From Ilumatobacteraceae bacterium (GTDB lineage Bacteria; Actinomycetota; Acidimicrobiia; Acidimicrobiales; Ilumatobacteraceae): a stretch of DNA of 64,000 nucleotides. A program made the translations under genes and the position numbers. Location of the stretch: positions 915-64,914 of the forward strand of contig JBPCJW010000142.1 in NCBI GenBank assembly GCA_051004915.1. The letters are read 5' to 3'. The notes beneath the pieces were generated by a model. It searched no databases. It worked only from the letters and a program-made list of their open reading frames with translations, and had not been told where the DNA came from. Shown here one piece after another: positions 1 through 64,000 of this stretch (positions are counted from its first letter, which is position 1; each line of letters starts with the position of its first letter).

Positions 1-369
1 GTCCAGGTCGGCCCACCCGACGATGGCGATGCCGGCCTCGGCCAGCGCCGGCACGAGCTCGTCGAGGTAGACGTCCTCCTGCCGGGCGACCAGCAGACCG
101 GCCTGCTCGGCGATGTCGACCAACTGCTGCGTCGCGCTGCGGCCGTCGGCAGCCACCTCCTCGATGCCGGCCGCGACCTGGTCCTTCAGCGCGGCGACCC
201 GGACCTGGAAGAACTCGTCGAGGTTGGACGACGTGATGGCGCAGAACTTGGCCCGCTCGAGGACGGGGATGCCGGCCTCGCTGGCCAGCTGCAAGACCCG
301 ATCGTCGAAGGCCAACCAACTCAGCTCACGGTTGATGAACCGATGTCCTTCCAACGCCACGCTGCACAT
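1..369 (-). CDS. ppk: polyphosphate kinase 1, N-terminal fragment (continues beyond window start)
   Basis: Reverse-strand translation from ATG 369-367 gives MCSVALEGHRFINRELSWLAFDDRVLQLASEAGIPVLERAKFCAITSSNLDEFFQVRVAALKDQ... This is the canonical PPK1 N-terminal signature (RFINRELSWL, SSNLDEFF.VRV). It is absent from the ORF track because there is no stop inside the window. Exact start is uncertain. Confidence 0.85.
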   Translation of the reverse strand, partial: MCSVALEGHRFINRELSWLAFDDRVLQLASEAGIPVLERAKFCAITSSNLDEFFQVRVAALKDQVAAGIEEVAADGRSATQQLVDIAEQAGLLVARQEDVYLDELVPALAEAGIAIVGWADLD

Positions 370-517
370 TCTCGCCCATCGCCGGCCCGGACGCACCACG
401 TCGACGAACGGTTGGGCGTGTCGCCCGCCGCGCTCGCAGCGAGTTCGTCCTGCCGACGCCCCCCGTTCACGTCCCGGCCACGACGACGTGGTACCCGCCT
501 GGCACCCTCGACACGTC

Positions 518-1021
518 ATGCCAGCGGCCACGGTCCGGCTCGTCCTCGTCCGGCATGCCCGAGCGGGACACAAGCGCGCCTGGACCGGGCCGGACGACGT
601 GCGCCCTCTGGACAGGGTCGGCGAGCGCCACGCCATGGCCCTGGCCGGCTTGCTCCAGGACGTGCCGGTGACGACTCTCTTGAGCAGCCCGACTCGCCGT
701 TGTCTGCAGACGCTGGCGCCGCTCGCCTCCACCCTTGACGGGACGATCGAGACGACCGATGTCCTTGGTCCGCTGGCTACGCCTGACGGGGTGGTGGCGA
801 TGCTCGACGACCCCGCCTACGACGGGGCGATCGTCTGCACCCACGGCGAGGTGATGCGCCCCGTGCTCGACGTGCTGTCGACTCGTGGGTTGGGCGACCT
901 CGGTGATCTCGGCACCGGGCTCGACCGCCGGCGACTGCTGACCAAGGGGTCGGCGTGGGACATCACGACGGCCGAGGGCGGGCGCATCATCAGCTTCCGC
1001 CACCTCGATCCGACCCGTTGA
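518..1021 (+). CDS. histidine phosphatase family protein (SixA/PGAM-like)
   Basis: ATG at 518. MPAATVRLVLVRHARAGHK carries the RH(A/G) phosphohistidine motif, with a later CTHGEVM His motif. The upstream 135 codons of track ORF 113..1021 are antisense to ppk and were discarded. Confidence 0.7.
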   Translation: MPAATVRLVLVRHARAGHKRAWTGPDDVRPLDRVGERHAMALAGLLQDVPVTTLLSSPTRRCLQTLAPLASTLDGTIETTDVLGPLATPDGVVAMLDDPAYDGAIVCTHGEVMRPVLDVLSTRGLGDLGDLGTGLDRRRLLTKGSAWDITTAEGGRIISFRHLDPTR

Positions 1022-1037
1022 GCGACTGCTTCGTCGG

Positions 1038-1301
1038 TCAGTCCATGTCGGGACGAACGAGGTACCACTCGAGCGAGATCAGCTCGCGCTCGGCGTCGCG
1101 GACGACGCGCTCGCGGTTGCGGCGGAACTGCGGATCGTCACGCGGGATCAGCACCAGTCGAGCAAGGACGCGGGCGCGAAACTCCTCCAGCAGCGTGCGC
1201 TCCCCCCAGTCGGCGTAGACCTCCCAGTGCGGCGAGACCGGACCGAGGTAGGCGATCCGGGCGTGCGCCCGCGGCGGCTGATCCAAGACGACATCACTCA
1301 T
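1038..1301 (-). CDS. hypothetical protein (87 aa)
   Basis: Track ORF with balanced, non-low-complexity composition (MSDVVLDQPPRAHARIAYLGPVSPHWEVYADWGERTLLEEF...). No family recognised. Confidence 0.5.
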   Translation of the reverse strand: MSDVVLDQPPRAHARIAYLGPVSPHWEVYADWGERTLLEEFRARVLARLVLIPRDDPQFRRNRERVVRDAERELISLEWYLVRPDMD

Positions 1302-1480
1302 GGGCCGGCGAGCCTACCGGCACCCGGTCCGGCGGCCGGGTGAGATGTTACAGTTGTGTGAAGCATGACGGTCACGGCGCGGGATCTTGCCGATCTCTTA
1401 CCCGCGATCGGGAACCTCAGGCGTGGCGGAGGTCGTCGGACGTGAACCCGATGACCGATCTCAGAACAAGGGGAGCAGCG

Positions 1481-1759
1481 ATGGACTACGACTCGACGGC
1501 GTCAGCGGACGACACCGCGACCGCCTGGATGGCCGCCGGCAACTGCCGGCTGTACTCGCCCGCGACGTTCTTTCCAAGCGACGGCGTGGGCGTCGACCGA
1601 GCACGCAAGATCTGCGCCGACTGCCCGGTGACCGCGCCGTGCCTGGAGTACGCGCTCGAGAACCGCATCGACCACGGTGTGTGGGGCGGGTGCAGCGAGC
1701 GCGAGCGGCGCCGGATCCTCAAACGCCGCCGGTTGGACGTCGTCCCGACCAGCGCCTGA
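1481..1759 (+). CDS. WhiB family transcriptional regulator
   Basis: ATG 1481 is preceded by AAGGGGAG. It has four Cys (C..C..C..C: NCRLY...ICADCPVTAPC) and the C-terminal GVWGGCSERERRRILKRRR motif typical of Wbl proteins. Confidence 0.9.
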   Translation: MDYDSTASADDTATAWMAAGNCRLYSPATFFPSDGVGVDRARKICADCPVTAPCLEYALENRIDHGVWGGCSERERRRILKRRRLDVVPTSA

Positions 1760-1870
1760 CGATCGGCGCTCGACCTGGCGCCCGCCGGCGTCTAGGCGCC
1801 GTCCCCGCCATCCACCGACGTGGGCGCCGGTTGCGCCTTCTGTCGTCGGAGATGGCGACCACCTTCGACC

Positions 1871-1898
1871 GGTCAGGTCAGGTCAGGCCAGGTCAGGT
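1871..1898. repeat. pentanucleotide microsatellite (GGTCA)3-GGCCA-GGTCA-GGTG
   Basis: Read directly: ggtcaggtcaggtcaggccaggtcaggtg. The tatA stop codon (1893-1895) lies inside it. On the minus strand the unit reads TGACC. Confidence 0.9.
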
Positions 1899-2153
1899 GT
1901 CGGTGCGGGCATCCGGGCGGACGTCGGTGCGCTCGACAGCAGCGTCGATCTGCGCCGCCTTCTGCTGCGCCTCAGCCTTCTGCTGCGCCTCCAGCTTCAG
2001 CTGCGCCTCACGCTCGCCTTCCGACAGCCCGTCCTTGAACTCCTTTTGCGCCTTGCCGAGGTTGCGGGCCAGCTTCGGCAGCTGCGAGCCACCGAAGATC
2101 ACCAGCACCACGACGAGGACGATGATCCACTCTGGGCCACTTGGCATGGACAC
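1893..2153 (-). CDS. tatA: twin-arginine translocase subunit TatA/E
   Basis: MSMPSGPEWIIVLVVVLVIFGGSQLPKLARNLGKAQKEFKDG is the canonical TatA TM helix plus amphipathic helix (FG..KLP..ar.lGka..eFK). Confidence 0.93.
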   Translation of the reverse strand: MSMPSGPEWIIVLVVVLVIFGGSQLPKLARNLGKAQKEFKDGLSEGEREAQLKLEAQQKAEAQQKAAQIDAAVERTDVRPDARTDT

Positions 2154-2230
2154 AGCCTAACGAGTCGTCGCGCCGGGCGGTGAGCGCGTCGACAACTTCA
2201 CCGCCACCTCCCATCGCGCGTTCTCAGCTG

Positions 2231-2336
2231 CGCGATGAGCGATGAGTGGTCAGACGACGCACATCGCTCATCGCATCACGACCGGCTCACGCGCGATGAG
2301 CGTTCTGCGTCACGACGCCACTCATCGCTCATCGCG
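2231..2336. repeat. structured palindromic repeat, family 1 (GCGATGAG-type), copy 1
   Basis: The outer 19-bp arms cgcgatgagcgatgagtgg (2231-2249) and ccactcatcgctcatcgcg (2318-2336) are perfect reverse complements. An inner 10-bp stem, cgctcatcgc (2265-2274) with gcgatgagcg (2293-2302), encloses an 18-nt loop. A second copy lies at 45971..46077. Confidence 0.9.
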
Positions 2337-2376
2337 CCGGTCCGCCGGGAGGCGCGGTCCGACGCGACGGCGGTGA

Positions 2377-2658
2377 CTACATGCCGACGACGCTGCGGGC
2401 GGCTTGCGCCCGCTGGCGGCGGATGCGGCGGCGCTCGCGCTCGGAGAGTCCCCCCCAGATGCCGAACTTCTCGCCGTTCTGCAGAGCGAACTCGAGGCAC
2501 TCCTCGCGCACGACACACCCGCGGCAGACCTCTTTGGCCTCCCGCGTCGACGCGCCGCGTTCCGGGAAGAACAGGTCGGGGTCGACCCCGAGGCAGTTGG
2601 CGCGGTCTTGCCAACCGTGATCACCCGGATCGGGCACTGCTTCGAACGAGTCATACAT
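2377..2658 (-). CDS. whiB: WhiB family transcriptional regulator (WhiB2/WhmD-like)
   Basis: ANCLGVDPDLFFPERGASTREAKEVCRGCVVREECLEFALQNGEKFGIWGGLSERERRRIRRQ closely follows the WhiB2/WhmD pattern. Confidence 0.9.
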   Translation of the reverse strand: MYDSFEAVPDPGDHGWQDRANCLGVDPDLFFPERGASTREAKEVCRGCVVREECLEFALQNGEKFGIWGGLSERERRRIRRQRAQAARSVVGM

Positions 2659-2853
2659 TTGGGCGGACCCCCTGCCGTGTGGTCCCGTACCGGCGAGCCG
2701 GAGTGGTCGAGGTGTGTGGTGCGGCGCACACCGCCGTAATTACATCGATGTGATCATCGCATACCACATCACGTACGCGCAAGGGCGGATGACAAACGAG
2801 CAGGAACGACGCGTTGACTTCGCGCAACCTGCGGCGCTCGTCGCGAGGGCGCG

Positions 2854-4884
2854 CTATGCCGTGCGGCGAGACCGGCCCTGCTGGCGCTTGTGCTCGATGA
2901 AGTCGACGAGCACGTAGTCCCCAAGATCTTCAGGTGTGGTGAAGAACGCCCGTCCCCGGTTGATCTCGGTCAGCCGCTCGACGAAGGCCGTCAGGTAGCT
3001 CGTGGCGTCGAGCATGAACGTGTTGATGCGGATCCCGTCGCGCGTGCACCGCAGCACCTCGCGCAGCGTGGCCTCGACCGTCTCGGTCACCGGCGGGTAG
3101 TTGAAGAACACGTCGCCACTGGCCGTCACGTGGGCTGTCGGCTCACCGTCGGTGATCATGATGATCTGCTTCGTCCCCGACTGCCGGGCGAGCAGTTGGC
3201 GGGCGAGCGTGAAGCCGTGCTGCATGTTCGTGCCGTACACGAAGTCCCAGCTGACCTCGGGGAGCTGAGCGGGTTGGAGGATGCGCGCCGTCTCGCTGAA
3301 CCCGACCAGCCCGAGGTAGTCGCGCGGGAACTGCGTCGAGATCAACGAGTGCAGCGCCATGGCGACCTTCTTGGCCGGCAGGAAGTTGTCACGCATCGGC
3401 ATGGACAGCGAGAGGTCGAGCATCAGCACGGTGCTCGACCGCGTCAGGTGTTCCGTCCGCTCCACCTCGAAGTCGTCGGGCACCAGCCCGACGGGTGTGC
3501 CGCGCACGCCTCGACCGCGCCTGCCGAGGGCGTTGCGGATCGTGCGCTGCAGGTCGAGCTGGAACGGATCACCGAACTCGTAGGGCTTCGTGTCGTAGGT
3601 CCGCTCGTGCCCGTGTCCCTCACGATGCACCTGGTGCTGGCCGACCTGGTCCCTCGTCAACTTCGAGAACAGGTCGCGCAGGGCGTTCGACCCGATCGCC
3701 CGCAACCCGCGCGGCGTCAGCTCCAGTCGGCCCTCGCGTTGCTCGATCAACCCGGCTTCGGTCAACATCCGGGTCAGCTCGGCCAGCCGATCGAGCGACC
3801 GGGCGGCATCGTCGCCGAGCAGGTCGCGCACCCGGTCGAGATCGGCCTCGGCCAGCGCGCCCGGGTTCGACGCGTTGCGCAGCAGGTGCTCGAGTTGGTC
3901 GAGGTCGCCGAGGTCCTGCATCGTCTGCATCGCCTGGCCGAAGCCCAGCGGGTCCTGCCCGGAGAAGTCGTACGACTGCTGCCAGCCCATCTGCGGGAAC
4001 AGCGAGCGCAGATGGCCGCCGAGCAGGTCCATCTGCCAGCGCAGATCCATGTCGCCGAGCAGCTGGTCGGACAGGTCCTGCAGCTGTTGGCGCTGCTCGG
4101 GCGTCATCGAGTTGAGCATCGCTTGCATGGCGGCCATCCGTTGGGCCAACTGCTCGAGCAGCTCGTCGAGCGTCTGGGGGTGCTCCGGGAAGAAGTCCCC
4201 GTACTGCTCCATCAACTCCTCGAAGCGCGGATCCTCCCCCCGCTCGCGACGCTCGAGCATCTCGTTGAGCGCCGCCATCATGTCCTTCATCCGAGCGAGG
4301 TCCTGCGGCGTCATCTGCTGCATCGCGCCGCTCATCTGCTCGAACAACTGGTTGGCCAGCTGCTCTCGCAGCCGCTCCATCAGCGCCTCGAACCGCCGCT
4401 GCGCCTCGCTCGATTCAAAGTCGTACTGCTCCAGCTCGCGCACCTTGCCGGCGAGGTCCGACGGCAGGAGGTCAAGGCGCAGGTTGCGCTCGCTCGCCGC
4501 ATCGCGGGCGGTCTCGGCCCGGCGCTCGTCGCCGGTCCGCTCGGCCAACCGCTCGGCGTCACGCCGGGAGTTGTCGATGGCATGACGCTCCTCGTCGACG
4601 ATGTCGTCGAGCTCGCGGGCGATCTCGTCGTAGACGCCGCCGAGGTCGAACCGGTCGAGCCGCTCCTGACGCTCCTGGCGCAGCCGTTCGAGCAGCTCGC
4701 GCACGCCCTGCAGGCGTTCGCCGTTGCGGTCCCGGAGGCCCTGGTGCATCATCCGCCGCAGGGCGGCGTTGACATCGCCGTGGTACAGCAGCTCGTCGGT
4801 CAGCTCCTCGAACAAGGAATCTCCGTCGAGCTCGAAGCCCTGCTGCGTGCCATCCCACCGGGAGTACGTGAACCGGGCCGGCAT
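2854..4884 (-). CDS. vWA domain-containing protein (BchD-like partner of the AAA ATPase at 5578..6984)
   Basis: 676-aa ORF. The C-terminal vWA/MIDAS region reads TVLMLDLSLSMPMRDNFL...LVGFSE...IIMITDGEPTAH. A long acidic coiled-coil middle region is present. Confidence 0.85.
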   Translation of the reverse strand: MPARFTYSRWDGTQQGFELDGDSLFEELTDELLYHGDVNAALRRMMHQGLRDRNGERLQGVRELLERLRQERQERLDRFDLGGVYDEIARELDDIVDEERHAIDNSRRDAERLAERTGDERRAETARDAASERNLRLDLLPSDLAGKVRELEQYDFESSEAQRRFEALMERLREQLANQLFEQMSGAMQQMTPQDLARMKDMMAALNEMLERRERGEDPRFEELMEQYGDFFPEHPQTLDELLEQLAQRMAAMQAMLNSMTPEQRQQLQDLSDQLLGDMDLRWQMDLLGGHLRSLFPQMGWQQSYDFSGQDPLGFGQAMQTMQDLGDLDQLEHLLRNASNPGALAEADLDRVRDLLGDDAARSLDRLAELTRMLTEAGLIEQREGRLELTPRGLRAIGSNALRDLFSKLTRDQVGQHQVHREGHGHERTYDTKPYEFGDPFQLDLQRTIRNALGRRGRGVRGTPVGLVPDDFEVERTEHLTRSSTVLMLDLSLSMPMRDNFLPAKKVAMALHSLISTQFPRDYLGLVGFSETARILQPAQLPEVSWDFVYGTNMQHGFTLARQLLARQSGTKQIIMITDGEPTAHVTASGDVFFNYPPVTETVEATLREVLRCTRDGIRINTFMLDATSYLTAFVERLTEINRGRAFFTTPEDLGDYVLVDFIEHKRQQGRSRRTA

Positions 4885-4999
4885 GGGCCGAGGTTACCCA
4901 ACGAGGCCAGACGGCCGCCGGGCCAGACGGTCACCGGGCCAGGCCGACTGGTGCTTGCAATCGCGAGCGCTTCGGTCGCGGCCGTAGTAGCATGGTGAT

Positions 5000-5548
5000 A
5001 TGCGAGTACCTCGCACCTTTGCTTTTCTCGACCTCTCGGGGTTCACGAACTACACGGCCGCGTTCGGCGACGACGCCGCCGGTCGCCTGCTCAGCGCGTT
5101 CCGCACCATCGTCCGCGAGGTCGCCTCGGATCGAGGTGTGCGCATCGCCAAGTGGTTGGGCGACGGCTGCATGGTCGTCGCCGTCGAGCAGGCGGACGCC
5201 ATCGCCTTCGTGCTGGACCTGGAGAACCGGGCCACCGAGGTGTGCTCCCCGCTGACCCTGCGGGCCGGAGTGGCCAGCGGGTATGCCCTGCTGTTCGAGG
5301 GCGACGACTACATCGGGTCGGCCGTCAACCTGGCCGCCCGGCTGTGCGACATCGCCGCCGGGTACGAGGTTCTGATCCCGACGATGGGCCTCGAGCGGCT
5401 GCCGGAGGGCGTGGTCGCCACCCCCCATGGCGCCGTCGAGCTGGCCGGGTTCCCTGGCGCGATCGAGGTGTACGAGCTGAGTGGCGTCCCCGCCGCCCCC
5501 GACCGCAACGACACCGGAGAGCTCTGGACCCGCGCCCCGTTCATGTGA
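5000..5548 (+). CDS. class III adenylate/guanylate cyclase catalytic-domain protein
   Basis: FAFLDLSGFTNYT (metal Asp), KWLGDGCMVV (second metal Asp) and GSAVNLAARLCD (transition-state Asn/Arg region). A stand-alone 182-aa cyclase domain. Confidence 0.85.
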   Translation: MRVPRTFAFLDLSGFTNYTAAFGDDAAGRLLSAFRTIVREVASDRGVRIAKWLGDGCMVVAVEQADAIAFVLDLENRATEVCSPLTLRAGVASGYALLFEGDDYIGSAVNLAARLCDIAAGYEVLIPTMGLERLPEGVVATPHGAVELAGFPGAIEVYELSGVPAAPDRNDTGELWTRAPFM

Positions 5549-5577
5549 CGTGCGACGGATTCGCCTCGATCGGCGAG

Positions 5578-6984
5578 TCAGCTTCGGCCGCGGTACGTCG
5601 CTCGGCCGCCGCTGGTGTCCTTGTTGAGGCGTTTGGAGAGGTGCAGGCCTTCGAGCACGAAGGCGACGGCGGCGGCGACCGCGGCCGGCGACTCGTCGCC
5701 TCCTGTCAACGACCGCACCGGTGCCCGCAATGCCGGCACCTGCTCGACGAGCGCGGCGAGGTCGATGGACGCCACGTCCTCGCCGGTGTGCGCGATCGCC
5801 CCTTCCTCGAAGGCGGTGACGATCTCGCGCGTCTGATCCGGCGCGACACGCTCCTTGAACACCGTCAGCACCGCGCCGCACACGAGGTTCTCGAAGATCG
5901 CGCCCTCGCGACCCTCGTCGAGCGACTCGATCTCGATCTTGCCGGCTGCGCTGGCCGCCAGCGCGTCGAGATCGTCGACGCGAGGGACGACGACCCGCTC
6001 GCCAGATCGCAGCCCGCGCCGCAGCGCGTTGGCCGCGGCCACCTCCTGGTTGGTCACCGACAACCGCACGCTGACCCCGCTGCGCTGGTTGACGTGGGTG
6101 CTCGCCCGCGCCAGTTGGCTGATGGTGGCGATGACCTCGGCCAGGTACGCCGGCACGTGCACGTCGATGCCGGCGACCGAGGTCGGCCGCGCCTCCTGCG
6201 CGACGATCGCCATCTCCGTCTTGACGTCGAGCGGGTAGTGCGTGCGGATCTGGCTGCCGAACCGGTCTTTCAGCGGGGTGATGATGCGACCCCGGTTGGT
6301 GTAGTCCTCCGGGTTGGCCGAGGCGACCATGACGACATCGAGCGGCAGGCGGATCTTGTACCCGCGCACCTGCACGTCGCGCTCCTCGAGCACGTTGAGC
6401 AGGCCGACCTGGATGCGCTCGGCGAGGTCCGGCAGCTCGTTGATGGCGAAGATCCCACGGTTTGTTCGCGGCACGAGGCCGTAGTGCAACGTGAGCTCGT
6501 CGGAGAGGTAGCGGCCCTCGGCCACCTTGATCGGGTCGACCTCGCCGATGAGATCGGCGATCGACGTGTCCGGCGTGGCCAACTTCTCGCCGAAGCGATC
6601 AGCCGAACGAACCCACGTGATGGGCGTCTCGTCGCCATGCTCAGCCACGAGGTCGCGGGCGTGGCGTGACACCGGCGCGTACGGATCGTCGTTGATCTCG
6701 CTGCCGGCGATGATCGGCATCCACTCGTCCAGCAGACCGGTGAGCGACCGGATGATGCGCGTCTTCGCCTGCCCGCGCTCGCCCAGGAAGATCACGTCGT
6801 GACCGGCGAGGAGGGCGTTCTCCAGTTGCGGGAGGACGGTCTGCTCGTAGCCGAGGACGCCGTGGAACAGCGGCTCGCCGGCCGCGATCCGTTCCACGGC
6901 GTTGGCGCGAATTTCCTCTTTCACCGGGCGAGACACCCACCCGGCGTCGCGGAGCTGGCCGATGGTTGCGGGTCGGGGTCCCAT
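5578..6984 (-). CDS. AAA+ ATPase, Mg-chelatase ChlI/BchI-like
   Basis: GHDVIFLGERGQAKTR (Walker A-like), GIFAINELPDL (Walker B) and VVMVASANPEDYTNRGRIITPLKDRF are typical of BchI-like ATPases that pair with vWA proteins. Confidence 0.85.
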   Translation of the reverse strand: MGPRPATIGQLRDAGWVSRPVKEEIRANAVERIAAGEPLFHGVLGYEQTVLPQLENALLAGHDVIFLGERGQAKTRIIRSLTGLLDEWMPIIAGSEINDDPYAPVSRHARDLVAEHGDETPITWVRSADRFGEKLATPDTSIADLIGEVDPIKVAEGRYLSDELTLHYGLVPRTNRGIFAINELPDLAERIQVGLLNVLEERDVQVRGYKIRLPLDVVMVASANPEDYTNRGRIITPLKDRFGSQIRTHYPLDVKTEMAIVAQEARPTSVAGIDVHVPAYLAEVIATISQLARASTHVNQRSGVSVRLSVTNQEVAAANALRRGLRSGERVVVPRVDDLDALAASAAGKIEIESLDEGREGAIFENLVCGAVLTVFKERVAPDQTREIVTAFEEGAIAHTGEDVASIDLAALVEQVPALRAPVRSLTGGDESPAAVAAAVAFVLEGLHLSKRLNKDTSGGRATYRGRS

Positions 6985-7032
6985 GAAGCGAACCTACTCG
7001 CCGAACCTCAGCACGGGGCGGGCGGCACCGGC

Positions 7033-9216
7033 GTGGTCTCGGCGGCGGCCCACGAGCCGACGTCGAGACCGTGGCTAACCTGCCGCGCCGTGGAACTGCC
7101 GGGCCCGTGGCGTGCCCTCGAGGCCGATGACGAGCTGCGGCGTCACGGCATCGGGCTCGAGGTCGACGACGGTGACTGGCTGCCCGTTGCCGTGCCCGGC
7201 CACTGGCAGGACCATCCCAAGCTCGCTGCCAGCGACGGACCGATCATCTATCGCACGCGGTTCGAGCGGTCTCCTCCCGCCGCTGGACGTCGCCGATGGG
7301 TCACGCTGGACGGCGTCTTCTACCAGGCCGACGTCTGGCTGGACGGCGCCTACCTCGGCGACCCGGAGGGCTACTTCTTCCCGCACAGCTTCGACATCAC
7401 CGCGCTGTCCCGTCTCGGCGACGAGCACCTGCTGGCCATCGAGGTCACGTGCAACCCGGAGCGCGGCACCACGGGCCGACGCAACATCACCGGGTGCTTT
7501 CAGCACTCCGAGGTGATCGACCACGCGTGGAACCCCGGGGGGCTGTGGCGCCCGTTGCTCGTGTACGACACGGGCCCGGCGAAGCTCGAGCGACTGCGCG
7601 TCCTGTGCCGCGACGCCGACGAGAGCAGGGCCCACCTCCGCCTCCACGCCCGAATCGACGCCGACGCGGCGCGCACGGTGCGCGTCCGGACGACCGCCGA
7701 CGGGGTCGTCGTCGGCGAGACCGAGCACCCGGTCGCGGCGGGCAGCAACGAGATCGAGTGGTCGCTGGACATCGATCGGCCGCACCTGTGGTGGCCGCAC
7801 CGGCTCGGCGCCCAACCACTGACCACCATCGACGTCGAGCTGCTCGTCGAGGGCGAGATCAGTGACCGCCGGTTTCGACGTACCGGCCTGCGGGAGGTGG
7901 CCTGGCACAACTGGGTGTGCTCGATCAACGGCGAGCGGTTGTTCCTCAAGTCGGCCAACCTGCTGCCGACGCGACCGGGTCTGGCCGACTCCACCCCGAG
8001 CGAGGTGCGCAACGATGTCGAGCTGGCGCTCGAGGCAGGGCTCGATGCGTTGCGCGTGCAGGCCCACATCGGCCATCCCGAGCTGTACCTCGCGGCCGAC
8101 GAACTGGGCATGTTGCTGCTGCAGGACTTCCCGTTGCAGTGGGGCTACGGCCGCCAGGTCCGCCGCGAGGCTGTACGCCAAGCGCGCGAGGCCGTCAACG
8201 CGCTCGGCCACCATCCCTCGATCGTCCAATGGTGCGCCCACGACGAGCCGGTCGCCGACGCGCCGCAGATCGATCGCGCCGGTCGACCGTTCCGACGGTT
8301 TCTCGCTCAACAGCTGCCGACGTGGAACAAGACGGTGCTCGATCGTTGGTTGAAGCGGGCGTTCGAGCAGGCCGATCCGACTCGTCCGACCGTGGCCCAC
8401 AGTGGGATGCCGCCGCACCTGCCGCAGCTGCGCGGCACGGATTCCCACCTCTGGCTCGGTTGGCATCGTGGCGAGCTGGACGATCTCACCGACCGCGCCC
8501 GGTGGTGGCCGAGCCAGGTGCGCTTCGTGAGCGAGTTCGGTGCGCAGTCCGTCCCGGCGTCGGCCGACGCGTACGTGGACGCCTCACGCTGGCCGGAACT
8601 GGATTGGGAGTTGCTGCGCGAGCACCACGGCCTCGAAGTCGAGGTGATGCGCGTCCGCGTGCCGCCGGAGGACCATTCGACGTTCGTTTCCTGGCGGGAG
8701 GCGACGCAGCGGTACCAAGTCGAGGTGCTCCGCCACCACATCGAGACGCTGCGCCGCTTGAAGTACCGGCCGGTCGGCGGGTTCTCGTTCTCCTCGCTGG
8801 CCGATCCTGGCCCGATGATCTCCGCCGCCGTCCTCGATCACGAGCGGGCGCCGAAACTGGCATGGGCCGCGGTCGTCGACGCGTGCCGGCCCGTGATCGT
8901 CGTCACCGACCCCTTGCCGAGTGAGGTCGTCGCCGGTGACGGACTGGCACTCGACGTCCACGTCGTCAACGACCTGCGCGGCGCGCTGGTCGACGCATCC
9001 GTCGCCGTCACGTGCACCTGGCGCACGGGTCGGCGGCAGTGGGCGTTCCGTGGCGACGTCGACGCCGACTCGGTGCAACTCGTCGGCCGGCTCGAGCTGC
9101 ACATCCCAGATGGCCCCGGTGAGCTGCTCCTCGGCGTCGCCCTGACCGGCCGCGACGCCGACGACAACGAGATCACCGCGACCCGCCGCGCCGGCGCCAA
9201 GATCAAGCCGCGTTAG
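7033..9216 (+). CDS. glycoside hydrolase family 2 protein (beta-mannosidase/beta-galactosidase-like)
   Basis: WVTLDGVFYQADVWLDGAYLG (GH2 sugar-binding domain pattern), followed by Ig-like and TIM-barrel-length regions. The start was set to in-frame GTG 7033, because the track ORF start at 6799 overlaps the AAA gene. The start is approximate. Confidence 0.75.
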   Translation: MVSAAAHEPTSRPWLTCRAVELPGPWRALEADDELRRHGIGLEVDDGDWLPVAVPGHWQDHPKLAASDGPIIYRTRFERSPPAAGRRRWVTLDGVFYQADVWLDGAYLGDPEGYFFPHSFDITALSRLGDEHLLAIEVTCNPERGTTGRRNITGCFQHSEVIDHAWNPGGLWRPLLVYDTGPAKLERLRVLCRDADESRAHLRLHARIDADAARTVRVRTTADGVVVGETEHPVAAGSNEIEWSLDIDRPHLWWPHRLGAQPLTTIDVELLVEGEISDRRFRRTGLREVAWHNWVCSINGERLFLKSANLLPTRPGLADSTPSEVRNDVELALEAGLDALRVQAHIGHPELYLAADELGMLLLQDFPLQWGYGRQVRREAVRQAREAVNALGHHPSIVQWCAHDEPVADAPQIDRAGRPFRRFLAQQLPTWNKTVLDRWLKRAFEQADPTRPTVAHSGMPPHLPQLRGTDSHLWLGWHRGELDDLTDRARWWPSQVRFVSEFGAQSVPASADAYVDASRWPELDWELLREHHGLEVEVMRVRVPPEDHSTFVSWREATQRYQVEVLRHHIETLRRLKYRPVGGFSFSSLADPGPMISAAVLDHERAPKLAWAAVVDACRPVIVVTDPLPSEVVAGDGLALDVHVVNDLRGALVDASVAVTCTWRTGRRQWAFRGDVDADSVQLVGRLELHIPDGPGELLLGVALTGRDADDNEITATRRAGAKIKPR

Positions 9217-9302
9217 TGGCGGCTGCGCCGCCGTGTCTCCCTGGCGGTCGACCTGACTCCCACGCGCACTGCGGCACGAACGCTCGGGAACCCCACCGGC
9301 AA

Positions 9303-9416
9303 GGTTTCTGACGAAGCTGCGTGCTGGTTTTCCAGCACGATCGCGCCACAGAATCGCGGCGGCTGATTCCGTGGCGCGATTGGTGCGGGAATCCAGTTCG
9401 GAGTTTCGTCAGAACC
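9303..9416. repeat. MITE/REP-like palindromic element, family 2 (GGTTCTGACGAAG termini), copy 1
   Basis: The termini ggtttctgacgaag ... tttcgtcagaacc are inverted repeats. The internal arms ccagcacgatcgcgccac / gtggcgcgattggtgcgg are also inverted. It sits between the convergent GH2 and sdhB stops. Related copies lie at about 28843-28912 and 61296-61420. Confidence 0.85.
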
Positions 9417-9432
9417 GGGGGGGCGGCGGGGG

Positions 9433-10275
9433 TCAGCGGCGGGCGGCGCGGCGGCGGTTCTTGAACTTCGACTTCCAGTAGTCGGCGTTCATCAGGGCGA
9501 TCACGTCGATCGAGATCTCCTTCGGGCAGGCCGCCTCGCACTCACCGTGGTTGGTGCAGGAACCGAAGTTGGCGTCCATCTCGTCGACCATGGCCTCGAC
9601 CCGCCGGTACCGCTCGGCCTGCCCCTGGGGCAGCAGGTTGAGGTGGGCGACCTTGGCTCCCGTGAAGAGGTTGGCGGCCCCGTTCGGGCACGCTGCGACG
9701 CACGCCCCGCAGCCGATGCACAGCGCCGCCCGCTCGGCGGCATCGGCGACCACCTTGGGGACCGGCGTCAGGTTGGCGTCCGGCGCTCCGCCGGTCGGCG
9801 AGGTGATGAAGCCGCCCGCCTCGACGATGCGATCGAGCTCGCTGCGGTCGCACATCAGGTCCTTGACGATGGGAAAGGAAGCAGCCCGCCACGGCTCGAC
9901 GACGATCTCCGCACCGTCGGCGAACGTGCGCATGTGCAGCTGGCACGTCGCCGTGCCGAGCTGCGGGCCGTGGGCCTGCCCGTTGATCATCAGCGCGCAC
10001 GAGCCGCAGATGCCCTCGCGGCAGTCGTGCTCGAACGTGATGGCGTCCCGATCGCTCTCCACCAGCCGTTCGTTGAGGACGTCGAGCAGCTCGAGGAACG
10101 ACGCGTCCTCGCTGATCTCCTCGATGTGATGCGTCTCGAACTGGCCCTTCGCATCTGGACCGGCTTGGCGCCAGATCTTGAGCGTGAGGTTGCGGACGTG
10201 ACGTGGGCGACCGTCGCCGTCACCGTTGGTGGCGGATGTTGCGCCGGCCCGATCGAGGGTGGTGTCCGAGCTCAC
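9433..10275 (-). CDS. sdhB: succinate dehydrogenase/fumarate reductase iron-sulfur subunit
   Basis: CREGICGSCALMINGQAHGP (2Fe-2S), CIGCGACVAACP and CTNHGECEAACP cluster motifs. The start was set to GTG 10275 (VSSDTTLDRAG...), preceded by GAAGAGG. The longer track ORF overlaps sdhA. Confidence 0.92.
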   Translation of the reverse strand: MSSDTTLDRAGATSATNGDGDGRPRHVRNLTLKIWRQAGPDAKGQFETHHIEEISEDASFLELLDVLNERLVESDRDAITFEHDCREGICGSCALMINGQAHGPQLGTATCQLHMRTFADGAEIVVEPWRAASFPIVKDLMCDRSELDRIVEAGGFITSPTGGAPDANLTPVPKVVADAAERAALCIGCGACVAACPNGAANLFTGAKVAHLNLLPQGQAERYRRVEAMVDEMDANFGSCTNHGECEAACPKEISIDVIALMNADYWKSKFKNRRRAARR

Positions 10276-10336
10276 GTCGGCACCTCTTCGCTCTCTCGCT
10301 CGGGCCCTCGCGCGGATCGTCTCGGGGAACGATCGC

Positions 10337-12295
10337 TCACTTGTAGCTCCGGGTCTGGAAGTGCACGGCCTCGTACTCCAGCTCCTCCTTGTGGAGCACG
10401 GACGCGGTCGGGTCGCCCGTCCACTCCCACGCCGCCACGTGGGCGAACCGCTCGTCGTCGCGCAGCGCCTCGCCCTCATCGGTCTGGTACTCGGCGCGGA
10501 AGTGACCGCCGCAGCTCTCCTCGCGCTCCAGCGCGTCGCGACACATCAACATCCCGAGCTCGAAGAAGTCGTCGATCCGTCCGGCCTTCTCCAGCGTCTG
10601 GTTGATGCTCGTCCCGCTGCCGGTGACCTTGAGGTCCTTGCGGAACTCGTCGTGCAGCGCCGGGATCTCCGACAGCGCCTTCTCCAAGCCCTGCGCCGTG
10701 CGCTCCATGCCGCAGTAGTCCCAGATGATCCGGCCGAGCTGGCGGTGGAAGTAGTCGGGGGCGCGCGTCCCGCCGATCGCCAGGTACCGCGCGAAGCGAT
10801 CGCCCACCGCCGACTCGGCAGCGGCGAAGGCCGGATGGTCGGTGCCAGGGATCGGCTTGTTGAGCATCGGCGCGAGGTAGTTGCTGATCGTGTTCGGCAG
10901 CACGAAGTAACCGTCGGCCAAGCCCTGCATCAGCGCCGAGGCGCCGAGCCGGTTGGCCCCGTGATCGGAGAAGTTCGCCTCACCTGCGGCGTACAGACCC
11001 GGCACGTTGGTCATCAGCTCGTAGTCGACCCACAGCCCGCCCATCGTGTAGTGCGACGCCGGGTAGATGCGCATGGGCAGGTCGTACGGATCCTCGCCGG
11101 TGATCCGCTCGTACATCTCGAACAGGTTCCCGTAGCGCTCCGCGACGACCGGCTGGCCGAGCCGCCCGATGGCGTCGGCGAAGTCGAGGTACACGCCGTT
11201 GCGCTTCGGGCCGACGCCGCGCCCGGAGTCGACCGCCCGCTTGGCGGCCCGCGACGCGATGTCACGCGGGGCGAGGTTGCCGAAGCTCGGATACAGCCGC
11301 TCGAGGTAGTAGTCGCGCTCGTCCTCGGGGATCTGGCTCGCCGGGCGAGCATCGTCGGCTTCCTTCGGCACCCACACCCGCCCGTCGTTGCGCAGTGACT
11401 CCGACATCAGCGTGAGCTTGGCCTGCAGGTCATCGGACTGCGGGATGCACGTGGGGTGGATCTGCGTGTAGCACGGGTTGGCGAACAGGGCGCCGCGCCG
11501 GTGGGCGCGCCATGCCGCCGTGACGTTGCAGTTCATGGCGTTCGTCGACAGGTAGAAGGCGTTGCCGTAGCCGCCCGTCGCGAGCACCACGGCGTGGCCG
11601 GCGTGTGAGCGGACCTCGCCGGTGAGAAGGTCGCGGGTGACGATGCCGGCGCAGCGTCCGTCGACGACGACGATGTCGACCAGCTCGGTGCGCGTCCACA
11701 GCTTGACGTTGCCCATGCCGACCTGTCGCGACATCTGCTGGTAGGCGCCGAGCAGCAGCTGCTGGCCGGTCTGGCCACCGACGTAGAACGTGCGGCTGAC
11801 CTGCGCGCCGCCGAAGCTGCGGTTGTCGAGCAGGCCGCCGTACTCGCGGGCGAACGGCACTCCCTGGGCGACGGCCTGGTCGATGATGTTCCCCGACACC
11901 TGGGCGAGGCGGTAGACGTTGCCCTCGCGGGCGCGGAAGTCGCCGCCCTTGATCGTGTCGTAGAAGAGACGGTGGATGCTGTCGCCGTCGCCCCGGTAGT
12001 TCTTGGCGGCGTTGATGCCGCCCTGCGCCGCGATGGAGTGCGCTCGGCGGGCCGAGTCGTGGAACGTGAACGCCTCGACCTGGTAGCCGAGCTCGGCCAG
12101 CGTGGCGGCGGCCGAAGCGCCGGCCAGGCCGGTGCCGACGACGAGCACCTTGAACTTGCGCTTGTTGTTCGGGTTGACGAGCTTGCTATCCGCGATGAAG
12201 CGCTGCCACTTCTCCGGCAGCGGACCGGGCGGGATCTTGGCGTCGAGCACGACGTCCGTGGTGCTCGTCGAAGGCCGTTCAAGGGTGTCCGTCAT
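10337..12295 (-). CDS. sdhA: succinate dehydrogenase/fumarate reductase flavoprotein subunit
   Basis: [21 protein letters not shown] (FAD fold) and [14 protein letters not shown] (covalent-FAD His motif). ATG 12295 (MTDTLERP...). The upstream part of the track ORF was rejected. Confidence 0.95.
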
Positions 12296-12309
12296 CGCGA
12301 TGGTCCTCC

Positions 12310-13083
12310 CTAGATCCCGACGATGCCGGCCTGCACGGCGATCGGGAACGACACGTTGCCCACGACGACGACCGTGGCCAGCCCAGTGGCCAGGCCCCTG
12401 CGCCAGCTGTTGAAACGCGGGCTGTTCCAGCCCATCGTCTGGAAGAGGCTCCAGGTGCCGTGGAACAGGTGGATGCCGAGGGCGATGTTGGCGACGATGT
12501 ACAGCACGGCGACGGGGATGCGCGACAGGCTGGCGTCGACGTTGCGGTACACGGCGCCGCGCACAAAGTCGGGGTTGACCCAGCCCCACGTGAAGTCGGC
12601 GAGGTGCCAGAACAGGAAGAGCAGGACGATGGCGCCGGTCCAGCGCATCGTGCGGCTGGCGAAGTTGGCGACGACGTAGTCACGCGGCGACTGGTACTTC
12701 TCCGGTCGCGCCCGCCGGTTGATCATCGTCAGCGTGTACGCGGCGTGGACGTGGAGGATCAACGCAACGATCAGAACGGAGCGGAGCAGCCACAACGCGA
12801 TGGTGCGCGGCAGGATCGGGACGAGCAGCTCGCGCAGGAACTCGCCGTAGACGTCGATGTCGTAGACCCGCTCGCCGCCCTCGGTGACCAGCCCGAGGTA
12901 CATCTTGAGGTTGCCGATCATGTGGGCGACGACGTAGCCGATGCCGATGATCCCGGTGATCGCCATGACGTACTTCTTGCCGACGGCTGTCGAGTAGAAG
13001 TCGAGGAGGAAGGGCTTGCGCTGCTTCGTCGTGGCACCCGTCGCCGTGCCGCTGACCGGCCCCCTGGTGACCGCTTGCGCCAT
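12310..13083 (-). CDS. sdhC: succinate dehydrogenase cytochrome b subunit (b558 family, type B)
   Basis: 257-aa polytopic membrane protein immediately upstream of sdhA, with conserved His-bearing helices ([36 protein letters not shown]). Confidence 0.85.
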
Positions 13084-13168
13084 GCAGGCAAGGGTATCCG
13101 CCGGCGCTCACGGCCTCCGAAACTCCGCCTGCCGGGAACCGCAGTGGGCGTTGGGGCGTCTCACCTCC

Positions 13169-14155
13169 ATGGGGAGCACACGACACGTTCATCATTGGCT
13201 CGTCGCCGGGCTGGTCGTCGCACTGGTGGGTTGCACCGGTGCCGACGACGACTCCGCCGGCGGCGAAGCGGCGGCGACCATCGCGGCCGTCGCCGAGACG
13301 ACAAGTGGTGCAGGGCGCGACACCGATCAGGCCGCTGGCGGCGCCGCTGCGCCCTCGGCCGAGGTCGCCGGCGGCGACAGCAGCGAGGGCATCGTGGCTC
13401 CCGACGCGCAGGTGCCGGGACAGGCGATCGCCATCGAGGCCCACGCCACGCTGCAGGTCGACGATGTGCGGGCGACGGTGGAACGGCTGACGACGGCAGT
13501 CATCACGAGGGGCGGCAGGGTCGCCGCCGCCGACGTCGACTACGACCCGCAGCCGGTCGTCGACGAGACCGGGGACGACACGGACGACGTCGACGACTCA
13601 CGCGCCACGCTCGTGCTCTCGCTCCCACCGGGCGAGTTGCCGTCGATGGCCGAGGCGCTGGCGGAGATCGGGACCGTCACGTCGTTCGACCAGCTGGCCG
13701 AGGACGTCACGGAGCAGCTGGCGGACGTCGAGAGTCGGATCGACAACATGCGGGCCAGCGTCGAGCGGGTCCGCGCCCTGCTCGCCGAGGCGGTCGACAT
13801 CGATGGCATCGTGCGCCTCGAGGCCGAGCTGACCTCGCGCGAGACCGAGCTCGAGCGGCTGCTCGCCGCGCAGCGTCAGCTCGACGACCGGGTGGCGATG
13901 TCGACGCTGACGGTCGTCGTCGCCACGACGCCACCAGCGGCCGCAACCGAGGAGGCAGAGGACGACCCGGGCGTCGTCGACGCGCTGGCCGCCGGCTGGA
14001 ACGCGTTCACGACCGGCCTGTTCACCGTGGCCCTCGTCCTCGCAGCCATCGCCCCGTTCGTGGCAGCTGCCGCGTTGCTCGCTGCGCTCGCCCTGCTCTC
14101 GAGGCGCGCCGTCATCCGGCGTCGGCCGCCCGTTCAGCCACCCCTCGTGCCCTGA
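13169..14155 (+). CDS. DUF4349-like lipoprotein
   Basis: ATG 13169. The signal peptide has lipobox LVVALVGC. There is a central coiled-coil (LADVESRIDNMRASVERVRALL...LEAELTSRETELERLL) and a C-terminal TM helix, the architecture typical of DUF4349. The family call is from memory. Confidence 0.6.
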   Translation: MGSTRHVHHWLVAGLVVALVGCTGADDDSAGGEAAATIAAVAETTSGAGRDTDQAAGGAAAPSAEVAGGDSSEGIVAPDAQVPGQAIAIEAHATLQVDDVRATVERLTTAVITRGGRVAAADVDYDPQPVVDETGDDTDDVDDSRATLVLSLPPGELPSMAEALAEIGTVTSFDQLAEDVTEQLADVESRIDNMRASVERVRALLAEAVDIDGIVRLEAELTSRETELERLLAAQRQLDDRVAMSTLTVVVATTPPAAATEEAEDDPGVVDALAAGWNAFTTGLFTVALVLAAIAPFVAAAALLAALALLSRRAVIRRRPPVQPPLVP

Positions 14156-14862
14156 CGCTCTTGCGGGCCGATCTGGGACGGCGCCGACCGCCACCCGTCG
14201 GAGGCCAGCACCCAGTCCGCGACGGAGCCGTCGGGGAAGGCGAACATCGCCCGCACCCCCGTGTGGGCGAACGCGTCCGGAAGCACGAGCGGTGACAGCT
14301 CGGCGGGCCCCCAGCGGTGCCAGCGACGAGCGGGCGCTTCGACCAGCTCGAGCGGACCGCCGGCCAGCTCGATCAGCCCGTGGACCACACCGTCCTGGGT
14401 GAAGCCACCGTCCACGGATACCGCTGCTGCCGTGGCGTACCACTCGAGGTCCCAGGCCATCGCGCTCGGCGTGCCGTAGCCGCGCCCGAGCGCGTCGACC
14501 GGGTCGTCGAGTGCGACGGCGTACGTCTCGTTGGTCACCGTCCACTGCTCCATCGGTCGCTCACACACGTGCTCTGCCCACAGGCCATGCGCCTTGACGA
14601 GCAGCGGGTCGGCCCGTGGCGGCACGTCCCAGTCGGCGACGTGGAGCAACGGCTGGCCGGCTCTGGCGAGGGCCGCCCAGTACCACCCCGGTCCGGCCGC
14701 CGGGCGCCGGTAGGCGGACACGACCCCCGCCCGCCCGCCCGCCAGCCATGCCGTGAACACCAACTCCTCGACGGTGGCATCCGGGTGCGGCAGGTCGTCG
14801 ACGACGTCCGGCGGGCGACCGGTCACGGTCCGGCAGACTACGGGGATGGCGTCGGAGGGCAT
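14134..14862 (-). CDS. hypothetical protein (242 aa)
   Basis: Non-repetitive ORF. Its 3' end overlaps the convergent 13169..14155 gene by 22 nt. The start is uncertain (ATG 14862 overlaps the divergent SCP2 gene; in-frame GTG 14841 is an alternative). Confidence 0.55.
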   Translation of the reverse strand: MPSDAIPVVCRTVTGRPPDVVDDLPHPDATVEELVFTAWLAGGRAGVVSAYRRPAAGPGWYWAALARAGQPLLHVADWDVPPRADPLLVKAHGLWAEHVCERPMEQWTVTNETYAVALDDPVDALGRGYGTPSAMAWDLEWYATAAAVSVDGGFTQDGVVHGLIELAGGPLELVEAPARRWHRWGPAELSPLVLPDAFAHTGVRAMFAFPDGSVADWVLASDGWRSAPSQIGPQERQGTRGG

Positions 14863-15250
14863 TCGCTACCTCAGCCTCGAGTGGCTGGACGAGCTCGGGC
14901 GCGTGGTCAGCGAGGACGATCGGTTGCGCCACGTCGCCGGCGAGCACGACATCGGTCTCACCCAGCTCGTCACGGAGGGTCCGGAGGGCGACGTCACCTA
15001 CCACCTGCAGGTGGTCGACGGCGCAGCTCGCTTCGGATCGGGACCGGCCGACCCCGAGCACGTGCGGATGGAGCAGACGTGGGACGTCGCGGTGGCGGTG
15101 GCCACCGACGAGCTGAACGCGCAGGCGGCCTTCGTCAACGGGCACATCAAGCTGTACGGCGACCAGCAGCGGCTGCTCGCCGCACAACCCGTGTTCGGCG
15201 CGCTCGACGCCGTGTTCGCCGTCGTCCGGGCACGGACCGAGTACCGCTGA
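14846..15250 (+). CDS. SCP2 sterol-binding domain-containing protein
   Basis: MASEGIRYLSLEWLDEL...ELNAQAAFVNGHIKLYGDQQRLL carries the SCP2-type 'AF..G.ik..Gd' C-terminal motif. Confidence 0.65.
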   Translation: MASEGIRYLSLEWLDELGRVVSEDDRLRHVAGEHDIGLTQLVTEGPEGDVTYHLQVVDGAARFGSGPADPEHVRMEQTWDVAVAVATDELNAQAAFVNGHIKLYGDQQRLLAAQPVFGALDAVFAVVRARTEYR

Positions 15251-15253
15251 GTC

Positions 15254-16108
15254 GTGCCAGAGCTGCCCGAGGTCCAGGCCCACGCCGAACGACTGACCAC
15301 CGACTTCGCCGGACGAGTGTTGCGGCGCTTCGTGCCGCTGACGTTCACCGCGTTGAAGACCGCCGTCCCGGCGCCGGACGAGGCGTACGGACAGCCCCTT
15401 CGCGAGATCGGGCGACGTGGGAAGTACCTCCTCGTCGAGTTCGCGCCGGTGACGTTCGTCGTGCACCTGATGCAGGGAGGTCGCCTGCTCGTCGACGCCA
15501 AGCAGGCGGTAAAGCCGCGCGGCGGCCAGGCTCGCTTCGTGTTCGACGGTGAAGGAGATGCCGGCGATTCGGCGCTGCTGCTCACCGAGCAGGGCACCGA
15601 GCGCAAGGCCGGTGTGTGGTGCCAGCCGACGGCCGGCGTGCTCGGCGCCGCTCCGCTCGACCACCTCGGTCCTGAGGCCGACCACGTCGAGCCGGACGAG
15701 CTGCTCGCGCTGTTCCGCCGCAAGTCGATGCGACTGCACGGGTTCCTGCGCGACCAGCGCAGCGTCGCCGGTCTCGGCCGACGGTTGGCCAACGAGGTGT
15801 GCCACCGGGCGAAGCTGTCGCCGTTCGCGATGACCGGCAAGCTCGGGACCAACGACGCAGCGACCGTCGTCGTGGCGATCCGCGAGGCATTGGCGGAAGG
15901 GCTGGAGTACGAGCGCAGCCGGGTCGAGATGAGCTCGTCGAAGGAACGCCCGGGTCGGGTCCACGGGCGAGCCGGCGAGCCATGCCCGATCTGCGGTGAC
16001 ACCGTGCGCGCCGTCGAGTACTCCGGATACACCGTGAACTACTGCCCGACGTGCCAGACCGGCGGAAAGATCCTCGCCGACAACACGACCAGCAAGTTCC
16101 TCAGGTGA
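15254..16108 (+). CDS. Fpg/Nei family DNA glycosylase
   Basis: N-terminal MPELPEV catalytic Pro/Glu, an H2TH region, and the C-terminal zinc finger CPICGDTVRAVEYSGYTVNYCPTC. Confidence 0.88.
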   Translation: MPELPEVQAHAERLTTDFAGRVLRRFVPLTFTALKTAVPAPDEAYGQPLREIGRRGKYLLVEFAPVTFVVHLMQGGRLLVDAKQAVKPRGGQARFVFDGEGDAGDSALLLTEQGTERKAGVWCQPTAGVLGAAPLDHLGPEADHVEPDELLALFRRKSMRLHGFLRDQRSVAGLGRRLANEVCHRAKLSPFAMTGKLGTNDAATVVVAIREALAEGLEYERSRVEMSSSKERPGRVHGRAGEPCPICGDTVRAVEYSGYTVNYCPTCQTGGKILADNTTSKFLR

Positions 16109-16237
16109 CGAGACCCGCCCAGTCCGAGGGCACTAGCAGGTTCTCATGTGCCCCCGGTGGATGACACATCCGAAGACGGCCGCTCCGCTACCTTCGCCTC
16201 GACCGGCCACCTCGGTCGGGCGGCAGAGGAAGGGTGG

Positions 16238-18601
16238 ATGACCGGAACGATCGGATCAGAGCGTCAGTTCCGGCCGGTCGATCCGCTGATCATCGACGCT
16301 CCGAGGCCGATCACCGGGGAACGGTTCTCGCTCCCGCCGATCGGCTTCCGCCCCGACATCGAAGGCCTGCGGGCGCTCGCCGTCGTGCTCGTCGTGGCGT
16401 TCCACGCCGATCTCGGCCCGTTCGGCGGCGGGTTCATCGGCGTCGACGTGTTCTTCGTCGTCTCCGGCTTCCTGATCACGTCGCTGCTGCTCGGCGAGGT
16501 CGCCCGCACCGGCACCGTGTCGCTGCCCGGCTTCTGGGCTCGCCGAGCCCGGCGACTTCTCCCGGCCTCGTGCGTGGTCATCGTCGCAACCCTCCTCGCC
16601 GCGCAGTTCCTGTACGACCCGCTGCTGCTCGGCAACCTCGCCCGCGACGCGGTGGCGGCGTGCAGCTTCGTCATCAACTTCCTCTTCGCGGCCCGGGAAG
16701 CGGGCGGCGAGGGCGGCTACTTCGACGCCGAGCTGGCCAAGTCGCCGCTGCTGCACTTCTGGTCGCTGGCCGTCGAGGAACAGTTCTACCTCGTGTGGCC
16801 GCTCGTCGTCTGGTGGATCGCCAAGGCCGCCCGGCGGTTCCGCCACGACCTCACGATGGTGATGGCTACGGCGTGGGTGGCGAGCGCGGTGGCGTGCGTC
16901 TGGCTGACCGACAGCAACACGCCGTGGGCGTTCTACTCACTGCCGACCCGGGCGTGGGAGCTGCTCACCGGGGCGCTGCTGGCCGTCTCCATCGTCTCCC
17001 TGCGCCGCATCCATCGGGCCCTTGTCCTGCCCATGGCCGCCGCCGGGCTGGCGATCATCGCCGTCGCCGCCGTCGGCTACCACGCCTCGACCACCTTCCC
17101 CGGCATCGCCGCCGCGGCGCCCGTGCTCGGCACCGCCCTCGTCATCGCCGCCGGCTGTGCCGTCGACGCTCCCAGCGCGCTGCGATCCGGCCTCGGATGC
17201 GCACCGCTGCTCTGGGTCGGCCAGCGGTCGTATGCGATCTACCTGTGGCACTGGCCGGCGCTCGTCCTGATCGGCGTCAAGTGGGGGCCGCTGTCGGTCG
17301 CCCAGCGCCTGGTGGTGGTGGCCGGCTCGGTGGTCGTCGCAGCAGTGTCGTACTGGCTCGTCGAGAACCCCATCCGCCACTCGTCGTGGCTGTCGCGCCG
17401 GCCCCGGCGCAGCCTGCTCGCGGGCGCGTCGATCCTCGCCGTGCCGGCCGTGCTGGCGGCGCTCTTCCTCGCCGTCCCGCGGGACACGACCGGCGGCGGC
17501 GCCGAGGCTGCCAGCCTCACGTTGCCGGACCTCGTCGTGCCGGTCGCCCCGGACGGGGCCGTCGGGACGATGACCGTCGCCGCGACCACGCCACCGGCCG
17601 AGACGAACGGCTCGACCACGCCGACCACGCCGACCACGTCGGCCGTCACGAACGACTCGGCCGCCTCAACCACGTCGGAGGCGGCGTCGACGTCGGCCGC
17701 CGCGACCATGTCGACGGCAGCGCCGACATCGACGACGACGACCGTGCCGGTCGTCGCTGCCCTCGACGCGCTGGTCGACCTGCAGCAGCAACTCCTGGCG
17801 CAAGGGTTGACCACCCAGGAGGTGCCGTCGAACATGCGCCCCGGCCTGGGCGACTCCCGCGAGATGCAGCCGACCGTGTACGCCGACGGCTGCGTGCTGG
17901 AACGAGGTGACCGGCAGGTGCGCGACTGCGTGTACGGCGTCCCGAGCTCACCGGTGACGGTGGCGATCCTCGGCGACTCCCACGCCGCCCACTGGTTCCC
18001 CGCCCTGCAGAAGATCTCGCTCGACCAGGGGTGGCGCCTGCTGTACTTCGCCAAGCAGGGATGCCCGCCCTCCGAGCAGCCGCTGCGCAATGGTGCCGCC
18101 CCGGACTGCGACCCGTGGCGCAGAGACGCGCTGGCCAGGATCGCCGCCGAGCGGCCGGCGTTGACCATCCTGACCGGTTACCACTACGAGGCTCCGGAGG
18201 GGTCGGCGTACGGCAACAACACCCTGTGGCGCCAAGGCATGAGCACCACGCTCACGGTGCTCGGCGACCTGGCGGCGGACACCCTGATCCTCGGCGACAC
18301 CCCTACCCAGTACGCCAACATCCCACAGTGCCTCGCCAGCAGCATGAGCTCGGTCGGCAACTGCGTCAGCCAGCGCAGCTACGCCGAACGTCCGGAGCGC
18401 TTGCAGGTCGAAGCTGAGCTGGCCGTCCAGTTCGGCGCGCACTTCGTCGACCCCACCGACTGGCTTTGCACGGTCCAGGCCTGCCCCGTGATCATGGGCG
18501 ATCTGTTGATGTACCGGGACCGCAACCACCTCACGCCCCCTGCGTCCGAAGCCCTCGCCCCGCTCTTGGAAGCCGCCCTCGTCCCGCTTGTGGCGTCCTG
18601 A
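16238..18601 (+). CDS. acyltransferase family 3 (AT3) membrane protein fused to an SGNH hydrolase-type domain (OafA/YrhL-like O-acyltransferase)
   Basis: RALAVVLVVAFHADLGPFGGGFIGVDVFFVVSGFLITSLLL (AT3 signature), multiple TM helices, a Thr/Ala-rich linker and C-terminal VAILGDSHAAHW (SGNH block I). ATG 16238 follows GGAAGG. Upstream GTG 16148 is possible. Confidence 0.88.
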   Translation: MTGTIGSERQFRPVDPLIIDAPRPITGERFSLPPIGFRPDIEGLRALAVVLVVAFHADLGPFGGGFIGVDVFFVVSGFLITSLLLGEVARTGTVSLPGFWARRARRLLPASCVVIVATLLAAQFLYDPLLLGNLARDAVAACSFVINFLFAAREAGGEGGYFDAELAKSPLLHFWSLAVEEQFYLVWPLVVWWIAKAARRFRHDLTMVMATAWVASAVACVWLTDSNTPWAFYSLPTRAWELLTGALLAVSIVSLRRIHRALVLPMAAAGLAIIAVAAVGYHASTTFPGIAAAAPVLGTALVIAAGCAVDAPSALRSGLGCAPLLWVGQRSYAIYLWHWPALVLIGVKWGPLSVAQRLVVVAGSVVVAAVSYWLVENPIRHSSWLSRRPRRSLLAGASILAVPAVLAALFLAVPRDTTGGGAEAASLTLPDLVVPVAPDGAVGTMTVAATTPPAETNGSTTPTTPTTSAVTNDSAASTTSEAASTSAAATMSTAAPTSTTTTVPVVAALDALVDLQQQLLAQGLTTQEVPSNMRPGLGDSREMQPTVYADGCVLERGDRQVRDCVYGVPSSPVTVAILGDSHAAHWFPALQKISLDQGWRLLYFAKQGCPPSEQPLRNGAAPDCDPWRRDALARIAAERPALTILTGYHYEAPEGSAYGNNTLWRQGMSTTLTVLGDLAADTLILGDTPTQYANIPQCLASSMSSVGNCVSQRSYAERPERLQVEAELAVQFGAHFVDPTDWLCTVQACPVIMGDLLMYRDRNHLTPPASEALAPLLEAALVPLVAS

Positions 18602-18620
18602 GCTCGCCGGCTGGGCGAGC
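18602..18620 (+). terminator. possible stem-loop terminator after the AT3 gene
   Basis: gctcgcc-ggctg-ggcgagc, a 7-bp stem directly after the stop at 18599-18601. There is no U-tract. Confidence 0.3.
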
Positions 18621-18711
18621 CGCTCGATCCCCGACCTCGACGGGGTCCGTCGTCCGGGAAGAGCCTCCGATATCATGGGCTATCACCAGAAGGGAGGCCG
18701 CGCTGGCTGAC

Positions 18712-18921
18712 GTGCTGATCCGAGACATCCCCGACGACGTCCTCGCCGCGATCGACGCCCAAGCCAAACGGAGCGGCCTCTCGCGCACCGAATACCTCCG
18801 CCGGACCCTCGGCCGTGAGCGTCGCGATCCGACCGACGTCACCGTGGACGACCTTCACCGATTCGCCTCGACGTTCCCCGACCTCGCCGACGACGACGTC
18901 ATGGGTCAAGCCTGGACGTGA
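18712..18921 (+). CDS. vapB: ribbon-helix-helix antitoxin (VapB-like)
   Basis: GTG 18712 lies downstream of [43 protein letters not shown] is an RHH/CopG-like fold pattern. A 4-nt GTGA overlap links it to the PIN gene. Confidence 0.75.
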
Positions 18922-19325
18922 CGTCCTGGCTCATCGACAAGTCTGCGCTGGTCCGCCTCGCCCACAGTCCCGACGTCGACGAATGGGCGTCGCGGATCCG
19001 ACGTGGGCTGGTTCTCGTCAGCACCGTGACCCGACTCGAGGTGGGCTACTCGGCCCGGTCGGGCGGAGAGCTGCGTACGAGCATCGTACGCCCACCCATC
19101 GCCTCGATGCCCGTCGAGTACCTCACACCCATCATCGAGGACCGCGCCGTCGCTGTGCAGACGCTGCTCGCCGATCATGGCCGCCACCGTGCAGCATCGA
19201 TCCCGGACCTGCTGATCGCTGCTACTGCGGAGATCCGCCAACTCATCGTCCTGCACGTCGACAAGGACTACGAACTCATCGCCGAGCTCACCGGTCAACC
19301 GACCGAGCGGCTCACCCTCACCTGA
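18918..19325 (+). CDS. vapC: PIN-domain ribonuclease toxin VapC
   Basis: LIDKSAL (first acidic Asp), [17 protein letters not shown] and [11 protein letters not shown] match the conserved PIN acidic residues. Confidence 0.85.
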
Positions 19326-19433
19326 CGCCACCGGTTGAACAGGCGACGATGAAGCCGGTCGGCGTGTTGTGTGTCGCCGTCGTCGGGGCTTGGCTCGCTG
19401 GTGTCACCCCCCGTCCACCCGGGCTCAGGCCGG

Positions 19434-20432
19434 CTACCCGATCAAGCCGAGGTCGCGGACGGCGTCGCGCTCCTCGACGAGCTCGGCGGCGGTAGCGTCG
19501 ATGCGCCGGCGGCTCAGCTCGTCGATCTCCAGATCCTGGACGATGGCGTAGTCGCCATCGGCACACGTGACGGGGAAGCTGAAGATCAGGGCCTCCGGCA
19601 CGTCGTAGCTCCCGTCACTGGTGACCCCCATCGAGGTCCAATCCCCCTCCGCCGTACCGTCCACCCACGTGCGGATGTGGTCGACGGCGGCCGATGCTGC
19701 CGAAGCCGCCGACGACGCGCCACGGGCTTCGATGATCGCCGCCCCGCGCTTGGCGACCGTTGGGATGAAGGACTGCTCGAGCCACACCTGGTCGCCGATC
19801 GCCTCTGCGGCGTTGCGTCCGGAGACCTCGGCATGGAACACGTTGGGGTACTGCGTGGTCGAGTGGTTGCCCCAGATGGCCAGCTTCTTGATGTCGGTGA
19901 CGGCCACTTCGAGACGCCGGGCGAGCTGGCTCACCGCTCGGTTGTGGTCGAGGCGGGTCATCGCCGTGAACCGGTCTGGGTCCAGATCGGATGCGTTGGC
20001 CTGGGCAATCAGGGCATTGGTGTTGGCCGGGTTGCCGACGACGAGCACCTTGACGTCGCGTTTGGCGCTGCGCGACAGCGCCTCGCCCTGCGGTTTGAAG
20101 ATGCCGCCGTTGGCCGACAGCAGGTCGGAGCGCTCCATGCCCGCCTTGCGCGGCATGGCGCCAACGAGCAGCGCGATGTCGACGTCGCCGAACGCCGTGT
20201 CGGCGTCGTCGGTGCACACGACGTCGGCGAGCAGGGGGAAGGCGCAATCATCGAGCTCCATCTGCACGCCCCCCAACGCTCCGAGCGCCGGCGTGATCTC
20301 CAGCAGGTGCAACGCCACCGGCGTGTTGGGCCCGAGCATCGAGCCGGAGGCGATGCGGAACAGCAGGCTGTAGCCGATCTGTCCGGCGGCGCCGGTGACG
20401 GCCACGCGCACGGGTGACGATGACGAGGTCAT
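19434..20432 (-). CDS. mdh: malate dehydrogenase
   Basis: ATG 20432. [23 protein letters not shown] (NAD fold), [15 protein letters not shown] and [12 protein letters not shown]-like motif ([13 protein letters not shown]). Confidence 0.95.
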
Positions 20433-20585
20433 GGCGCCCGAGCGTAGGCACGCCGTGTCGCATCGCACCGAACCTGCACTCTGCGGCCAGGTGCCAGGTT
20501 TCTGCGCGCTGGGCAGCGCTCTGCGGCTGAGATGCAATCCGACGCGCCGCAGCCGCACTCTGTGGGTGCTGCGCGGTTCGACTTG

Positions 20586-22736
20586 TCAGATGCCGAGGGC
20601 CTGGGCGATCAGGTCGGCGTAGTACCGCCGGCCAGCCGGGTTGACGTGGATGCCGTCCCAGAAGCAATCGCCGGGGCATTGCGGGGCAAGCGCTGCCCAG
20701 TCGAGGATCGTGACGTTCGGAAAGCGCTGCGGCAGGGCGTACAGGTTGGCGTTGGTCTCGGCGATCCAGCTGCGATCGGCGTGCGCGGTCAGCACGACCA
20801 CCTTCGGCACCCCGGTCAGGGCGTTGAAGAAGCCGTCCAACGTCTCGGCGCTCGGGGGACCGTTCGTGCCGAGGTGGATCACGACAGCGCCGCCGAGTTG
20901 ACCGCTGTCGCGCAGCCCTTCCATCAGACCGATCGACGACTCGACCTGCCTGCTCTCGATGGCATCGACGATGATCCCCCGCTCGGCGAGGTTGGCCGCC
21001 GCGCCGAGCATCACGGAGTCGCCGATGGCGATGATCGGTGGAGCTGGCGGGGCGACCACCGGTGGAGTGGTTGGTGGAGTGGTCGTGGCGGCCGGGGTCG
21101 TGGCGGCCGGGGTCGTGGTGGCCGGTGTCGTGGTGGCCGGCGCGACGGTGGTCGAGGTCTCCGCAGAGACGACGACCGGTGTGCTCGTGGCGACCGTGTC
21201 CGGCGCGGTCGTCGTCGGCTCCGCCGTCGTGCTGGTCTCCTCGGTCGTGGTCGCGGCGTCCGTCGTGGTCAGGGCGTCCGTGGTTCGGGTGCCACCCGAG
21301 CCGTCCTCGGTCGTCGAGCTGCGGATCCGGGCCCCGAGGTCCGTGACGACGGCTTCGCCCTCATTGATCGACTGCTCGACGTCGTTGGGGCGCAGCTCGG
21401 CCAGGGCGAGGTTGGCCCCGGCGAACACTGTGAGCGCGGCGATCGCCGCTGCGCCCGTGGCGATCAGGCGGCGCGGCACGGGGTCGTGCGAGGCGCGCAG
21501 CTGCTTCCACCACCGCCCGACGGCGCCCTTGCGGATCGGCGTCTCGACGAACCGGTACGACAGCTCGGTGACCACGCAGGCGAGCGCCACCGCAAGCACG
21601 AACTGTGGCCAGGTGAGCGGGTTGCCGGCGACCCGGCGGATCGCCTGGTAGATCGGCCAGTGGTACAGGTACAGCCCGTAGGAGCGGGTGCCGACCCACA
21701 GCAGCACCACGTTGCCGAGGACCGGGCCGGCCTTGGCCTTCTGGTGCGTGACCGCGGCGATCAGCAGCAGGGTGGCGAGGCCGGCGATGAAGAACCCGCC
21801 ACGGAACAGCCAGGCGTCGGCGCCGCCGGGCTTGACGACAAAGAGGGACCAGCACAGCGCCCCGAGGGCGGCCAGACCGAACACTGCGCAGGCGTCCAGC
21901 ACCGGAGCCTTGCTGCGCATCGGGCCCCGGATGATCGCCATCGGCCTCCACACCATGGCGAAGGCACCACCGAGCAGCAGGCCGCCGGCGCGGGTGATCG
22001 TGCCGAGGTACAGCGTGTCGGTCTTCGAGATGCACCGTTCGCCGAGCTGCCAGTAGGCGCCCGGTGTGATCTCGCACGTGCCGGCGGGTCCCCCATAGAA
22101 CAGCACGCCCATCAGCACGCTCACGCCGATGGCAGCGCCCAACAGGTACAGGCTCAGGGTGGGGAGGCGCTTGCGGCCGAGGCGCATCAACCCGACCATG
22201 ACCAGCGGCCAGAGCAGGTAGAATTGCTCCTCCACGGCCAAGCTCCACAGATGGCGGAGCGGGGCGAAGTCCCCCGCCGCCGTGTATCCCTGGCCGACCC
22301 AGATCTGGTACCAGTTCGTGACGTACGTCAGCGAGGCGATCACGTCGCCGCGCAGCTGCCCGAGGGCATCGCGGCGGAACAGTGCGGTGTAGACGGTGAC
22401 GCCGATCAGCAGGACGAACAGCGCCGGCAACAAGCGGCGGGCGCGACGGAGCCAGAACTGACCGAGGTTGACGGAGCCGGACCGCTCGTGCTCCCCGATC
22501 AACAGCAGCGTGATCAGATAGCCGCTGATGACGAAGAAGACCTCGACGCCGAGGAAGCCGCCCGGCAGCCACGCGTTGTTGGCGTGGTACACCATGACCG
22601 CGGCCACGGCCAGGCCGCGCATGCCGTCCAGACCTGGCAGGTAGGGGATGGAGCTGATGGGCGCCTTCGGTGGCGGCCACTCGAGCGGCCGGACGATCGG
22701 CACGGTCTCCGGCGCCGGCTCGACCACCGCCGTCAC
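20586..22736 (-). CDS. acyltransferase family 3 (AT3) protein fused to an SGNH domain (second paralog)
   Basis: MRGLAVAAVMVYHANNAWLPGGFLGVEVFFVISGYLITLLL, multiple TM helices, a Thr/Pro-rich linker, then IIAIGDSVMLGAA (SGNH block I). The start was set to GTG 22736, which overlaps the metF stop as GTGA. Track ORF start 22931 lies inside metF. Confidence 0.85.
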   Translation of the reverse strand: MTAVVEPAPETVPIVRPLEWPPPKAPISSIPYLPGLDGMRGLAVAAVMVYHANNAWLPGGFLGVEVFFVISGYLITLLLIGEHERSGSVNLGQFWLRRARRLLPALFVLLIGVTVYTALFRRDALGQLRGDVIASLTYVTNWYQIWVGQGYTAAGDFAPLRHLWSLAVEEQFYLLWPLVMVGLMRLGRKRLPTLSLYLLGAAIGVSVLMGVLFYGGPAGTCEITPGAYWQLGERCISKTDTLYLGTITRAGGLLLGGAFAMVWRPMAIIRGPMRSKAPVLDACAVFGLAALGALCWSLFVVKPGGADAWLFRGGFFIAGLATLLLIAAVTHQKAKAGPVLGNVVLLWVGTRSYGLYLYHWPIYQAIRRVAGNPLTWPQFVLAVALACVVTELSYRFVETPIRKGAVGRWWKQLRASHDPVPRRLIATGAAAIAALTVFAGANLALAELRPNDVEQSINEGEAVVTDLGARIRSSTTEDGSGGTRTTDALTTTDAATTTEETSTTAEPTTTAPDTVATSTPVVVSAETSTTVAPATTTPATTTPAATTPAATTTPPTTPPVVAPPAPPIIAIGDSVMLGAAANLAERGIIVDAIESRQVESSIGLMEGLRDSGQLGGAVVIHLGTNGPPSAETLDGFFNALTGVPKVVVLTAHADRSWIAETNANLYALPQRFPNVTILDWAALAPQCPGDCFWDGIHVNPAGRRYYADLIAQALGI
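21082..21141. repeat. 15-bp tandem repeat x4 inside the AT3-SGNH linker
   Basis: gtcgtggcggccggg x2, then gtcgtggtggccggt and gtcgtggtggccggc. In frame, encoding the P-A-T-T-T type linker on the minus strand. Confidence 0.85.
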
Positions 22737-23602
22737 GGCCGCACCCCCGCCGCCGTGAGGCCGAGGTTGGCGTAGATCTCGCGTGTCGCCGTGCTGCGGT
22801 TCAGCGTGTAGAAGTGCAAGCCCGGTGCCCCCGCGGCGAGCAGTTGCGCGCACAGTTGCGACGCCATGTCCACGCCGATCCGGCGCACCTCGGCCGCGTC
22901 GTCGACGCCGTCGAGCCGCGTGCGCAACCACCCCGGCACGTTGGCTCCGCTCATCCGGGCCATGCGCTCGACCTGACCGGCGTTGGTCACCGGCATCACA
23001 CCCGGGATGACCGGCTTGGTGACGCCGAGGGCGGCCAGCTCCTCGACGAGGCGCAGGTACGGCTCGGGCTCGAAGAAGAACTGGGTGACGGCGAAGTCGG
23101 CGCGCTGCAGCTTGGCGGCGAGGAAGCGGCGGTCGGTGGCGCGATCGGGCGAGCGCGGGTGCAACTCGGGATGGGCGGCGACGCCGACGCAGAAATCCTC
23201 GCCAGCGATGTCGTCGACCAGGTCGAGGGCGAAGGCGTAGTCGCTCGGGCGGGCGTCGGCCGGGTCGGCCGGCGGATCACCGCCGAGGGCGAGAATGTTC
23301 TCGATCCCGGCGGCCCGGTATTCGCCGAGGATGGTCGTGATCTCTGCACGCAGATGGCCCTGGCAGGTGAGGTGGGCGACCGGGGTGATGGCGGTCTCCT
23401 CGCGCACCCAGGTGACGACCTCGCGGGTCCGCTGGCGGCTACTGCCACCCGCGCCGTAGGTCACCGAGACGAAGCTGGGGGCCAACGGTTCGAGCTCGGC
23501 GATGGCGCGACCGAGCGACAGCTGTGCGTTGTCGGACTGCGGCGGAAAGAACTCGAACGAGAACGTCCGCCCAGAGCCGAGGAGATCGGACACCCGGGCC
23601 AT
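22733..23602 (-). CDS. metF: methylenetetrahydrofolate reductase
   Basis: FSFEFFPPQSD..., SFVSVTYGAGGSSRQRT, PVAHLTC: the MetF signature. Confidence 0.93.
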   Translation of the reverse strand: MARVSDLLGSGRTFSFEFFPPQSDNAQLSLGRAIAELEPLAPSFVSVTYGAGGSSRQRTREVVTWVREETAITPVAHLTCQGHLRAEITTILGEYRAAGIENILALGGDPPADPADARPSDYAFALDLVDDIAGEDFCVGVAAHPELHPRSPDRATDRRFLAAKLQRADFAVTQFFFEPEPYLRLVEELAALGVTKPVIPGVMPVTNAGQVERMARMSGANVPGWLRTRLDGVDDAAEVRRIGVDMASQLCAQLLAAGAPGLHFYTLNRSTATREIYANLGLTAAGVRP

Positions 23603-23729
23603 ATGCAGCCCCGAACGCTATCTCGACCCACCCGACCGAGCAGGTCATCCGTGCAGAGCGTGTGAGCCCACGCCGGCCTTGCCGGCCCAGCCGAACGAAC
23701 GGAGTCTTCGGAGCGAGCGAGGCCACTTG

Positions 23730-25262
23730 CTAATGGCGGAAGTGGCGCTGGCCGGTGAAGACCATGACGAGGCCGTGCTCGTCGGCAGCGGCGATGACCT
23801 CGGCGTCGCGCACGCTGCCACCCGGTTGGATGACGGCAGCCACGCCGGCCGCGGCGGCAGCGTCCAAGCCGTCCCGGAATGGGAAGAACGCATCACTCGC
23901 GCACACGCCGCCGACGGCTCGTCGGTCGGCCCGCTGGGCGGCGATGCGCGCCGAGTCGAGCCGGTTCTGCTGACCGGCGCCGATGCCGAACGCCTGACCG
24001 TCGCGTGCGAACACGATGGCGTTCGACGACACCGCTGCGCACACGGTCCACGCGAACTGCAGCTCGTCCCACTGCTCGGGTGTCGGGTGCGCCGAGGTGA
24101 CCACCCACCACGCCGACCGGTCGAGGTCGACCGGGTCGGACCGCTGCACGAGGAACCCGCCATCGATGGTGCGCACGTCGAGGCCTGGTGGACCCGGCGG
24201 ATCCGCCGTGAGCACCCGCAGGTTGGCCTTCTCGATCAGCGTCGCCAGCGCGGCCTCCTCGAACGCGGGCGCCACCACGACCTCCGTGAACACGGGAGCC
24301 AGCGCCGCGGCCAGCGCCTCAGCCACGGGCCTGTTCAACACCACGATCCCGCCGAACGCGCTGACCGGGTCGCAGGCGTTGGCCCGTTCGTAGGCAACGG
24401 TGATGTCGTCGGCGACGGCCACCCCGCAGGGGTTGGCGTGCTTGACGATGACGCACGCCGGGCGATCGAAGCGTTGGACCAACCGCCACGCCGCCTCGGC
24501 GTCGAACAGGTTGAGGTAGCTGAGGGCCTTGCCGCCGTGCTGGACGGCCGTGTCCCACCAGCCGGTGGCGCCGACGACGCGATAGCGGGCGGCCGACTGG
24601 TGCGGGTTCTCGCCGTAGCGCAGCGCCTGCACCTGGACGAGCGCGAGATCCAAGGTGCGCGGCAACGAGGCCGACTCGACGGTCGGAGCGTCTTCGCTGT
24701 GCGCCGGCGCCTCACGCTCGTTCAGCCACGCCGCGATCGCCGCGTCGTACGCGGCGGTGGTGGCGAACGCCCGCTGGGAGAGCCGGCGACGGGTGCCGGC
24801 GGAGAGCGAGCCGGCCGAACGCAGCTCGGCCAGCACCGGCTCGTAGTCGGACGGATCGACGACCACGCCGACCCGGTGGTGGTTCTTCGCCGCAGCGCGG
24901 ATCAGCGCTGGCCCGCCGATGTCGATCAGCTCGATTCCGGGATCCGTGGCGAAGGGGTACAGCCCCGACACGACGAGGTCGATCGGCTCGATGCCGTGCG
25001 CGTCGAGGTCACGACGGTGATCGGGATCGTCCAGGTCGGCGAGGATGCCACCGTGCACCGCTGGGTGGAGGGTGACCACCCGATGGCCGATGATCGCCGG
25101 GTACCCGGTCAGCTCGGCGACATCGGTCACCGGCACACCCGCATCGGCGATCACGCTGGCCGTCCCGCCGCTCGAGGTCAAGCTCCAACCGAGGTCGTGG
25201 AGGCCGCCGGCGAGCTCGGCGATGCCCGCCTTGTCGTAGACCGACAGCAGCGCGGCGGGCAC
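23730..25262 (-). CDS. purH: bifunctional AICAR transformylase / IMP cyclohydrolase
   Basis: [33 protein letters not shown], and a C-terminal [10 protein letters not shown]...FTGQRHFRH. Confidence 0.96.
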
Positions 25263-25398
25263 GGCGCGCAGGGTAACGAGCGCCTGTCGCAGCCCGGCAC
25301 GTTGCGCCCCCGGTGACCATCAGTCCGCGTGCTGCGTTGGGCCGACTACGGTCCGTCCAGCCGCAGCGGGTGCGGCCCGATCGACCCCGGGGGTACGA

Positions 25399-25923
25399 AT
25401 GGATCTCAGCAAGTTCAAGACATCCGACTGGCTCATCATCGGCGGAGGCATCGCGATGCTGGTCCTGGGACTGGCCTTGAAGTGGGCCAGCTTCGGCGGC
25501 TTCAGCGCCGGCGGACCGTTCGACTGGTTCCTCACCGGCGGGCTGGCCTGGCTGCTCACCGTCGGCGCAGGCGTCGTCACCTTCCTGCTCGGCGCCGCCG
25601 TGATCAAGGCGAGCACCACCCCGTGGACGCTGATCCTGCTCGCCGCGACCGGGTTGGCGACCCTGCTCATGCTGATCCGCTTGATCATCGGCCCCGGCGA
25701 CGGCCTCGACCGCGGGGCGGGGATGTACGTGGCGTTCGTCGCGGCAGCCGTCGCATTGGTCGGCTCCGTGATGAAGTTCACGGAGTCCGGCGGCAACCTC
25801 AGCGACCTCACCGACACCGGCAAGCTGCGCAATGCGTTCGACCGGCCAGGCGGTGGTGCGCCGCCGCCGCCCCCGCCGCCGAGCGGCGGCATGACGCCTC
25901 CGCCCCCGCCGCCTTCGGCCTGA
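25399..25923 (+). CDS. membrane protein with Pro-rich C-terminus (hypothetical)
   Basis: Four predicted TM helices followed by GGGAPPPPPPPSGGMTPPPPPPSA. No family recognised. Confidence 0.6.
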   Translation: MDLSKFKTSDWLIIGGGIAMLVLGLALKWASFGGFSAGGPFDWFLTGGLAWLLTVGAGVVTFLLGAAVIKASTTPWTLILLAATGLATLLMLIRLIIGPGDGLDRGAGMYVAFVAAAVALVGSVMKFTESGGNLSDLTDTGKLRNAFDRPGGGAPPPPPPPSGGMTPPPPPPSA

Positions 25924-26019
25924 GCGAACTCGCCTTCGCGCAACTGGGCGGGATGCGTCCCGGGCCCTGGGACAGATCCCGCCCAGGAACGGATCGCGCC
26001 CAGATGAGGGTGCGGCGGT

Positions 26020-26931
26020 TCAGTTGACGCCGAGCAGCCCGGCCAGGAGCTCACCGGCTTCGGTCGGGTTCTGACCGATCGCGACGCCGGCCGCCACGAG
26101 GGCGTCCATCTTGCCCTGGGCCGTGCCTTTGCCGCCCGACACGATAGCTCCGGCGTGGCCCATCTTGCGGCCGGCCGGCGCCGTGACACCGGCGATGTAG
26201 GCGGTCATCGGCTTCGTCACGTTGTCCCGGATGAACTCGGCCGCCTCCTCCTCCGCCGAACCGCCGATCTCGCCGAACATGATCATGGCGTGCGTCTCCG
26301 GGTCCGCCTGGAACTCGGCAAGGCAGTCGACGAAGCTCGTGCCGGGGACCGGATCGCCGCCGATGCCGACGCATGTGGACACGCCGATGCCGTTCTGCTG
26401 CAGCTCGTACAGGGCCTGGTAGGTCAATGTGCCAGAGCGGCTGACGATGCCGACGTTCGGGCCGTCGGGCGTCGGCAGCTCGGCGATGTGGCTCGGCGTG
26501 ATGCCGATGTTGCACTTGCCGGGGCTGATGATCCCGGGGCAGTTCGGCCCGAGCAGCCGCGTGGACGGGAACTGGCGGACCAGCGTGTTGTAGATCCGCG
26601 CCTCGTCCTGGGCGGGGATGCCCTCCGTGATGCACACGACGAAGCCGATGCCGGCAGCGGCGGCTTCGAGGATCGCCGCCGGCGCGGCTTTCGGTGGCAC
26701 GGCCACGAACGACGCCGTCGCCCCCGTCGCCCCCACCGCCTCGGCCACGGAGTCGAACACCGGCACACGTCCACCATCGTGCGCGACCACGTCCTGGCCG
26801 CCCTTGCCCGGCGTGACGCCGGCGACGACGTTGGTCCCGTACTCCCGGTTGCGCAGGCCGTGGAACCTGCCCTGCCCGCCGGTCAACCCCTGCACGACGA
26901 CCCGGGTGTTCTGATCGACGAAGATCGCCAC
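26020..26931 (-). CDS. sucD: succinyl-CoA synthetase subunit alpha
   Basis: AIFVDQNTRVVVQGLTGGQG, SRSGTLTYQ, and GHAGAIVSGGKGTA (phospho-His loop). GTG start. Confidence 0.96.
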   Translation of the reverse strand: MAIFVDQNTRVVVQGLTGGQGRFHGLRNREYGTNVVAGVTPGKGGQDVVAHDGGRVPVFDSVAEAVGATGATASFVAVPPKAAPAAILEAAAAGIGFVVCITEGIPAQDEARIYNTLVRQFPSTRLLGPNCPGIISPGKCNIGITPSHIAELPTPDGPNVGIVSRSGTLTYQALYELQQNGIGVSTCVGIGGDPVPGTSFVDCLAEFQADPETHAMIMFGEIGGSAEEEAAEFIRDNVTKPMTAYIAGVTAPAGRKMGHAGAIVSGGKGTAQGKMDALVAAGVAIGQNPTEAGELLAGLLGVN

Positions 26932-27041
26932 CTCAGCCCGCCCGCCGCGTCCCGAAGATTCGGCTTGGCCGGCCCATCAGCCGCCTCCGGTGTCGATTGG
27001 GTCGGCGGCTTCGCACCACCGTTGGCGTCGGGTCTGGTCCA

Positions 27042-28205
27042 TCAGCCGCCTCCCTCTGCACCGTTGGCGATCCGGACGGCTTCTCGCGCCGCCTCGAGCA
27101 TCGTCGGCTTGCTCGTCAGCTTCGAGGGCGGGATGCCGGCGTCGAGGATGATCTGGCGGCCCTCCTCGGCGTTCGTGCCGTCGAGGCGGATCACGATCGG
27201 TGCCCTCAGCTCGACCCGCCCGAGGCCCTCCACGATCCCCTTCGCCACCTCCTCGCCGCGCGTGATGCCACCGAAGATGTTGATGAAGATCGAGCGCACC
27301 TTCTCGTCGTGGTTGATGACGTCCAGGGCGGACGCCATCACGTCGGCGTTGGCACCGCCGCCGATGTCGAGGAAGTTGGCCGCCCGACCGCCGACCTGGT
27401 TGACGACGTCGAGCGTGCTCATGGCCAGCCCGGCGCCGTTGGCGATGATGCCGACCGACCCGTCGAGACCGATGTACTGCAGGCCGCGCTCCTTGGCCAG
27501 CTGCTCTCGCTCGTCGAGCACCTCGGTCTTGGCGAACTCCTCCCACTCCGGGTGGCGGAACGCAGCGTTGCCGTCGAGGCTGACCTTGGCGTCGAGGGCG
27601 TGCACCTCACCATCCGGCTTGAGGATCAGCGGGTTGATCTCGGCGAGGTCGCAATCACCCTCCGTGAAGCACCGATACAGCGCCACGAGCATGTCGGCCA
27701 CACCGTCCACCGCCCGCTCCGGGATGCGTGCCTCGACGGCGGCCTGGCGGGCGATGTCCCGGGACAACCCGTCAACGGGGTCGATGTGCAGCTTGACGAT
27801 CGCTTCTGGGTCGTTCGCAGCCACGTCCTCGATGTCCACGCCGCCCTGGGCGGACAGCATCAGCAGGTGTTGCTTGGCCGCCCGGTCGAGCGTGAAGCTG
27901 GCGTAGTACTCCTCGTCGATGTCGGACGCGTGCTCGACCCACACCCGCTCGACGCGATGACCCTTGATGTCCATGCCGAGGATGTTCCCGGCGTGCTGGC
28001 GCACCTCTTCGGCGTCGTTGGCCAGCTTGATGCCGCCGGCCTTACCCCGCCCGCCGACCTGCACCTGGGCCTTGACCACGACCGGATAGCCGGCCGCCTC
28101 GGCCTGCTCGACGGCCTCCACCACGGTCTGGGCGACGCCCCCTGCGCTGACCGGGATGCCGTAGCGGGCGAAGTACTGCTTGCCCTGGTACTCAAACAGG
28201 TCCAC
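27042..28205 (-). CDS. sucC: succinyl-CoA synthetase subunit beta
   Basis: MDLFEYQGKQYFARYGIPV, VVKAQVQVGGRGKAGGIKLA, NIFGGITRGEEVA. Confidence 0.96.
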   Translation of the reverse strand: MDLFEYQGKQYFARYGIPVSAGGVAQTVVEAVEQAEAAGYPVVVKAQVQVGGRGKAGGIKLANDAEEVRQHAGNILGMDIKGHRVERVWVEHASDIDEEYYASFTLDRAAKQHLLMLSAQGGVDIEDVAANDPEAIVKLHIDPVDGLSRDIARQAAVEARIPERAVDGVADMLVALYRCFTEGDCDLAEINPLILKPDGEVHALDAKVSLDGNAAFRHPEWEEFAKTEVLDEREQLAKERGLQYIGLDGSVGIIANGAGLAMSTLDVVNQVGGRAANFLDIGGGANADVMASALDVINHDEKVRSIFINIFGGITRGEEVAKGIVEGLGRVELRAPIVIRLDGTNAEEGRQIILDAGIPPSKLTSKPTMLEAAREAVRIANGAEGGG

Positions 28206-28286
28206 GCGCGTGGTCTCCTTCAGGTTCGGCGCAGGACCCTAGGCCGTCGCCGAGGGACCGGCCCAACCCGCGGCCAGACTGCGAGG

Positions 28287-28838
28287 ATGGACGTCCCGCT
28301 GGCCGCCCGAGACCAGGTGCCAGGTTCCCCGCTGCGCCCGACGCGACTGCGCTCACCCCTGGCCAGGGCCGTCGTCCCGGTGTTCGGCGGCATCGCCGTG
28401 CTGGCGCTGATCTTCCTCGCCACGTGGGGCATGGCCGTGCTGATCGCGGGGGGCGACGCCGACTCCAGCGAGCGCCTGGCCCCGACCGAGTTCCAGCTCG
28501 GCTCCGTCGAACGGTTCGCCGAGGAGATCGCCGAGGCGGGACCCATCGTCCTGCCCGATCTCGACACCGACAGCGGTGAGCGTACGCTCGTCGTCGACCA
28601 CCGGGGGGACGACCCGACGCGCGGGTGGGTCGTGTACTGGGCCTACCCAGCCGCCGGGGACCCGTCGTGCGTGGTCACCCAGATCGAGGGCACGAGCACG
28701 TTCGAGGACTGCGACGGCGTCCAGCTCGACGTCGACGAACTGCAGCGACCGGACGGCGTGCGGCCCCGAGTCGTCGATCGGCGGACCCTGTGGATCGACC
28801 TGCGCGCCGGCGACACGACATCGACAACGACCGGGTGA
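28287..28838 (+). CDS. membrane-anchored hypothetical protein
   Basis: ATG 28287 within track ORF 26997..28838 (the rest is antisense to sucC). It has a single N-terminal TM helix (VVPVFGGIAVLALIFLATWGMAVLIAG), then a soluble domain. Confidence 0.55.
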   Translation: MDVPLAARDQVPGSPLRPTRLRSPLARAVVPVFGGIAVLALIFLATWGMAVLIAGGDADSSERLAPTEFQLGSVERFAEEIAEAGPIVLPDLDTDSGERTLVVDHRGDDPTRGWVVYWAYPAAGDPSCVVTQIEGTSTFEDCDGVQLDVDELQRPDGVRPRVVDRRTLWIDLRAGDTTSTTTG

Positions 28839-28842
28839 AGCC

Positions 28843-28912
28843 GGCGTCAGGTTCTGACGAAGATCTGTACTGGATTACCAGCACGATCGCGCCACGGAAT
28901 CGACGAACCGTC
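28843..28912. repeat. family 2 MITE/REP-like element, half/degenerate copy
   Basis: gttctgacgaagatctgtactggattaccagcacgatcgcgccacggaatcg aligns with the left arms of the 9303 and 61296 copies. It is preceded by cgtcag, forming the palindrome cgtcag-gtt-ctgacg. It lies between convergent stops 28838 and 28911. Boundaries are approximate. Confidence 0.7.
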
Positions 28913-29339
28913 AGGCTCGGGTGGTGGCGGCGACGAGGCGAGTGGCGAACTCCTCGCTGTGGGCCTCCAGCTGCGACCGGTGCAGGGCGAGGCCGCCGAC
29001 GACCGACGCGCCGGTGGCCTCGACGGAACCGGTCAGCTTGTCCAGGCTGCGGCCGGGGTTGAGGGCGAACGTGCAGAACACCGCCGCCTGCTTGCCGCGC
29101 ATCGCCGGGAGGTTGGAGATCGCGGCGGCCGCCCACGGCGTCTGGCCGACCACGAACAACCCGTGCACCCACGTGCCGACGAGCACGATGTCGGCGTCCT
29201 GGATCGCGGCGTAGTCCGGCTGGCGCAGGCGGGTGATCCCGGTGATCGACCAGCCCTCGGCCTCCAGGTCGGTGGCGATCAGCTCGCCGGCGCGCCACGT
29301 GTTGCCGGTCAGACTCTCGATCAGCATCGCTGCCCTCAC
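28911..29339 (-). CDS. flavodoxin-like domain protein
   Basis: MLIESLTGNTWRAGELIA (flavodoxin 'S..GNT' FMN-phosphate loop), DIVLVGTWVHG. 142 aa. ATG 29339 or the internal ATG four codons downstream. Confidence 0.65.
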   Translation of the reverse strand: MRAAMLIESLTGNTWRAGELIATDLEAEGWSITGITRLRQPDYAAIQDADIVLVGTWVHGLFVVGQTPWAAAAISNLPAMRGKQAAVFCTFALNPGRSLDKLTGSVEATGASVVGGLALHRSQLEAHSEEFATRLVAATTRA

Positions 29340-29360
29340 GGTCGAGATTGAACCACGCGC

Positions 29361-31709
29361 TCAGCGTCGCATGCGGCGCAGCGGAGCCCAGGCGAGGTCA
29401 AGGTGCTTCGTGCCGACGCCGGGGAAGTTGACCGTCGCCTCGGCCGAGTCGCCGTGACGCTGGAGATCGATGACCACGCCCTCGCCAAACGCGGGGTGCT
29501 CGACGTCGTCGCCGATGGCCAGACCGAGCTGACCGGCGTCGGAGGGCTGTGGCGCGCTGCGCCGGCCGGCGGCGAGCGCGGCATCGACGACGCGCTCGCG
29601 GTGGGCTTCGGTGCGCTCGTCGTCACGGTCGTCACGATCGTCCCGGCGGGGCGCACCTCGCCCGCGCCGGTAGGGCGGCGGCGAGTCCCACCCGGAGCGC
29701 GGACGCAGGCTCTGGCGCCCGTAGGTCGTGCGACCGGTCACGTTGCCGCGTGATTCGATCAGCTCCTCCGGGATCTCCTCGATGAACCGCGACGGCGGGT
29801 TGTACTGCGTCGAGCCGTACAGGCTCCGGCTCCAGGCGTGCGTGATGAACAACCGATCGCGGGCGCGGGTGATCCCGACGTAGGCCAGCCGCCGCTCCTC
29901 CTCCAGCTCCTCCGGCTCGGTCAGTGCCCGGGTGTGCGGGAAGATCCCCTCCTCCACGCCGATCAGGAAGACGACCGGGAACTCCAGGCCCTTCGCCGAG
30001 TGCAGGGTCATCAGCACGACCTGGTCGTCGTCGCTGATGTCGTCGGTGTCGGCGACGAGCGAAACCTGTTCGAGAAACTCGTCGATGCGGGTGAACTCGC
30101 GCGCCGAGCCGACGAGCTCCATGAGGTTCTCGAGACGGCCGGCCGATTCCACGGTGTCCTCGATCTCCAGCTCGGCGAGGTAGCCGGAACGGTCAAGCGC
30201 GGCGTGCAGGACGTCGCCGGGACCGACGGCGTCGTCGGTCGGCGCCCCGGCGTCGACGTCGGCGCCATCCGCCTCGTCAGCGTCGCCACCGACGTCACGC
30301 CCGATGAGGGCGTTGAGCTCACCGACCAGCCTGACGAACGACTCGATGCCGCGATTGGCAGGACCGGTGACCCCGGCCTCGTCGCTACGCCGCAGCGCCT
30401 CGAGGAAACCGACTCCCTCAACGGCGGCGAACGCGTCGAGCTTGGCGATGCTCGCCTCGCCGACACCGCGCTTGGGCACGTTGAGGACCCGCTTGACGCT
30501 GACCTCGTCGGCCGGGTTGACGACGGCGCGCAGGTACGCCATCGCGTCCTTGACCTCGCGCCGGTCGTAGAAGCGGGTGCCGCCGACGACCTTGTACGGC
30601 ACGCCGAGGCGCATCATCGCTTCCTCGACCACACGGCTCTGGGCGTTGGTGCGGTAGAGCACGGCCAGCTCCCGCCAGTTCATCGTGCCGTCGTCGTGCA
30701 GGTGACGAGCGGTCGAGGCGACGTAGGTGGCCTCGTCACCCTCATCCTCGGCGTGGTACCGGACGACGCGGTCGCCGCGCCCGGCGTCGGTCCACAGGTT
30801 CTTCGGCTTGCGCGCCGCGTTGTTGGCGATCACCGCGTTGGCCGCGTCGAGGATCGTCTGGGTGCTGCGGTAGTTCTGGTCGAGGACGACGGTGGTGACC
30901 TCGGGAAACGCTTCCTCGAACTGCAAGATGTTGCGAAAGTCGGCGCCGCGAAACCGGTACACCGACTGGTCCGTGTCACCGACGACGGTCACGTTGTGGT
31001 GCCCGCCAGCCAGGAGCAGGACGATCTCGTTCTGCGACTGGTTGGTGTCCTGGTACTCGTCGACCAGCAGGTGCTGGAACCGCTGGCGGTAGTGATCGAG
31101 CACGTCCGAGTTTGCGCGCAGCAACCGGACGGCGTTGACGAGCAGGTCGTCGAAGTCCATCGCCCCAGCCTTGAGCAGCCGGGCCTGGTACTCCCGGAAC
31201 ACCTCGGCGTGCTTGCGGTCGAAGATGTTGCTCGCCCTCGCTTCGGCGGCGGGAGGATCGATCAGCTCGTTCTTCCACAGGCTGATCAGCCCGTGCACGC
31301 CACGCGGCGTGAACCGCTTGGCGTCGAGGTGGAGGTCACGGATCACGTACCCCGTCAGCCGCACCGCATCGGCCTGGTCATAGATCGAGAACTGGCGCGG
31401 ATAGCCGAGCCGGTCGGCGTTGGCCCGCAGGATGCGCACGCACGCCGAGTGGAACGTGCTGACCCACATGGTGCGGGCCACCGGACCGACCAGCGCGGCG
31501 ACGCGCTGGCGCATCTCGTCGGCCGCCTTGTTGGTGAACGTGATGGCCAGGATCTGGCTGGGGTGCACGCCCTCGTGGATGAGGTGCGCGATGCGGTGGG
31601 TGAGCACCCTGGTCTTGCCGGACCCGGCGCCGGCGACGACGAGCAGCGGACCGTCACGGTGCACGACGGCGTCGAGCTGGTCCGGGTTCAGCCCGTCGGT
31701 CGGCGCCAT
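29361..31709 (-). CDS. pcrA: ATP-dependent DNA helicase PcrA/UvrD
   Basis: LNPDQLDAVVHRDGPLLVVAGAGSGKTRVLTHRIAHL (motif I), ITFTNKAADEM, LLVDEYQDTN, VGDTDQSVYRFRGA, TLHSAKGLEFPVVF, YVGITRA. The start is ATG 31709 or 31721. Confidence 0.95.
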   Translation of the reverse strand: MAPTDGLNPDQLDAVVHRDGPLLVVAGAGSGKTRVLTHRIAHLIHEGVHPSQILAITFTNKAADEMRQRVAALVGPVARTMWVSTFHSACVRILRANADRLGYPRQFSIYDQADAVRLTGYVIRDLHLDAKRFTPRGVHGLISLWKNELIDPPAAEARASNIFDRKHAEVFREYQARLLKAGAMDFDDLLVNAVRLLRANSDVLDHYRQRFQHLLVDEYQDTNQSQNEIVLLLAGGHHNVTVVGDTDQSVYRFRGADFRNILQFEEAFPEVTTVVLDQNYRSTQTILDAANAVIANNAARKPKNLWTDAGRGDRVVRYHAEDEGDEATYVASTARHLHDDGTMNWRELAVLYRTNAQSRVVEEAMMRLGVPYKVVGGTRFYDRREVKDAMAYLRAVVNPADEVSVKRVLNVPKRGVGEASIAKLDAFAAVEGVGFLEALRRSDEAGVTGPANRGIESFVRLVGELNALIGRDVGGDADEADGADVDAGAPTDDAVGPGDVLHAALDRSGYLAELEIEDTVESAGRLENLMELVGSAREFTRIDEFLEQVSLVADTDDISDDDQVVLMTLHSAKGLEFPVVFLIGVEEGIFPHTRALTEPEELEEERRLAYVGITRARDRLFITHAWSRSLYGSTQYNPPSRFIEEIPEELIESRGNVTGRTTYGRQSLRPRSGWDSPPPYRRGRGAPRRDDRDDRDDERTEAHRERVVDAALAAGRRSAPQPSDAGQLGLAIGDDVEHPAFGEGVVIDLQRHGDSAEATVNFPGVGTKHLDLAWAPLRRMRR

Positions 31710-31747
31710 GTCGCCGCCCATCCTACGAATCGGCTGCCACGTGAGAG

Positions 31748-31796
31748 GCGAGAGGTGAGAGGTGAGAGCGACAGGCGCGCTCACCGCTCACCTCGC
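31748..31796 (-). terminator. long imperfect hairpin between the USP stop and the pcrA start (terminator or leader structure)
   Basis: gcgagaggtgagaggtgagagcg (31748-31770), loop acaggcg, then cgctcaccgctcacctcgc (31778-31796). The purine-rich GGTGAG repeats pair with CTCACC repeats. Confidence 0.35.
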
Positions 31797-31830
31797 AGCA
31801 CTCACTCTTTCCTCGCAGCCCTGCCGGACG

Positions 31831-32697
31831 TCACCTCACGACGACGACGGGGCAGTGGGCGTGGGCGGTGACCTCGAGGCCCGTGGCACCGACGATCAGT
31901 TCGACGAGGCCGCTGCGCCCCCGAGTGCCGATGACCACGAGATCGGCCTCGCGGGATGCCTCGATGAGGGCGAACGCGCCCGTCCCGGCGGCGACCACCG
32001 GGACGATCGCCGCGCCGTTCGGGGCGACGCCGGTGCCGTCGGTGACCTCGGCGATCGCCGTTCGCAGCGCGTCGTCATCGTCCGAGACCTCGTCGTCGGA
32101 TTCGACACCCGGCTCGCGCACCGGGCCGGCCGCGACGCCCGGCACGAAGTCGGCGTGGGACACCTGCACCTCGCTGACGCCGGGCAGCCGCACTGCCCAG
32201 CGCAGCGCAGCGAGGGACGGCGCGTCGGGTGCGTGGTCGTGGCCCTCGTCGACACCCACGACGACCCGGCGCACCGGCAGCCGCAACTCGCCACGCACGA
32301 CGACGACCGGCACGTCTGTGTGGTGGATCACGTAGTGCGCCGTCGAACCAAGGAGCAGTGACGCCTTGGTCGACCCACCGTGCCCGACGACGACCGTCGA
32401 TTCCGTCCCCACCTCGTCGGCCAGATCCACCAGGCTGCGCCCGGCATGGCCCGTGACGAGGCGGGCCGTGACCCTCGGATCGGCGCACTCGCGCACGCTG
32501 TCGTCGAGGAACTCCCTGGCCATGCCCTCGACGTCGATGGCGTCGACCGGCGAGACCGCCTCGTAGGCGCTGGTGATCGGCACCTCCCAGCTGTGCGCCA
32601 CGATGATCTGCTCGTGCTCCGTGGCCACCGAACGGGCCCACGCGAGGGCGTCCCGGGCGTGGTCCGATCCGTCCAGTCCCACCAGGTAGGTCGTCAC
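31831..32697 (-). CDS. universal stress protein (tandem Usp domains)
   Basis: YLVGLDGSDHARDALAWA ... VVGHGGSTKASLLLGSTAHYVIHHTDVPVVVV, then a second domain ending VIGTRGRSGLVELIVGATGLEVTAHAHCPVVVV. Confidence 0.88.
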   Translation of the reverse strand: MTTYLVGLDGSDHARDALAWARSVATEHEQIIVAHSWEVPITSAYEAVSPVDAIDVEGMAREFLDDSVRECADPRVTARLVTGHAGRSLVDLADEVGTESTVVVGHGGSTKASLLLGSTAHYVIHHTDVPVVVVRGELRLPVRRVVVGVDEGHDHAPDAPSLAALRWAVRLPGVSEVQVSHADFVPGVAAGPVREPGVESDDEVSDDDDALRTAIAEVTDGTGVAPNGAAIVPVVAAGTGAFALIEASREADLVVIGTRGRSGLVELIVGATGLEVTAHAHCPVVVVR

Positions 32698-32746
32698 GGC
32701 GCAGACCCTGGCACACGTCGCGGCCGGGCGCTACCACCCGTCGAGG

Positions 32747-34048
32747 TCACGCGCCGTGGGTGCCGAGGTGGAAGCCGACCGACGCACCGCCGCCGGGTCG
32801 ATCGACGATCGAAACCGTCCCGCCGTGACGCTCAGCGAGGTCGCGCACGATCGACAGGCCGAGCCCGGACCCGGGAAACGAGCGGGCCGACTCGGATCGG
32901 TAGAAGCGGTCGAACACCCGGCGACGGTCGTCCGGTGAGATCCCCGGCCCACGGTCGTGGACGACCACCCCGCCGTCGGCGACGACGACGTCGATCGGAC
33001 CACCCGTGTGGTCGAACTTGGCGGCGTTGTCGACGAGGTTCGAGATCGCCCGCTCGACTGCCGGCGGCGGCGCCTCGACGACCGAGGAGTCGGCCGTGAC
33101 GACGATGGCGCGGCCGTGGCGCCGCTCGGCGCGCATCGCGATCTCGCGAGCCAGCTCGCCGAGCTCGATCCGTTCGGCGAACGCGTCGTCGATCGACCCG
33201 CGCGCGACCGCGACGATCTCCTCGACCAGCGAGACGAGCTGTTCGGTCTCCGCCTCCAGGTCGTCGAGCACGCGACGGCGGGTGTCGACGTCGAGATCGG
33301 GGTGCCGCCTGAGCACGGCGAGGTTCGTGCGCACGCTCGTCAACGGCGTGCGCAGCTCGTGCCCGGCGTCCTCGACGAGGCGCTGCTGGTCGACGCGCGA
33401 CGTGGCGAGCGCGCCGAGCATCCCGTTGAACGCCGTACCGAGACGGCCGACCTCGTCGCGGCCAGCGACCGGCACATCGACGTCGAGCCGACCCGACTGT
33501 TGCACGTCGGTGGCAGCCCGGGTCAAGCGCTTCAGGGGGGCCGTCACGGTGAGTGCGATCAGCCACCCGACGACGGCGGCGGCGGCGGTCACCAGCGCGA
33601 CCACCCAGATCGTTCGCTGGCGCAGGTCGCCGAGCACGCGACCGTTCTCCTCCAGGGAACGACCCACCTGGATGGCGCCTCGGTTGCTGCCGTAGCTGAG
33701 CATCCGCACTTCGCCGTTGACCAGCTCGATTCGCTCGAAGGCGCGATCGGCCTCCCGCGCCAAGACTTTCTGCGCGCCCGGACCGGGGGCCACCGCGGGG
33801 TCGGCGTTGGTCTGCAGGATGGTCCCCGCGCTGTCGATGACCTGGATGACGAAGATCTCCAGCTCGTCGGGGATCCCCGACTCGATGCTGTCGGTGGCGG
33901 CGATGATCCCCAGCCGTTGGACCAGAGAGCGGTCGATCTCCTCCAGCAGGCGGGCATCGGTGGCCCGGTAGGAGATCATCCCGACGGAGATCGTCGCCGC
34001 CGCGGCCACGACGGCGAGCGCCGTCGCCACCCGCCACTGCAGACTCAT
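32747..34048 (-). CDS. two-component sensor histidine kinase (HAMP-HisKA-HATPase)
   Basis: Two TM helices. H-box AGHELRTPLTSVRTNL, N-box NLVDNAAKF, G-boxes HDRGPGI and GSGLGLSIV. Confidence 0.9.
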   Translation of the reverse strand: MSLQWRVATALAVVAAAATISVGMISYRATDARLLEEIDRSLVQRLGIIAATDSIESGIPDELEIFVIQVIDSAGTILQTNADPAVAPGPGAQKVLAREADRAFERIELVNGEVRMLSYGSNRGAIQVGRSLEENGRVLGDLRQRTIWVVALVTAAAAVVGWLIALTVTAPLKRLTRAATDVQQSGRLDVDVPVAGRDEVGRLGTAFNGMLGALATSRVDQQRLVEDAGHELRTPLTSVRTNLAVLRRHPDLDVDTRRRVLDDLEAETEQLVSLVEEIVAVARGSIDDAFAERIELGELAREIAMRAERRHGRAIVVTADSSVVEAPPPAVERAISNLVDNAAKFDHTGGPIDVVVADGGVVVHDRGPGISPDDRRRVFDRFYRSESARSFPGSGLGLSIVRDLAERHGGTVSIVDRPGGGASVGFHLGTHGA

Positions 34049-34055
34049 GAACGGC

Positions 34056-34745
34056 TCACGGCGATTGGCGCGCCGCGTAGCCGACGCCGCGCACGGTCTG
34101 GATCAGCCGGGACTCACCTTCTGCTTCCGTCTTGCGCCGCAGGTACCCGATGTACACGGCGAGGTTCTTGGAGTCCGGCCCGAAGTCGTAGTGCCAGATC
34201 CGGTCGTAGATCGTCGAGTGGTCGAGCACGACGCTCTGGTTGCGCACCAGCAGCTCGAGGAGTTCGAACTCCGTCTTCGAGAGGTCGAGCTCGCGCTCGT
34301 CACGCCAAGCGCGGCGGGCCGCCGGGTCGATGCGCAGGTCGGCCAATCGCAACGTCTCCGCCTCCGCATCCTCCGGGCGGGCACGGCGCAGCAACGCCCG
34401 CAGACGAGCCAGCAGCTCGTCGAGCTCGAACGGCTTGGGCAGGTAGTCGTCGGCCCCGGCGTCGAGGCCGGCGACGCGGTCGCGTGTCTCCGTGCGGGCC
34501 GTGAGCATGAGGATCGGCACGCGGTTGCCCTCGGCGCGCAGCACCTTGCACACCGTCAGACCGTCGACGATCGGCATCGAGACGTCGAGCACGACGACGT
34601 CCGGCGTCGCCTTGCCGGCGGCATCGAGCGCCTCGGCGCCGTTGCCGACGGCGAGGACGTCGTAGCCCTCCAGGCCGAGCGCCCGCACCAGCGACTCCCG
34701 CACGGCCCGGTCATCCTCGGCGAGCAGCAGGGTGTTGGCAGCCAT
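34056..34745 (-). CDS. OmpR/PhoB-family response regulator
   Basis: LLAEDDRAVRESL..., DVVVLDVSMP (phospho-acceptor Asp), LMLTAR, and a winged-helix C-terminus LAVYIGYLRRKTE...IQTVRGVGY. Confidence 0.92.
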   Translation of the reverse strand: MAANTLLLAEDDRAVRESLVRALGLEGYDVLAVGNGAEALDAAGKATPDVVVLDVSMPIVDGLTVCKVLRAEGNRVPILMLTARTETRDRVAGLDAGADDYLPKPFELDELLARLRALLRRARPEDAEAETLRLADLRIDPAARRAWRDERELDLSKTEFELLELLVRNQSVVLDHSTIYDRIWHYDFGPDSKNLAVYIGYLRRKTEAEGESRLIQTVRGVGYAARQSP

Positions 34746-34890
34746 GAGCCTCCCAGTCTGGCAAGTCCTGGTGAGGGGAGGGTGTGAGGGCCACGTCGTC
34801 CGGCGAACTCACGACCTCTGCGTGTCGTCTTCACATCTCGTCCACATCGCCGCCGGATGCTGACGACCACCCCTGAGAAAGGAACATGAG

Positions 34891-35256
34891 ATGAACCGCA
34901 CCTGGATGGTCCGCATCGGTGTGTCATTGCTCGTCGCCGCGTCGCTGGTCGCCGTAGCCGGCGTGGCGTACCGCGTCGGCGACCGCGATGACGTCGGCCG
35001 CGTCGCACGCGAGGTCGTCGTCGGCGAGGACGGCGCACGCACTGTCATCGTGTCGGATGGCTGGAGGGACGGGTGGCACGGGCCCGGGTTCGGCTTCCTG
35101 TTCTTCCCACTCGTCGTGGTCGGCGTGATCCTCCTCGTGCGCTCCCGGCGCGACCGCTGGGGCAGCTGGCCGGGGCGGGACGAGGCGATGCGCGACTGGC
35201 ACCGCCGCCAGCACACGCCGGACGTGCCAGCGCCACCGAGCGCGCCCGGAGCATGA
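34891..35256 (+). CDS. small membrane protein (hypothetical), first gene of the second TCS operon
   Basis: ATG 34891 follows GAAAGGAAC. Two TM helices (VRIGVSLLVAASLVAVAGVAY; GFGFLFFPLVVVGVILLV). The stop is 7 nt before the RR start. Confidence 0.6.
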   Translation: MNRTWMVRIGVSLLVAASLVAVAGVAYRVGDRDDVGRVAREVVVGEDGARTVIVSDGWRDGWHGPGFGFLFFPLVVVGVILLVRSRRDRWGSWPGRDEAMRDWHRRQHTPDVPAPPSAPGA

Positions 35257-35263
35257 TCGGACC

Positions 35264-35947
35264 ATGACGCACGTGCTCGTCGTCGACGACGAGCCGACGA
35301 TCGTCGAGATCGTGCGTGACTACCTCGTCGACGCCGGGTACAGGGTGTCGTCGGCTCGTTCGGGCGAGGAGGCCCTGCGGCTCGTCCGCTCGGTCGTCCC
35401 CGACCTGATCGTGCTCGACCTCGGGCTGCCCGGCGTCGACGGGCTCGACGTCGCCCGCACGGTGCGCCGCACGTCGTCGGTGCCGATCATCGTCCTCACG
35501 GCGCGCAGCGACGAGACCGACCGGATCGTCGGGCTCGAGCTCGGGGCCGACGACTACATGGTCAAGCCGTTCAGCCCGCGTGAGCTGTTGGCCCGCATCC
35601 GGGCCGTGCTGCGCCGCAGCACCTCCGCCGTCGACGATGTTCGACCGGTGGTCGTCGGCGGGCTCGCCGTCGATCCGCAGCAGCGATCGGTCGAGGTCGA
35701 CGGCCACCCGACGCAGTTGACGGCGACGGAGTTCGACCTGCTCGCCCGCATGGCGAGCGCACCCGGCCGGGTGTTCACCCGCAGCCAGCTGATGGAGGTC
35801 ATCCACGGTGTCAGCGTCGATGCCGGCGCCCGGGCCATCGACGCCCACGTCAAGAACCTGCGCCGCAAGATCGAGGTCGAACCGCACCGACCACGTCGCC
35901 TGCTCACCGTGCACGGTGTCGGTTACCGCTTGGTCGCCGATGCGTGA
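35264..35947 (+). CDS. OmpR/PhoB-family response regulator
   Basis: VLVVDDEPTIVEIV, DLIVLDLGLPGVDG, IIVLTAR, and a C-terminal HVKNLRRKIE...LLTVHGVGYRL. Confidence 0.92.
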   Translation: MTHVLVVDDEPTIVEIVRDYLVDAGYRVSSARSGEEALRLVRSVVPDLIVLDLGLPGVDGLDVARTVRRTSSVPIIVLTARSDETDRIVGLELGADDYMVKPFSPRELLARIRAVLRRSTSAVDDVRPVVVGGLAVDPQQRSVEVDGHPTQLTATEFDLLARMASAPGRVFTRSQLMEVIHGVSVDAGARAIDAHVKNLRRKIEVEPHRPRRLLTVHGVGYRLVADA

Positions 35948-36950
35948 GGACGCCCGGTGGTGGCGGCGGCGGTTCCTCCGCGTCGCGCTCGTCGTCTCCG
36001 CGATCTGGGCGACGAGCGGGTTGTTGTTCGGCTGGCTCGGTCGCTGGAACGACGGCGAAGGGGCCGACGACCGGCGGGGCTCACCGGCGGTGGTGTTCGC
36101 CGTCGTCGGCACGGCCATCGTCGCCACGTTCGTCGCCTACCGGCGGCTGGCCCGGCCGGTCAGCGAGCTGCTGGAGGGTGCCGAGCGGGTCGGGGCGGGC
36201 GAGTACTCGACCCGGGTCCATCCGGCCGGCCCGCGGTCGGTGCGCACCCTTTGTGCGGCCTTCAACGAGATGGCCGGGCGCCTCGACGCCACCGAGCAAT
36301 CGCGACGCCGCTTTCTCGCCGACGTGACCCACGAGCTGCGCACCCCGCTGACCGTCCTGCAGGCGGAGGTCGAGGCGCAGCTCGACGGCATCCATCCCCG
36401 CGATGACGCCCACCTGCTGCTGCTGCGCGACCAGACCCGCACGCTGGAGCGACTGGTCGAGGATCTGCGGACGCTGGCGCTCGGCGAAGCCGGCCAACTG
36501 ACCCTGCACCGCGAGCTCGTGCCGGTCGGCATCGTGGTCGACGACGCCGTGGCGGCGATCGGTGGGTCGGCGACGCCGCGCGGGGTCACGGTCAGCGCGC
36601 TCCCCGTTGCGCTCGAGGTCGAGGTCGACGTCGATCGGGTGCGCATCGGCCAGGTGCTCGGCAACCTGCTGACCAACGCCGTGCGCCACACGCCATCGGG
36701 CGGCACGGTCGTGGTCGATGTTGCCGTCGGCTCAGGTCACGTCGAGGTCTGCGTCGCCGACTCCGGCCCCGGGCTCGGCGACGACGCGCACGCCGTGTTC
36801 GACCGGTTCCATGCGTCGGCCGACTCCGGCGGCACCGGCCTCGGGCTGGCCATCGCCCGCCAGCTCGTCGAGGCCCACGGCGGCCGCCTCGACGGCGCCA
36901 CCCAACCCGGCGGCGGCGCCGTGTTCACCATCCGTCTCCCGCTGCCGTGA
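35940..36950 (+). CDS. two-component sensor histidine kinase
   Basis: ATG 35940 overlaps the RR stop (ATGCGTGA). H-box VTHELRTPLTVLQAEVEA, N-box NLLTNAVRHTP, G-boxes DSGPGL and GTGLGLAIA. Confidence 0.9.
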   Translation: MREDARWWRRRFLRVALVVSAIWATSGLLFGWLGRWNDGEGADDRRGSPAVVFAVVGTAIVATFVAYRRLARPVSELLEGAERVGAGEYSTRVHPAGPRSVRTLCAAFNEMAGRLDATEQSRRRFLADVTHELRTPLTVLQAEVEAQLDGIHPRDDAHLLLLRDQTRTLERLVEDLRTLALGEAGQLTLHRELVPVGIVVDDAVAAIGGSATPRGVTVSALPVALEVEVDVDRVRIGQVLGNLLTNAVRHTPSGGTVVVDVAVGSGHVEVCVADSGPGLGDDAHAVFDRFHASADSGGTGLGLAIARQLVEAHGGRLDGATQPGGGAVFTIRLPLP

Positions 36951-37102
36951 TCCGGCTCGGACGAGGCTGGGTCGCGCCGCGCGCCACCCATCCGCGGCAG
37001 AACCCGCCATCGGCGGCAGAACCGGCTCGGTCGCTGACGTCATCCACCGCCGCTCCCCCGTCTGGGGCGGGTACCGTCGGCGCGAACAGAGAGGGGGCGA
37101 GC

Positions 37103-37609
37103 ATGTCCGGAACGACCGACTCGCCAGTGGGCCTGCACCACGTGGCGTACGCCTGCAAGGACGTCGAGGCGACGAACCACTTCTACGAGGACCTGATGGG
37201 CTTCCCACTGGTGCACACCGAGCTGGAGCACTTCGACGGGGGCGGGTACCTGCGCCACGTCTTCTACGACCTCGGCGACGGCACGTGCATCGCCTTCTTC
37301 GACCTCAAGGGCGTCGGCGAGCGGGAGGACTGGTCGAGCGCAGTGTCGGAGGGCAACGGGCTGCCGGTGTGGGTCAACCACATCGCGTTCAAGGCCGACC
37401 AGTCCAAGCAGGACGAGGTGCGGGCGAGGATGACCGCGGCCGGCATCGAGCCGACCATGGACCTCGACCACGGCTGGTGCCAGTCCGTCTACTACCTCGA
37501 CCCCAACGGGATCATGGTCGAGTTCTGCCGTGACACGCCGGGCTTCGAGCCCGACCCCGTCGCCGCCAAGCGCTTGCTCACGGCGACCGAGGCGGTCGCG
37601 CCAGGCTGA
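37103..37609 (+). CDS. VOC family protein (glyoxalase/bleomycin-resistance/dioxygenase fold)
   Basis: ATG 37103 follows GAGAGGGGG. GLHHVAYACKDVEATNHFYEDLMGFPLV and VNHIAFKA...YYLDPNGIMVEF are paired beta-alpha-beta-beta-beta module motifs. Confidence 0.8.
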   Translation: MSGTTDSPVGLHHVAYACKDVEATNHFYEDLMGFPLVHTELEHFDGGGYLRHVFYDLGDGTCIAFFDLKGVGEREDWSSAVSEGNGLPVWVNHIAFKADQSKQDEVRARMTAAGIEPTMDLDHGWCQSVYYLDPNGIMVEFCRDTPGFEPDPVAAKRLLTATEAVAPG

Positions 37610-37618
37610 CGCCGCTCG

Positions 37619-38944
37619 TCAGAGGATGCGGACCGGCAGCTCTCTCGGGCCGCGGATCTGACCGACGCTCCAACGCACCGGGCCGGCCAGCTCGAAGTCG
37701 GGGAAGCGGACGAGGAACTCCTCCACCGCCACCAGCACCTCGAGGCGGGCGAGGTTGGAGCCGAGGCAGCGGTGGATGCCGAGCCCGAACGCGGCGTGGC
37801 GGTTCTCCAGCCGGTCGATGACCACCTCATCGGCCCGGTCGAACAGCGCCGGGTCACGGTTGGCGGCCGGGAACGGCAGCAACACCCACTCGTCGGTCTT
37901 CATCGGGCACCCGTGGAAGTCGTGGTCGTGCGCGACCATCCGGGCCATCGTGACGGGTGCGTACGCCCGCAGCAGCTCCTCGATCGCGGTCGGCATCAGC
38001 TCGGGCTCGGCGACCAGCCGCCGGCGGTCCTGCGGGTTGAGGGCGAGGTGCCAGATGCTCGACCCGATCGCGCTCCAGGTGGTGTCGATGCCGGCGAGGA
38101 GGAGCAGGACGATCGAGCCACGCACGTGCTCGGGACTCAGCTTCTGGCCAGCGAGCTCGACATCGAGGAGGTACGAGATGAGGTCGTCCTGCGGCTCCTG
38201 ACGGTGGCGCTCGATGTGCACGTCGAGGTACGCATCGAGCTGCTCGAAGTTCTTGCGCCGCTCGTCCGGGTGCAGGTTGACGCCCTCCAGCGAGTTGTGG
38301 ACGAACGTCCGGAACTGCTCGTCGTCCTCCACCGGCAGGCCGAGCATGCGGGCGATCACGTTGACCGGGATGTGCTGGGCGTACTGCACGGCCGCATCGA
38401 TGACCGTCTCCCCCGCCGTGATGTCGCCCATGTCGTCGAGGCGCCGGCGACACAGCTTGCGCACCTCGGGCTCCCACGGCTCGATCTGCTTCGGCGCGAA
38501 CGGCGGCAGCAGCAGGCGGCGGGCGAGCTGGTGGAACGGCGGGTCGCTGGTGATCGGCGGTGCCCCGCCGATCGGCGCCACCGCCTCGATCGGCGACGTG
38601 CTGACGACGACCGACCGGCTGGTGAAGTTGTCCGTGTCGTAGGCCACCTCGCGCACCAGCTCGGCGGTCAGCGGCGCCCACATCCCGCCGTACCGGTCGC
38701 TGTGCGCCACCGGGCAGCCGGACGTGCGCAGCTCATCCCAGATCTCGTGGGCCTGCGGGTTGTAGGCCGGGTCGGCGTGGTCGAGATCGGTCGCCCAATC
38801 GGTGACCGGCCCGTAGATGCCCGTCGGCGCGCCGTACCCGGCCTCGCCGGAGTGGCCGTGGTTCTGATCGCCAGTCCCCCTGTCGCCCGTCTTCGCGTCG
38901 CCCATCTTCTGGTCACTGGTGACCGCCTTCTGGTCAAGCGTCAC
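37619..38944 (-). CDS. cytochrome P450
   Basis: I-helix LLLAGIDTT, ExxR (EELLR), and the heme loop FGLGIHRCLGSNLAR. The start is ambiguous: GTG 38944 (1 nt after the ferredoxin stop) or ATG 38905. Confidence 0.92.
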   Translation of the reverse strand: MTLDQKAVTSDQKMGDAKTGDRGTGDQNHGHSGEAGYGAPTGIYGPVTDWATDLDHADPAYNPQAHEIWDELRTSGCPVAHSDRYGGMWAPLTAELVREVAYDTDNFTSRSVVVSTSPIEAVAPIGGAPPITSDPPFHQLARRLLLPPFAPKQIEPWEPEVRKLCRRRLDDMGDITAGETVIDAAVQYAQHIPVNVIARMLGLPVEDDEQFRTFVHNSLEGVNLHPDERRKNFEQLDAYLDVHIERHRQEPQDDLISYLLDVELAGQKLSPEHVRGSIVLLLLAGIDTTWSAIGSSIWHLALNPQDRRRLVAEPELMPTAIEELLRAYAPVTMARMVAHDHDFHGCPMKTDEWVLLPFPAANRDPALFDRADEVVIDRLENRHAAFGLGIHRCLGSNLARLEVLVAVEEFLVRFPDFELAGPVRWSVGQIRGPRELPVRIL

Positions 38945-38945
38945 G

Positions 38946-39149
38946 TCACGCTCCCGTCTCGTCGAGAGTGATGGCGTACTCCGGGCAGTTGGCCACGGCA
39001 AGCCGCGCCTTCTCCTCCAGCTCCGGCGTCACGGTGCCGTCGCCGATGACGACCGCCTGGCCGTAGTCGTCGACGTCGAACAGCTCGGGCGCCAGTGCGT
39101 AGCAGCGATTGTGCCCCTGGCACTTCTCCGCATCGACCCGCACCTGCAT
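38946..39149 (-). CDS. ferredoxin (small single-cluster type, P450 partner)
   Basis: MQVRVDAEKCQGHNRCYALAPELFDVDDYG...AVANCPEYAI. The C..H..C...CP pattern is typical of 3Fe-4S ferredoxins adjacent to actinobacterial P450s. Confidence 0.88.
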   Translation of the reverse strand: MQVRVDAEKCQGHNRCYALAPELFDVDDYGQAVVIGDGTVTPELEEKARLAVANCPEYAITLDETGA

Positions 39150-39213
39150 CCCCCGCAGCGTACGCCGCGCGATCGACAGGTCGACCGCTCGGCCGGTTTC
39201 CTACGATGCACCG

Positions 39214-40302
39214 ATGGCCGACAGTTCGACGGCGTTCCTGCCCGTGGCCACCGACCGGCTGCGCATCCGCACCCTCGTGCCGGCCGACGCCGAGGCGTTC
39301 GCGGCCTATCGGTCCGACCCGGACGTGGCGCGCTACCAGAGCTGGTCGGCGCCATATCCGCTGGCGTCGGCGCGCCAGCTGATCGACGGCCAGCCGCAGC
39401 TCGATGGACCGACCGCCGGCGAGTGGGTGCAGTTGGCCATCGAGGCCGACGGCGTGCTGGTCGGTGACGTCGCCGTCGGGCTCAGCGGCGACGGTCACAC
39501 CGCAACGATCGGGTACACGCTCGTCCCTGCTCACCAGGGCAAGGGTCTGGCCACCGAGGCTGTCGCTGCGGTCGTCGACAGGCTGTTCGAGCACAGCGGC
39601 GTCCACCGTGTGGAGGCTTCCGTCGACCCGCGCAACATCGCCTCCGCTCGCATCGTCGAGCAGGTCGGGTTCGACTTCGAGGGAACGGCCGTGTCGTCGG
39701 TGCTGGCCGACGGGGAGTGGACCGACGACGACCGGTATGCGCTGACCGCTGATGCCCACGAGGCGTGGGGCCAGCGTGTCCGCACGGCAGTCAAGGAGGT
39801 GCACCTGCGCGAGGTCACGGCGGGCAACGCCCGAGCCCTGCTCGCTCTGCGCACCCATCGCACACAGCAGCGCTTCGTTGCCCCAATGGCGGCATCGTTC
39901 GCCAACGCCCTGGCTCCCGAGGTCGTCCATGGCGCGGCCCTGGTGCCGTGGCTGCGCGGCATCGAGGCCGACGGCGAGCTGGTCGGGTTCATGATGATCG
40001 CCGAAGGCACACCGACGTCTCCCGAGCCGCACCTCTGGCGGTTGCTGATCGACCGCCGACATCAGCGGCGGGGCATTGGCAGCGCGGCCCTGCGACTGCT
40101 CTTCGAACGCCTGCGCGCCGAGGGCCACTGGGCGCTGAACGTCAGCTGGGTTCCGGGTCCTGGCGGACCAGCACCCATGTACCTCGCGATGGGGTTCGTC
40201 CCGACCGGCGAGATCGACGAGGACGAGATCGTCGCCCGCCTCGACCTGCAGGGCTCGCACGGCTCGCATGGCTCGCAGGGCTCGCAGGGCTCGCAGGGCT
40301 GA
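39214..40302 (+). CDS. tandem GNAT N-acetyltransferase (two GNAT domains) with a (G-S-H/Q) repeat tail
   Basis: ATG 39214. Domain 1 is RimJ/RimL-like (RLRIRTLVPADAEAF..., HQGKGLATEAV, VDPRNIASARIVEQVGF). Domain 2 has LLIDRRHQRRGIGSAALRLL. The C-terminus is QGSHGSHGSQGSQGSQG. Confidence 0.8.
   Translation: MADSSTAFLPVATDRLRIRTLVPADAEAFAAYRSDPDVARYQSWSAPYPLASARQLIDGQPQLDGPTAGEWVQLAIEADGVLVGDVAVGLSGDGHTATIGYTLVPAHQGKGLATEAVAAVVDRLFEHSGVHRVEASVDPRNIASARIVEQVGFDFEGTAVSSVLADGEWTDDDRYALTADAHEAWGQRVRTAVKEVHLREVTAGNARALLALRTHRTQQRFVAPMAASFANALAPEVVHGAALVPWLRGIEADGELVGFMMIAEGTPTSPEPHLWRLLIDRRHQRRGIGSAALRLLFERLRAEGHWALNVSWVPGPGGPAPMYLAMGFVPTGEIDEDEIVARLDLQGSHGSHGSQGSQGSQG
40252..40299. repeat. 9-bp tandem repeat (ggctcgcaN) x5.3
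   Basis: ggctcgcac ggctcgcat ggctcgcag ggctcgcag ggctcgcag ggc, in frame at the 3' end of the GNAT-GNAT gene. Confidence 0.9.
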
Positions 40303-40310
40303 GGCTGCCC

Positions 40311-42338
40311 GTGGCTGAGGCCGGCCACCGCGCCGTCAACCTGTCCAACTGGGAGAGTCGGGTCGCCCACCACGTCGCGGGCTACGGCATCGACCGGCTC
40401 CTCGCCGACCCCGACGCCCTGTCCGCCGTGGTCGCCTTCGATCAGCCGCGCCTCGGCGACCTCCACGGCCTCGACGTGGTGCACCTGCAGTGCCACATCG
40501 GCACGGACACGATCTCGCTGGCCCGCCTCGGTGGGCGGGTCAGCGGGCTCGACTTCTCACCGTCGGCACTGACCGCGGCGCGCGACGTGGCTGCCCGGGC
40601 CGCCCTCGACGTCGAGTTCGTCGAGTCGGATGTCGACCACGCTGTCGACGCGCTCGGCCCCGAACGGTTCGACCTCGTATACACCGGCATCGGTGCGATC
40701 AACTGGCTGCCGTCGATCGCCCGCTGGGCCGACGTCGTCGTCCGGCTGCTGCGCCCCGGCGGGCGGCTGTTCATGCGCGAGGGCCACCCGATGATGCAGA
40801 CATTGAGCGATCCTCGGCCCGACGGCCTGCTGGTCATCGAGTACCCGTACTTCGAGACGGCGTCCGGCACGACGTTCCGCGAGGTCACGAGCTACGTCGA
40901 CCACGAGGGCGAGCTGGCTCAGCCCGAGACGATCGAGTTCAACCACGGCCTTGGCGAGGTCGTCACCGCGCTCCTCGATTCGGGGATGACGCTGACCCAG
41001 CTGGTCGAACACGACAGCGTCCCGTGGAACTCCCTGGGCGAGGCGATGATCGAGGGGGACGACGAGGAGTGGCGGCTGCTCGGAGGCGCAGAGCGGCTGC
41101 CGCTCTCGTACACGCTGCAGGCCGTGAAGACGCGCGGAGTGGGCGGCTCCGCCGCCATGTCGGTGGGCGGCTCCGCCGCCATGTCGGTGGGCGGCTCCGC
41201 CGCCATGTCGGTGGGCGGCCGACCTGACGACTCGCGCCCGCTGCGGACGGGGCCACAGCGGTCACGGTGGTCCCAATACGTTGGCGCGGTGGAGCTCGGG
41301 GCGGAGGTCGACCGGCGGTACGCGGCCCAGGTCGAGTACGGCGGGCGGGCCCGGGCCGTCCACTCCATCCAGCCCGTGGTCTCGGTCCTGGTCATCACGT
41401 ACCGGCACGCCGCGTTCATCCGCCAATGCCTCGACGGGATCCTCGCCCAGCGGACCGACTTCCCATTCGAGGTGGTCATCGGCGAGGACGGCAGCGACGA
41501 CGGCACCGCAGAGATCTGCGTGGAGTACGCCGACGCCCACCCGGCCACCATCCGTCTGTTCCCACGCGACCGTGCACTCACCCAGCTGCCACTTGACGAG
41601 GGAGCCATCGTCCCGATCAAGCGATTGAACGGCCGATTCACTCGCCTCGCCGCCCGCGCCGACGTGATCGCCTTCTGCGAGGGTGACGACCACTGGACCG
41701 ATCCCGAGAAGTTGCAGCGCCAGTACGACGTGTTGCGGCACGACCCGACCGTGTCGGTCGTCGTCCACGAGGCGGCCGTCGAATGGACGTCGGACGAGCC
41801 GCAACCGTGGCAGTACGCCCACGCCGTGTCGACCCGGTTGTCAACGGAGGACGTGATCTGGGACCCCGGCACTCCGACGTGCACCGTGATGATGCGCAAC
41901 TCCGGACTCGAGGACCCGCGGTTCCTCGAGTGGTCGTGCCGGACGCTCAGCGTCGACTACCTGACACGGGCGGTGGCCAGCTTCTACGGCGACACCTTCG
42001 TCATCGACCGGGAGATGGCGGTCCATCGCAAGCATCCCGGTGGGTTGAGTCAGTCGCCTGCCTACCGCGACCGGTTGCGTCTCGCCGAGAGCACGCGCAA
42101 CCTCTACCTCGGCATCCGTGATCTCAGCCCGCCCGACCGGCGGACGTTGACCAACCCCAAGCTGGCCGGCGTGACGGGGAAGCTGGCGCTCGCCGAGCTG
42201 CGCGCCCACCGGCTCAAGCCAGCCGGGCGTCACGCCGCCGAGGCTGTCGGGTTCGCCCTCGCCGCTCCCGGCGAGCTACTCCGTCAGCGGCGCAGGGTCT
42301 TGCGGCCGCTCGCCGACGCCGTCCGACCCACTGCCTGA
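40311..42338 (+). CDS. fusion protein: class I SAM-dependent methyltransferase (N) + repeat linker + family 2 glycosyltransferase (C)
   Basis: Single uninterrupted frame from GTG 40311. MT motif I: VVHLQCHIGTDTISLARLGGRVSGLDFSP. Linker: (GGSAAMSV)x3. GT2: VSVLVITYRHAAFIRQCLDGILAQ...VVIGEDGSDDGT...FCEGDDHW (DxD-like). The earlier part of track ORF 39765.. overlaps the GNAT gene and was rejected. Confidence 0.8.
   Translation: MAEAGHRAVNLSNWESRVAHHVAGYGIDRLLADPDALSAVVAFDQPRLGDLHGLDVVHLQCHIGTDTISLARLGGRVSGLDFSPSALTAARDVAARAALDVEFVESDVDHAVDALGPERFDLVYTGIGAINWLPSIARWADVVVRLLRPGGRLFMREGHPMMQTLSDPRPDGLLVIEYPYFETASGTTFREVTSYVDHEGELAQPETIEFNHGLGEVVTALLDSGMTLTQLVEHDSVPWNSLGEAMIEGDDEEWRLLGGAERLPLSYTLQAVKTRGVGGSAAMSVGGSAAMSVGGSAAMSVGGRPDDSRPLRTGPQRSRWSQYVGAVELGAEVDRRYAAQVEYGGRARAVHSIQPVVSVLVITYRHAAFIRQCLDGILAQRTDFPFEVVIGEDGSDDGTAEICVEYADAHPATIRLFPRDRALTQLPLDEGAIVPIKRLNGRFTRLAARADVIAFCEGDDHWTDPEKLQRQYDVLRHDPTVSVVVHEAAVEWTSDEPQPWQYAHAVSTRLSTEDVIWDPGTPTCTVMMRNSGLEDPRFLEWSCRTLSVDYLTRAVASFYGDTFVIDREMAVHRKHPGGLSQSPAYRDRLRLAESTRNLYLGIRDLSPPDRRTLTNPKLAGVTGKLALAELRAHRLKPAGRHAAEAVGFALAAPGELLRQRRRVLRPLADAVRPTA
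41139..41219. repeat. perfect 24-bp tandem repeat x3.4 (gtgggcggctccgccgccatgtcg)
   Basis: The three units at 41139-41162, 41163-41186 and 41187-41210 are identical, followed by a partial gtgggcggc. In frame, at the MT/GT2 domain junction. Confidence 0.95.
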
Positions 42339-42417
42339 CGACCGGCCCGCTTCGGCCACCGAGCCACTGACTGACAACCTGACCGCTTCGGCCCCCAACC
42401 GCAGCGCGGAGGCATCA

Positions 42418-43449
42418 TCAGGCCGGCCGTGTCCGGCCCAGCGAGCGGAGCGAGCCACCAGCACGGATCACGTCGATCGATTTGAGGGCGACGATGCCCG
42501 GGTCGATGGCGAACAGGTCGCCATCGACCGTTCGCCCGCCGGCCCACGCCACGTACGCCGCCGGCAGGTCGGCGCCGGCGAGGTGGGCGAACGGGTAGTT
42601 GCCGCCGATCCGCACGTTGAGATCGAGCACGGCCACGTCGTCGCCATGGACGAAGACGTCGACATCGAGTGCGCCGACGTGGCCGAGCTCGTCGGCCAAC
42701 GCACGGCCGGCGGCGTGCAGGCGGGGGGCGTCGACCGTCACGGCGGCGTCGGTCTCCCCCGCTCGCATGGCCAACTTGCGGTGGGCGAGCACGCATTGGA
42801 ACCGACCGGCGAAGTCGTTGACCACCGTCAGCCCGTGCTCGACGCCACGCACACCCTCTTGCACCACCACGTCGTCTGACCCACCCGGTTCGGCCAGGTA
42901 CGTGGAACGCAGGTCACGGTGCACCTTGCGGTGCAGCAGCTCGATCTCGTCGGCCTCGCTCGTCGACCACGTGGCGATCGAACCGGTCCCGCGCCGCGGC
43001 TTCACGAAGACCCGATCCGCTCCGGCCCCGAGCCATCCCGCAGCCTCCGCCGGATCGAGCGTCGTGCGCGGCGCGGTCAAACCCGCCCTGCGCGCGATGT
43101 CGACGGTGGCCAGCTTGTCCTGGCACAGCGCGATGACATCGGGGGCCGACACGGCGACGCGCACGCCGGCCGCCGCAAAACGACTGATGGCGCCGGCGAG
43201 CACCGGCAGCTCGAGGTCGAAGACCGGGACCACGAGAGCGATCTGCTCGCGCCGGCACACATCGAGCAGGAAGTCGATGTAGCCGTCGCTCGCCAGCGGC
43301 GGTGCGACGACCGCCAGGTCGGCGACCACCATGGCCGTCGCCTCGGCTTGGGAGTTGGTGGCGACCACCAACCCCTCTGGTGCCACGGCGTGGCGGAACC
43401 ACTCAACGAGGTACGAGCGCCGACCGGCGCACGTGATCAGCACGTTCAT
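42418..43449 (-). CDS. ATP-grasp domain ligase (carbamoyl-phosphate-synthase/PylC-like)
   Basis: MNVLITCAGRRSYLVEWF (pre-ATP-grasp start typical of this subfamily), VFVKPRRGTGS, VVQEGVRGVEHGL, LDLNVRIGGNYP (Mg/ATP site). Confidence 0.8.
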   Translation of the reverse strand: MNVLITCAGRRSYLVEWFRHAVAPEGLVVATNSQAEATAMVVADLAVVAPPLASDGYIDFLLDVCRREQIALVVPVFDLELPVLAGAISRFAAAGVRVAVSAPDVIALCQDKLATVDIARRAGLTAPRTTLDPAEAAGWLGAGADRVFVKPRRGTGSIATWSTSEADEIELLHRKVHRDLRSTYLAEPGGSDDVVVQEGVRGVEHGLTVVNDFAGRFQCVLAHRKLAMRAGETDAAVTVDAPRLHAAGRALADELGHVGALDVDVFVHGDDVAVLDLNVRIGGNYPFAHLAGADLPAAYVAWAGGRTVDGDLFAIDPGIVALKSIDVIRAGGSLRSLGRTRPA

Positions 43450-43481
43450 GGGATCACCCTGGCGACGATGCGCTCGCTCAT
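43446..43481 (-). CDS. micro-ORF 2 (11 codons, MSERIVARVIP), coding status unproven
   Basis: Its ATG overlaps the stop of micro-ORF 1 (ATGA), and its TGA overlaps the ATG of the ATP-grasp gene (ATGA). Confidence 0.15.
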   Translation of the reverse strand: MSERIVARVIP

Positions 43482-43591
43482 GTCAGCACCTCATCGTGGG
43501 CTGTAGCGCCGAGAAGGAGCGCACCAGGTACTCGGCCATGAGAGACAAGACCGTGCTGCTGATCCACTCGATCGAAGACTCCGTCGTTCAT
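43478..43591 (-). CDS. micro-ORF 1 (37 codons, MNDGVFDRVDQQHGLVSHGRVPGALLLGATAHDEVLT), coding status unproven
   Basis: Its ATG overlaps the aminotransferase stop (ATGA). By hand count, third-position G+C is about 20 of 37 codons, visibly lower than in neighbouring genes. Confidence 0.25.
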   Translation of the reverse strand: MNDGVFDRVDQQHGLVSHGRVPGALLLGATAHDEVLT

Positions 43592-44703
43592 GAGCCAAGA
43601 GCGTCGACGACGATCGAGACAACGAGATCGACCTGCCCGTCGGTCATCGTGTGGAACGAGGGCAGGCACAGGATGCGCGCCGCAACGTCGTCGGCGACCG
43701 CGAGCCGCACCGGCTGCACGTAGTTCAGCTCGTTGAGGCCGGGCGAGAAGTACCGGCGCGGCATGACGTCCCTGGCGACAAGGGCATCGTGGACCTGCTC
43801 GCGATGGCCGGTGTCCTCGAACAGCACGGGCACGTAGGCGCGGTTCGGGTCGGCGCCCTCCCGGTCGGACTGGAACGTCAACCGCCCCTGCCGGCACAGA
43901 CCGTCGAAGCCGGCGGCGTACAGCTCGTAGATCTCGCTGCGGCGAGCGAGCAGGGCGTCCAGGTGCGCCAGGTTGCACAGGCCCATCGCAGCGTGCAGCT
44001 CGGAGCCCTTGGCGTTGATCCCCACCCCGTCGAACCGCGTGAAGTCGACGTGCCCGAAGTTGCGCATCCGCCCCATCGATTCGCGCAGCCCCATCGACTC
44101 AGTGAACAGACCACCACCCTCCACGGTGTGGAACAGCTTGGTGGCGTGGAAGCTGCACGTCGTGACGTCGCCGTAGGAGAAGACCGAACGGCCGCCGTAC
44201 GACGTGGCGAAGCTGTGCGCGCCGTCGTAGATCAAGGCCAACCCGCGCTGCGCGGCGAGCGCGGCGAGCGCGTCGACGTCGCACGGCGTGCCGAAGACGT
44301 GGGTGGCCAAGATGGCAGACGTCCGCGGCGTGATCGCCGCGTCGACGGCCGCCGGGTCGAGCGAGAACGTGCCGGCCTCGATGTCGGCGAACACGGGAGT
44401 GCAGCCCTCCCACACGACTGCGCTCGTGGTCGCGACGTAGGAGAACGGCGTCGTCACCACGTCGCCGGCGACGCCGAGGGCCTTGATCGCCACCTGCAAC
44501 GCGACCGTGCCGTTGGCGACGAACAGCGGGACGGCGACGTCGAGCCGCGCCGCCAGCGCGGCCTCCAGCTCGTGGACCAGCGGCCCGTTGTTGGTCAGCC
44601 AGCAGCGTTCGTAGATGCCGTCCAGGTACGCGTCGTACTCCCGGCGGGGCGGGAGGAACGGCTGCGTGACGGGGATCACGGTGCGCCGCCGTCGACTCGC
44701 CAC
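43588..44703 (-). CDS. DegT/DnrJ/EryC1/StrS-family PLP-dependent (sugar) aminotransferase
   Basis: IPVTQPFLPPRREY, NGTVALQVAIKAL, YDGAHSF, CSFHATKLFHTVEGGG (PLP-Lys motif SFHxxK). Confidence 0.88.
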   Translation of the reverse strand: MASRRRRTVIPVTQPFLPPRREYDAYLDGIYERCWLTNNGPLVHELEAALAARLDVAVPLFVANGTVALQVAIKALGVAGDVVTTPFSYVATTSAVVWEGCTPVFADIEAGTFSLDPAAVDAAITPRTSAILATHVFGTPCDVDALAALAAQRGLALIYDGAHSFATSYGGRSVFSYGDVTTCSFHATKLFHTVEGGGLFTESMGLRESMGRMRNFGHVDFTRFDGVGINAKGSELHAAMGLCNLAHLDALLARRSEIYELYAAGFDGLCRQGRLTFQSDREGADPNRAYVPVLFEDTGHREQVHDALVARDVMPRRYFSPGLNELNYVQPVRLAVADDVAARILCLPSFHTMTDGQVDLVVSIVVDALGS

Positions 44704-44730
44704 TGGTGCTGGCCGACGGTGGTCGCCACG

Positions 44731-45909
44731 TCACATGCTCGGGATCTGGCGGGTGTCCACGACGAGCGGCGTCTTGTTCGTCGTCGGGCTGGTCACCAGC
44801 TCGTGCACCGTGACGAAGCGGACATCCCGTTCGACGGGTCCACCGGCGAGCACGTCGGTCAGGGCCTGGCGCTTCACATCCAGGTCGCCGGGCGCTGGGG
44901 CATCCGCCGGGACGACGAGCACGTCGACGCGGGTGCGTCGCTCGGCGTTCAGCGAGAGCTGGATCTGGAATGCCGTTGCACCGTCGACGACAGGGGCGAA
45001 GTCGCGCTCCGTCATCGACCGATGGTCGACGCGAAACGTGTATGCGCCGCGACCCTGCAGCTCGACGCACGGCTGGCCGTCCACCGTGACGAGGCGACCG
45101 CGATCACCGTTGCGGTAGCGCAGCACGGGAAACCGACGTTTGATCGTGTTGGTCACGACGATGTTGCCGATGCCGTCAGCGTCCGGGTCCTCGATCTCGA
45201 TGTGCACGATCTCGTGGACGATCCGGTACTGCGCCCCGTCCCGGCTGAGATCGCACCATCCCCACGAGCCGTTCTCCACGGATGCGTACACGCCGTAGAC
45301 CTGCTCGACGCCGAGTGCGCGGCGCAGCTCGTCCAGGTAGTCGGACGACATGACCTCGCCGCCGAAGGCGAGGCGCGGGATGCGCACGTCGAGTCCGTTG
45401 GCGCTGACGTAGGCGGCGAACTGGAACAGTCGCGACGGCGTGCCGACCGCCATGTCGGGCCCGAGGCGACGGCAGAAGTTGACGACGAACTCGTCCGGTG
45501 TGATCGCGCCGAGCCCGATCGACGTGGCGTCGCAGCGCTCCAGCAGGTCGTCGAAGATCGACGCCGACCGGTAGAGGTGCTTGTAGTTGAAGAGGTTGAC
45601 GGCGACCGTCGTCGGCGTGAAGATCCCGGCCGCCAGCAGGTGGTCGGCCATCGCCTGGCGCTGGCGGCGGTTCTCGTCGATGCCGAGCGGCACGAGCAAC
45701 GCCTCCGACAACGTGCCACCGGTACGCAGCAGGTACACGCCGGTCTGCTCGCGGCGCAGGTCGAAGTTGCGTTCGATCAGTGAGCGCAGCTCGGCCCGGC
45801 CGATGATCGGCACGTCGGCGAATTGCTCACACCCGTCGACGTGACCGGCGAGGAACGGTGACGAACGAACCTCGTGGAACAGCCACTCCAGCTCCTCCGG
45901 CGTGCTCAC
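44731..45909 (-). CDS. PaaK/CapK-like adenylate-forming enzyme (F390-synthetase family)
   Basis: 392 aa. LLRTGGTLSEA (degenerate TSGTTG P-loop), GGEVMSSDYLDELRR, VLRYRNGDRG (Y.TGD-type motif). GTG 45909 follows GAGGGTGG. The family call is from motif and size resemblance. Confidence 0.6.
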   Translation of the reverse strand: MSTPEELEWLFHEVRSSPFLAGHVDGCEQFADVPIIGRAELRSLIERNFDLRREQTGVYLLRTGGTLSEALLVPLGIDENRRQRQAMADHLLAAGIFTPTTVAVNLFNYKHLYRSASIFDDLLERCDATSIGLGAITPDEFVVNFCRRLGPDMAVGTPSRLFQFAAYVSANGLDVRIPRLAFGGEVMSSDYLDELRRALGVEQVYGVYASVENGSWGWCDLSRDGAQYRIVHEIVHIEIEDPDADGIGNIVVTNTIKRRFPVLRYRNGDRGRLVTVDGQPCVELQGRGAYTFRVDHRSMTERDFAPVVDGATAFQIQLSLNAERRTRVDVLVVPADAPAPGDLDVKRQALTDVLAGGPVERDVRFVTVHELVTSPTTNKTPLVVDTRQIPSM

Positions 45910-45970
45910 GGACCACCACCCTCAGGCCCCCGCCCCCGCCCATCCTGAGGCCCCGGCCGCCGCCCACCCG

Positions 45971-46077
45971 GCGCGATGAGGGATGAGTGGTCATACGACG
46001 CACATCGCTCATCGCTGGGCCGGGCTCCCGAGGGCGATGAGCGATGTGCGGCCAGACGGCACTCATCGCTCATCGCG
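45971..46077. repeat. structured palindromic repeat, family 1, copy 2
   Basis: Same architecture as 2231..2336. The outer arms are gcgcgatgagggatgagtgg and cactcatcgctcatcgcg. The inner perfect 10-bp stem, cgctcatcgc (46006-46015) with gcgatgagcg (46034-46043), again encloses an 18-nt loop, but the loop sequence differs. Confidence 0.9.
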
Positions 46078-46092
46078 TGGTGCGCTCACGGC

Positions 46093-47367
46093 TCATCGCG
46101 CTGGTTCGGTGGCGATCATCGTCGGGACCAGGACGGCGCGATCGCCGGCGACGTTGATCACCGACTCCGCCGACGCCCGGAACAGGCCGGGCCCGAAGGG
46201 CACCCCGTCGAAGCCGGGCAGCAGTCCGACGACATGCGCTGGCTGTTCGACCAGCTCGCCTGCATCCGTGAGCATCGGCATCGGCACGACGAGCTGTGGG
46301 ACGAACGCCTGCGCCGCCCGGTCGTCCGACTCGTGCTCGACGGCGTGGAGCCAGGTCGGCGGATCGCACGCCGCGCCGACCAGCAGGTCGATCCCCCGGC
46401 CCGAGCTGTTGCGCTTGAGCACCCAGTCAGCGGGCTCGGCGCGCAGCCGATCGGCGATCGAGGGGTCGCCGGCGTGGAACGTCGGGATGATGTGGTCCGA
46501 CAACACGTCGACCGAGGCGGGGTCGAGCAGGTCGGACATGATCGAGCGATCCCCCAGGACGGCGAGCATGCGCTTGTCGTGGCCGAGGATCAAGGTCCGC
46601 ACGTCGTTGAACGTGCGGTCGCAGGCCACAAGGGCCGCGAACAGATCGGGCGGCATCTCGAGCAGCTCGTCTCGCTCCAGCTCGAGGATGAACTGGGCGA
46701 CCGGCTCGCTCCCGTCGACGATCACGCCACGCTCGACGCGCAGCTGGTCCGGCCGGCGAGCTCGGGCGTCGATGCCGACACGGCGCAACTCGTCGACGAG
46801 GAGGAAGATCTCGTTGCCGCCCTCCCGGTCGAGGAGGACCACGAGCGGCCCCGGCTCGAAGCGCGACGCAAGGGCATCGATCGCCTGCCGCAGACCCACC
46901 ACGGCCCGCACCGCGGCACCGGTCAGGTAGCCAAGACCTTCGACCACTTCGTTGGTGTAGTAGCTGCACAGGAACCCGTTCGTGGGGAACCGGGCGTTGA
47001 CCTCGCAGACCTGGGCGACGCCGTCGACGTCGATCAGGAAGTCCGGGCGCAGCGCGCCGGTGCGATACGGGAGGCCATCGACTCGCTCGAGTAGCTCGAC
47101 GAGGGGGCCAGGCAGGGCCAGCACCCGGCGCAGCCGGCCGTCGGAGAGGTACCGCGCGATGACCCGCTCGATGCCGACGGCGATGGCGCGGTACAGACGG
47201 TCGAGGAGGGCGGCGTCGGGCGCGCCGAGGGTCAGCGGATACGGCGCGGTGCGATCGGCGTACCACCCCATCGACGGTGCGACCGAGCGCACCGCCTTGT
47301 CCAGCTCGGCCCGATCACGGCGGAAAGTGGCTGCGTCCGGCGGCCACACCGGCACCGTCGGGCGCAT
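46093..47367 (-). CDS. hypothetical ligase, possibly ATP-grasp / glutathionylspermidine-synthase-like
   Basis: ATG 47367 lies 7 nt after the upstream stop. RPDFLIDVDGVAQVCEVNARFPTNGF and WVLKRNSSGRGIDLLVG resemble nucleotide-binding strands of GspS-like or circularly permuted ATP-grasp enzymes. Coding confidence is high, function confidence low. Confidence 0.45.
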   Translation of the reverse strand: MRPTVPVWPPDAATFRRDRAELDKAVRSVAPSMGWYADRTAPYPLTLGAPDAALLDRLYRAIAVGIERVIARYLSDGRLRRVLALPGPLVELLERVDGLPYRTGALRPDFLIDVDGVAQVCEVNARFPTNGFLCSYYTNEVVEGLGYLTGAAVRAVVGLRQAIDALASRFEPGPLVVLLDREGGNEIFLLVDELRRVGIDARARRPDQLRVERGVIVDGSEPVAQFILELERDELLEMPPDLFAALVACDRTFNDVRTLILGHDKRMLAVLGDRSIMSDLLDPASVDVLSDHIIPTFHAGDPSIADRLRAEPADWVLKRNSSGRGIDLLVGAACDPPTWLHAVEHESDDRAAQAFVPQLVVPMPMLTDAGELVEQPAHVVGLLPGFDGVPFGPGLFRASAESVINVAGDRAVLVPTMIATEPAR

Positions 47368-47374
47368 CGGGGCG

Positions 47375-48226
47375 TTACACCATCTGGACGGCGCGGGCAC
47401 CGAGACCGGCGCGATCGAGCTGGTCGACGATCGACTGCATGGCGGCCGTCTTGTGCTCGAGGTAGGTCGCCACGGTGGAGCGCACGGCGCCGGCATCGAG
47501 TGTTCGGCCGGCACCGACGAGGTACGCCTCGATGGCGTCGACGGCATGACGGAAGTGATCCAGCTCGGTGCCGTCGCAGTGCACCTCGATCCACAGCAGT
47601 GCCCTGCGCCGATCGACATCGGACCAGCCACGCGCGATCAACCAGTCGTTGAACAGTGGCCGCAGCAGCTCGACCTCGGCGTGGGTGTAGATCTCGTGGA
47701 CGACCGTGGCCAGGATGCCGGTCAACAGGTCGTCCTCGACCAGGTTGCAACGGTCCTTCCACTGCTTGAACGCGGCCGCCTCCGGCGTGAGGTAGCGCTT
47801 CGATTGCCACTCGTCGCCGCCGCTCAGCGTGGTCGCCATCGCATAGAAGAGGTCGGCGTGCAGCAGGCCGTTGCCGACGCCGAGGTCCTCGTCGCAGATC
47901 CGGTGCAGGCTGACGAGCGAGCGGACCAGTGCGGCGGGGTCAGCCACTGCGCCGTCACGTAGCTGCAGAGTGATCCGGTTGCCGAGCCCGGACACGCACA
48001 TCGCGCTGTGGTTGGTCATGCTCCACGAACGGAAGTACCAGCGCAGGCCCTCGTCACCCGGCGACAGCTCGATGACCTGGCGGAACGCGTCCTCGATCGT
48101 CTCCAGCGAGTGGTGCGCCGACGGCGTCGAGATGGCGTCGGTCAGCGCGCGGCGCAAAACAGCGTCAACGACGTCATCCAGCTCGACGCTGATGAGCTGC
48201 TGCAACTGAGGTTCCACCGTCCGCAT
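47375..48226 (-). CDS. hypothetical protein, possibly a heme-oxygenase-like (TenA/PqqC/HDO fold) iron enzyme
   Basis: 283 aa and predicted all-helical by composition. Candidate metal ligand motifs are VVHEIYTHAEVE and EVHCDGTELDHFRH (H-x4-E-x2-H, close to the H-x3-D-x2-H of HDO/CADD-type proteins). Function is speculative. Confidence 0.4.
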   Translation of the reverse strand: MRTVEPQLQQLISVELDDVVDAVLRRALTDAISTPSAHHSLETIEDAFRQVIELSPGDEGLRWYFRSWSMTNHSAMCVSGLGNRITLQLRDGAVADPAALVRSLVSLHRICDEDLGVGNGLLHADLFYAMATTLSGGDEWQSKRYLTPEAAAFKQWKDRCNLVEDDLLTGILATVVHEIYTHAEVELLRPLFNDWLIARGWSDVDRRRALLWIEVHCDGTELDHFRHAVDAIEAYLVGAGRTLDAGAVRSTVATYLEHKTAAMQSIVDQLDRAGLGARAVQMV

Positions 48227-48441
48227 GCTGTCCTTTCGAGTTTTGGTCTGGCCGTTCGGAGCTCTTGGCGAGGTGCCGCCTCTCCGGCCGCGCTGGTCAG
48301 CTCGCTCGATCGATCGGGTTGTCTACCACAATCGAACGGCGAAACGGTGGAACCCCAGGTCAGCTTCGTCCCTCCCGTTGGAGCGCAGCCCGGCGGCGCC
48401 GGCGTGGCTGTCTCGGGGTCCGTCTCCGCGAGGATCGGGTC

Positions 48442-50286
48442 GTGATCTCGACCGGCGGCGGCGCACGCACGCTCTTCGGCGCCACCGCCGCGCTGCGCCA
48501 GCTGCTCGACCGTCGGACGCAGCGACGGCTGGTCCTGTGCGTCGTCGCATCGGTCGGGATCGCGCTCATCGAGATCGCCGGGCTGGTGGTCATCATCCCC
48601 CTTTTGACGATCCTCGCCGAGGGCAGCCTGCCCACACAGGGCGTGTCGGCCGAGATCGTCGGGTGGACGGGATCGAGCGACCCGGACACGGTCGTGCTGA
48701 TCCTCACGGCCGTCGCCTTCGGGTGCTTCGCGCTGCGTGCTGCGTCGACGCTCGTCGTGCGCTGGTGGATCTTCGGGCGGATCTTCGAAGACGAGGCGCG
48801 CACCTCGGCCCGGCTGCTGCGTCGTTTCCTGTCCGCGCCGTACGTCTTCCACCTGCGCACCAACTCGACCCAGCTCCTGCGCACGCTGACGTTGAGCGTC
48901 GACCAGACCTACAGCCGGGTGATCATCGGGCTGATCACGATCGCCGTCGAGCTGGTGGTCGCGGTGGGCACGGCGGTCGTGCTGGCGATCAGTGAACCGC
49001 TGGCGGCGCTCGCCCTGGTGGTGTACTTCGCGGTGGCGACCCTCGCCATCGCCCGCGCCGTGTCGGCCCGCAGCCGGCGCGTCGGGCTGCGCTTCCAGCA
49101 GCACAACGCCGAGGTGCTGAAGGAGGCGACCCAGGCCTTCGGAGCGTTCAAGCACATCCAGCTCGGCGGGCACGAGGACCACTTCGTGGCCCGCTTGGAG
49201 GAGGTCCGCCGGCAGTCGTCGGACACCAAGCGCAAGATCCAGTTTCTCGCCGAGGTGCCGAGGCAGTACTTCGAGCTGGCCTTCGTCGTCGGGATCGGCC
49301 TGATGATCATGATCGTCTCGGTGCTCCAGGGCTCGTCGTCGGTCGTCGCCGCCATCGGCTTGTTCGCCGTCGCCGGGTTCCGTCTGCTCCCCGGGCTGGT
49401 GCGCATCTCCAACAGCAACCAGAACATGCAGAGCGCGCTGCCGGCGCTGCAGCTCGTGCTCGATGCGTTGGCGCTGCCGGCGATGCCGGCCGACCCGGTG
49501 TCGATCGATCCGGCCGACGTGTTCACCGAGCAGTTGCGGGTGCACGATGTCTCGTTTCGCTACCCGGAGACCGAGGTCGACGCCCTGCGCGACATCGACC
49601 TGGAGGTCGCTCCCGGCGACTCCGTCGCGCTGGTCGGCCCGTCGGGCGCCGGGAAGAGCACGTTGATCGACGTGATCATCGGCCTCCACCCGCCGACCAG
49701 CGGTGAGGTGCTGATCGACGGCCGGCCGGCCGGCGACATCCGCACTGCGTGGCAGCGCGGCATCGGGTTGGTCCCGCAGGACATCTTCCTGCTCGACGCC
49801 ACGATCGCCGAGAACATCGCCTTCGGTGACCGCCTCGACGAGATCGACAAGGCGCAGTTGGACGAGACCGTCGCCATGGCCCAGCTCGACGACCTGGTCG
49901 CCGAGCTGCCGGCGGGACTGCAAACGATCGTCGGCGAACGGGGCGTGCGGCTGTCCGGCGGCCAACGCCAACGGCTCGGCATCGCCAGGGCGCTGTACGG
50001 CCGGCCCCGCCTGCTGGTGCTGGACGAGGCGACCTCGGCGCTCGACTCGGTGACCGAGGCGCGGATCACCGGGACGCTGCGTGGGCTGCGCGGCCGCCTG
50101 ACGATGATCACGATCGCCCATCGCCTGTCAACGGTGCGCGCCGCCGACCGGCTGGTGCTGATGGACGAGGGGCGGATCATCGACACAGGTCCGTTCGAGC
50201 AGCTGCGCGACCGCAACACGTCGTTCCGCCACCTCGTCGAGGTCGCCGAGATGACCTCGTCCCTCCGAACCGACACCAACGGCTGA
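48442..50286 (+). CDS. ABC exporter, fused permease-ATPase (MsbA/type IV half-transporter)
   Basis: GTG 48442. Six-TM N-terminal domain, Walker A GPSGAGKST, signature LSGGQRQR, Walker B LLVLDEATSALD. Confidence 0.9.
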   Translation: MISTGGGARTLFGATAALRQLLDRRTQRRLVLCVVASVGIALIEIAGLVVIIPLLTILAEGSLPTQGVSAEIVGWTGSSDPDTVVLILTAVAFGCFALRAASTLVVRWWIFGRIFEDEARTSARLLRRFLSAPYVFHLRTNSTQLLRTLTLSVDQTYSRVIIGLITIAVELVVAVGTAVVLAISEPLAALALVVYFAVATLAIARAVSARSRRVGLRFQQHNAEVLKEATQAFGAFKHIQLGGHEDHFVARLEEVRRQSSDTKRKIQFLAEVPRQYFELAFVVGIGLMIMIVSVLQGSSSVVAAIGLFAVAGFRLLPGLVRISNSNQNMQSALPALQLVLDALALPAMPADPVSIDPADVFTEQLRVHDVSFRYPETEVDALRDIDLEVAPGDSVALVGPSGAGKSTLIDVIIGLHPPTSGEVLIDGRPAGDIRTAWQRGIGLVPQDIFLLDATIAENIAFGDRLDEIDKAQLDETVAMAQLDDLVAELPAGLQTIVGERGVRLSGGQRQRLGIARALYGRPRLLVLDEATSALDSVTEARITGTLRGLRGRLTMITIAHRLSTVRAADRLVLMDEGRIIDTGPFEQLRDRNTSFRHLVEVAEMTSSLRTDTNG

Positions 50287-50341
50287 TACCGCGACCGAAG
50301 CGAGCCACCAGCACACCCTGCCCCTCTACCCTTGGCCGTCT

Positions 50342-52495
50342 GTGAGCCACCGGTACCTGTGGACGCCACTTGCGCTCGGCCCGGTGATGACGCGCAACCG
50401 GATCGTGTTCTCGGCGCACCTCACGAACTACGCCCGAGACGGCCTCCCGACCGAGCAGCACGCCGCCTACTACGAGGCGCGGGCGGCGGGCGGGACGGGC
50501 TTGATCGTGACCGAGGAGCACTCGACGCACCCCACCGACTGGCCCTACGAGAAGCTGATCCACGGGTTCCACCGCGACGTCATCCCCGGCTATCGGCGGA
50601 TCACGGAGGCCGTGCACCGCCACGGCGTCCCGATCTTCGCCCAGATCAACCACAACGGTGGGCAGGCGTCGTCGATGTACACCCGCCTGCCGGTCTGGGC
50701 GCCTTCGGCCGTCGCCGACCCGTTGTTCCGGGAGGTCCCGAAGGCGGTCACGCAGGCCGAGATCGACGAGATCGTCGCCGGCTACGCGCTCGTCGCCGAG
50801 CACTGCGCCGAAGGCGGCTTCGACGGCATCGAGCTGCAGTGCAGCCACTCGTCCATCGTGCGTGGCTTCCTGTCGCTGTCGACCAACCGCCGCACCGACG
50901 GGTACGGCGGCAGCCTCGAGCACCGAGTTCGGCTGCTGCACGAGATCGTCGCCGCCGTGCGCCGCGTGATCGGCCATCGCCTGGCCCTCGGCGTTCGGCT
51001 GTGCGGGGACGAGCTGATCGACGGCGGGACGACGATCGGCGAGGCCGTCGAGGTCGCCCGGATGATCGAGGCGAAGGGTCAGGTGGACTACATCAACACG
51101 TCGATCGGTGTGGCCACCGCCACGCTGTACATGATCGAGGCGTCGATGCACGTGCCTCCCGGGTACGCGCTGTTCATCCCCTCTGCGATCCGGGAAGCCG
51201 TCGACCTGCCGGTGGTCGGCGTCGGCCGTTTCAAGGACCCGCTGCAGGCCGAGCGGGCGCTGGCGGAGGGCCATTGCGACCTCGTCGGCGTCGTCCGCGG
51301 CCAGATCGCCGACGCCGACTTCGCGGCCAAAGCGAGGGCCGGGGCGACCGAGGAGATCCGCCTCTGCCTGTCCTGCAACCAAGAGTGCGTCGGCCGGATG
51401 GGGCTCAACCGCTGGCTCGGCTGCATCGAGAACCCGACCACCGGCAAGGAATCCCGGTCTGTCCGCAGCCCCATGGGGGCTGCGGACCCAGGGGGCCCCA
51501 TCCCCGTGCGGCTCGCTGGCGCTGGCGCGCCCGGGCGTCCGCTTCGCGTCCGCAGCAACCAACTCACAACGGCAGGATCGTCCGGACAGAACGATGTGCT
51601 GGTCGTCGGGGCGGGCCCGGGGGGTTTGCAGGCGGCGATCAGCGCGGCGCGCCACGGTCACCGGGTGACGGTGTGGGAGCGCAACGCGCAACCCGGGGGG
51701 CAGGTGCGCCTGGCGGCGCTGGTCCCCAACCGCGCCGAGCTCGGCGACATGATCCGCAACCAGGTCAGCGAGTGTCGGCGGTTGGGCGTGCGCATCGAGT
51801 GCGGCGTCAAGGCGACGGTGGAGCGGATCCGAGGTCACGCCCCGAGCCACGTGATCGTCGCCACCGGGGCGATCCCCGCTCGCCCGTGGTGGATCGGTGG
51901 TGAGGTGACCAACGCCTGCGACGTGTGCGACGTGCTGGCCGGTACGGCCACGCCGACGGGACGCGTCGCGGTGATCGACGAGCTCGGCTTCCACCAGGCC
52001 ACGTCGGTCGCGGAGCTGCTGGCCGATCGTGGCTGTTCGGTCGAGATCATCACGCCGGGGATGGTCGTCGGCCAAGACCTCGGCATCACCCTCGACCTCG
52101 AGCAGTGGTGGATGCGAGCGATGGCCAAGGGCATCGTGCAGTCGACCGATCTCGTGCCGATGGGATTCGACGGCATCACCCTGACGCTGCTCCACCACCC
52201 GACCGGCGAGAACGAGGAGCGCACACCCGACTGGGTCGTCTTGGCTGTGCCAGCGATCCCCGCCGACGACCTGTACCACGAGCTGCGGGCGGCGGGGATC
52301 TCCGTCGACCGGGTCGGCGACTGCGTCGCGCCTCGCCGCGCCCACGCCGCGGTCGTCGAGGGCGAGCGAGCCGGCACCGATGTGCCATCGCGCCCGGCTC
52401 CGCCCGACGCCGCGCCCGTGCAGACGTCTGCCACCAGAACCCGCTTGGCGTTCCGGCGCCGCCGACCATCGCCGGACGCCGAACTCGTCGGATGA
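50342..52495 (+). CDS. NADPH-dependent 2,4-dienoyl-CoA reductase-like flavoprotein (OYE domain + 4Fe-4S + FAD/NAD domain)
   Basis: LTNYARDGL...AYYEARAAGGTGLIVTE, INHNGGQ, GFDGIELQCSHSSIV, CLSCNQEC (Fe-S), VLVVGAGPGGLQAA, and a second Rossmann fold. Confidence 0.88.
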   Translation: MSHRYLWTPLALGPVMTRNRIVFSAHLTNYARDGLPTEQHAAYYEARAAGGTGLIVTEEHSTHPTDWPYEKLIHGFHRDVIPGYRRITEAVHRHGVPIFAQINHNGGQASSMYTRLPVWAPSAVADPLFREVPKAVTQAEIDEIVAGYALVAEHCAEGGFDGIELQCSHSSIVRGFLSLSTNRRTDGYGGSLEHRVRLLHEIVAAVRRVIGHRLALGVRLCGDELIDGGTTIGEAVEVARMIEAKGQVDYINTSIGVATATLYMIEASMHVPPGYALFIPSAIREAVDLPVVGVGRFKDPLQAERALAEGHCDLVGVVRGQIADADFAAKARAGATEEIRLCLSCNQECVGRMGLNRWLGCIENPTTGKESRSVRSPMGAADPGGPIPVRLAGAGAPGRPLRVRSNQLTTAGSSGQNDVLVVGAGPGGLQAAISAARHGHRVTVWERNAQPGGQVRLAALVPNRAELGDMIRNQVSECRRLGVRIECGVKATVERIRGHAPSHVIVATGAIPARPWWIGGEVTNACDVCDVLAGTATPTGRVAVIDELGFHQATSVAELLADRGCSVEIITPGMVVGQDLGITLDLEQWWMRAMAKGIVQSTDLVPMGFDGITLTLLHHPTGENEERTPDWVVLAVPAIPADDLYHELRAAGISVDRVGDCVAPRRAHAAVVEGERAGTDVPSRPAPPDAAPVQTSATRTRLAFRRRRPSPDAELVG
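51461..51556 (+). other. 87-bp in-frame insertion bounded by 9-bp direct repeats GTCCGCAGC within the reductase gene
   Basis: gtccgcagc occurs at 51461-51469 and 51548-51556, exactly 87 nt apart. The insertion opens with the hairpin gtccgcagcccc-at-gggggctgcggac (12-bp stem). Confidence 0.7.
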
Positions 52496-53121
52496 GCTGG
52501 CTGTCCGCGCTGACGGATTGGCTGGAGGACGTCGCCAGCCAATGGTGGTTCCTGATCGTGATCTTCGGCATCGCCCTGCTCGACTCCGTCATCCCGCTCG
52601 TGCCGAGCGAGACGACGGTCATCATCGGCGGCGTGGCGGCCGGCTCTGGCGACCAGAACCTGGCGCTCGTGATCCTGGCCGGAGCGCTCGGCGCGCTGTG
52701 CGGCGACAACGTGGCGTATGCCGTTGGCCGCAGCTTGGCGCCATGGTTCTACCGGCGGGCGGAGCAGCGGGACAAGACCAGGCGCCGGCTCGACTGGGCG
52801 CGCACCCAGATCCGAGCGCGCGGAGGCCTGCTGTTGATCACTGCCCGGTTCGTCCCGGGCGGCCGCACGGCGCTGACGCTCACCTCCGGCGTCACCCACC
52901 AGCCGTGGGGGTGGTTTGCCGGATGGATCGCCATCGCCGCCGTGATCTGGGCGACGTACGCAGCCGTCCTCGGGGCGATCTTCGGCAGCACGTTCCAGGA
53001 CAACCACACGCTGGCGTTCCTGCTCGCGTTCGCCGCCGCGCTCGGCATCACCGTCGTCATCGAGATCGTCCGTCACGTCCGCAGCCGACCGGCAGAGCAC
53101 GGCCCACCACCGCTGCCGTGA
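52492..53121 (+). CDS. DedA family membrane protein
   Basis: ATG 52492 overlaps the reductase stop (ATGA). LLDSVIPLVPSETTVIIGG and ARFVPGGRTALTLTSG are DedA/SNARE-associated motifs. Confidence 0.85.
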   Translation: MSWLSALTDWLEDVASQWWFLIVIFGIALLDSVIPLVPSETTVIIGGVAAGSGDQNLALVILAGALGALCGDNVAYAVGRSLAPWFYRRAEQRDKTRRRLDWARTQIRARGGLLLITARFVPGGRTALTLTSGVTHQPWGWFAGWIAIAAVIWATYAAVLGAIFGSTFQDNHTLAFLLAFAAALGITVVIEIVRHVRSRPAEHGPPPLP

Positions 53122-53159
53122 TCTCGGCCTTCCTGTCGCAGGCCGATCGCGGCGCCCGA

Positions 53160-53715
53160 TCAGTCCTCGACCGGAGCGGTCAGCGCCTTCCAGAACGCGA
53201 TCTTGTCATCGCCCGGGCCGTAGAACTCGCGGATGTGCGCTTCCTCGTCGTAGCCAAGCTGTCGATAGAACGACCTCGCTCGCTCGTAGCCGTCGAGGCT
53301 CGACGTTTCGACGATCAGCACGCGAGCGACGGCGGCCCCCCGGCTGCGCAGCGCATCCTCGACCTGCGCGACCAGCGTGCTGCCCAGGCCGGCTCGATGC
53401 TGCCCGGGCCTGACAGCCAGGAGTAGAGGTTCCACATCCGATGGGCGAACGGCTCGGGCGCGTAGTACGCAGCACCCGCAACGTGCCCGTGCGCATCGTC
53501 GACCACCACCCACGCGTGTCCTCGAGACTGCCGTCGAGATGGCCGCCGAGCATTTCGTCGAAGCCGCCCATGTCCTCGCGCTCGAACATGCCGTTGTCGA
53601 GCGCGAGGCCCCTGATCGCACCGGCATCGGCGGCGCTGGCGGCACGAACGGTGGACGCCACGACATCGGTTCGGATGAACGGTGATTCCACGTCGGCAGT
53701 CTCGCCGCACCGCAC
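53160..53715 (-). pseudogene. GNAT N-acetyltransferase disrupted by two frameshifts
   Basis: The GNAT-like sequence is split over three reading frames. Frame A: ...VRAASAADAGAIRGLALDNGMFEREDMGGFDEMLGGHLDGSLED. Frame B: GHAWVVVDDAHGHVAGAAYYAPEPFAHRMWNLY. Frame C: LLLAVRPGQHRAGLGSTLVAQVEDALRSRGAAVARVLIVETSSLDGYERARSFYRQLGYDEEAHIREFYGPGDDKIAFWKAL. The switch points are near 53525 and 53420. Confidence 0.7.
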
Positions 53716-53756
53716 GGCTGAGCAGTCGTTGTTTTGGGTGACCGAGCTCTCGATCC

Positions 53757-54755
53757 ATGGCGAGATCCGTGACCCCGATCCAGAACTCCACGCGGCCGCC
53801 TACCCTGGCCGACGTGTTGGCGGTCGTTCCGGTGCGCGACGGGGTGGTGCCCGCCGGCGGTGCGGAGACCGTCGCCGAGTGCGGCGGCCGGACCCTGCTC
53901 GTCGGGTCGTCGCCCGACGACGACGCCCTCGCCGGGGTCGGCCGTGACGTCCAAGTGCTCGAGCTCGGTGCGTTCGCGGCGGGCCGGTGGTCCGACGCGC
54001 TGGCGCCGCTCCTGGCTGACGAACACCTCGTCGTGCTGCCCGGATCACCGGACGGTCGCGACCTCGCGCCGCGGCTGGCCCACGCCCTCGACCGTCCGCT
54101 GCTGGCTGGCGCGATCCGCGTGTCGGCGATCGCGGCGCAGCTGGCCAGGGGGACGCACCTGCACGACTTCACCATCTCGGGTCCGGTGGTCGTCACGCTG
54201 CAGCCGGGAGTGCGCGGCATCGTCGTCGACCCTGCATCCGAGTGCCTGGTGAGGGGGCTCCCCGCACCGGACACTCGGTCGGCCCGAAACGCTCGGATCT
54301 CTTCCGCTCGGGACGCGACGGTGGTCGAGGTGTTGCCGCCCGATGTGGCGACGATGGACCTGATCGAGGCGGACCGGATCTTCGGCGGCGGCGCCGGCCT
54401 CGAGGACGAAGAGCGCTTCGTGCAACTGACGGCAGTCGCCAGCGCGCTCGGCGCGTCGATGGGTGCCACACGCGTCATCACCGACCGCGGCTGGGTCGCC
54501 CACCAGCGCCAGATCGGCACGACGGGCGTGGTCGTCGACCCGACGCTGTACGTCGCGCTCGGCGTCAGCGGCGCCGTCCAACACACCGCGGGGCTGGGCA
54601 CGCCCGACCACATCGTCAGCGTCAACACCGATGCCCACTGCCCGATGATGCAGCTTGCGGACCTGGCCGTCGTCGCCGATGCCAACGCTGTCCTGGACGA
54701 GCTCGTCCGCTTGCTGACACCCTCGCCGCAGCCGATCGGCGTCGCTGCTGACTGA
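53757..54755 (+). CDS. etfA: electron transfer flavoprotein alpha subunit (FixB/EtfA)
   Basis: C-terminal FAD-binding motif GASMGATRVITDRGWVAHQRQIGTTGVVVDPTLYVALGVSGAVQHTAGL. An alternative start is GTG 53814. Confidence 0.88.
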   Translation: MARSVTPIQNSTRPPTLADVLAVVPVRDGVVPAGGAETVAECGGRTLLVGSSPDDDALAGVGRDVQVLELGAFAAGRWSDALAPLLADEHLVVLPGSPDGRDLAPRLAHALDRPLLAGAIRVSAIAAQLARGTHLHDFTISGPVVVTLQPGVRGIVVDPASECLVRGLPAPDTRSARNARISSARDATVVEVLPPDVATMDLIEADRIFGGGAGLEDEERFVQLTAVASALGASMGATRVITDRGWVAHQRQIGTTGVVVDPTLYVALGVSGAVQHTAGLGTPDHIVSVNTDAHCPMMQLADLAVVADANAVLDELVRLLTPSPQPIGVAAD

Positions 54756-54771
54756 GCGCGACTACGACGTC

Positions 54772-56055
54772 GTGGTGGTCGGCGCCGGGCCGGCCGGCTC
54801 GTGCGCCGCCACGGTGCTGGCCAGGGCCGGCCGACGCGTGCTGCTGTTGGAGCGGGGGCCCTTCGCCGGGAGCAAGAACATGTACGGCGGGGTCGTCTAC
54901 CCCCGCGTGCTCGACGGGCTGCACCCCGGATGGTGGGAATCGGCGCCCGTCCAGCGTTGGGTCACCCGCCGCTCGACCATGCTGCTCACGGCGGACCAGG
55001 CCGTCACCGTCGACTTCCGTTGCGCCAGCTGGGGTCGCCCGCCGTACAACGGCGCCACTGCGCTGCGTCCGGACTTCGACCACTGGCTGGCCGGTCTGGC
55101 CGAGGCCGACGGCGCCGAGCTCGTCTGCTCGACCACCGCGACCGGCTTGTTGCGCAACCCGGACGGCACGGTCGTCGGCGTGCGCACCGACCGGCCGGAC
55201 GGCGACGTGCGGGCCGGCGTGGTCATCGCCTGCGACGGCGTGAACAGCTTCCTGGCCAAGGAGGCCGGGCTGTTCGAGCACGACGACGCCGACCACTACA
55301 CGCTCGGTGTCAAGGAGACGCTCGGCCTGCCGAAGGACGTCATCGACGAGCGGTTCAACGTGCGCGACCGGGCCGGCGTGGACATCGAGATCGTCGGCGG
55401 CACCGGCGCCGTGAACGGCGGGGCGTTCGTGTACACCAACCTCGACACCGTCGCCGTCGGCGTCGTCCTGAAGCTGCCGGCGCTCGCCGCCCAGCAGCGC
55501 CGCCCGGAGGACATCATCGCCACGCTCAAGAGCCATCCGGCGATCGCGCCGCTCGTCGAGGGAGGCGAGGTGAAGGAGTACTCGGCGCACCTGATCCCGG
55601 AGGCGGGCCTGGCGATGATGCCGCAGCTAGCCGGCGACGGGCTGCTGGTCGCCGGTGATGCGGCGGCGATGTGCCTGGCGGCCGGCATCTGGCTGGAGGG
55701 CGTCAACTTCGCCATGGCCAGCGGGATGGCCGCCGGCGAGGCGGCCGACGCTGCATTGTCCATCGGGGACACGTCGAAGGCTGGCCTGGCCGGGTACGTG
55801 CGGCGGCTGTCCGACAACTTCGTGCTGCGCGACCATCGCAAGCTGCGCCGCGCTCCCGAGCTGGTGCTGTCGGACCGCGTTCAGCACGTCTACCCGCAGC
55901 TCGTCGCCAACACGGTCGAGGCAATGTTCCGCGTCGACAACCCGCACCCCAAGCCGGGATTGCGGCACATCCTCACCGCCCAGCGCAAGCGCCTCGGGAT
56001 CCGACGCCGCGACCTCCTCCGCGACGCGATCACCGGCTGGAGGACGTTCGGATGA
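54772..56055 (+). CDS. fixC: FAD-dependent oxidoreductase FixC (ETF-quinone oxidoreductase-like)
   Basis: VVGAGPAGSCAATVLARAGRRVLLLERG. The homologous DYDVVVVG dinucleotide-fold start extends upstream of the first GTG (in-frame codons ERDYDV at 54754-54771), so the true start may be a non-canonical codon (CTG 54745 or 54748). Confidence 0.88.
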   Translation: MVVGAGPAGSCAATVLARAGRRVLLLERGPFAGSKNMYGGVVYPRVLDGLHPGWWESAPVQRWVTRRSTMLLTADQAVTVDFRCASWGRPPYNGATALRPDFDHWLAGLAEADGAELVCSTTATGLLRNPDGTVVGVRTDRPDGDVRAGVVIACDGVNSFLAKEAGLFEHDDADHYTLGVKETLGLPKDVIDERFNVRDRAGVDIEIVGGTGAVNGGAFVYTNLDTVAVGVVLKLPALAAQQRRPEDIIATLKSHPAIAPLVEGGEVKEYSAHLIPEAGLAMMPQLAGDGLLVAGDAAAMCLAAGIWLEGVNFAMASGMAAGEAADAALSIGDTSKAGLAGYVRRLSDNFVLRDHRKLRRAPELVLSDRVQHVYPQLVANTVEAMFRVDNPHPKPGLRHILTAQRKRLGIRRRDLLRDAITGWRTFG

Positions 56056-56348
56056 GCGATCGCGACTGGCTCGTGTCGTTCGACGACGTCATCGCTACGA
56101 CGCGCTTCGACGTGGCTGAGCGTGCCCACATCGTCGTCGACGGCGACGTCTGTCGGGATTGCAGCACGCGCGACTGCGTCGTCGCCTGCCCGGCGAAGCT
56201 CTTCGTGCCGACTGCCGACGGCGGGATCCTCTTCAACTACGAGCAGTGCTTCGAGTGTGGCACCTGCTACCTCGTGTGCAACGAGGAGGGCGCCATCTCG
56301 TGGTCGTACCCGGAGGGTGGTCACGGCGTGGTGTTCCGCCGGTCGTGA
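56052..56348 (+). CDS. fixX: ferredoxin-like protein FixX
   Basis: ATG overlaps the fixC stop (ATGA). CRDCSTRDCVVACPAKLF...CFECGTCYLVCNEEGAISWSYPEGGHGVVFR is the FixX signature. Confidence 0.9.
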   Translation: MSDRDWLVSFDDVIATTRFDVAERAHIVVDGDVCRDCSTRDCVVACPAKLFVPTADGGILFNYEQCFECGTCYLVCNEEGAISWSYPEGGHGVVFRRS

Positions 56349-57139
56349 TCGTCGTCGCCCGCAAGTGGCCGACCGGTGACGTCGGCGACGAGCGGTGGTC
56401 CGCCGTGTCGGAATCCGACCGCGCCGCGCTGGAGGTCGGGCTGCGCCTGGCCGAGGCGAGCGGCGACTCGGTCACCGTCGTCACGGTCGGCGGGTCGGGA
56501 GCCGATCCGTCGCTGCGCGAGGCGTTGGCCGTCGGTGCGGTGCGTGCCGTACGCATCGACTCGTCGGCCGATCTGCGCAGTGATGCCGTCGCGTGGGCCA
56601 TCGCCGAGGTGGCACGCGACGCGCGATGGGTCGTCTGTGGCGATGCCTCGTCGGACCGTGGATCGGGGGCGGTCCCGGCGTTCCTTGCCGCCGAGCTCGG
56701 CGCAGCCCAGGCGCTCGGACTCGTGACCGTCGAGGCGGATCGCGGAGACGGCGGAGATGGAGAGACGGTGCGAGCGGTGCGCCGCCTCGACGGCGGGCGG
56801 CGCGAGGTGCTCAGCGTGGCGGCGCCCGCGGTGCTGTCGGTCGAAGGGTCGGTCGCCCGGCTGCGCCGCGCCGCCCTGACGGCGAAGGTGGGCACCCGCA
56901 CGATGCCGATCGAGGTGCTGGCGGGTCCGTCCGGGCCGCTCGACGAGCCGGCCGCCGTCGTGGCCTACCGGCCTCGGCCACGAGCCATGCCCGTGCCCGC
57001 CGGGGATGCACTGGCCCGCGTGCGCACACTGACCGACCTCGCCGGCGGTCCGGTGGGACACGGTGAGGTCGTCACGCTCGACCCACCGGCCGCGGCGGCC
57101 AAGATCCTCGCCACCCTCACCACCTGGGGCTACCGATAG
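56345..57139 (+). CDS. etfB: electron transfer flavoprotein beta subunit (FixA/EtfB)
   Basis: GTG overlaps the fixX stop (GTGA). VIVVARKWP..., VVCGDASSDRGSGAVPAFLAAELG and LSVEGSVARLRRAAL are typical EtfB motifs. Confidence 0.85.
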   Translation: MIVVARKWPTGDVGDERWSAVSESDRAALEVGLRLAEASGDSVTVVTVGGSGADPSLREALAVGAVRAVRIDSSADLRSDAVAWAIAEVARDARWVVCGDASSDRGSGAVPAFLAAELGAAQALGLVTVEADRGDGGDGETVRAVRRLDGGRREVLSVAAPAVLSVEGSVARLRRAALTAKVGTRTMPIEVLAGPSGPLDEPAAVVAYRPRPRAMPVPAGDALARVRTLTDLAGGPVGHGEVVTLDPPAAAAKILATLTTWGYR

Positions 57140-57205
57140 GTGCAACGCCGGCCGCACTGTGCGGTCCAGCGGCAGGTCGGACGGTGAGGCAGTACCGTCG
57201 CCGGG

Positions 57206-57880
57206 GTGCGCCTGACGGACCAGACGTGGCCGGACACCGCGGCTGCGTGCCCGGTCGTGGGCGTGCCGGTCGGATCCTGCGAGCAGCACGGCCCACACCT
57301 GCCGCTCGGCACGGACACCGTCATCGCCGAGGCACTCGTCGGGCGCCTGGCGGCCCTGCGCCCCTCGATCGTCATCGGCCCGACCTTGACGGTGACGGCC
57401 AGTGGCGAGCACGCCGGCTTCGCCGGCACGTTGTCCATCGGGAGCGACGTGCTGTCCTCGATGATCGTCGAGCTCGTCCGCTCGGCCGACTGGTCCGGCG
57501 GCGTCGTCCTCGTCAACGGGCACGGCGGGAACCGTGAGGCGGTCGATCGGGCCGTCGCCGTGCTGCGCTCGGAACGCCGGCCCGTGCTGGCGTGGTGGCC
57601 GTCGCTGGCCGGCGGCGATGCCCATGCCGGCCGCACCGAGACGTCGATCATGCTGACCCTGCGACCGGACCTCGTGCGCCAGGACCGCGCCGTCGTCGGC
57701 GAGACCGCTCCGCTCCCCCAGTTGATGGGCCGGCTGCGCGCCGGCGGCGTGGCCGTGGTCGAACGGTCCGGCGTGCTCGGCGACCCCACTGGCGCCACTC
57801 GAGCAGAGGGCGAGACCATCCTGCGCCGACTGACCGACGACCTCGTCGCCGCGTTCGACCGCTGGAACGCCGGCCGGTGA
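57206..57880 (+). CDS. creatininase-family amidohydrolase (mycofactocin peptidase MftE-like)
   Basis: VVGVPVGSCEQHGPHLPLGTD, SGEHAGFAGTLS, VLVNGHGGN and DAHAGRTETS are the creatinine amidohydrolase metal-ligand pattern. It is directly coupled (GTGA) to an MftF-like GT2. Confidence 0.75.
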   Translation: MRLTDQTWPDTAAACPVVGVPVGSCEQHGPHLPLGTDTVIAEALVGRLAALRPSIVIGPTLTVTASGEHAGFAGTLSIGSDVLSSMIVELVRSADWSGGVVLVNGHGGNREAVDRAVAVLRSERRPVLAWWPSLAGGDAHAGRTETSIMLTLRPDLVRQDRAVVGETAPLPQLMGRLRAGGVAVVERSGVLGDPTGATRAEGETILRRLTDDLVAAFDRWNAGR

Positions 57881-59208
57881 CGTCGTACTCGCTCGATCGT
57901 TCGACCCGCCGACCGTCGGGCAGTGATGTCGTCGTCGGCGGATCGCCGCTGCGGCTGTTCCGGCTGACACCAGCCGGTGCCGAGGTGTTCGACCGGATCA
58001 GCGCCGGTGAGCAGATCGCCCCGTCACCCGCCGTCGACGGCTTGATCGACCGGCTGCTCGACGCCGGTGCGATCCATCCCCATCCGCGATCATCGCCGTA
58101 CACGTCGGCCGACGTCGCGGTCGTCGTCCCCGCCCATGTGCTCGGCGACACGGCGCTGACGGAGATCGTGCGGTGCTGCCCAGGCGTGGCCGCCGTGATC
58201 GCCGTCGACGACGCCTCCGACCCGCCGATCGCCTCGGTCGACGGCGCTCGTGTGCTGCGACTGCGCACGAACGCCGGGCCGGCTGTCGCCCGCAACGCCG
58301 GTCTGGGGGCGGTGACCACACCCCTCGTCGCTTTCGTCGACACCGACGTGCGCCTGCAGCCCGGCTGGCTCGACCCGCTCGTCGCCCACTTCGCCGACGA
58401 ACGCGTGGGGCTCGTCGCCCCCCGTGTCGCCAGCGCCGCCGGCGCCGGCTCGGTCGCGCAGTACGAGCAGGGTCACTCCCCACTTGATCTCGGACCGGAA
58501 CCGGGGCGCATCGGCCCCGGGACACGCCTCAGCTACGTGCCTGCCGCGGCGATCGTCGTGCGCACCGAAGCGCTGCGCGCAATCGGTGGGTTCGACCGCA
58601 CGTTGCGCTTCGGCGAGGACGTCGACGCGGTGTGGCGGTTGGTCGCAGCCGGATGGCGGTGCCGGTACGAACCGGCGGTGTGCATCGAGCACCGACCGCG
58701 TGGCACCTGGCGCGGGCTCGTCACCCAGCGCATCGGCTACGGGTCGGCCGCCGCGCCGTTGGCGCGCCGTCACCCCGGCGCGCTGGCGCCGGTGCGGATC
58801 AGCGGCTGGAGCGGCGGCGTCTGGTGGTTGGTCGCGTCGGGGCATCCGGTCGTCGCCGCGGCGGTGGCGGCGGGAACGGCGGGCGCGCTGGTGCGCAAGT
58901 TGCCTGGGCTTCCGGCGCGAGAGTCAATGCGGCTGACCCTCGTCGGTCATCTCGGCGCCGGCCGGCTGCTCGCCGATGCGGCCCGTCGGGCCTGGTGGCC
59001 GGTGATCCTTGCCGGTGCGGTGGTGTCGAGACAGGCGCGACGCATCGCCGTGCTCGCCGCGCTGCCGGCACTGTCGAACGGCGGCGTCCCACGGCTCCTC
59101 GACGACGTCACCTACGGGCTCGGGGTCTGGAAGGGCGTGCTCGCCGAGCGTCAGCTCGGGCCGCTGCTGCCGGCGTTCCCCCGCTGGCCGGGACGCGCCT
59201 CCGACTGA
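57877..59208 (+). CDS. family 2 glycosyltransferase (mycofactocin-system MftF-like)
   Basis: The N-terminal VVVGGSPLRLFRLTPAGAEVFDRI segment is as I recall it from MftF-type proteins. GT2 core: VAVVVPA...VDDASD...NAGPAVARNAG...FVDTDV...FGEDVDAVWRL. C-terminal TM helices are present. Confidence 0.7.
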   Translation: MTSYSLDRSTRRPSGSDVVVGGSPLRLFRLTPAGAEVFDRISAGEQIAPSPAVDGLIDRLLDAGAIHPHPRSSPYTSADVAVVVPAHVLGDTALTEIVRCCPGVAAVIAVDDASDPPIASVDGARVLRLRTNAGPAVARNAGLGAVTTPLVAFVDTDVRLQPGWLDPLVAHFADERVGLVAPRVASAAGAGSVAQYEQGHSPLDLGPEPGRIGPGTRLSYVPAAAIVVRTEALRAIGGFDRTLRFGEDVDAVWRLVAAGWRCRYEPAVCIEHRPRGTWRGLVTQRIGYGSAAAPLARRHPGALAPVRISGWSGGVWWLVASGHPVVAAAVAAGTAGALVRKLPGLPARESMRLTLVGHLGAGRLLADAARRAWWPVILAGAVVSRQARRIAVLAALPALSNGGVPRLLDDVTYGLGVWKGVLAERQLGPLLPAFPRWPGRASD

Positions 59209-59234
59209 CATCTGCACCGGTACCGTCGGCGGGC

Positions 59235-60179
59235 GTGACGTTGCGGCTCACCGTCGAACGCGACCCGTGGTGGAGGCACGCCGAACGGGTGGCCCGCGAC
59301 GCACCAGGCCTCGTCCCGGTCGTCAAGGGCAAGGGGTACGGGTTCGGTCGGGCGCGGCTCGCCGAACTGGCCGGCAAGCTCGCCGACACCATCGCCGTCG
59401 GGACGGTCCACGAGCTCGCCGGCCTCCCGGCTGGCCTGACGCCCGTCGTGTTGACACCGAGCCTGCGACCGCCCGTCGACCCGGCGCCGATCCTCACTGT
59501 CGGCTCGCTGCGCCACATCGCCGCGCTGGACGGTTGGCGGGGACGAGTGCTGGTCAAGCTGGCGTCGTCGATGCGGCGCTACGGCACCAGCCGCGACGAG
59601 CTCGGCGCCATGGTCTCGACCGCCCAGCGGTCGGGTCTCGAAGTCGTCGGGTTCAGCGTGCACCCGCCCGTCGCGGGCAGCGACGACGAGCACCTGGACG
59701 ACATCGCCGCATGGATGAACGTGCTCGACCCGACCGACGAGGTGTGGGTCAGCCACCTCTCGCTCGATGGCTACGCCGCACTCCGTGACGCGTGGCCCGA
59801 CCACAGGTTCCGCATCCGCTTGGGAACGGCGCTGTGGCACGGAGACAAGCGGTACCTGCAGTTGGGAGCCGATGTGCTGGACGTGCGGCCGACTCGGGTC
59901 GACGACCGAGTCGGCTACCGGCAGCTGCCCGTCCCCTGCGACGGGCACCTCGTGATGGTCGGCGCCGGGACGGCCCACGGCGTGCAGGCTCGGCCCGACG
60001 GCCTGAGCCCGTTGCACTTCGGTCGGCGGCGACTGGCGTTGCTCGAGCCGCCGCACATGCACACCTCGATGGTCGTCGTCCCGAGCGGCGAGCCGATGCC
60101 TGCCGTCGGTCAGTGGATCGACGTCCAGTGCCCTCTGATCACCGCCTACCCAGACGAATGGGTGTGGACCGATGGCTGA
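59235..60179 (+). CDS. alanine racemase-family PLP enzyme (short, 314 aa)
   Basis: GTG 59235. PVVKGKGYGFG matches the Alr PLP-lysine motif (VVKAnAYGHG). The C-terminal beta-domain has GYRQLP...VGAGTAHG. It is shorter than the canonical Alr. Confidence 0.65.
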   Translation: MTLRLTVERDPWWRHAERVARDAPGLVPVVKGKGYGFGRARLAELAGKLADTIAVGTVHELAGLPAGLTPVVLTPSLRPPVDPAPILTVGSLRHIAALDGWRGRVLVKLASSMRRYGTSRDELGAMVSTAQRSGLEVVGFSVHPPVAGSDDEHLDDIAAWMNVLDPTDEVWVSHLSLDGYAALRDAWPDHRFRIRLGTALWHGDKRYLQLGADVLDVRPTRVDDRVGYRQLPVPCDGHLVMVGAGTAHGVQARPDGLSPLHFGRRRLALLEPPHMHTSMVVVPSGEPMPAVGQWIDVQCPLITAYPDEWVWTDG

Positions 60180-61275
60180 GCCGGTGCGGACGGCGGTGGC
60201 GCCGAACGTGGGGCCGGGCGCCGGGCGTCTGCCCGGCCCGGACGTGGTGCGTGCTGTCGCCCTGATCGGCGTGGTCGTGATCAACTTCCACGGCTACTTG
60301 ATCCTGCGCGGCTCACCGCGAGGCGACAGCGCCCTCGATGACCTCTTCGACCCGTGGACCGGGCCGCTGTCGACACGCTTTGCGGCGACGTTCGTGCTCG
60401 TCGCCGGCGTCGGCGTCACGCTGCTCACCCGGCGGTCGATCGGCAACCGGGCAGCCGTGCTGGCGAAGCGGCTGACACTCGTCCGCCGTGGCCTCGTGTT
60501 GTACGTCGGCGGCCTGTGGCTCGACACGATCTGGGCGGGGACCATCCTGCCGTTCTACGGGGCCATGTTCATCGTCGGCGCCGGGCTCTTCACGTTGCGC
60601 TCGCGCTGGGTCCTGACGGTGGGGGCCGGAGCGGCGGTGGCTGCGGCGGCGCTGCGCTGGCGGGCCACGCAGTCGCGACTCGACGGGAACAGCGTCGACT
60701 GGTTCTTCGCTCCAGGCGGGCTGCTGCAGTGGTTGGCCGACGTCTTCGTCAACGGAACCCATCCGCTGCTGCCGTGGCTGGCGTTCTTCTGCACGGGCAT
60801 CGTGCTCGGGCGGCTGCTCACCACCGCAGCATGGCGGCCGATCGTCATCAGCGCAGGAGCTGTGCTCGTCGGCCTTGCGACGCTGGTCTCGGCGATGGTG
60901 CCGGCTGGACCGCTGGCGTCGATCCTCTCGAGCACCGACCCCTTCGACCGCGGCCTGCTGTACACGGCCAGCGCGCTCGGCACCGCGCTGATCGCCTTCG
61001 GAGTGCTGACGTGGCTCGCCGACCGCTTCACGGCCAGCGCGCCGATCGACCTACTGCGCGATGCCGGCGCGATGACGCTGACGCTGTACGTCGGCCACGC
61101 GCTCGTGTTCAACCTCGTCGTCGACTGGCTCGGGTGGATCCGCCCGACCGGGCTGGACACGGCGCTGGCGTTCGCCGCCGGCTTCTGGCTCGTCGCCATC
61201 ACCCTGGCTGCCTGGTACCACCGCCGCTTCGGCATCGGCCCGGTCGAGCGCGCCTACCGCCTCATCGGCGGCTGA
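60172..61275 (+). CDS. DUF418/DUF1624-type (YeiB-like) polytopic membrane protein
   Basis: ATG overlaps the upstream stop by 8 nt. RAVALIGVVVINFHGYL, multiple TM helices, and C-terminal GPVERAYRLIGG, typical of the YeiB/heparan-glucosaminide-acetyltransferase-like family. Confidence 0.7.
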   Translation: MAEPVRTAVAPNVGPGAGRLPGPDVVRAVALIGVVVINFHGYLILRGSPRGDSALDDLFDPWTGPLSTRFAATFVLVAGVGVTLLTRRSIGNRAAVLAKRLTLVRRGLVLYVGGLWLDTIWAGTILPFYGAMFIVGAGLFTLRSRWVLTVGAGAAVAAAALRWRATQSRLDGNSVDWFFAPGGLLQWLADVFVNGTHPLLPWLAFFCTGIVLGRLLTTAAWRPIVISAGAVLVGLATLVSAMVPAGPLASILSSTDPFDRGLLYTASALGTALIAFGVLTWLADRFTASAPIDLLRDAGAMTLTLYVGHALVFNLVVDWLGWIRPTGLDTALAFAAGFWLVAITLAAWYHRRFGIGPVERAYRLIGG

Positions 61276-61295
61276 CCCCCCCGAAACCCCACATC

Positions 61296-61420
61296 GGGTT
61301 CTGACGAAGCTTCATACTGGATCTCCAGTACGTAATCGCCACGAAACCACCCAGCGCCGGTCCGCCGCCGTTCGTGGCGCGATCGTGCTGGGTTTCCCGC
61401 ACGAAGTTTCGTCAGAACCC
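61296..61420. repeat. family 2 MITE/REP-like palindromic element, copy 3
   Basis: Termini gggttctgacgaag ... tttcgtcagaaccc. The right arm gtggcgcgatcgtgctggg is the reverse complement of the ccagcacgatcgcgccac core seen in the other copies. It lies between convergent stops 61275 and 61432. Confidence 0.85.
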
Positions 61421-61431
61421 GGCTGGGGTGG

Positions 61432-62328
<897 letters not shown>

Positions 62329-62348
62329 GCCGCCACCGTACTGTCGCT

Positions 62349-63287
62349 CTATCGCCGGCGAGCGCCGGCCGACTGGCTCGCCCGCCTGATCGCCTGGTCG
62401 CGCTGCATCCCGCGCACGGCGACGGCGCCAGCACCGATCAGCGGGCCGCGATCGCCCAGACGGGTCGGCGTGATGCGGGCGTGGCGGCTGTAGGGCAGGC
62501 GGCACAGCGTGCTCAGCTCGTCCTGCGCGGCATTGAAGAACGTGGCCGCGAACCCAAGCGCGACGCCGCCGCCGACGACCACCAGCTCGAGGTCGAGGAG
62601 GTTGCACAGCGAGGCCACGCCGCGACCGACGATGCGGCCCGTGCGCTGCATGATCTCGTACGTCGGCTGGCTCGGTGAGCGCCCCGTGATCGCCTCGATC
62701 GCCACGCCGGACGCCTCGGCCTCGAGACAGCCGCGAGCCCCGCATCCGCAGCGACGACCGTTGGGGTCGACGATCATGTGGCCGACGTGTCCGGCGTTGC
62801 CGGAGGCGCCGTCGACCAGCTCGCCGTCGATGACGATGCCGCCGCCGATCCCGGTCGACACGGTGAGCACGCAGTAGTTGGCGTAGCCCTTGGCGGCGCC
62901 CTGCCAGCCCTCGGCCAATGCCAGCGCCTTGCCGTCGAGGTCGCCGTACACCCGCTTGCCGGTCAGCTCGATCATCCGCTCGCGCAGTGGAAACTCGCGC
63001 CAGGCGGGCAGGTTGACGGGCGACACCGTCTCGCACTCACGGGTGATCGGGCCGGCCGATCCGATCCCGACGGCGGAGAGCCGCACGTCGTGGCGCTCGA
63101 CGGCCTCCAGTTGCTGCTCGACGATGCCGGCCAGCGCCTTGAAGTGGGCCTCCGGCCCAACGTTGTCGTCGACCAGCACGACCGCGCGATCGACCAGCTG
63201 ACCGTGCGGCGAGACGAGCCCTGCGGCGAACTTCGTCCCGCCGATGTCGACAGCGAGCACGACGGGTTGGCGCTTCGGTTGCTCCAT
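62349..63287 (-). CDS. ROK family sugar kinase (glucokinase-like)
   Basis: VLAVDIGGTKFAAG, VSTGIGGGIV, GHVGHMIVDPNGRRCGCGARGCLEAEASG (ROK zinc motif). ATG 63287. The upstream in-frame ATG 63440 is possible. Confidence 0.88.
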   Translation of the reverse strand: MEQPKRQPVVLAVDIGGTKFAAGLVSPHGQLVDRAVVLVDDNVGPEAHFKALAGIVEQQLEAVERHDVRLSAVGIGSAGPITRECETVSPVNLPAWREFPLRERMIELTGKRVYGDLDGKALALAEGWQGAAKGYANYCVLTVSTGIGGGIVIDGELVDGASGNAGHVGHMIVDPNGRRCGCGARGCLEAEASGVAIEAITGRSPSQPTYEIMQRTGRIVGRGVASLCNLLDLELVVVGGGVALGFAATFFNAAQDELSTLCRLPYSRHARITPTRLGDRGPLIGAGAVAVRGMQRDQAIRRASQSAGARRR

Positions 63288-63478
63288 CGGCACCGTCTCG
63301 TCGGGGTCGTGGGCGACGTGGTGCGGGCCGGCGGCTGGCGGGATCGGCGGTGGGAAGGCGGGTGCGGTCACGTCATTCGTTCGGGAGGGCGAGTCGTTCG
63401 GGATGGCTAGGGTTCGCCCATGGCTGCGGCCGTGGGTCACGTTCGGGTACCGCCGCCTTGAGCGGCGGGCGGGGGTTC

Positions 63479-64000
63479 ATGTTCCCACGTACGGCGACGG
63501 GTCGTTCCTCCCTGGTGCCGCCGCCACCGTGGCACTACAGCGGCACCATGTTGACCATCGAGCTGCGCGCCGATCCGGCAGCCGTCGCCGAGCTGCTCCC
63601 CGCGCCGCTGCAACCGGCCGAGGACGACCCGGGCGCCGTCGCCGTCATCTGGGCCGACTGGCAGAGCTGCAGCGATTCGTTCGAGGAGCTGCTCGACCCG
63701 GTGCGCGCCCAATACCTGGAGACGTTCGTCGTCGTGCGATGCACGTATCGCGGCGAGACGTACAGCCGATGCGTCTACATCTGGGTCGACCGCGACTTCG
63801 CGATGGTCCGCGGCCACCACCAGGGCTACCCCAAGAAGCTCGGCGAGCTGTTCGTCACGCGGCCCGTCAACGTCGGCGTCGCCGGCCCGCGACTTGCACC
63901 CGGCGGTCGCTTCGGCGCCACATGCTCGGCGTACGGCCGGCGGCTGATCGACGCCACGTTCACGATCACCGGAACCGCGCCGTCGGCCGGCTTCGTCAAC
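63479..64000 (+). CDS. acetoacetate decarboxylase (ADC) family protein, N-terminal part (runs off window end)
   Basis: My own translation from ATG 63479: MFPRTATGRSSLVPPPPWHYSGTMLTIELRADPAAVAELLP...YLETFVVVRCTYRGETYSRCVYIWVDRDFAMVRGHHQGYPKKLG. These are characteristic ADC-family motifs (PPW.Y, G...GYPKK). Not in the track because there is no stop in the window. Confidence 0.8.
   Translation, partial: MFPRTATGRSSLVPPPPWHYSGTMLTIELRADPAAVAELLPAPLQPAEDDPGAVAVIWADWQSCSDSFEELLDPVRAQYLETFVVVRCTYRGETYSRCVYIWVDRDFAMVRGHHQGYPKKLGELFVTRPVNVGVAGPRLAPGGRFGATCSAYGRRLIDATFTITGTAPSAGFVN

Follow-up and report, generated by a model that had tools for sequence, protein, structure and literature searches.

The gene block analyzed here belongs to the genome of an uncultured soil actinobacterium of the Ilumatobacteraceae and lies within a stretch of 64,000 nucleotides, in the following called the window. 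It consists of a predicted biosynthetic operon, a divergent exporter gene and a convergent glycosyltransferase gene. The seven genes were found at the positions and in the families given in a preliminary description of the sequence, and Pfam, NCBIfam and fold signatures agree with this assignment. All seven open reading frames are in the coding frame, with a GC3 of 0.86-0.92. By alignment to orthologues, the ABC transporter gene probably starts at ~48484 rather than 48442 and the DegT gene possibly at ~44679 rather than 44703. The very tight junctions described before hold for two of the four: the ATP-grasp gene starts 7 nt past the stop of the HDO gene, and 27-51 nt separate the ANL and DegT genes, but the other two spacers measure 183 nt and 138 nt. 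In the gap of 183 nt lies a dispersed palindromic repeat, whose insertion explains the spacing.

Table 1. Genes of the block and their positions in the window
Feature	Position	Strand	Remark
MsbA/PglK-type ABC half-transporter (TMD-NBD)	48442..50286	+	divergent from biosynthetic operon; Pfam ABC_membrane + ABC_tran
Putative heme-oxygenase-like (HDO-type) di-iron oxidase, 283 aa	47375..48226	-	first operon gene; Foldseek
Cp1B/AnkG-family (GshB/GspS-like) ATP-grasp amide ligase, 424 aa	46093..47367	-	PDB 9cjn
PaaK-family ANL adenylating enzyme, predicted amide-bond synthetase	44731..45909	-	weak AMP-binding/PaaK matches, PaaK fold
DegT/DesI-like PLP aminotransferase, predicted amine-generating step	43588..44703	-	Pfam DegT 1.2e-80
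PylC-like / PRK12767 'carbamoyl-phosphate-synthase-like' ATP-grasp, third ligase	42418..43449	-	PylC-like_N 5e-21
Class-I SAM methyltransferase-GT2 fusion (MT-GT2), soluble	40311..42338	+	convergent with operon; Pfam
Tandem-GNAT acyltransferase, probable lineage-specific accessory	39229..40302	+	two GNAT domains

When essentially all coding ORFs of the window were scanned with Pfam, no NRPS or PKS, NDP-sugar synthase or dehydratase, Wzx/Wzy or priming transferase was found, as had been noted from the sequence before. The FadH-like neighbor is an OYE of the mycofactocin system. Since it is absent beside the cluster in other lineages, it can still be regarded as unrelated. The window encodes one further GT2, which is MftF (~57900-59208), the glycosyltransferase of the mycofactocin system.

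For the 283-aa protein encoded by the first operon gene, Pfam, NCBIfam and PDB sequence searches gave no match. Foldseek analysis of its AF2 model (pLDDT 90.8) revealed UndA, a TenA homologue, CADD, BesC, HrmI, PolF and RohS as top matches (TM ~0.55-0.62). The residues D112, E113, H123, H177, E178, H182, E184, E186, H216, E221 and H224 are kept in 77-79 of 79 sequences. The protein is a putative di-iron oxidase of the heme-oxygenase-like fold from an unannotated family, for which 1.84 billion proteins yield only 150 representative clusters. Sequence similarity to characterized HDOs is undetectable (hhalign probability of 0.1% against MboA), so we infer metal binding solely from the motif and the fold. 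Known HDOs commonly bind their substrates via a carboxylate and partner with ATP-grasp ligases (PMC13185094). As the family has no superfamily Pfam signature, it may have escaped that survey. A DegT-HDO gene fusion was found in P0096 (locus L091; homologous loci are given as L numbers). Its DegT domain is 39% identical to the DegT orthologue, and the fused gene adjoins a Cp1B-like gene and a GT2 of the window type. This fusion ties the functions of DegT and the oxidase.

The 424-aa ATP-grasp protein gave no match in the Pfam scan, and all of its homologues carry the precomputed annotation PF28486 (AnkG_N). In the PDB it matches the E-64 ligase Cp1B (9cjn, 'Ligase Cp1B') with an E-value of 4.9e-19 over two aligned stretches. 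The Cp1B residues R139, D141, E163 and N165 (PMC12568646, section 8) correspond to R107, D109, E122 and N124 of the window protein. Arg, Asp and Glu are invariant in 72 of 72 sequences, and the position of the fourth catalytic residue, Asn, is occupied by Gly in 61 of the 72 family members. By these alignments, the core ATP-grasp enzyme of the window is a true sequence homologue of Cp1B in which the catalytic Arg, Asp and Glu are conserved.

The ANL enzyme, for which sequence matches were only weak, yielded an AF2 model (pLDDT 88) with BT_0428, PaaK1, ClxA, NatL2 and AjiA1 as top Foldseek matches (E 1e-24 to 1e-19). Its adenylation motifs are intact: S/T-G-G-S/T, E185, E212, D269 and R287 are invariant, and the A10 lysine (K379) is present in 68 of 69 sequences and replaced by R in one. 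The PaaK-fold family includes CoA-independent ligases which form esters or amides, like NatL2, AjiA1 and ClxA, and the enzyme is predicted to be an amide-bond synthetase.

The closest PDB entry for the DegT protein is DesI (2po3, 5.6e-56). Its score against NCBIfam PLP_DesI (258 bits) is under the cut-off, and the lysine of the SFHATK motif is present. The PylC-like ligase also contains an ATP-grasp_3 domain, matches PDB 2pn1 (5.8e-34) and reaches 291 bits against PRK12767.1-3 (cut-off 316). DegT is kept across the Acidimicrobiia loci and is followed there by the PylC-like gene. An analogous PylC-like ligase occurs alongside the Cp1B-like and ANL enzymes in L008, and a Ddl-like ligase instead in L002 and L005. 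The MT-GT2 gene is one continuous ORF in which Methyltransf_12/25/11 (aa 56-155) precedes Glycos_transf_2 (aa 355-492), and no TM segment was predicted in the protein. Its GT2 domain has counterparts of 64-77% identity in L001, L006, L011, L012 and L014-L016, and the methyltransferase domain is limited to the window and L011. To the GT2 of the more widespread cassette described below it is only distantly related (HMM E 1e-7, N-terminal ~110 aa), and the two are not orthologous. The GNAT gene, with its true start at ~39229, ends 8 nt ahead of the MT-GT2 start. Its orthologue overlaps the GT2 gene by 4 nt in L001, which indicates translational coupling. L011 has the orthologue as well, and the L006/L014-L016 lineage lacks it. 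The GNAT gene probably shares one operon with MT-GT2 and is not the unrelated housekeeping neighbor it had been taken for. The ABC exporter scores 319 bits against NCBIfam MsbA_lipidA, below the cut-off, and has at least four hydrophobic segments. L001, L006 and L011-L016, all of them Acidimicrobiia loci, carry an orthologue with 72-82% identity that is placed in the same divergent way; the Acidimicrobiia variant of the cluster has an exporter in every case.

A core cassette of HDO, Cp1B-like ligase and ANL enzyme, with or without a GT2, was identified in ~159 of 185,579 species. It is bacterial, and its loci span at least six phyla. Conservation was counted over 73 complete loci: the Cp1B-like gene is adjacent to the HDO gene in 69, 67 contain an ANL gene and 61 a soluble GT2 of the cassette type, to which five loci with a window-type GT2 can be added (66 with any GT2). 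The full cassette of HDO, Cp1B-like, GT2 and ANL genes occurs in 59 complete loci, and no further conserved neighbor family was found there. This four-gene cassette usually lacks its own exporter or regulator. Among cultured bacteria, it is carried by Pedobacter, Chromobacterium and Flavobacterium. The block of ABC exporter, the operon from HDO and ATP-grasp over ANL and DegT to the PylC-like gene, and GT2 recurs in genomes of at least six species of Acidimicrobiia, with at least two sets of flanking genes. Judging from these gene neighborhoods, the evolutionary core consists of HDO, Cp1B-like and ANL genes (with or without GT2). The Ilumatobacteraceae lineage adds to it the exporter, DegT, the PylC-like ligase and a GT2 of another type, and the methyltransferase domain is lineage-specific as well. 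Neighborhood conservation had been named in the preliminary description as a test of a self-contained biosynthetic module, and its outcome is positive. The seven genes are kept together in Acidimicrobiia under differing flanks, but they are not an indivisible unit, as the core is more widely distributed than the additions.

Elaborated variants each carry an amine-making module, namely a PLP decarboxylase in Thermoanaerobaculia, a GT4 with a PIG-L deacetylase in L004 and DegT in the window. In L008, TauD, an Orn/Arg decarboxylase and the PylC-like ligase accompany the Cp1B-like and ANL genes, which is essentially the E-64 gene set. The oxygenase of the cluster is thus interchangeable.

E-64 is a protease inhibitor whose fungal pathway was solved recently, and clusters for the E-64/epoxysuccinyl-peptide pathway are the fungal cp1 and cp2 and the cyanobacterial mfa clusters (PMC12568646). 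Cp1B and the ANL enzyme Cp1D were biochemically shown to make pseudopeptides from a dicarboxylate, an amino acid and an amine (PMC12568646). The block shares with this pathway a Cp1B-family ATP-grasp with the catalytic Arg, Asp and Glu, an ANL ligase (likened at the family level), an O2-dependent iron oxygenase (putative here), an amine-supplying PLP enzyme and the NRPS-free tripartite logic of acid, amino acid and amine; its bacterial relative L008 has the alpha-KG oxygenase and decarboxylase versions. In contrast, the oxygenase of the window is heme-oxygenase-like and not Fe/alpha-KG-dependent, its PLP enzyme is a sugar-type aminotransferase instead of a decarboxylase, and the PylC-like ligase, MT-GT2, GNAT and ABC exporter are extras. 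The E-64 clusters contain nothing that corresponds to the GT2 conserved in the bacterial cassette.

Peptide clusters with an HDO and ATP-grasp ligases are a described class, like mangotoxin (mbo), a cluster whose HDO acts on a substrate bound via the C-terminal carboxylate and whose product is a small bioactive molecule (PMC13185094). As in the window, the HDO gene of mbo adjoins stand-alone ATP-dependent ligases, which there build a short peptide. However, the HDO of the window has neither sequence similarity to MboA nor the superfamily Pfam signature, its ligases are Cp1B/GshB-like and PaaK-like instead of Ddl-like L-amino-acid ligases, an MboB-type reductase partner is missing in the window and a glycosyltransferase is present. 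Bacterial warhead pseudopeptides made by an amide-bond synthetase and an ATP-grasp ligase are dapdiamide (DdaG/DdaF) and cystargolide (CysC/CysD) (cited in PMC12568646). Here, too, one enzyme of each type works in succession on a small acid scaffold without an NRPS, but the enzyme families differ and HDO, GT2 and sugar aminotransferase are lacking. In N-acyl amino-sugar pathways of O-antigens, capsules and antibiotic sugars, a DesI-type aminotransferase is followed by N-acylation. The DesI-like DegT, the carboxylate-activating enzymes and the GT2 resemble these pathways, and the relatives L009 and L091 lie in glycan clusters; the window differs by the lack of NDP-sugar synthase/dehydratase, priming transferase and polymerase, and by acylating enzymes of the Cp1B, PaaK and PylC types instead of acyltransferases.

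We lean towards reading the block as a self-contained, NRPS-independent cluster for an exported low-molecular-weight glyco-pseudopeptide, with a core that would work like the E-64 pathway. The Cp1B-family ATP-grasp would phosphorylate a small carboxylic acid, which may be a dicarboxylate, and link this acid with an amino acid through the amine of the latter. The HDO would oxidatively tailor this building block or the free-carboxylate product, and the ANL enzyme would adenylate the resulting carboxylate and couple an amine. In the Acidimicrobiia lineage DegT most likely provides this amine as an amino sugar, formed from an NDP-4-keto-6-deoxyhexose of primary metabolism, a substrate assumed to come from elsewhere because the window contains no NDP-sugar 4,6-dehydratase. 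The PylC-like ligase would add a further amide-linked unit, methylation, glycosyl transfer and acylation would fall to the soluble MT-GT2, probably together with the tandem GNAT, and the divergent ABC transporter would export the product. The scheme builds on the observed ligase homology with its catalytic residues, the HDO fold with invariant His, Glu and Asp, and the co-conservation of the genes. We infer which substrates are used, in which order the steps occur, that an amino sugar serves as nucleophile and what kind of product is formed. The previous suggestion that three carboxylate-activating enzymes assemble amide bonds step by step is still the best reading. The statement that no product class is recognizable was too strong, since a Cp1B homologue, an ANL enzyme and an oxygenase reproduce the three-gene E-64 logic (PMC12568646). 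The uncharacterized bacterial core cassette, present in ~160 species, is a lead for genome mining.

Counting against a glyco-pseudopeptide pathway are the two operon junctions of more than 130 nt, the catalytic Asn of Cp1B, which is mostly Gly in the family, and the loci L009 and L091. The latter are polysaccharide-type loci with Bac_transf and Poly_export and favor glycan decoration for at least some members: in L009, the Cp1B-like and ANL genes lie among GT4, Bac_transf, a PglD-like protein, DegT, MBOAT and Poly_export, and the DegT-HDO fusion of L091 is accompanied by GT4, WbqC, Bac_transf and a sulfotransferase. It is possible, but in our view unlikely, that the whole cluster is an accessory module which decorates a cell-envelope glycan, with the core pathway of the polymer encoded elsewhere. 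DegT would then make an NDP-amino sugar, the ligases would N-acylate it with an oxidized acyl-amino-acid side chain, the GT2 would transfer the sugar to a polymer that is lipid-linked or part of the wall, and flipping of the lipid-linked intermediate would fall to the MsbA/PglK-like ABC protein. O-antigens are known to contain amino sugars which bear amino-acyl groups on the nitrogen. The similarity of DegT to DesI and other NDP-sugar aminotransferases and the GT2 in 66 of 73 complete loci fit such a role, as do the best NCBIfam matches of the exporter (MsbA, HepA, glucan exporter, PglK); these, however, are far under the cut-offs and typical for any type-IV exporter. A priming transferase, polymerase, Wzx/Wzy and ABC-2 system are all absent from the window, and both GT2 types are soluble, without TM helices like those in GT2s of the polyprenyl-phosphate or synthase type. 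Bac_transf, DegT and panel-type GT4 were detectable within 10 kb in none of 80 HDO-family loci outside the Acidimicrobiia lineage, and in Pedobacter the cassette is flanked by an AraC regulator on one side and SDR genes on the other. As all enzymes of the window are predicted to be soluble, the cluster has a dedicated exporter and Bac_transf, DegT and panel-type GT4 were not detected near the HDO loci outside Acidimicrobiia, a small molecule is favored over a polymer.

We attach little probability to an intracellular product, for example one that serves as redox buffer, cofactor or compatible solute, which would be made in a mycothiol-like manner from a glycoside over an amine and a ligase step to a GNAT cap; the exporter and the neighboring mycofactocin genes would then reflect redox physiology. 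The GT4 and PIG-L deacetylase of L004, the MshA/MshB or BshA/BshB pattern, point in this direction, as does the tandem GNAT of the window, an architecture also found in MshD. That the four-gene cassette usually has no exporter or regulator of its own would fit as well, but the Acidimicrobiia variant has an exporter every time. The cluster abuts the mycofactocin-system OYE, with MftE and MftF 7 kb off, but in one lineage only, and the best NCBIfam match of the cassette GT2, MftF, reaches 66 bits against a cut-off of 280. A cysteine-ligase signature is absent, and the sparse and patchy distribution (~159 of 185,579 species) with flanks that differ each time fits an accessory, horizontally moving trait and not core physiology.

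That the genes are chance neighbors with unrelated single functions and no common pathway is hardly credible: the gaps of 138 and 183 nt would agree with it and promoter and terminator evidence is neutral, but the longer gap is accounted for by the repeat, DegT and HDO are fused elsewhere, and the same gene order in Acidimicrobiia under differing flanks together with the core cassette kept across phyla effectively refutes it.

The open reading frames of the block named in the preliminary description are exactly those picked out by GC3 frame analysis, and most of the family assignments made there were upheld by Pfam and NCBIfam. The junctions between the five minus-strand genes had been described as very tight. 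This holds for two of the four, namely those between the putative heme-oxygenase-like di-iron oxidase (HDO) and the Cp1B-like ATP-grasp ligase (7 nt) and between the PaaK-family adenylating enzyme (ANL) and the DegT aminotransferase (27-51 nt), whereas 183 nt lie between the Cp1B-like and ANL genes and 138 nt between the DegT and PylC-like genes. All enzymes of the block are predicted to be soluble. The window has a G+C content of ~70%, its composition does not shift at the locus, and the flanks of the block consist of housekeeping genes (sdh, mdh, purH, sucCD, pcrA, two two-component systems, ETF/FixABCX and ROK). Database entries 100% identical to the window proteins come from an Ilumatobacteraceae MAG and are labeled "hypothetical proteins". 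Rfam gave no match anywhere in the window, and the promoter and terminator scan revealed nothing exceeding shuffle expectation.

Genes of the ligase-rich block, with positions in the window and family evidence
Feature	Position	Strand	Family evidence
MT-GT2, one continuous ORF	40311-42338	+	Pfam, NCBIfam
PylC-like/PRK12767 ATP-grasp	42418-43449	-	Pfam, NCBIfam
DegT aminotransferase, DesI closest	43588-44703	-	Pfam, NCBIfam; SFHATK lysine present in translation
ANL enzyme, weakly PaaK-like	44731-45909	-	Pfam, NCBIfam
Cp1B-like ATP-grasp, 424 aa	46093-47367	-	no Pfam or NCBIfam match
HDO, 283 aa	47375-48226	-	no Pfam or NCBIfam match
MsbA-type ABC exporter		divergent from operon	Pfam, NCBIfam

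The logic of the cluster resembles that of the pathway for the protease inhibitor E-64. In this pathway the ATP-grasp enzyme Cp1B of fungi activates trans-epoxysuccinate by phosphorylation and links it to an L-amino acid, and Cp1D, an amide-bond synthetase of the ANL family, joins the product to an amine (PMC12568646). Among solved structures the 424-aa window protein matches one, "Ligase Cp1B" (PDB 9cjn, E 4.9e-19). Four residues of Cp1B, R139, D141, E163 and N165, were found to be essential by mutagenesis (PMC12568646); their aligned counterparts in the window protein are R107, D109, E122 and N124 (RPD...EVN). All 72 bacterial family members keep the catalytic R, D and E; the Asn is retained in the lineage of the window and is Gly in 61 of the 72. 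Judged by its sequence, the protein is thus a predicted Cp1B-family ATP-grasp ligase with its catalytic residues in place. All homologues carry PF28486 (AnkG_N), a new Pfam family named for the related fungal NK13650 ligase.

The gene following the Cp1B-like gene encodes the ANL enzyme and is co-conserved in 67/73 loci. An AF2 model (pLDDT 88) shows a PaaK-family fold, for which Foldseek returned BT_0428 (E 7e-24) and PaaK1 (E 8e-23); the fold neighbours include the CoA-independent ligases NatL2, AjiA1 and ClxA. No variation was seen in the S/T-G-G-S/T motif, E212, D269 and R287, and 68/69 sequences have K379 of motif A10; the P-loop does not contain the usual Lys. The enzyme therefore combines the PaaK-type two-domain fold with the adenylation motifs (P-loop, A5 Glu, A7 Asp, A8 Arg and A10 Lys). 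Since the NCBIfam PaaK model scores far under its cut-off, it is not a phenylacetate-CoA ligase equivalog. It is a candidate counterpart of Cp1D (XP_041142155.1) and of the cyanobacterial MfaD (MBD2130327.1) (PMC12568646).

The two systems differ in the remaining genes. In the E-64 pathway the epoxide is the product of an Fe/alpha-KG oxygenase, and the amine can come from a PLP decarboxylase (PMC12568646). The window has no alpha-KG oxygenase, the type of enzyme (Cp1A/MfaA) that forms trans-epoxysuccinate, and the HDO-like protein fills the slot. Instead of the PLP decarboxylase, which is optional in the published cassette, it has the DegT aminotransferase. A glycosyltransferase (GT2) is an addition of the bacterial cluster relative to the E-64 cluster. 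The block also resembles the clusters combining an HDO with an ATP-grasp enzyme, which are typified by mangotoxin (PMC13185094).

For the 283-aa protein an AF2 model was built from 24 homologues (pLDDT 90.8, pTM 0.89). The best Foldseek matches were UndA, CADD, BesC, HrmI, PolF and RohS (probability 1.00, TM 0.55-0.62), so that the modelled protein is predicted to adopt the heme-oxygenase-like helical-bundle fold. Canonical HDOs bind their metals by three His and three carboxylates, e.g., E86, H89, E143, H172, D176 and H181 in the mangotoxin oxidase MboA, and they typically ligate the carboxylate of the substrate (PMC13185094). D112, E113, H123, H177, E178, H182, E184, E186, H216, E221 and H224 of the window family are conserved in 77-79/79 sequences. 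Among these, E113, H123, E178/E184/E186, H216, E221 and H224 would be compatible with such a 3-His/3-carboxylate site. At the level of sequence the family stands apart: hhalign detected no similarity to MboA, phmmer and the family profile found no HDO among the PDB sequences, and Pfam and NCBIfam gave no match at E <= 0.01, including superfamily models such as Haem_oxygenas_2. Its motifs were not found in a truncated, line-wrapped version of the supplementary sequence lists of the mangotoxin study (PMC13185094). A profile search of 1.84 billion proteins placed the family at 150 representative clusters (E <= 0.001). Distant members (P0158, P0166, P0142 and P0155) are fused to FCD, a GntR-type ligand-binding domain, with one fusion of TIR and FCD, which may point to an offshoot of the family with a sensing or defence-related role.

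When one genome per species was scanned, HDO relatives were detected in 159 species; the family of ~30 proteins obtained in the first word-indexed homology searches was a sensitivity artefact. The best 80 loci were analyzed, 73 of which are not cut by a contig end. The Cp1B-like gene is present in 69/73 loci, the ANL gene in 67/73 and, between the two, a gene for a soluble GT2 of ~306 aa in 61/73. The full cassette of HDO, Cp1B-like, GT2 and ANL genes was found in 59/73 loci, and only these four families are conserved across the analyzed loci. HDO and Cp1B-like genes are adjacent and on the same strand in every homologue-bearing contig examined. The hosts of these loci include Flavobacterium, Tenacibaculum, Pedobacter, Mucilaginibacter, Fluviicola, Sphingomonas, Azospirillum/Nitrospirillum, Chromobacterium, Lysobacteraceae, Glaciecola, Thermoanaerobaculia, Acidimicrobiia and a MAG of the Archangiaceae. 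The cassette of Pedobacter is solitary, with an AraC regulator on one side and SDR genes on the other. Within 10 kb in the 80 loci, the Acidimicrobiia lineage excepted, no priming transferase, DegT or panel-type GT4 was detectable.

The gene arrangement of the window is that of its Acidimicrobiia relatives (L001/L012, L006, L011 and L014-L016), where a divergent ABC exporter gene is followed by HDO, Cp1B-like, ANL, DegT and PylC-like genes and a convergent GT2; locus L013 reaches its contig end right after the Cp1B-like gene. The preliminary description had asked for conservation of the gene neighbourhood, and the block is indeed retained among these relatives while its flanking genes come in at least two different sets. 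Most versions contain one more gene between ANL and DegT, which is absent from the window and L015. It encodes a 7-TM protein of ~500 aa with weak similarity to HTTM (vitamin-K carboxylase-like) proteins (L001 13789-15276, L006 13294-14802). The methyltransferase (MT) domain is restricted to the window and L011. The window GT2 was rejected as an orthologue of the cassette GT2, as the HMM match reached only E 1e-7 and covers the N-terminal Rossmann part. The GNAT, ferredoxin-P450 and FadH-like genes lie beside the block only in the sub-lineage of the window. Of these, the P450, GNAT and FadH-like genes had been regarded as unrelated to it, which fits the P450 and FadH-like genes, both excluded as cluster members since they do not occur beside the cluster in other lineages, but not the GNAT gene, which is translationally coupled to GT2.

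Several more distant loci vary the set of genes around the core. Locus L008 (8743-14301), on a 1.25-Mb contig of GCA_037189345.1, joins genes for a Cp1B-like ligase and an ANL enzyme to those for a TauD-family oxygenase, a PylC-like ATP-grasp and an Orn/Arg decarboxylase; PqqD, ScmC-like and NTP_transf_5 genes follow immediately downstream. This corresponds to the E-64 gene set plus one additional ligase, and the pairing of Cp1B-like and ANL enzymes with a TauD-family oxygenase indicates that the oxygenase slot is interchangeable. PLP decarboxylases occur in L008 and in the Thermoanaerobaculia loci (L002/L005). In the latter the additions are a Ddl-like ligase, a PLP decarboxylase of group II and peptidases of the M13 and Mx types, as well as a conserved protein of 402 aa that matched no family; this protein and the metallopeptidases might serve processing or self-protection. 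L004 adds a GT4 and a PIG-L deacetylase. L009 has the Cp1B-like and ANL genes inside a polysaccharide locus, where they are accompanied by genes for a GNAT, a flavoprotein and a lyase of the fumarase family. In L091 a natural DegT-HDO fusion of 670 aa (P0096, 1113-3125; contig with 70% G+C) is followed by the Cp1B-like gene and a GT2 of the window type. The DegT half shows 39% identity to an orthologue of the window DegT, and the locus also contains GT4, WbqC, Bac_transf and sulfotransferase genes. From these variant gene sets and the fusion it follows that each elaborated version brings an amine-generating enzyme and that the functions of DegT and the HDO are linked.

On the basis of homology, catalytic motifs and co-conservation, the best-supported reading of the cluster is a stepwise, NRPS-independent assembly, for which we infer the substrates, the order of steps and the product. 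A small acid and an amino acid would first be joined by the Cp1B-like ligase. Either the building block or the intermediate with its free carboxylate would then be oxidised by the HDO, and the PaaK-like enzyme would adenylate the carboxylate and couple it to an amine, which in this lineage is probably an amino sugar made by DegT. The PylC-like ligase may add one further amide, and the product would be tailored by MT-GT2 and GNAT and exported by the ABC protein. The main rival is that the cluster decorates an envelope glycan. The polysaccharide genes of L009 and L091 and the DesI-like DegT point this way, and components of a classical surface-glycan locus are present in both of these related loci. 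However, the 64-kb window has no such locus, i.e., no priming transferase, Wzx/Wzy or ABC-2 export and no NDP-sugar synthase/dehydratase, and thus no priming or polymerising machinery, and elsewhere the cassette is autonomous. A scan of the remaining ORFs confirmed the absence of these genes and of NRPS/PKS genes from the window, as initially proposed. A known anti-phage defence system was ruled out, as the PADLOC models matched only generic methyltransferase and ABC-ATPase domains.

The E-64 study mentions Cp1B-like and Cp1D-like proteins "in a few bacteria" (PMC12568646). We found no description of the bacterial cassette in the literature; searches on AnkG/ATP-grasp and on HDO/ATP-grasp/glycosyltransferase topics gave only the E-64 and mangotoxin papers. 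Standard detection rules easily overlook clusters made solely of stand-alone ligases. The E-64 pathway itself was unsolved for about four decades, for which its authors suggest NRPS-independent amide formation as a possible reason (PMC12568646). The present analysis ties an anonymous actinobacterial block to the E-64 logic and defines a compact four-gene cassette in ~160 species. It also brings to light an HDO-like family without prior annotation and, within the Cp1B/AnkG ATP-grasp family, whose fungal members are useful biocatalysts for amide synthesis, a branch from bacteria. We rate the cluster as a solid genome-mining lead with an unannotated oxidase family, not as a categorically new system. 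A bolder reading, rather doubtful when its parts are taken together, is that the 283-aa protein founds a new family of heme-oxygenase-like metallo-oxidases, isolated in sequence and with a reaction new for HDOs, and that the cassette leads to a new class of glycosylated pseudopeptides. The oxidase may then act on an N-acyl amino acid or amino sugar, e.g., by warhead formation or N-oxygenation to a hydroxamate. The product may be, for example, a bacterial covalent protease inhibitor or a metal chelator, and the Ilumatobacteraceae cluster may be an amino-sugar-extended, exported version. If the product bears an electrophilic or metal-binding group, it would represent a new natural-product scaffold. 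The chemistry of the cassette is directly testable because easily cultured strains of Pedobacter, Flavobacterium, Tenacibaculum, Sphingomonas and Chromobacterium possess it. Cultured carriers are, e.g., Chromobacterium haemolyticum DSM 19808 (L039), Pedobacter sp. D749 (L093) and Flavobacterium flavipigmentatum F-70 (L052).

Some further features of the window were observed. A ferredoxin gene (70 aa, ~38949-39149, minus strand; 91% identical to its L001 orthologue) lies between the P450 and GNAT genes, which therefore start at ~38946 (instead of 39001) and ~39229 (instead of 39109), respectively. The right flank shows a relation to mycofactocin: the FadH-like gene (50342-52495) scores above the NCBIfam cut-off for 'mycofactocin system FadH/OYE oxidoreductase 2', and equivalogs of MftE (57206-57880) and MftF (~57900-59208) follow 5-7 kb beyond it, with FixABCX-like ETF genes in between; mftA, mftB, mftC and mftD were not seen within the window. 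Two large AT3-family membrane acyltransferases (16148-18601 and 20586-23276), one with a fused SGNH domain, are located among the upstream housekeeping genes; they show no conservation link to the cluster and are typical of glycan/peptidoglycan O-acylation. Between the Cp1B-like and ANL genes, the spacer of 183 nt is filled by a nested two-unit palindromic repeat (GCGATGAGCGATG-N17-CATCGCTCATCGC; 45965-46085), and the RNA fold of the spacer reaches -107.6 kcal/mol (z -2.8). A second copy, ~80% identical, is located 44 kb away at 2215-2345, and a 12-mer of the repeat occurs 7 times (1.1 expected). From its sequence it looks like a dispersed repeat of the REP/MITE type.

Follow-up and report, generated by a model that had tools for sequence, protein, structure and literature searches.

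Mycobacterial interspersed repetitive units (MIRUs) are used worldwide for the typing of M. tuberculosis and, to our knowledge, their spread is still unexplained. Their architecture (Supply et al., 1997; as described in PMC12548453, PMC3184786 and PMC4213456), set here against published descriptions which give no sequence, matches that of the repeat unit reported in this study. Both are short repeats (40-100 bp class) located in spacers between operon genes, both contain small ORFs that overlap the neighbouring genes at either end with a spacing of -4, and both show filled and empty sites with short direct repeats. MIRUs are present in dozens of dispersed copies per genome, and the unit probably also has many copies. 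Tandem arrays with truncated ends are also found in both, such as 77+77+53 bp for the MIRUs of senX3-regX3 and 110+110 nt, or 110 plus about 30 nt, for the unit. MIRUs seem to be mobile elements, and the coupling of their ORFs probably reduces the effect that an insertion has (reviewed in PMC12548453). They have been reported to be restricted to M. leprae and the M. tuberculosis complex (PMC4213456), whereas the unit measures 110 nt and its host is Acidimicrobiia-like and not Mycobacterium. It also differs from MIRUs in the SD-like GAGG that is invariant before the terminal ATG of every unit, and in the presence of several unit types that begin with NTGAGCGAG. No description of MIRU equivalents outside mycobacteria was found in the literature searched.

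Other multi-copy elements of non-coding size that lie inside transcription units include MITEs, Correia elements, Rickettsia palindromic elements and REP/BIME. Such MITE-type small repeats, like the unit, appear to be tolerated through doing little harm, and the palindromic elements of Rickettsia are even inserted inside genes, in frame. Unlike these repeats, the unit is strictly in the sense orientation and strictly placed at stop/start codons, has no stable palindrome, and lacks terminal inverted repeats, a repeat search of the unit having detected only internal inverted repeats of 8-13 nt. A third group comprises ribosome-delivering upstream short ORFs and bicistronic designs (reviewed in PMC12548453), in which, as in the unit, a short ORF ends on the next start through a 4-nt ATGA. 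Their sole role is to terminate where the next gene starts; the short ORF of the unit differs in being carried by a repeat found at many loci, with up to three hand-overs chained. Finally, the precursors of ATP-grasp RiPPs (graspetides and pheganomycin PGM1 substrates) resemble the first ORF described below in being small ORFs beside an ATP-grasp gene. Unlike them, this ORF lacks a core motif, a conserved enzyme association and coding constraint, and the enzyme that adjoins it is of a different type.

A repeat unit between the DegT-type and ATP-grasp genes

In the window (the whole 64-kb stretch of DNA analysed here), a 138-nt spacer separates a DegT-type gene from an ATP-grasp gene on the minus strand. 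It is tiled by a 37-codon ORF (ORF1) and an 11-codon ORF (ORF2), and three ATGA overlaps chain DegT to ORF1, ORF1 to ORF2 and ORF2 to the ATP-grasp gene (Table 1). The first-pass annotation had described both ORFs, the three junctions and the spacer, and all of these coordinates were confirmed. Its observation of a lower GC content also held, the spacer having a value of 0.61-0.62 vs 0.70 for the window. By codon position, GC was 0.82/0.39/0.53 in ORF1 vs 0.68/0.48/0.93 in DegT, and the third-position value of ORF1 agrees with that earlier reading. DegT aligns with its orthologues through the last residue, and its TGA stop (43590-43588) shares bases with the first ATG of the repeat. Orthologues of the ATP-grasp protein are 61-70% identical, the nearest named relatives being Ilumatobacteraceae MAGs (68-70% identity), and this PylC-like enzyme is encoded within a sugar-type cluster.

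Table 1. Positions of genes, ORFs, junctions and sequence motifs at the DegT/ATP-grasp locus of the window
Feature	Position	Strand	Description
DegT/DnrJ/EryC1-type aminotransferase gene	44703-43588	-	Pfam PF01041, E=1.2e-80
ORF1	43591-43478	-	37 codons, MNDGVFDRVDQQHGLVSHGRVPGALLLGATAHDEVLT followed by stop; one full 110-nt repeat unit plus closing ATGA
ORF2	43481-43446	-	11 codons, MSERIVARVIP followed by stop; 32-nt tail beginning GAGCGAGCG
ATP-grasp gene, PylC-like N-terminal domain	43449-42418	-	Pfam PF21360 (PylC-like_N, 5e-21) and PF02655 (ATP-grasp_3)
Near-invariant 5' part of unit	43547-43582	-	GGAGTCTTCGAYCGAGTGRATCAGCAGCACGGTCTT; from the alignment of units
Junction 1	43585-43592	-	CATGAACG, direct-repeat copy 1; DegT stop and ORF1 start
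Junction 2	43475-43482	-	CATGAGCG; ORF1 stop and ORF2 start; matches the unit-to-unit boundary of the family
Junction 3	43443-43450	-	CATGAACG, direct-repeat copy 2; ORF2 stop and ATP-grasp start
SD-like GAGGTG	43487-43492	-	5 nt ahead of junction 2 ATG; within the invariant TGAGGT block
Candidate Shine-Dalgarno GGTGATCC	43451-43458	-	Ends 1 nt before the ATP-grasp ATG; read from the sequence, putative function

The unit was detected at 80-90% identity in five unrelated operons, four of which (L008-L011) came from a pattern scan of metagenome contigs. It follows rpsP in L008 and a PIG-L gene in L010 (in both, a contig end leaves only the upstream gene visible) and precedes a helicase gene in L011. 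In L009, two tandem units with a period of 110 (TRF score 398) separate a YCII gene from an ECF sigma gene, and L013, a tad pilus locus, contains one unit plus a truncated unit, as does the window. Both neighbours are visible in the window, L009, L011 and L013, where they are co-directional operon genes. The host operons share no function. The unit is co-oriented with the flanking genes in all six contexts, and the upstream stop overlaps the start of the unit as NTGA in five of them. In L009, the order is YCII stop (GTGA), unit 1, ATGA, unit 2, ATGA and the sigma factor start. The downstream ATGA is the start of the next gene in L009 and, via the tail ORF, in the window, but not in L013; the ORF of the truncated unit in L013 misses the start of the next gene and thus the downstream hand-over is not universal.

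The unit in ORF1 matched an nhmmer profile of units with E=8.5e-36. The tail in ORF2 is a further unit in truncated or degenerate form, similar to the second, truncated unit of L013 (E=8e-6 for this partial unit) and to the 5' portion of a 68-nt unit in L006. Tandem joints between units were also seen at loose contig ends in the metagenome runs.

The word depth in metagenome runs may point to many more copies. A 120-nt core (43592-43473) showed about 30-100 times the depth of the flanks (8 runs examined; figures for X25 are given separately), and these ratios, from mixed communities, are the only basis for copy number per genome. In the seven DNA or unlabelled runs (X1-X4, X10, X5 and X7), word depth over 43473-43592 was 180-1600 vs 4-23 in the flanks, and in the eighth run (X25, labelled RNA-Seq) it reached about 28 vs 2-4. 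The core depth arises from dozens of short variant contigs that continue into unrelated sequence. Searches with nhmmer and blastn found one copy in the window and zero in about 70 kb of relatives' loci, and the profile of units recovered the known copies and nothing further. Plasmid and phage collections gave no match to the unit, nor did viral contigs. Relatives contain other repeats beginning with NTGAGCGAG at the same or neighbouring junctions, and members of this type include the 110-nt unit, the 68-nt unit (L006), a 78-nt unit (L007) and modules of 17-21 nt. Judged by these sequence comparisons, the spacer is one representative of a dispersed, multi-copy intergenic repeat of the soil actinobacteria studied here. 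This is the central fact about the spacer and was invisible to the first-pass annotation.

Filled and empty sites and the junctions of the repeat

All seven orthologous DegT/ATP-grasp loci were empty, with neither the spacer nor its micro-ORFs between the two genes, an outcome that the first-pass annotation had considered as evidence against its readings. Four of them have a direct ATGA/GTGA overlap; the 4-nt gene overlap is seen in L002, L006 and the JGI contig of P0005, and in L003 once a frameshifted gene call was corrected. In L004 and L005 there are 7 nt at the junction. Metagenome contigs that skip the insert were also identified (two in X2 and one in X7). An ATP-grasp protein search of genome contigs for related loci retrieved one distant, unrelated locus only. 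Across the loci compared, the spacer is evidently lineage-specific. In the filled site, CATGAACG flanks the insert on both sides and the orthologous sites are empty, from which we infer that the repeat was inserted at an ancestral ATGA.

The two copies of this 8-nt sequence, at junctions 1 and 3, are identical and 142 nt apart (family D1 spacings of 110 and 32 nt). The second codon at junction 1 is AAC, the same as in the ATP-grasp gene, and other units have AGC, AGT or AGG; ATP-grasp orthologues begin with MNVL or VNVL at junction 3. Since CATGAACG differs from the family 5' end CATGAGCG at one base, the direct repeat may partly reflect similarity and not target duplication. The block TGAGGT is invariant in all six aligned units (columns 101-106), which end as TGAGGT, 7-8 nt and ATGA. 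The ATP-grasp gene has its own SD-like GGTGATCC, complementary to the usual 3' end of bacterial 16S rRNA, and therefore the relay may be dispensable. When random 134-nt pieces of this genome were set between two CATGAACG copies, a complete NTGA relay arose by chance in 12.5% of the trials, or in 3.9% with ATG starts only. The relay taken alone is only weakly beyond chance, and the recurrence of the same unit and architecture at unrelated loci is far beyond it.

Several other origins of the spacer were considered. blastn and tblastx searches of the spacer against the window and L001-L007 recovered neither a further copy nor any similarity to the 3' end of DegT or the 5' end of the ATP-grasp gene; thus, a recent tandem duplication of the flanking coding sequence was rejected. 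A fusion of DegT and ATP-grasp by selenocysteine insertion or read-through (the genes share a frame, with two TGAs between them) was also dropped: four of the six units carry a further in-frame TGA, and the orthologues end DegT at the same residue, contrary to a fusion. The antisense sequence KTVLLIHSIEDS was tried as a fragment of an ABC-ATPase and dropped, having no Pfam support.

A remnant of a decayed gene, which had been among the earlier proposals, or filler DNA left by a single local rearrangement or by an assembly error would fit the lower GC content, the three-base periodicity of the spacer (G/C at 36 of 46 sites in one phase vs 24 and 25 in the others) and an antisense frame that is open with genome-like GC3. 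However, a Pfam search of all six frames with E up to 10 yielded zero matches, and the antisense peptide, used as a parent-gene test, had none among 5.8 billion proteins. The filled site recurs in an independent assembly of the window locus (L012, 99.7% identity) and in contigs of several other runs, which speaks against an error, and the same 110-nt unit is present at unrelated loci. The orthologues have no gene at this position but a direct stop/start overlap. We rejected the decayed gene on these grounds, and consider any such remnant or filler highly improbable.

It is most likely that the spacer is a MIRU-like junction repeat that was inserted at an ancestral ATGA and plausibly preserves translational coupling. 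It consists of one full 110-nt unit and a truncated unit of 32 nt, both from a family of dispersed intergenic repeats hosted by a lineage of uncultivated high-GC actinobacteria whose nearest named relatives are Ilumatobacteraceae MAGs. Units of this family are placed between co-directional operon genes, in sense orientation only and with NTGA at both ends; the start codon of a unit overlaps the stop of the preceding gene, and its end (SD-like GAGG, 7-8 nt and ATGA) would provide the hand-over to the next unit or gene. In the window, the unit would have entered the ancestral DegT/ATP-grasp ATGA overlap, with CATGAACG now on both sides. Ribosomes finishing DegT would restart on the unit ORF, then on the 11-codon tail ORF and then on the ATP-grasp gene. 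Because the relay would restart ribosomes, the insertion would do little harm to downstream gene expression, and the encoded peptides would be by-products. The structure of the unit, its membership in a repeat family, the rules of orientation and overlap, the empty orthologous sites and the missing constraint on codons were demonstrated, and translation of the ORFs, the coupling and the way in which the element spreads are all deduced from sequence. Among the three earlier readings, a translational-coupling relay comes closest: the overlaps and the SD-like motif are conserved in the family, and the relay itself is predicted.

Sequence constraint on the unit

Among the 36 sites at each of the three codon positions of the ORF frame, 8, 12 and 13 were variable. 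Codons ending in T account for 31-40% in the units vs 5-8% in the flanking genes. This even spread together with the T-ending codons indicates that the unit peptide is not under coding selection. No constraint at the protein level is visible in the differences between copies. The first-pass annotation had left the choice between a sequence outside ordinary coding selection and an atypical small gene; the even codon-position differences and alien codon endings favour the former. In the five intact units, 29-32 of 35 codons have G or C at the first position, and therefore the reading frame can hardly acquire a stop. In L011, the peptide is disrupted by a 1-nt insertion, and even so the ORF terminates at an internal ATGA.

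The ORF is open in five of the six full units, its N-terminal half (GVFDRV.QQHGL) is conserved, and in the window it adjoins the ATP-grasp gene. These features could suggest a functional micro-protein, such as a graspetide- or pheganomycin-like substrate peptide of the neighbouring ATP-grasp ligase. However, none of the other five contexts has an ATP-grasp gene, and the seven orthologous DegT/ATP-grasp pairs have no ORF1. In addition to the even distribution of changes, the codon usage is alien to this genome and one unit (L011) is frameshifted. A search of the sense peptide against 5.8 billion proteins returned one 37-aa match only, i.e. a single called protein resembling ORF1. The neighbouring ligase is of the PylC-like type and its gene cluster of the sugar type, and the peptide sequences agree with the earlier remark that ORF1 lacks the Ser/Thr plus Asp/Glu/Lys core of graspetides. 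The substrate-peptide proposal was thus rejected in view of the five ATP-grasp-free operons, the empty orthologous pairs and the lack of protein-level constraint, and a functional micro-protein of any kind has very little chance of being correct.

The 5' 46 nt of the unit behave differently from the rest. At 43547-43592, no variant reached 10% of depth in 8 metagenome runs, whereas the 3' half varies. This near-invariance is left unexplained by the coupling idea.

Such a pattern, seen across loci and runs, would be expected if the unit were mainly cis-regulatory, with the invariant 5' half bound by a protein or small RNA and the ORF and ATGA ends being secondary; the factor would then control downstream translation or mRNA stability at many operons. 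Given its constant sense orientation, the unit would be part of the operon transcript provided that the flanking genes are transcribed together. Contigs with matches to the unit are present in the run labelled RNA-Seq (X25), and promoter activity has been reported for MIRUs in the senX3-regX3 spacer (PMC4213456). However, the host operons are functionally unalike and the orthologous operons manage without the unit. The best Rfam match under permissive filters was not significant (Ms_AS-8, E=0.47, 18 bits where the gathering score is 48). For six units, RNAalifold detected no net support from covariation, and the spacer folded no better than its shuffles (z = -0.44). A scan of the spacer for sigma-70-like promoters and terminators found none. 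Considering both sides, a mainly regulatory role is unlikely, and the MIRU-like junction repeat is the reading that we prefer.

Implications for junction repeats in actinobacteria

The repeat would represent a second family with the MIRU architecture, in a distant actinobacterial class. It has more than one type of unit, its SD-like motif is invariant and its empty sites are clean. It may provide comparative material for two ideas, namely that stop/start overlaps are the targets of such repeats and that the repeats are tolerated through passing ribosomes on. For annotation, chained ATGA micro-ORFs in high-GC genomes can signal a repeat of this kind, and not RiPP precursors.

A wider, tentative possibility is that the repeats sharing NTGAGCGAG form a modular mobile-element superfamily of Acidimicrobiia that homes to stop/start overlaps and rebuilds coupling with its own SD and ATG, the 46-nt half being the site of a trans-acting factor. 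Its members would be the 110-, 68- and 78-nt units and the 17-21-nt modules, and the factor, on this speculative and rather doubtful extension, might be the enzyme that mobilises the elements or else a regulator of translation that acts globally. If this were true, the MIRU principle would have a second, independent example in this superfamily, whose clear filled and empty sites could reveal the mechanism by which such elements spread.

The spacer and its counterparts in related genomes

The first-pass annotation had described two micro-ORFs chained by three ATGA overlaps in a spacer of reduced GC content, as well as atypical third codon positions in ORF1, and re-reading of the coordinates proved it accurate on each point. 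ATGA is present at all three junctions (DegT/ORF1, ORF1/ORF2 and ORF2/ATP-grasp), the GC content is 0.62 in the 138-nt spacer versus 0.70 in the window, and GC at codon positions 1/2/3 of ORF1 is 0.82/0.39/0.53, against 0.88-0.93 at position 3 of the flanking genes.

Orthologues of the ATP-grasp protein had 61-70% identity, the named ones being Ilumatobacteraceae MAGs, and we read the junctions in seven orthologous loci (L002-L007 and the JGI contig of P0005). The DegT stop and ATP-grasp start overlap directly by 4 nt in L002, L006 and the JGI contig. A GTGA overlap is also found in L003, behind a frameshifted gene call: the called DegT (L003 4914-5948) has a scrambled C-terminus and the DNA downstream encodes the normal one in another frame, so that a one-base assembly error is probable, with no real spacer there. 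The gap is 7 nt in L004 and L005 and 78 nt in L007; in L005 (2519-2528) the junction holds just GCGAGCC, which could be a footprint or target motif. The comparison across relatives proposed in the first-pass annotation went against conservation of the spacer: the window's spacer sequence was found in none of the orthologous loci read, and the flanks are homologous, with a homologous DegT C-terminal residue in every locus and an ATP-grasp protein that starts MNVL or VNVL. The spacer is therefore lineage-specific.

The surrounding gene neighbourhood is conserved between the window (37600-48300) and L002-L006. On one strand lie genes of 281, 420 and 392 aa (no Pfam match for the last), DegT and the ATP-grasp gene. 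The opposite strand of L002 and L003 holds genes for a family 2 glycosyltransferase, a methyltransferase and a GNAT acetyltransferase, after which a ferredoxin gene lies on the first strand. In L002 the ferredoxin gene is followed by one for a P450, and a P450 ORF is present in the window at 37619-39001. Of these genes, that for the glycosyltransferase is the only one to recur in L004. In its make-up the neighbourhood resembles a modified-sugar or small-molecule cluster. In some relatives a further gene, of about 498 aa, separates the 392-aa gene from DegT (L002 3420-4916, with a weak HTTM-domain match; L005 1-1436; L007 430-1929); it is absent from the window (44703-44731) and L004, in which the 392-aa gene and DegT are 27-29 nt apart.

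A dispersed 110-nt unit

Contigs from eight public metagenome runs were compared with the region and word depth was counted. In seven DNA or unlabelled runs, depth was 180-1600 over 43473-43592 versus 4-23 in the flanks. Run X25, which is labelled as metagenomic RNA-Seq, gave up to about 28 over the same interval versus 2-4 in the flanks, which hints that unit copies are transcribed, DNA carry-over being possible. Short contigs, dozens of them, with 3-15 mismatches and unrelated sequence on both sides account for the extra depth. A pattern from the core matched five metagenome contigs (L008-L012). One of them, L012, is the window's own locus at 99.7% identity, so the filled site is no assembly artefact; the other four represent operons different from the window's. 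A search of 5.8 billion proteins returned one called 37-aa protein resembling the unit's ORF, encoded on contig L013. Searched with the unit profile, the window has a single copy; the loci of the relatives have none. The spacer is thus one copy of a dispersed repeat.

Features of the window, unit-bearing metagenome contigs and junction repeats in relatives
Feature	Position	Strand	Remarks
DegT-type aminotransferase gene	44703-43588	-	PF01041, E=1e-80; TGA at 43590-43588
ORF1, 37 codons	ATG at 43591, end 43478	-	read from sequence
ORF2, 11 codons	ATG at 43481, end 43446	-	read from sequence
ATP-grasp gene	ATG at 43449	-	PylC-like_N + ATP-grasp_3
L008			unit after rpsP
L009			tandem pair of units with a period of 110 and 96% matches, between YCII-domain gene and ECF sigma factor gene
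L010			unit after PIG-L family gene
L011			unit before helicase gene
L013			one unit + truncated unit, between TadC-like gene and small ORF, then TadE-like gene
L006, 420-aa/392-aa junction	1910-2254		five near-perfect tandem 68-nt units (GTGAGCGAGCGTCCAAGGTGATG...GTGCTGCA)
L002, 420-aa/392-aa junction	2135-2245		modules of 66, 21, 20 nt, bounded by GTGA or ATGA
L003, 420-aa/392-aa junction	3632-3672		modules of 21, 17 nt, bounded by GTGA or ATGA
L004, 420-aa/392-aa junction	3685		plain ATGA overlap
L007, DegT/ATP-grasp junction	3011-3088		different 78-nt repeat, opening GTGAGCGAGG

Read in the sense direction, the unit has the consensus ATGA GCGAGGGAGTCTTCGACCGAGTGGATCAGCAGCACGGTCTTGTCGCTCATGGCCGAGTACCTGTTGCGCTCCTTCCTGGCGTCACCGCCCACGGTGAGGTTCTTAC ATGA. 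Unit and neighbours are co-oriented in all six contexts, and in five of them the TGA of the upstream gene overlaps the unit's ATG or GTG; the exception is L011, where the unit starts 9 nt away from the upstream stop. A complete relay is found in L009, from the YCII stop (GTGA) through the unit 1 ORF, ATGA, the unit 2 ORF and a further ATGA to the sigma factor start. The 37-codon ORF is intact in 5/6 full units, and the L011 unit, despite a 1-nt insertion, still ends on an internal ATGA. In the unit alignment TGAGGT is invariant 7-8 nt ahead of the terminal ATG, so that each unit closes with a plausible ribosome-binding site and a start codon. The alignment and the metagenome variant tables agree that the first ~46 nt are almost invariant and the 3' half is variable; a repeat search found no terminal inverted repeats at the unit's ends. 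This anatomy of the unit is conserved across loci.

Origin of the relay and coding constraint

The reading with the best support is insertion of a repeat unit into an ancestral ATGA overlap. The 8-mer CATGAACG occurs twice in the window, at 43592-43585 and 43450-43443, 142 nt apart, so that the first and third junctions look like one ancestral overlap now flanking an insert. The second codon supports such a split, being AAC in both the window's unit and the ATP-grasp gene and AGC, AGT or AGG in all other units. With such a duplication in place, complete relays are not unusual: pieces of 134 nt drawn at random from this genome produced one in 12.5% of trials, and in 3.9% when only ATG starts were allowed.

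Since the genes on either side of the unit share its orientation and have orthologues with a 4-nt overlap, DegT, the unit and the ATP-grasp gene are presumably on one transcript. A ribosome ending at the DegT TGA would be predicted to re-initiate at the overlapping ATG (43591), read 37 codons and stop at TGA 43480-43478; re-initiation at 43481, aided by GAGGTG at 43492-43487, would then allow 11 codons to be read up to a stop on the ATP-grasp ATG. This ATG is also preceded by GGTGATCC at 43458-43451, which is complementary to the usual 16S 3' end. Initiation at the ATP-grasp gene may draw on the relay, on direct SD-driven initiation or on both.

The encoded peptide is not the selected feature. 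Variable columns at ORF codon positions 1/2/3 number 8/12/13 (out of 36 each), a spread resembling that of unconstrained sequence, and T-ending codons make up 31-40% of the unit ORF versus 5-8% of the flanking genes. G or C occupies 29-32 of the 35 first positions in each of the five intact units, where just 1-2 codons open with T, so this frame can hardly gain a stop. The same phase leaves the antisense frame open as well and gives it a genome-like GC3. On the + strand (window 43466-43597) this frame is open in 5/6 units, e.g. NLTVGGDAEKERNRYSAMSDKTVLLIHSVEDSLAH, and the unit may descend from coding sequence. However, the wobble position of the antisense frame varies least of the three, and no relative or parent protein of its peptide was found in the protein collection. 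The spacer matched neither Pfam in any frame nor Rfam on either strand.

Two options had been offered for ORF1: the absence of ordinary coding selection agrees with the even variable sites and foreign T-ending codons, and an atypical small gene was rejected. A RiPP precursor, proposed as a substrate peptide for the ATP-grasp ligase, was likewise rejected.

Other junction repeats and comparison with MIRUs

The ORF2 region opens with GAGCGAGCG, as a new unit would, and is similar to the truncated second unit of L013 and to loose ends of other copies. This tail (GAGCGAGCG...CCAGGGTGATCC) is also similar to the 5' part of a 68-nt unit (GAGCGAGCGTCCAAGGTGATGTCC). A search of the relatives' loci for TGAGCGAG revealed repeats of similar style, other than the 110-nt unit. 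The 68-nt array of L006 spans from the stop of the 420-aa gene (faint AnkG_N match) to the GTG start of the 392-aa gene, a homologue of the window's; GTGA overlaps link its units, the last of which shares the frame of the downstream gene. In L007 the repeat occupies exactly the DegT/ATP-grasp junction and its frame continues into the ATP-grasp gene, whose called protein has an N-terminal extension. In this clade, therefore, repeats of a modular, NTGA-bounded set recur at gene junctions. Pentanucleotide repeats of the CCTGA/CCTGG type (ACCTGACCTGGCCTGACCTGACCTGACC), found in a search for CTGACNTGA, form a short run on the - strand of the window at about 1865-1890.

Mycobacterial interspersed repetitive units (MIRUs) are 40-100 bp long, with 40-50 copies per genome; they sit in spacers of polycistronic operons and are co-transcribed with them, their ORFs overlap adjacent genes at their ends, and filled sites show tetranucleotide direct repeats (PMC3184786). 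Tandem MIRU arrays close with a unit of reduced length; the array in senX3-regX3, for example, is 77+77+53 bp (PMC4213456). What is observed here matches the published MIRUs in architecture. However, the host is an Acidimicrobiia-like lineage, the unit is 110 nt, an invariant SD-like motif is present in the units, and there are several unit types. Outside mycobacteria, the literature searched yielded no account of elements of this kind, and this junction-repeat family appears to be undescribed so far. Both micro-ORFs belong to a MIRU-like junction repeat, as its reading frames. As an explanation this is not exotic, but the family offers clean comparative material for an old question.

Follow-up and report, generated by a model that had tools for sequence, protein, structure and literature searches.

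A probable split mycofactocin locus whose late genes mftE and mftF lie within an OYE/ETF gene array

We conclude, with a probability of roughly three in four, that the window (the whole 64-kb stretch of DNA analysed here) carries one half of a split mycofactocin locus of an OYE/ETF flavour, namely the genes for the late steps and for redox coupling, and that the early genes lie elsewhere in the genome. Judged by curated family models, the two central genes are true mftE and mftF genes of mycofactocin maturation, while the products of three genes upstream of them, OYE2, EtfA, and EtfB, are members of mycofactocin-specific subfamilies. Given that the pair is genuine and that its ETF neighbours fall into mycofactocin-associated families, it is best viewed as the terminal part of an established cofactor system rather than as a repurposed orphan.

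Identity of the pair and organization of the array

The first-pass annotation of this DNA had recognized a creatininase-family gene and a GT2 gene as MftE-like and MftF-like, and the check that it proposed, scoring against the NCBIfam equivalog models, bears out this recognition. MftE scored 281 bits against TIGR03964 (cut-off 172), while scores against the models of sister creatininase-fold families fell below their cut-offs (creatininase, TIGR04448, 92 vs 235; IolN, 44 vs 245). All of the expected motifs (E-x-H...D, GEH, NGHGGN, and HxGxxETS) are present and align to creatinine amidohydrolase structures, and at least 95% of 40 orthologues, among them proteins from contiguous mft clusters, have the same metal and catalytic motifs. 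MftF scored 357.1 bits against TIGR03965 (cut-off 280), with model positions 3-465 of 467 matched, and its nearest database proteins carry the name MftF. The remaining details reported for the pair also hold: the boundaries of both reading frames are correct (Table 1), the GTG start of the GT2 gene overlaps the TGA stop of the creatininase-family gene (GTGA), indicating translational coupling, and the motifs EQHG, GEHAG, NGHGGN, and HAGRTE, as well as the GT2 N-terminal sequence GGSPLRLFRLTPAGAEVF, are all found in the proteins.

Table 1. Features of the gene array containing mftE and mftF (positions within the window)
Feature	Coordinates	Strand	Family evidence
OYE2, mycofactocin system FadH/OYE family oxidoreductase 2 (FMN/FAD/Fe-S flavoenzyme, 717 aa)	50342..52495	+	TIGR03997
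DedA/VTT-family membrane protein	52492..53121	+	weak DedA/UptA NCBIfam matches; Pfam VTT_dom in relatives
GNAT acetyltransferase pseudogene	53160..53720	-	segments in three frames
EtfA/FixB, mycofactocin-associated electron transfer flavoprotein alpha subunit	53757..54755	+	NF038209, 359.6 bits (cut-off 240)
FixC-type FAD-dependent ETF:quinone oxidoreductase	54772..56055	+	NF007450, 337.6 bits, below cut-off
FixX-type 4Fe-4S ferredoxin-like protein	56052..56348	+	NF011993, 55 bits, below cut-off (166)
EtfB/FixA, mycofactocin-associated electron transfer flavoprotein beta subunit	56345..57139	+	TIGR04503, 213.3 bits (cut-off 200)
MftE, mycofactocin peptidyl-dipeptidase (creatininase fold, 224 aa)	57206..57880	+	TIGR03964; Pfam Creatininase
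MftF, mycofactocin glycosyltransferase (GT2, C-terminal membrane region, 443 aa)	57877..59208	+	TIGR03965; Pfam GT2 families
AlrL, Alanine-racemase-N-like putative PLP protein	59235..60179	+	Pfam Ala_racemase_N, 55.7 bits
DUF418/HGSNAT-like membrane (acyltransferase-like) protein	60172..61275	+	Pfam DUF418, HGSNAT_cat; weak Acyl_transf_3

The array runs OYE2-DedA-(GNAT pseudogene, opposite strand)-etfA-fixC-fixX-etfB-mftE-mftF-AlrL-membrane protein and is otherwise co-directional and tightly packed, with spacings of -8 to 66 bp; no site resembling a terminator was found between etfA and AlrL. The stop of OYE2 overlaps the start of DedA (ATGA), fixX has overlapping stop and start codons on both sides, beginning with the fixC stop, and AlrL and the gene for the DUF418/HGSNAT protein share 8 bp. 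The upstream order fixB(etfA)-fixC-fixX-fixA(etfB) and the 66-bp gap between the last of these genes and mftE had been described correctly. OYE2, DedA, AlrL, and the DUF418/HGSNAT protein are further members of the conserved array that were overlooked at that stage.

OYE2 scored 944.7 bits against TIGR03997 (cut-off 793), compared with 369 against the OYE1 model (cut-off 628), and it also scored higher there than against BaiCD and other FadH-like models; both ETF subunits exceed the cut-offs of their mycofactocin-associated families and are encoded beside mft genes. FixC reached 307 bits against NF007542 (cut-off 610), with Pfam ETF-QO_FixC_C found in relatives, and FixX has a Pfam Fer4_9 match, obtained on an identical short contig. 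Since both proteins fall below the curated cut-offs, only the generic names FAD-oxidoreductase and 4Fe-4S ferredoxin-like protein are justified for them.

DedA adjoins mftE-mftF in 35 of 63 mftF loci, including those with mftABC directly upstream, and is a companion found across the Acidimicrobiia. AlrL, which had no match among NCBIfam models, can be aligned with M. tuberculosis Alr over the VVKxxxYGxG lysine motif and follows mftF in 39 of the 63 loci, again including loci with contiguous mftABC, making it a conserved partner of mftF in this class; the DUF418/HGSNAT gene is in turn conserved after AlrL in most Acidimicrobiia loci. These three proteins may have a role in glycan modification or handling, and, as accessory genes specific to the Acidimicrobiia, they raise the possibility that the glycan of the cofactor may be handled differently in this class. 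The GNAT pseudogene, by comparison, is a variable insertion outside the conserved array: its N-terminal, middle, and C-terminal segments each lie in a different frame, Pfam Acetyltransf_7/1 match the C-terminal piece only, and it is absent from locus L013, where the gap between DedA and etfA is 120 bp.

Standard annotation would name MftE, MftF, the mycofactocin-associated EtfA and EtfB, and mycofactocin FadH/OYE oxidoreductase 2, and the apparent anomaly of this locus thereby mostly dissolves. Both the label of orphan given to the pair and the view of the Fix operon as an unrelated neighbour proved to be misreadings, because MftE and MftF lie above their equivalog cut-offs, OYE2, EtfA, and EtfB pass mycofactocin-specific models, and Streptomyces plasmids carry the latter genes in a block between mftC and mftF. 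For the same reasons the suggested link between the pair and the ETF module is real, but it is not a novelty.

Early mycofactocin genes in the window and in related genomes

The absence of mftA, mftB, mftC, and mftD from the 64-kb window, as originally reported, was upheld by six-frame, Pfam, and tblastn searches. No ORF ending in GVY or CGVY was found in any of the six frames, the CxxxCxxC motif occurred only in Arg-rich off-frame ORFs, Pfam scans of window ORFs between 1 and 50 kb detected no Radical_SAM, PqqD, or FMN_dh domains, and tblastn with MftA, MftB, MftC, MftD, and MftG seeds returned no match in the window. Two ORFs of ~380-390 aa at 43.6-45.9 kb were considered as mftC/mftD candidates and rejected, one being a DegT aminotransferase and the other having no family match.

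A scan of 185,579 species genomes yielded 56 loci, which were mapped by tblastn and by a regular expression for the MftA C-terminus; the maps cover 10-14 kb around mftF, and the comparison of loci comprises 63 mftF loci. The layout of the window recurs in ~20 soil Acidimicrobiia MAGs without mftABCD within 10 kb, and thus a contiguous mftABCDEF cluster was found neither in the window nor within 10 kb of mftF in these same-order MAGs. Taking the window-type loci together with related soil groups, none of ~35 loci has mftA, mftB, mftC, or mftD in the 10 kb around mftF. Some loci lack MftE itself: two in the window group, one in an mftD-type MAG, and three in MAGs belonging to a related group. 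Zn-ADH genes inserted in the loci of relatives were examined as candidate mycofactocin-dependent dehydrogenases and rejected, as they are PIG3-type quinone oxidoreductase-like and have no TIGR03989 match.

The same module is joined to early genes in sister lineages. In 11 aquatic Ilumatobacteraceae loci, mftA-B-C lies directly upstream of DedA-mftE-mftF-AlrL-Mem, and in 4 soil loci of another group mftD occupies the position directly upstream of DedA, the slot held by OYE2 in window-type loci. The complementary arrangement was also observed, with locus L068 carrying mftA, mftC, and mftD without mftE or mftF (both enzymes above their TIGRFAM cut-offs) and four further loci carrying mftD alone; these half-loci come from the context of five MftD matches, and no tie to the clade of the window was found. 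Split mft loci turn out to be common in the Acidimicrobiia. Of the two explanations offered at first, a split locus or recruitment of the pair to a different substrate, the former is favoured by the fusion of the module to mftABC or mftD in sister lineages, the stand-alone mftA-mftC/mftD and mftD-only loci, and the published presence of MftC in Acidimicrobiia, while the latter gained no positive support.

Function of the redox module and alternative readings

Following established mycofactocin biochemistry, MftA, MftB, and MftC, presumably encoded elsewhere in the genome, would produce the decarboxylated, cross-linked Val-Tyr tail, from which MftE would release the modified C-terminal Val-Tyr-derived core as AHDP. 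Oxidative deamination would then convert AHDP to premycofactocin, to which MftF would add a beta-1,4-glucose chain. Electrons from mycofactocin are handed to respiration by MftG, yet ~25% of genomes with MftC do not have this enzyme, and its substitute there is described as unidentified (PMC11778925); Ilumatobacter, Iamia, and Aquihabitans, and thus Acidimicrobiia, are among the MftC-bearing genomes without MftG (PMC11778925 supplement). Using a TIGR03970-verified seed, tblastn found MftG neither in the window nor in the Acidimicrobiia loci covered, and Pfam scans of the window detected no GMC domain. Since MftG is missing from all of these loci, OYE2, EtfAB, and FixCX may link mycofactocin(ol) to the quinone pool by electron transfer, as gene context suggests, although we hold this step, taken on its own, at somewhat below even odds. 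A literature search for mycofactocin together with ETF/FixCX, old yellow enzyme, or Acidimicrobiia found nothing relevant. The occurrence of an EtfAB-FixCX-OYE2 set in a tight array with mftE and mftF is accordingly useful as a testable candidate for an MftG-independent route, and possibly also for an oxygen-independent substitute for MftD.

A more far-reaching version of this proposal is that one or more FadH/OYE flavoenzymes replace MftD as an oxygen-independent premycofactocin synthase while EtfAB and FixCX replace MftG, in which case mftD would be missing from the window because it is not needed rather than because it is displaced. This overlaps with the split-locus reading and differs from it only on MftD. 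Among the 63 mftF loci, 29 have ETF without mftD (22 of these carry OYE2), 14 have mftD without ETF, and the two never occur together; this mutual exclusion, together with the lack of mftG in the Acidimicrobiia loci, implies that the ETF/FixCX module may replace MftG. For MftD, the same distribution, the shared position of OYE2 and mftD upstream of DedA, and the contrast between four Streptomyces ETF-type clusters without mftD and mftG and two canonical plasmid clusters that have both genes and no ETF or OYE are all consistent with replacement. However, this evidence covers 10-14 kb around mftF, assemblies of this kind often contain stand-alone mftD genes, which could serve such genomes, and the ETF-bearing loci represent only ~3-4 independent lineages. 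We therefore consider full replacement possible but on balance unlikely.

It is also conceivable that the soil clade has lost mftA, mftB, and mftC (and mftD), and that MftE, MftF, and OYE2/ETF/FixCX act on a substrate other than MftA, such as a small aromatic amide that would undergo cleavage, glycosylation at the membrane, and redox cycling. In keeping with such a loss are the ~35 related loci without mftABCD nearby, the apparent dispensability of MftE in some members that keep MftF-AlrL, and the partial mft set documented in Herbiconiux sp. L3-i23 (PMC11778925). Moreover, among the best 120 matches to each protein, neither MftC (Streptomyces seed, matches down to ~79% identity) nor MftD (seed from an mftD-type soil locus, matches down to ~70%) was placed by contig-length matching on the 0.1-1.8 Mb window-group contigs that carry mftEF, although this test has low sensitivity given how conserved both proteins are; the controls, mftD-carrying loci, did match. 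Against this stand the low sensitivity of the negative searches behind it, the scores of both proteins well above equivalog cut-offs with every family-conserved motif kept, and the occurrence, in sister lineages, of the identical DedA-mftE-mftF-AlrL-Mem module joined to mftABC or mftD. In addition, MftC, MftB, and MftF co-occurred without exception in 1450 genomes (PMC3023750), so that MftF is expected only alongside MftC and MftB (Haft 2011), and MftC is listed for complete or cultured Acidimicrobiia genomes (PMC11778925 supplement). We thus regard a true orphan as improbable. That the whole soil Acidimicrobiia clade lacks mftA, mftB, and mftC, with MftE, MftF, and OYE2/EtfAB/FixCX under selection for a non-MftA substrate, appears slightly less probable still; if true, it would mean a glycosylated redox carrier that resembles mycofactocin but whose synthesis needs neither a ribosomal precursor nor a radical SAM enzyme. 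Finally, the idea that the pair is a non-functional remnant of a lost cluster, to which the local absence of early genes, the GNAT pseudogene inside the array, and the loss of MftE in a few relatives might point, is very hard to reconcile with intact, translationally coupled ORFs, catalytic residues conserved in at least 95% of orthologues, and a gene order conserved across MAGs whose MftF is 53-77% identical to that of the window, a divergence far too old for neutral survival.

Comparison with known mycofactocin and ETF systems

The closest counterparts to the split locus proposed here are found on four annotated Streptomyces plasmids (NZ_CP107797, NZ_CP108009, NZ_CP102515, and NZ_CP016083), which carry a single block mftA-B-C-OYE1-OYE2-etfA-fixC-fixX-etfB-(SDR)-mftF-mftE. 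The internal order OYE2-etfA-fixC-fixX-etfB and the presence of mftF and mftE are shared with the window (identities: OYE2 64%, FixC 64%, FixX 74%, EtfA 48%, EtfB 51%, MftE 50%, MftF 46%), as is the absence of mftD and mftG from the cluster. In contrast with the window, mftA-B-C and OYE1 lie directly upstream on the plasmids, a mycofactocin-coupled SDR is usually present as well, and the plasmid pair is ordered mftF-mftE instead of mftE-mftF, while the window adds DedA, AlrL, and the DUF418/HGSNAT membrane protein. The window corresponds to the plasmid block minus mftABC and OYE1.

In the canonical cluster mftR/mftA-B-C-D-E-F-G (Mycobacterium Rv0691c-Rv0697), mftE directly precedes and overlaps mftF, as in the window, and the two pairs belong to the same equivalog families. 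The canonical cluster is, however, contiguous and includes MftD and MftG without OYE or ETF, whereas the window has none of mftR, mftA, mftB, mftC, mftD, and mftG. This canonical layout was also seen in Tsukamurella and Streptomyces sp. NBC_00080 plasmids. Aquatic Ilumatobacteraceae and 'Acidimicrobium sp.' loci (L036, L040-L045, L048, L050, L059) share the DedA-mftE-mftF-AlrL-membrane module, with MftF 40-47% identical to that of the window, but differ from it in lacking OYE2 and ETF genes and in carrying mftA-B-C immediately before DedA; they have no mftD within 10 kb. The four-gene set etfA(fixB)-fixC-fixX-etfB(fixA) is likewise that of FixABCX and of EtfAB with ETF:quinone oxidoreductase, although EtfA and EtfB of the window fall into mycofactocin-associated subfamilies, unlike those of nitrogen fixation or carnitine metabolism. 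A precedent for the partial retention of mft genes in a region is provided by Herbiconiux sp. L3-i23, which retains mftD, mftF, mftG, and a possible mftA but has lost mftB, mftC, and mftE (PMC11778925); that case concerns a single strain, whereas the layout of the window is conserved clade-wide.

Family identity of the mftE-mftF pair and its neighbors

The two open reading frames and GTGA coupling described in the first-pass annotation were recovered from the window (70% G+C), together with every motif it had quoted. The open frame of the GT2 begins at 57592, and the GTG start at 57877 overlaps the TGA of mftE. Pfam placed a Creatininase domain in the first protein and a GT2 domain in the second, and scoring against NCBIfam, as the annotation had proposed, placed both above the mycofactocin family cut-offs, with nearly the full MftF model covered, while MftE reached only 92 bits against the true creatininase model (cut-off 235). 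Since both proteins exceed their cut-offs, a generic creatininase and GT2 do not account for the pair. The nearest database proteins to MftF are 55-78% identical, are called MftF wherever a name is given, and include one from an Ilumatobacteraceae MAG. Conserved motifs are kept in at least 95% of MftE (n = 40), MftF (n = 48), and AlrL (n = 37) sequences, in sets that took in members of contiguous clusters.

Features of the window (gap, distance to the next gene of the array; scores, NCBIfam bits/cut-off)
Feature	Position	Strand	Gap (bp)	Details
Biosynthetic-looking cluster	39765-50286			
Methyltransferase and GT2 ORF	39765-42338			
Tandem repeat	41139-41219			24 bp, 3.4 copies, 100% identity
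OYE2	50342-52495		-4	TIGR03997, 945/793
DedA	52492-53121		635	membrane protein
GNAT acetyltransferase	53160-53720	-		N-terminal, middle, and C-terminal parts in three different frames
etfA	53757-54755		16	NF038209, 360/240
fixC			-4	
fixX			-4	
etfB	56345-57139		66	TIGR04503 (beta subunit), 213/200
mftE	57206-57880	+	-4	224 aa; TIGR03964, 281/172
mftF	57877-59208	+	26	443 aa; GTG start; TIGR03965, 357/280
AlrL	59235-60179		-8	Ala-racemase-N-like
Mem	60172-61275			DUF418/HGSNAT membrane protein

OYE2 belongs to the "mycofactocin system FadH/OYE family oxidoreductase 2" family, EtfA and EtfB belong to the mycofactocin-associated electron transfer flavoprotein families, and FixC and FixX received generic names only from NCBIfam; judging by these assignments, the neighbors of the pair are not foreign to the mycofactocin system. 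The genes of the array are closely packed. The previously reported 66-bp gap between the fix genes and the pair is that between etfB and mftE, and no terminator-like site was found between etfA and AlrL. The sole break in the array lies between DedA and etfA and contains an opposite-strand GNAT gene. To be read through, this gene would require two frameshifts, which points to either a pseudogene or an assembly error; it is missing at this position in some relatives. Some relatives have a PIG3-type quinone oxidoreductase-like Zn-ADH inserted into the array in antisense orientation (L007:8243-9226, L006:4119-5033), located after OYE2 or in the interval from etfB to mftE. This gene was considered as a mycofactocin-dependent ADH and rejected, having no match to that family.

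Upstream of the array lies the small biosynthetic-looking cluster, comprising the methyltransferase and GT2 ORF, a PylC-like ATP-grasp enzyme, a DegT/DnrJ aminotransferase, three proteins without a family match, and an ABC exporter. The perfect tandem repeat translates as successive GGSAAMSV units that lie between the methyltransferase part of its ORF and the GT2 part. The cluster is syntenic with the relative L004, where it abuts DedA-mftE-mftF directly, with neither OYE2 nor ETF genes between.

Location of the early mycofactocin genes

The early genes (mftA, mftB, mftC, and mftD) are missing from the window. None of the ORFs, whichever the frame, terminates in GVY or CGVY, CxxxCxxC strings occur only in Arg-rich off-frame ORFs, and tblastn with verified seeds gave no match to MftA/B/C/D/G. 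Among the other ORFs, Pfam scans detected domains of neither the Radical_SAM, the PqqD, the FMN_dh, nor the GMC family; these ORFs are housekeeping and unrelated biosynthetic genes (sdhAB, mdh, purH, metF, sucCD, pcrA, two two-component systems, a P450, the methyltransferase and GT2 ORF, the ATP-grasp enzyme, DegT, and the ABC exporter). The earlier observation of a pair lacking a radical-SAM enzyme, an MftB-like protein, and a CGVY ORF nearby is thus correct.

A scan with MftF from the window, covering a single genome for each species, yielded 56 loci. Most came from MAGs of Acidimicrobiia and Ilumatobacteraceae, and the isolate Desertimonas flava was also among the sources. These were sorted by tblastn mapping, Pfam contexts, and a regular expression for the MftA C-terminus.

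Five layouts of the mftF loci
Type	Loci	Gene order	Early genes (10 kb or closer)
Window	about 20 soil MAGs (MftF 53-77% identical)	OYE2-DedA-etfA-fixC-fixX-etfB-mftE-mftF-AlrL-Mem-Zn peptidase-ROK	none
No ETF	5, including D. flava	DedA-mftE-mftF-AlrL-Mem (DedA undetected in 3/5)	none
mftD	4 soil Ilumatobacteraceae	mftD-DedA-mftE-mftF-AlrL-Mem	mftD, at the window's OYE2 position
mftABC	11 aquatic Ilumatobacteraceae/"Acidimicrobium sp."	mftA-mftB-mftC, about 600 bp, DedA-mftE-mftF-AlrL-Mem	mftA, mftB, mftC; no mftD
No mftE	3 Acidimicrobiales	etfA-fixC-fixX-etfB-mftF-AlrL	none

The mftABC-type loci encode a canonical MftA ending in IDGMCGVY. Sister lineages thus connect DedA-mftE-mftF-AlrL-Mem with mft genes, through these loci and those of the mftD type. 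Across Acidimicrobiia, mft genes are habitually scattered. The locus lacks mftE in two window-type, one mftD-type, and three Acidimicrobiales MAGs, so the gene seems to be dispensable or to have moved elsewhere in several lineages; in six such loci (L017, L031, L032, L033, L034, L037), mftF and AlrL are retained, and in four of them they follow etfB directly.

We put at 75-80% the probability that the early genes reside elsewhere in this genome. Among the best 120 matches per seed, none for MftC or MftD could be linked to a contig of the window's group, while mftD-type controls were found. That the genome lacks mftABC(D) altogether and the pair serves another substrate is nevertheless unlikely, given that MftC, MftB, and MftF co-occurred without exception in 1450 genomes (PMC3023750) and that MftC is present in the cultured Acidimicrobiia Ilumatobacter coccineus, Iamia sp., and two Aquihabitans strains (PMC11778925 supplement). 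The label "orphan" is accordingly replaced by that of a known system whose arrangement is split and typical of the lineage. Complementary loci were found: a soil contig of 72.6% G+C (L068) carries mftA, mftC (601 bits on TIGR03962), and a divergently transcribed mftD (631 bits on TIGR03966), with neither mftE nor mftF, and mftD stands alone on four others; none of these five could be assigned to the window's clade. At the L068 half-locus (8619-11173), no separate mftB was found, and about 35 N-terminal residues of MftC resemble the start of MftB, so this may be a fused or truncated MftB-MftC.

Proposed cofactor re-oxidation, possible accessory genes, and known clusters

Following the chemistry established for the family, MftC with MftB would decarboxylate and cross-link the C-terminal Val-Tyr of MftA, MftE would release AHDP, an oxidase would convert it to premycofactocin, and MftF would add beta-1,4-glucose units. 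The cofactor, once reduced by client dehydrogenases, would have to be re-oxidised. In mycobacteria this is done by MftG, feeding the respiratory chain, but MftG is missing from about 25% of MftC genomes (PMC11778925), including the Acidimicrobiia of that study (supplement); we likewise found none in the window or any Acidimicrobiia locus fetched. Judging from gene context, OYE2-EtfAB-FixCX, whose genes show translational coupling among themselves and lie 66 bp from mftE, would be the obvious candidates for passing electrons on to the quinone pool. Within 10-14 kb around mftF, the 63 loci compared (the window and L008-L078) comprise 29 with ETF and no mftD, 14 with mftD and no ETF, 20 with neither, and none with both; given this flank size and the descent of the loci with ETF from only some three or four independent lineages, this exclusion is a lead rather than a result. 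In soil Ilumatobacteraceae, mftD and OYE2 take the same site directly upstream of DedA. No paper naming mycofactocin alongside ETF or electron transfer flavoprotein was found in the literature searched.

AlrL (with the lysine motif VVKxxxYGxG), Mem, and DedA travel with mftE-mftF throughout Acidimicrobiia (L011-L059), including where mftABC adjoins, and none of the three occurs in the clusters of Streptomyces, Jiangella, or mycobacteria. They could represent mycofactocin accessory genes that are particular to this class and so far unrecognised, acting for instance in glycan modification or handling. The mftE-mftF pair itself belongs to a known system that current pipelines would annotate correctly, and the interest of the locus rests on these accessory genes and the ETF/MftG question.

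A protein search of plasmids placed MftF on 11 records. The two canonical clusters among them (Tsukamurella and Streptomyces sp. NBC_00080) read mftR/G-A-B-C-D-E-F(-G) and lack OYE and ETF genes. Four Streptomyces plasmids share one block, mftA-mftB-mftC-OYE1-OYE2-etfA-fixC-fixX-etfB-(mycofactocin-coupled SDR)-mftF-mftE, in which fixC and fixX encode an FAD oxidoreductase and a 4Fe-4S protein, and neither mftD nor mftG lies within the block in any of the four. From this annotated order, the window therefore lines up with the distal two-thirds of an OYE/ETF-type cluster.
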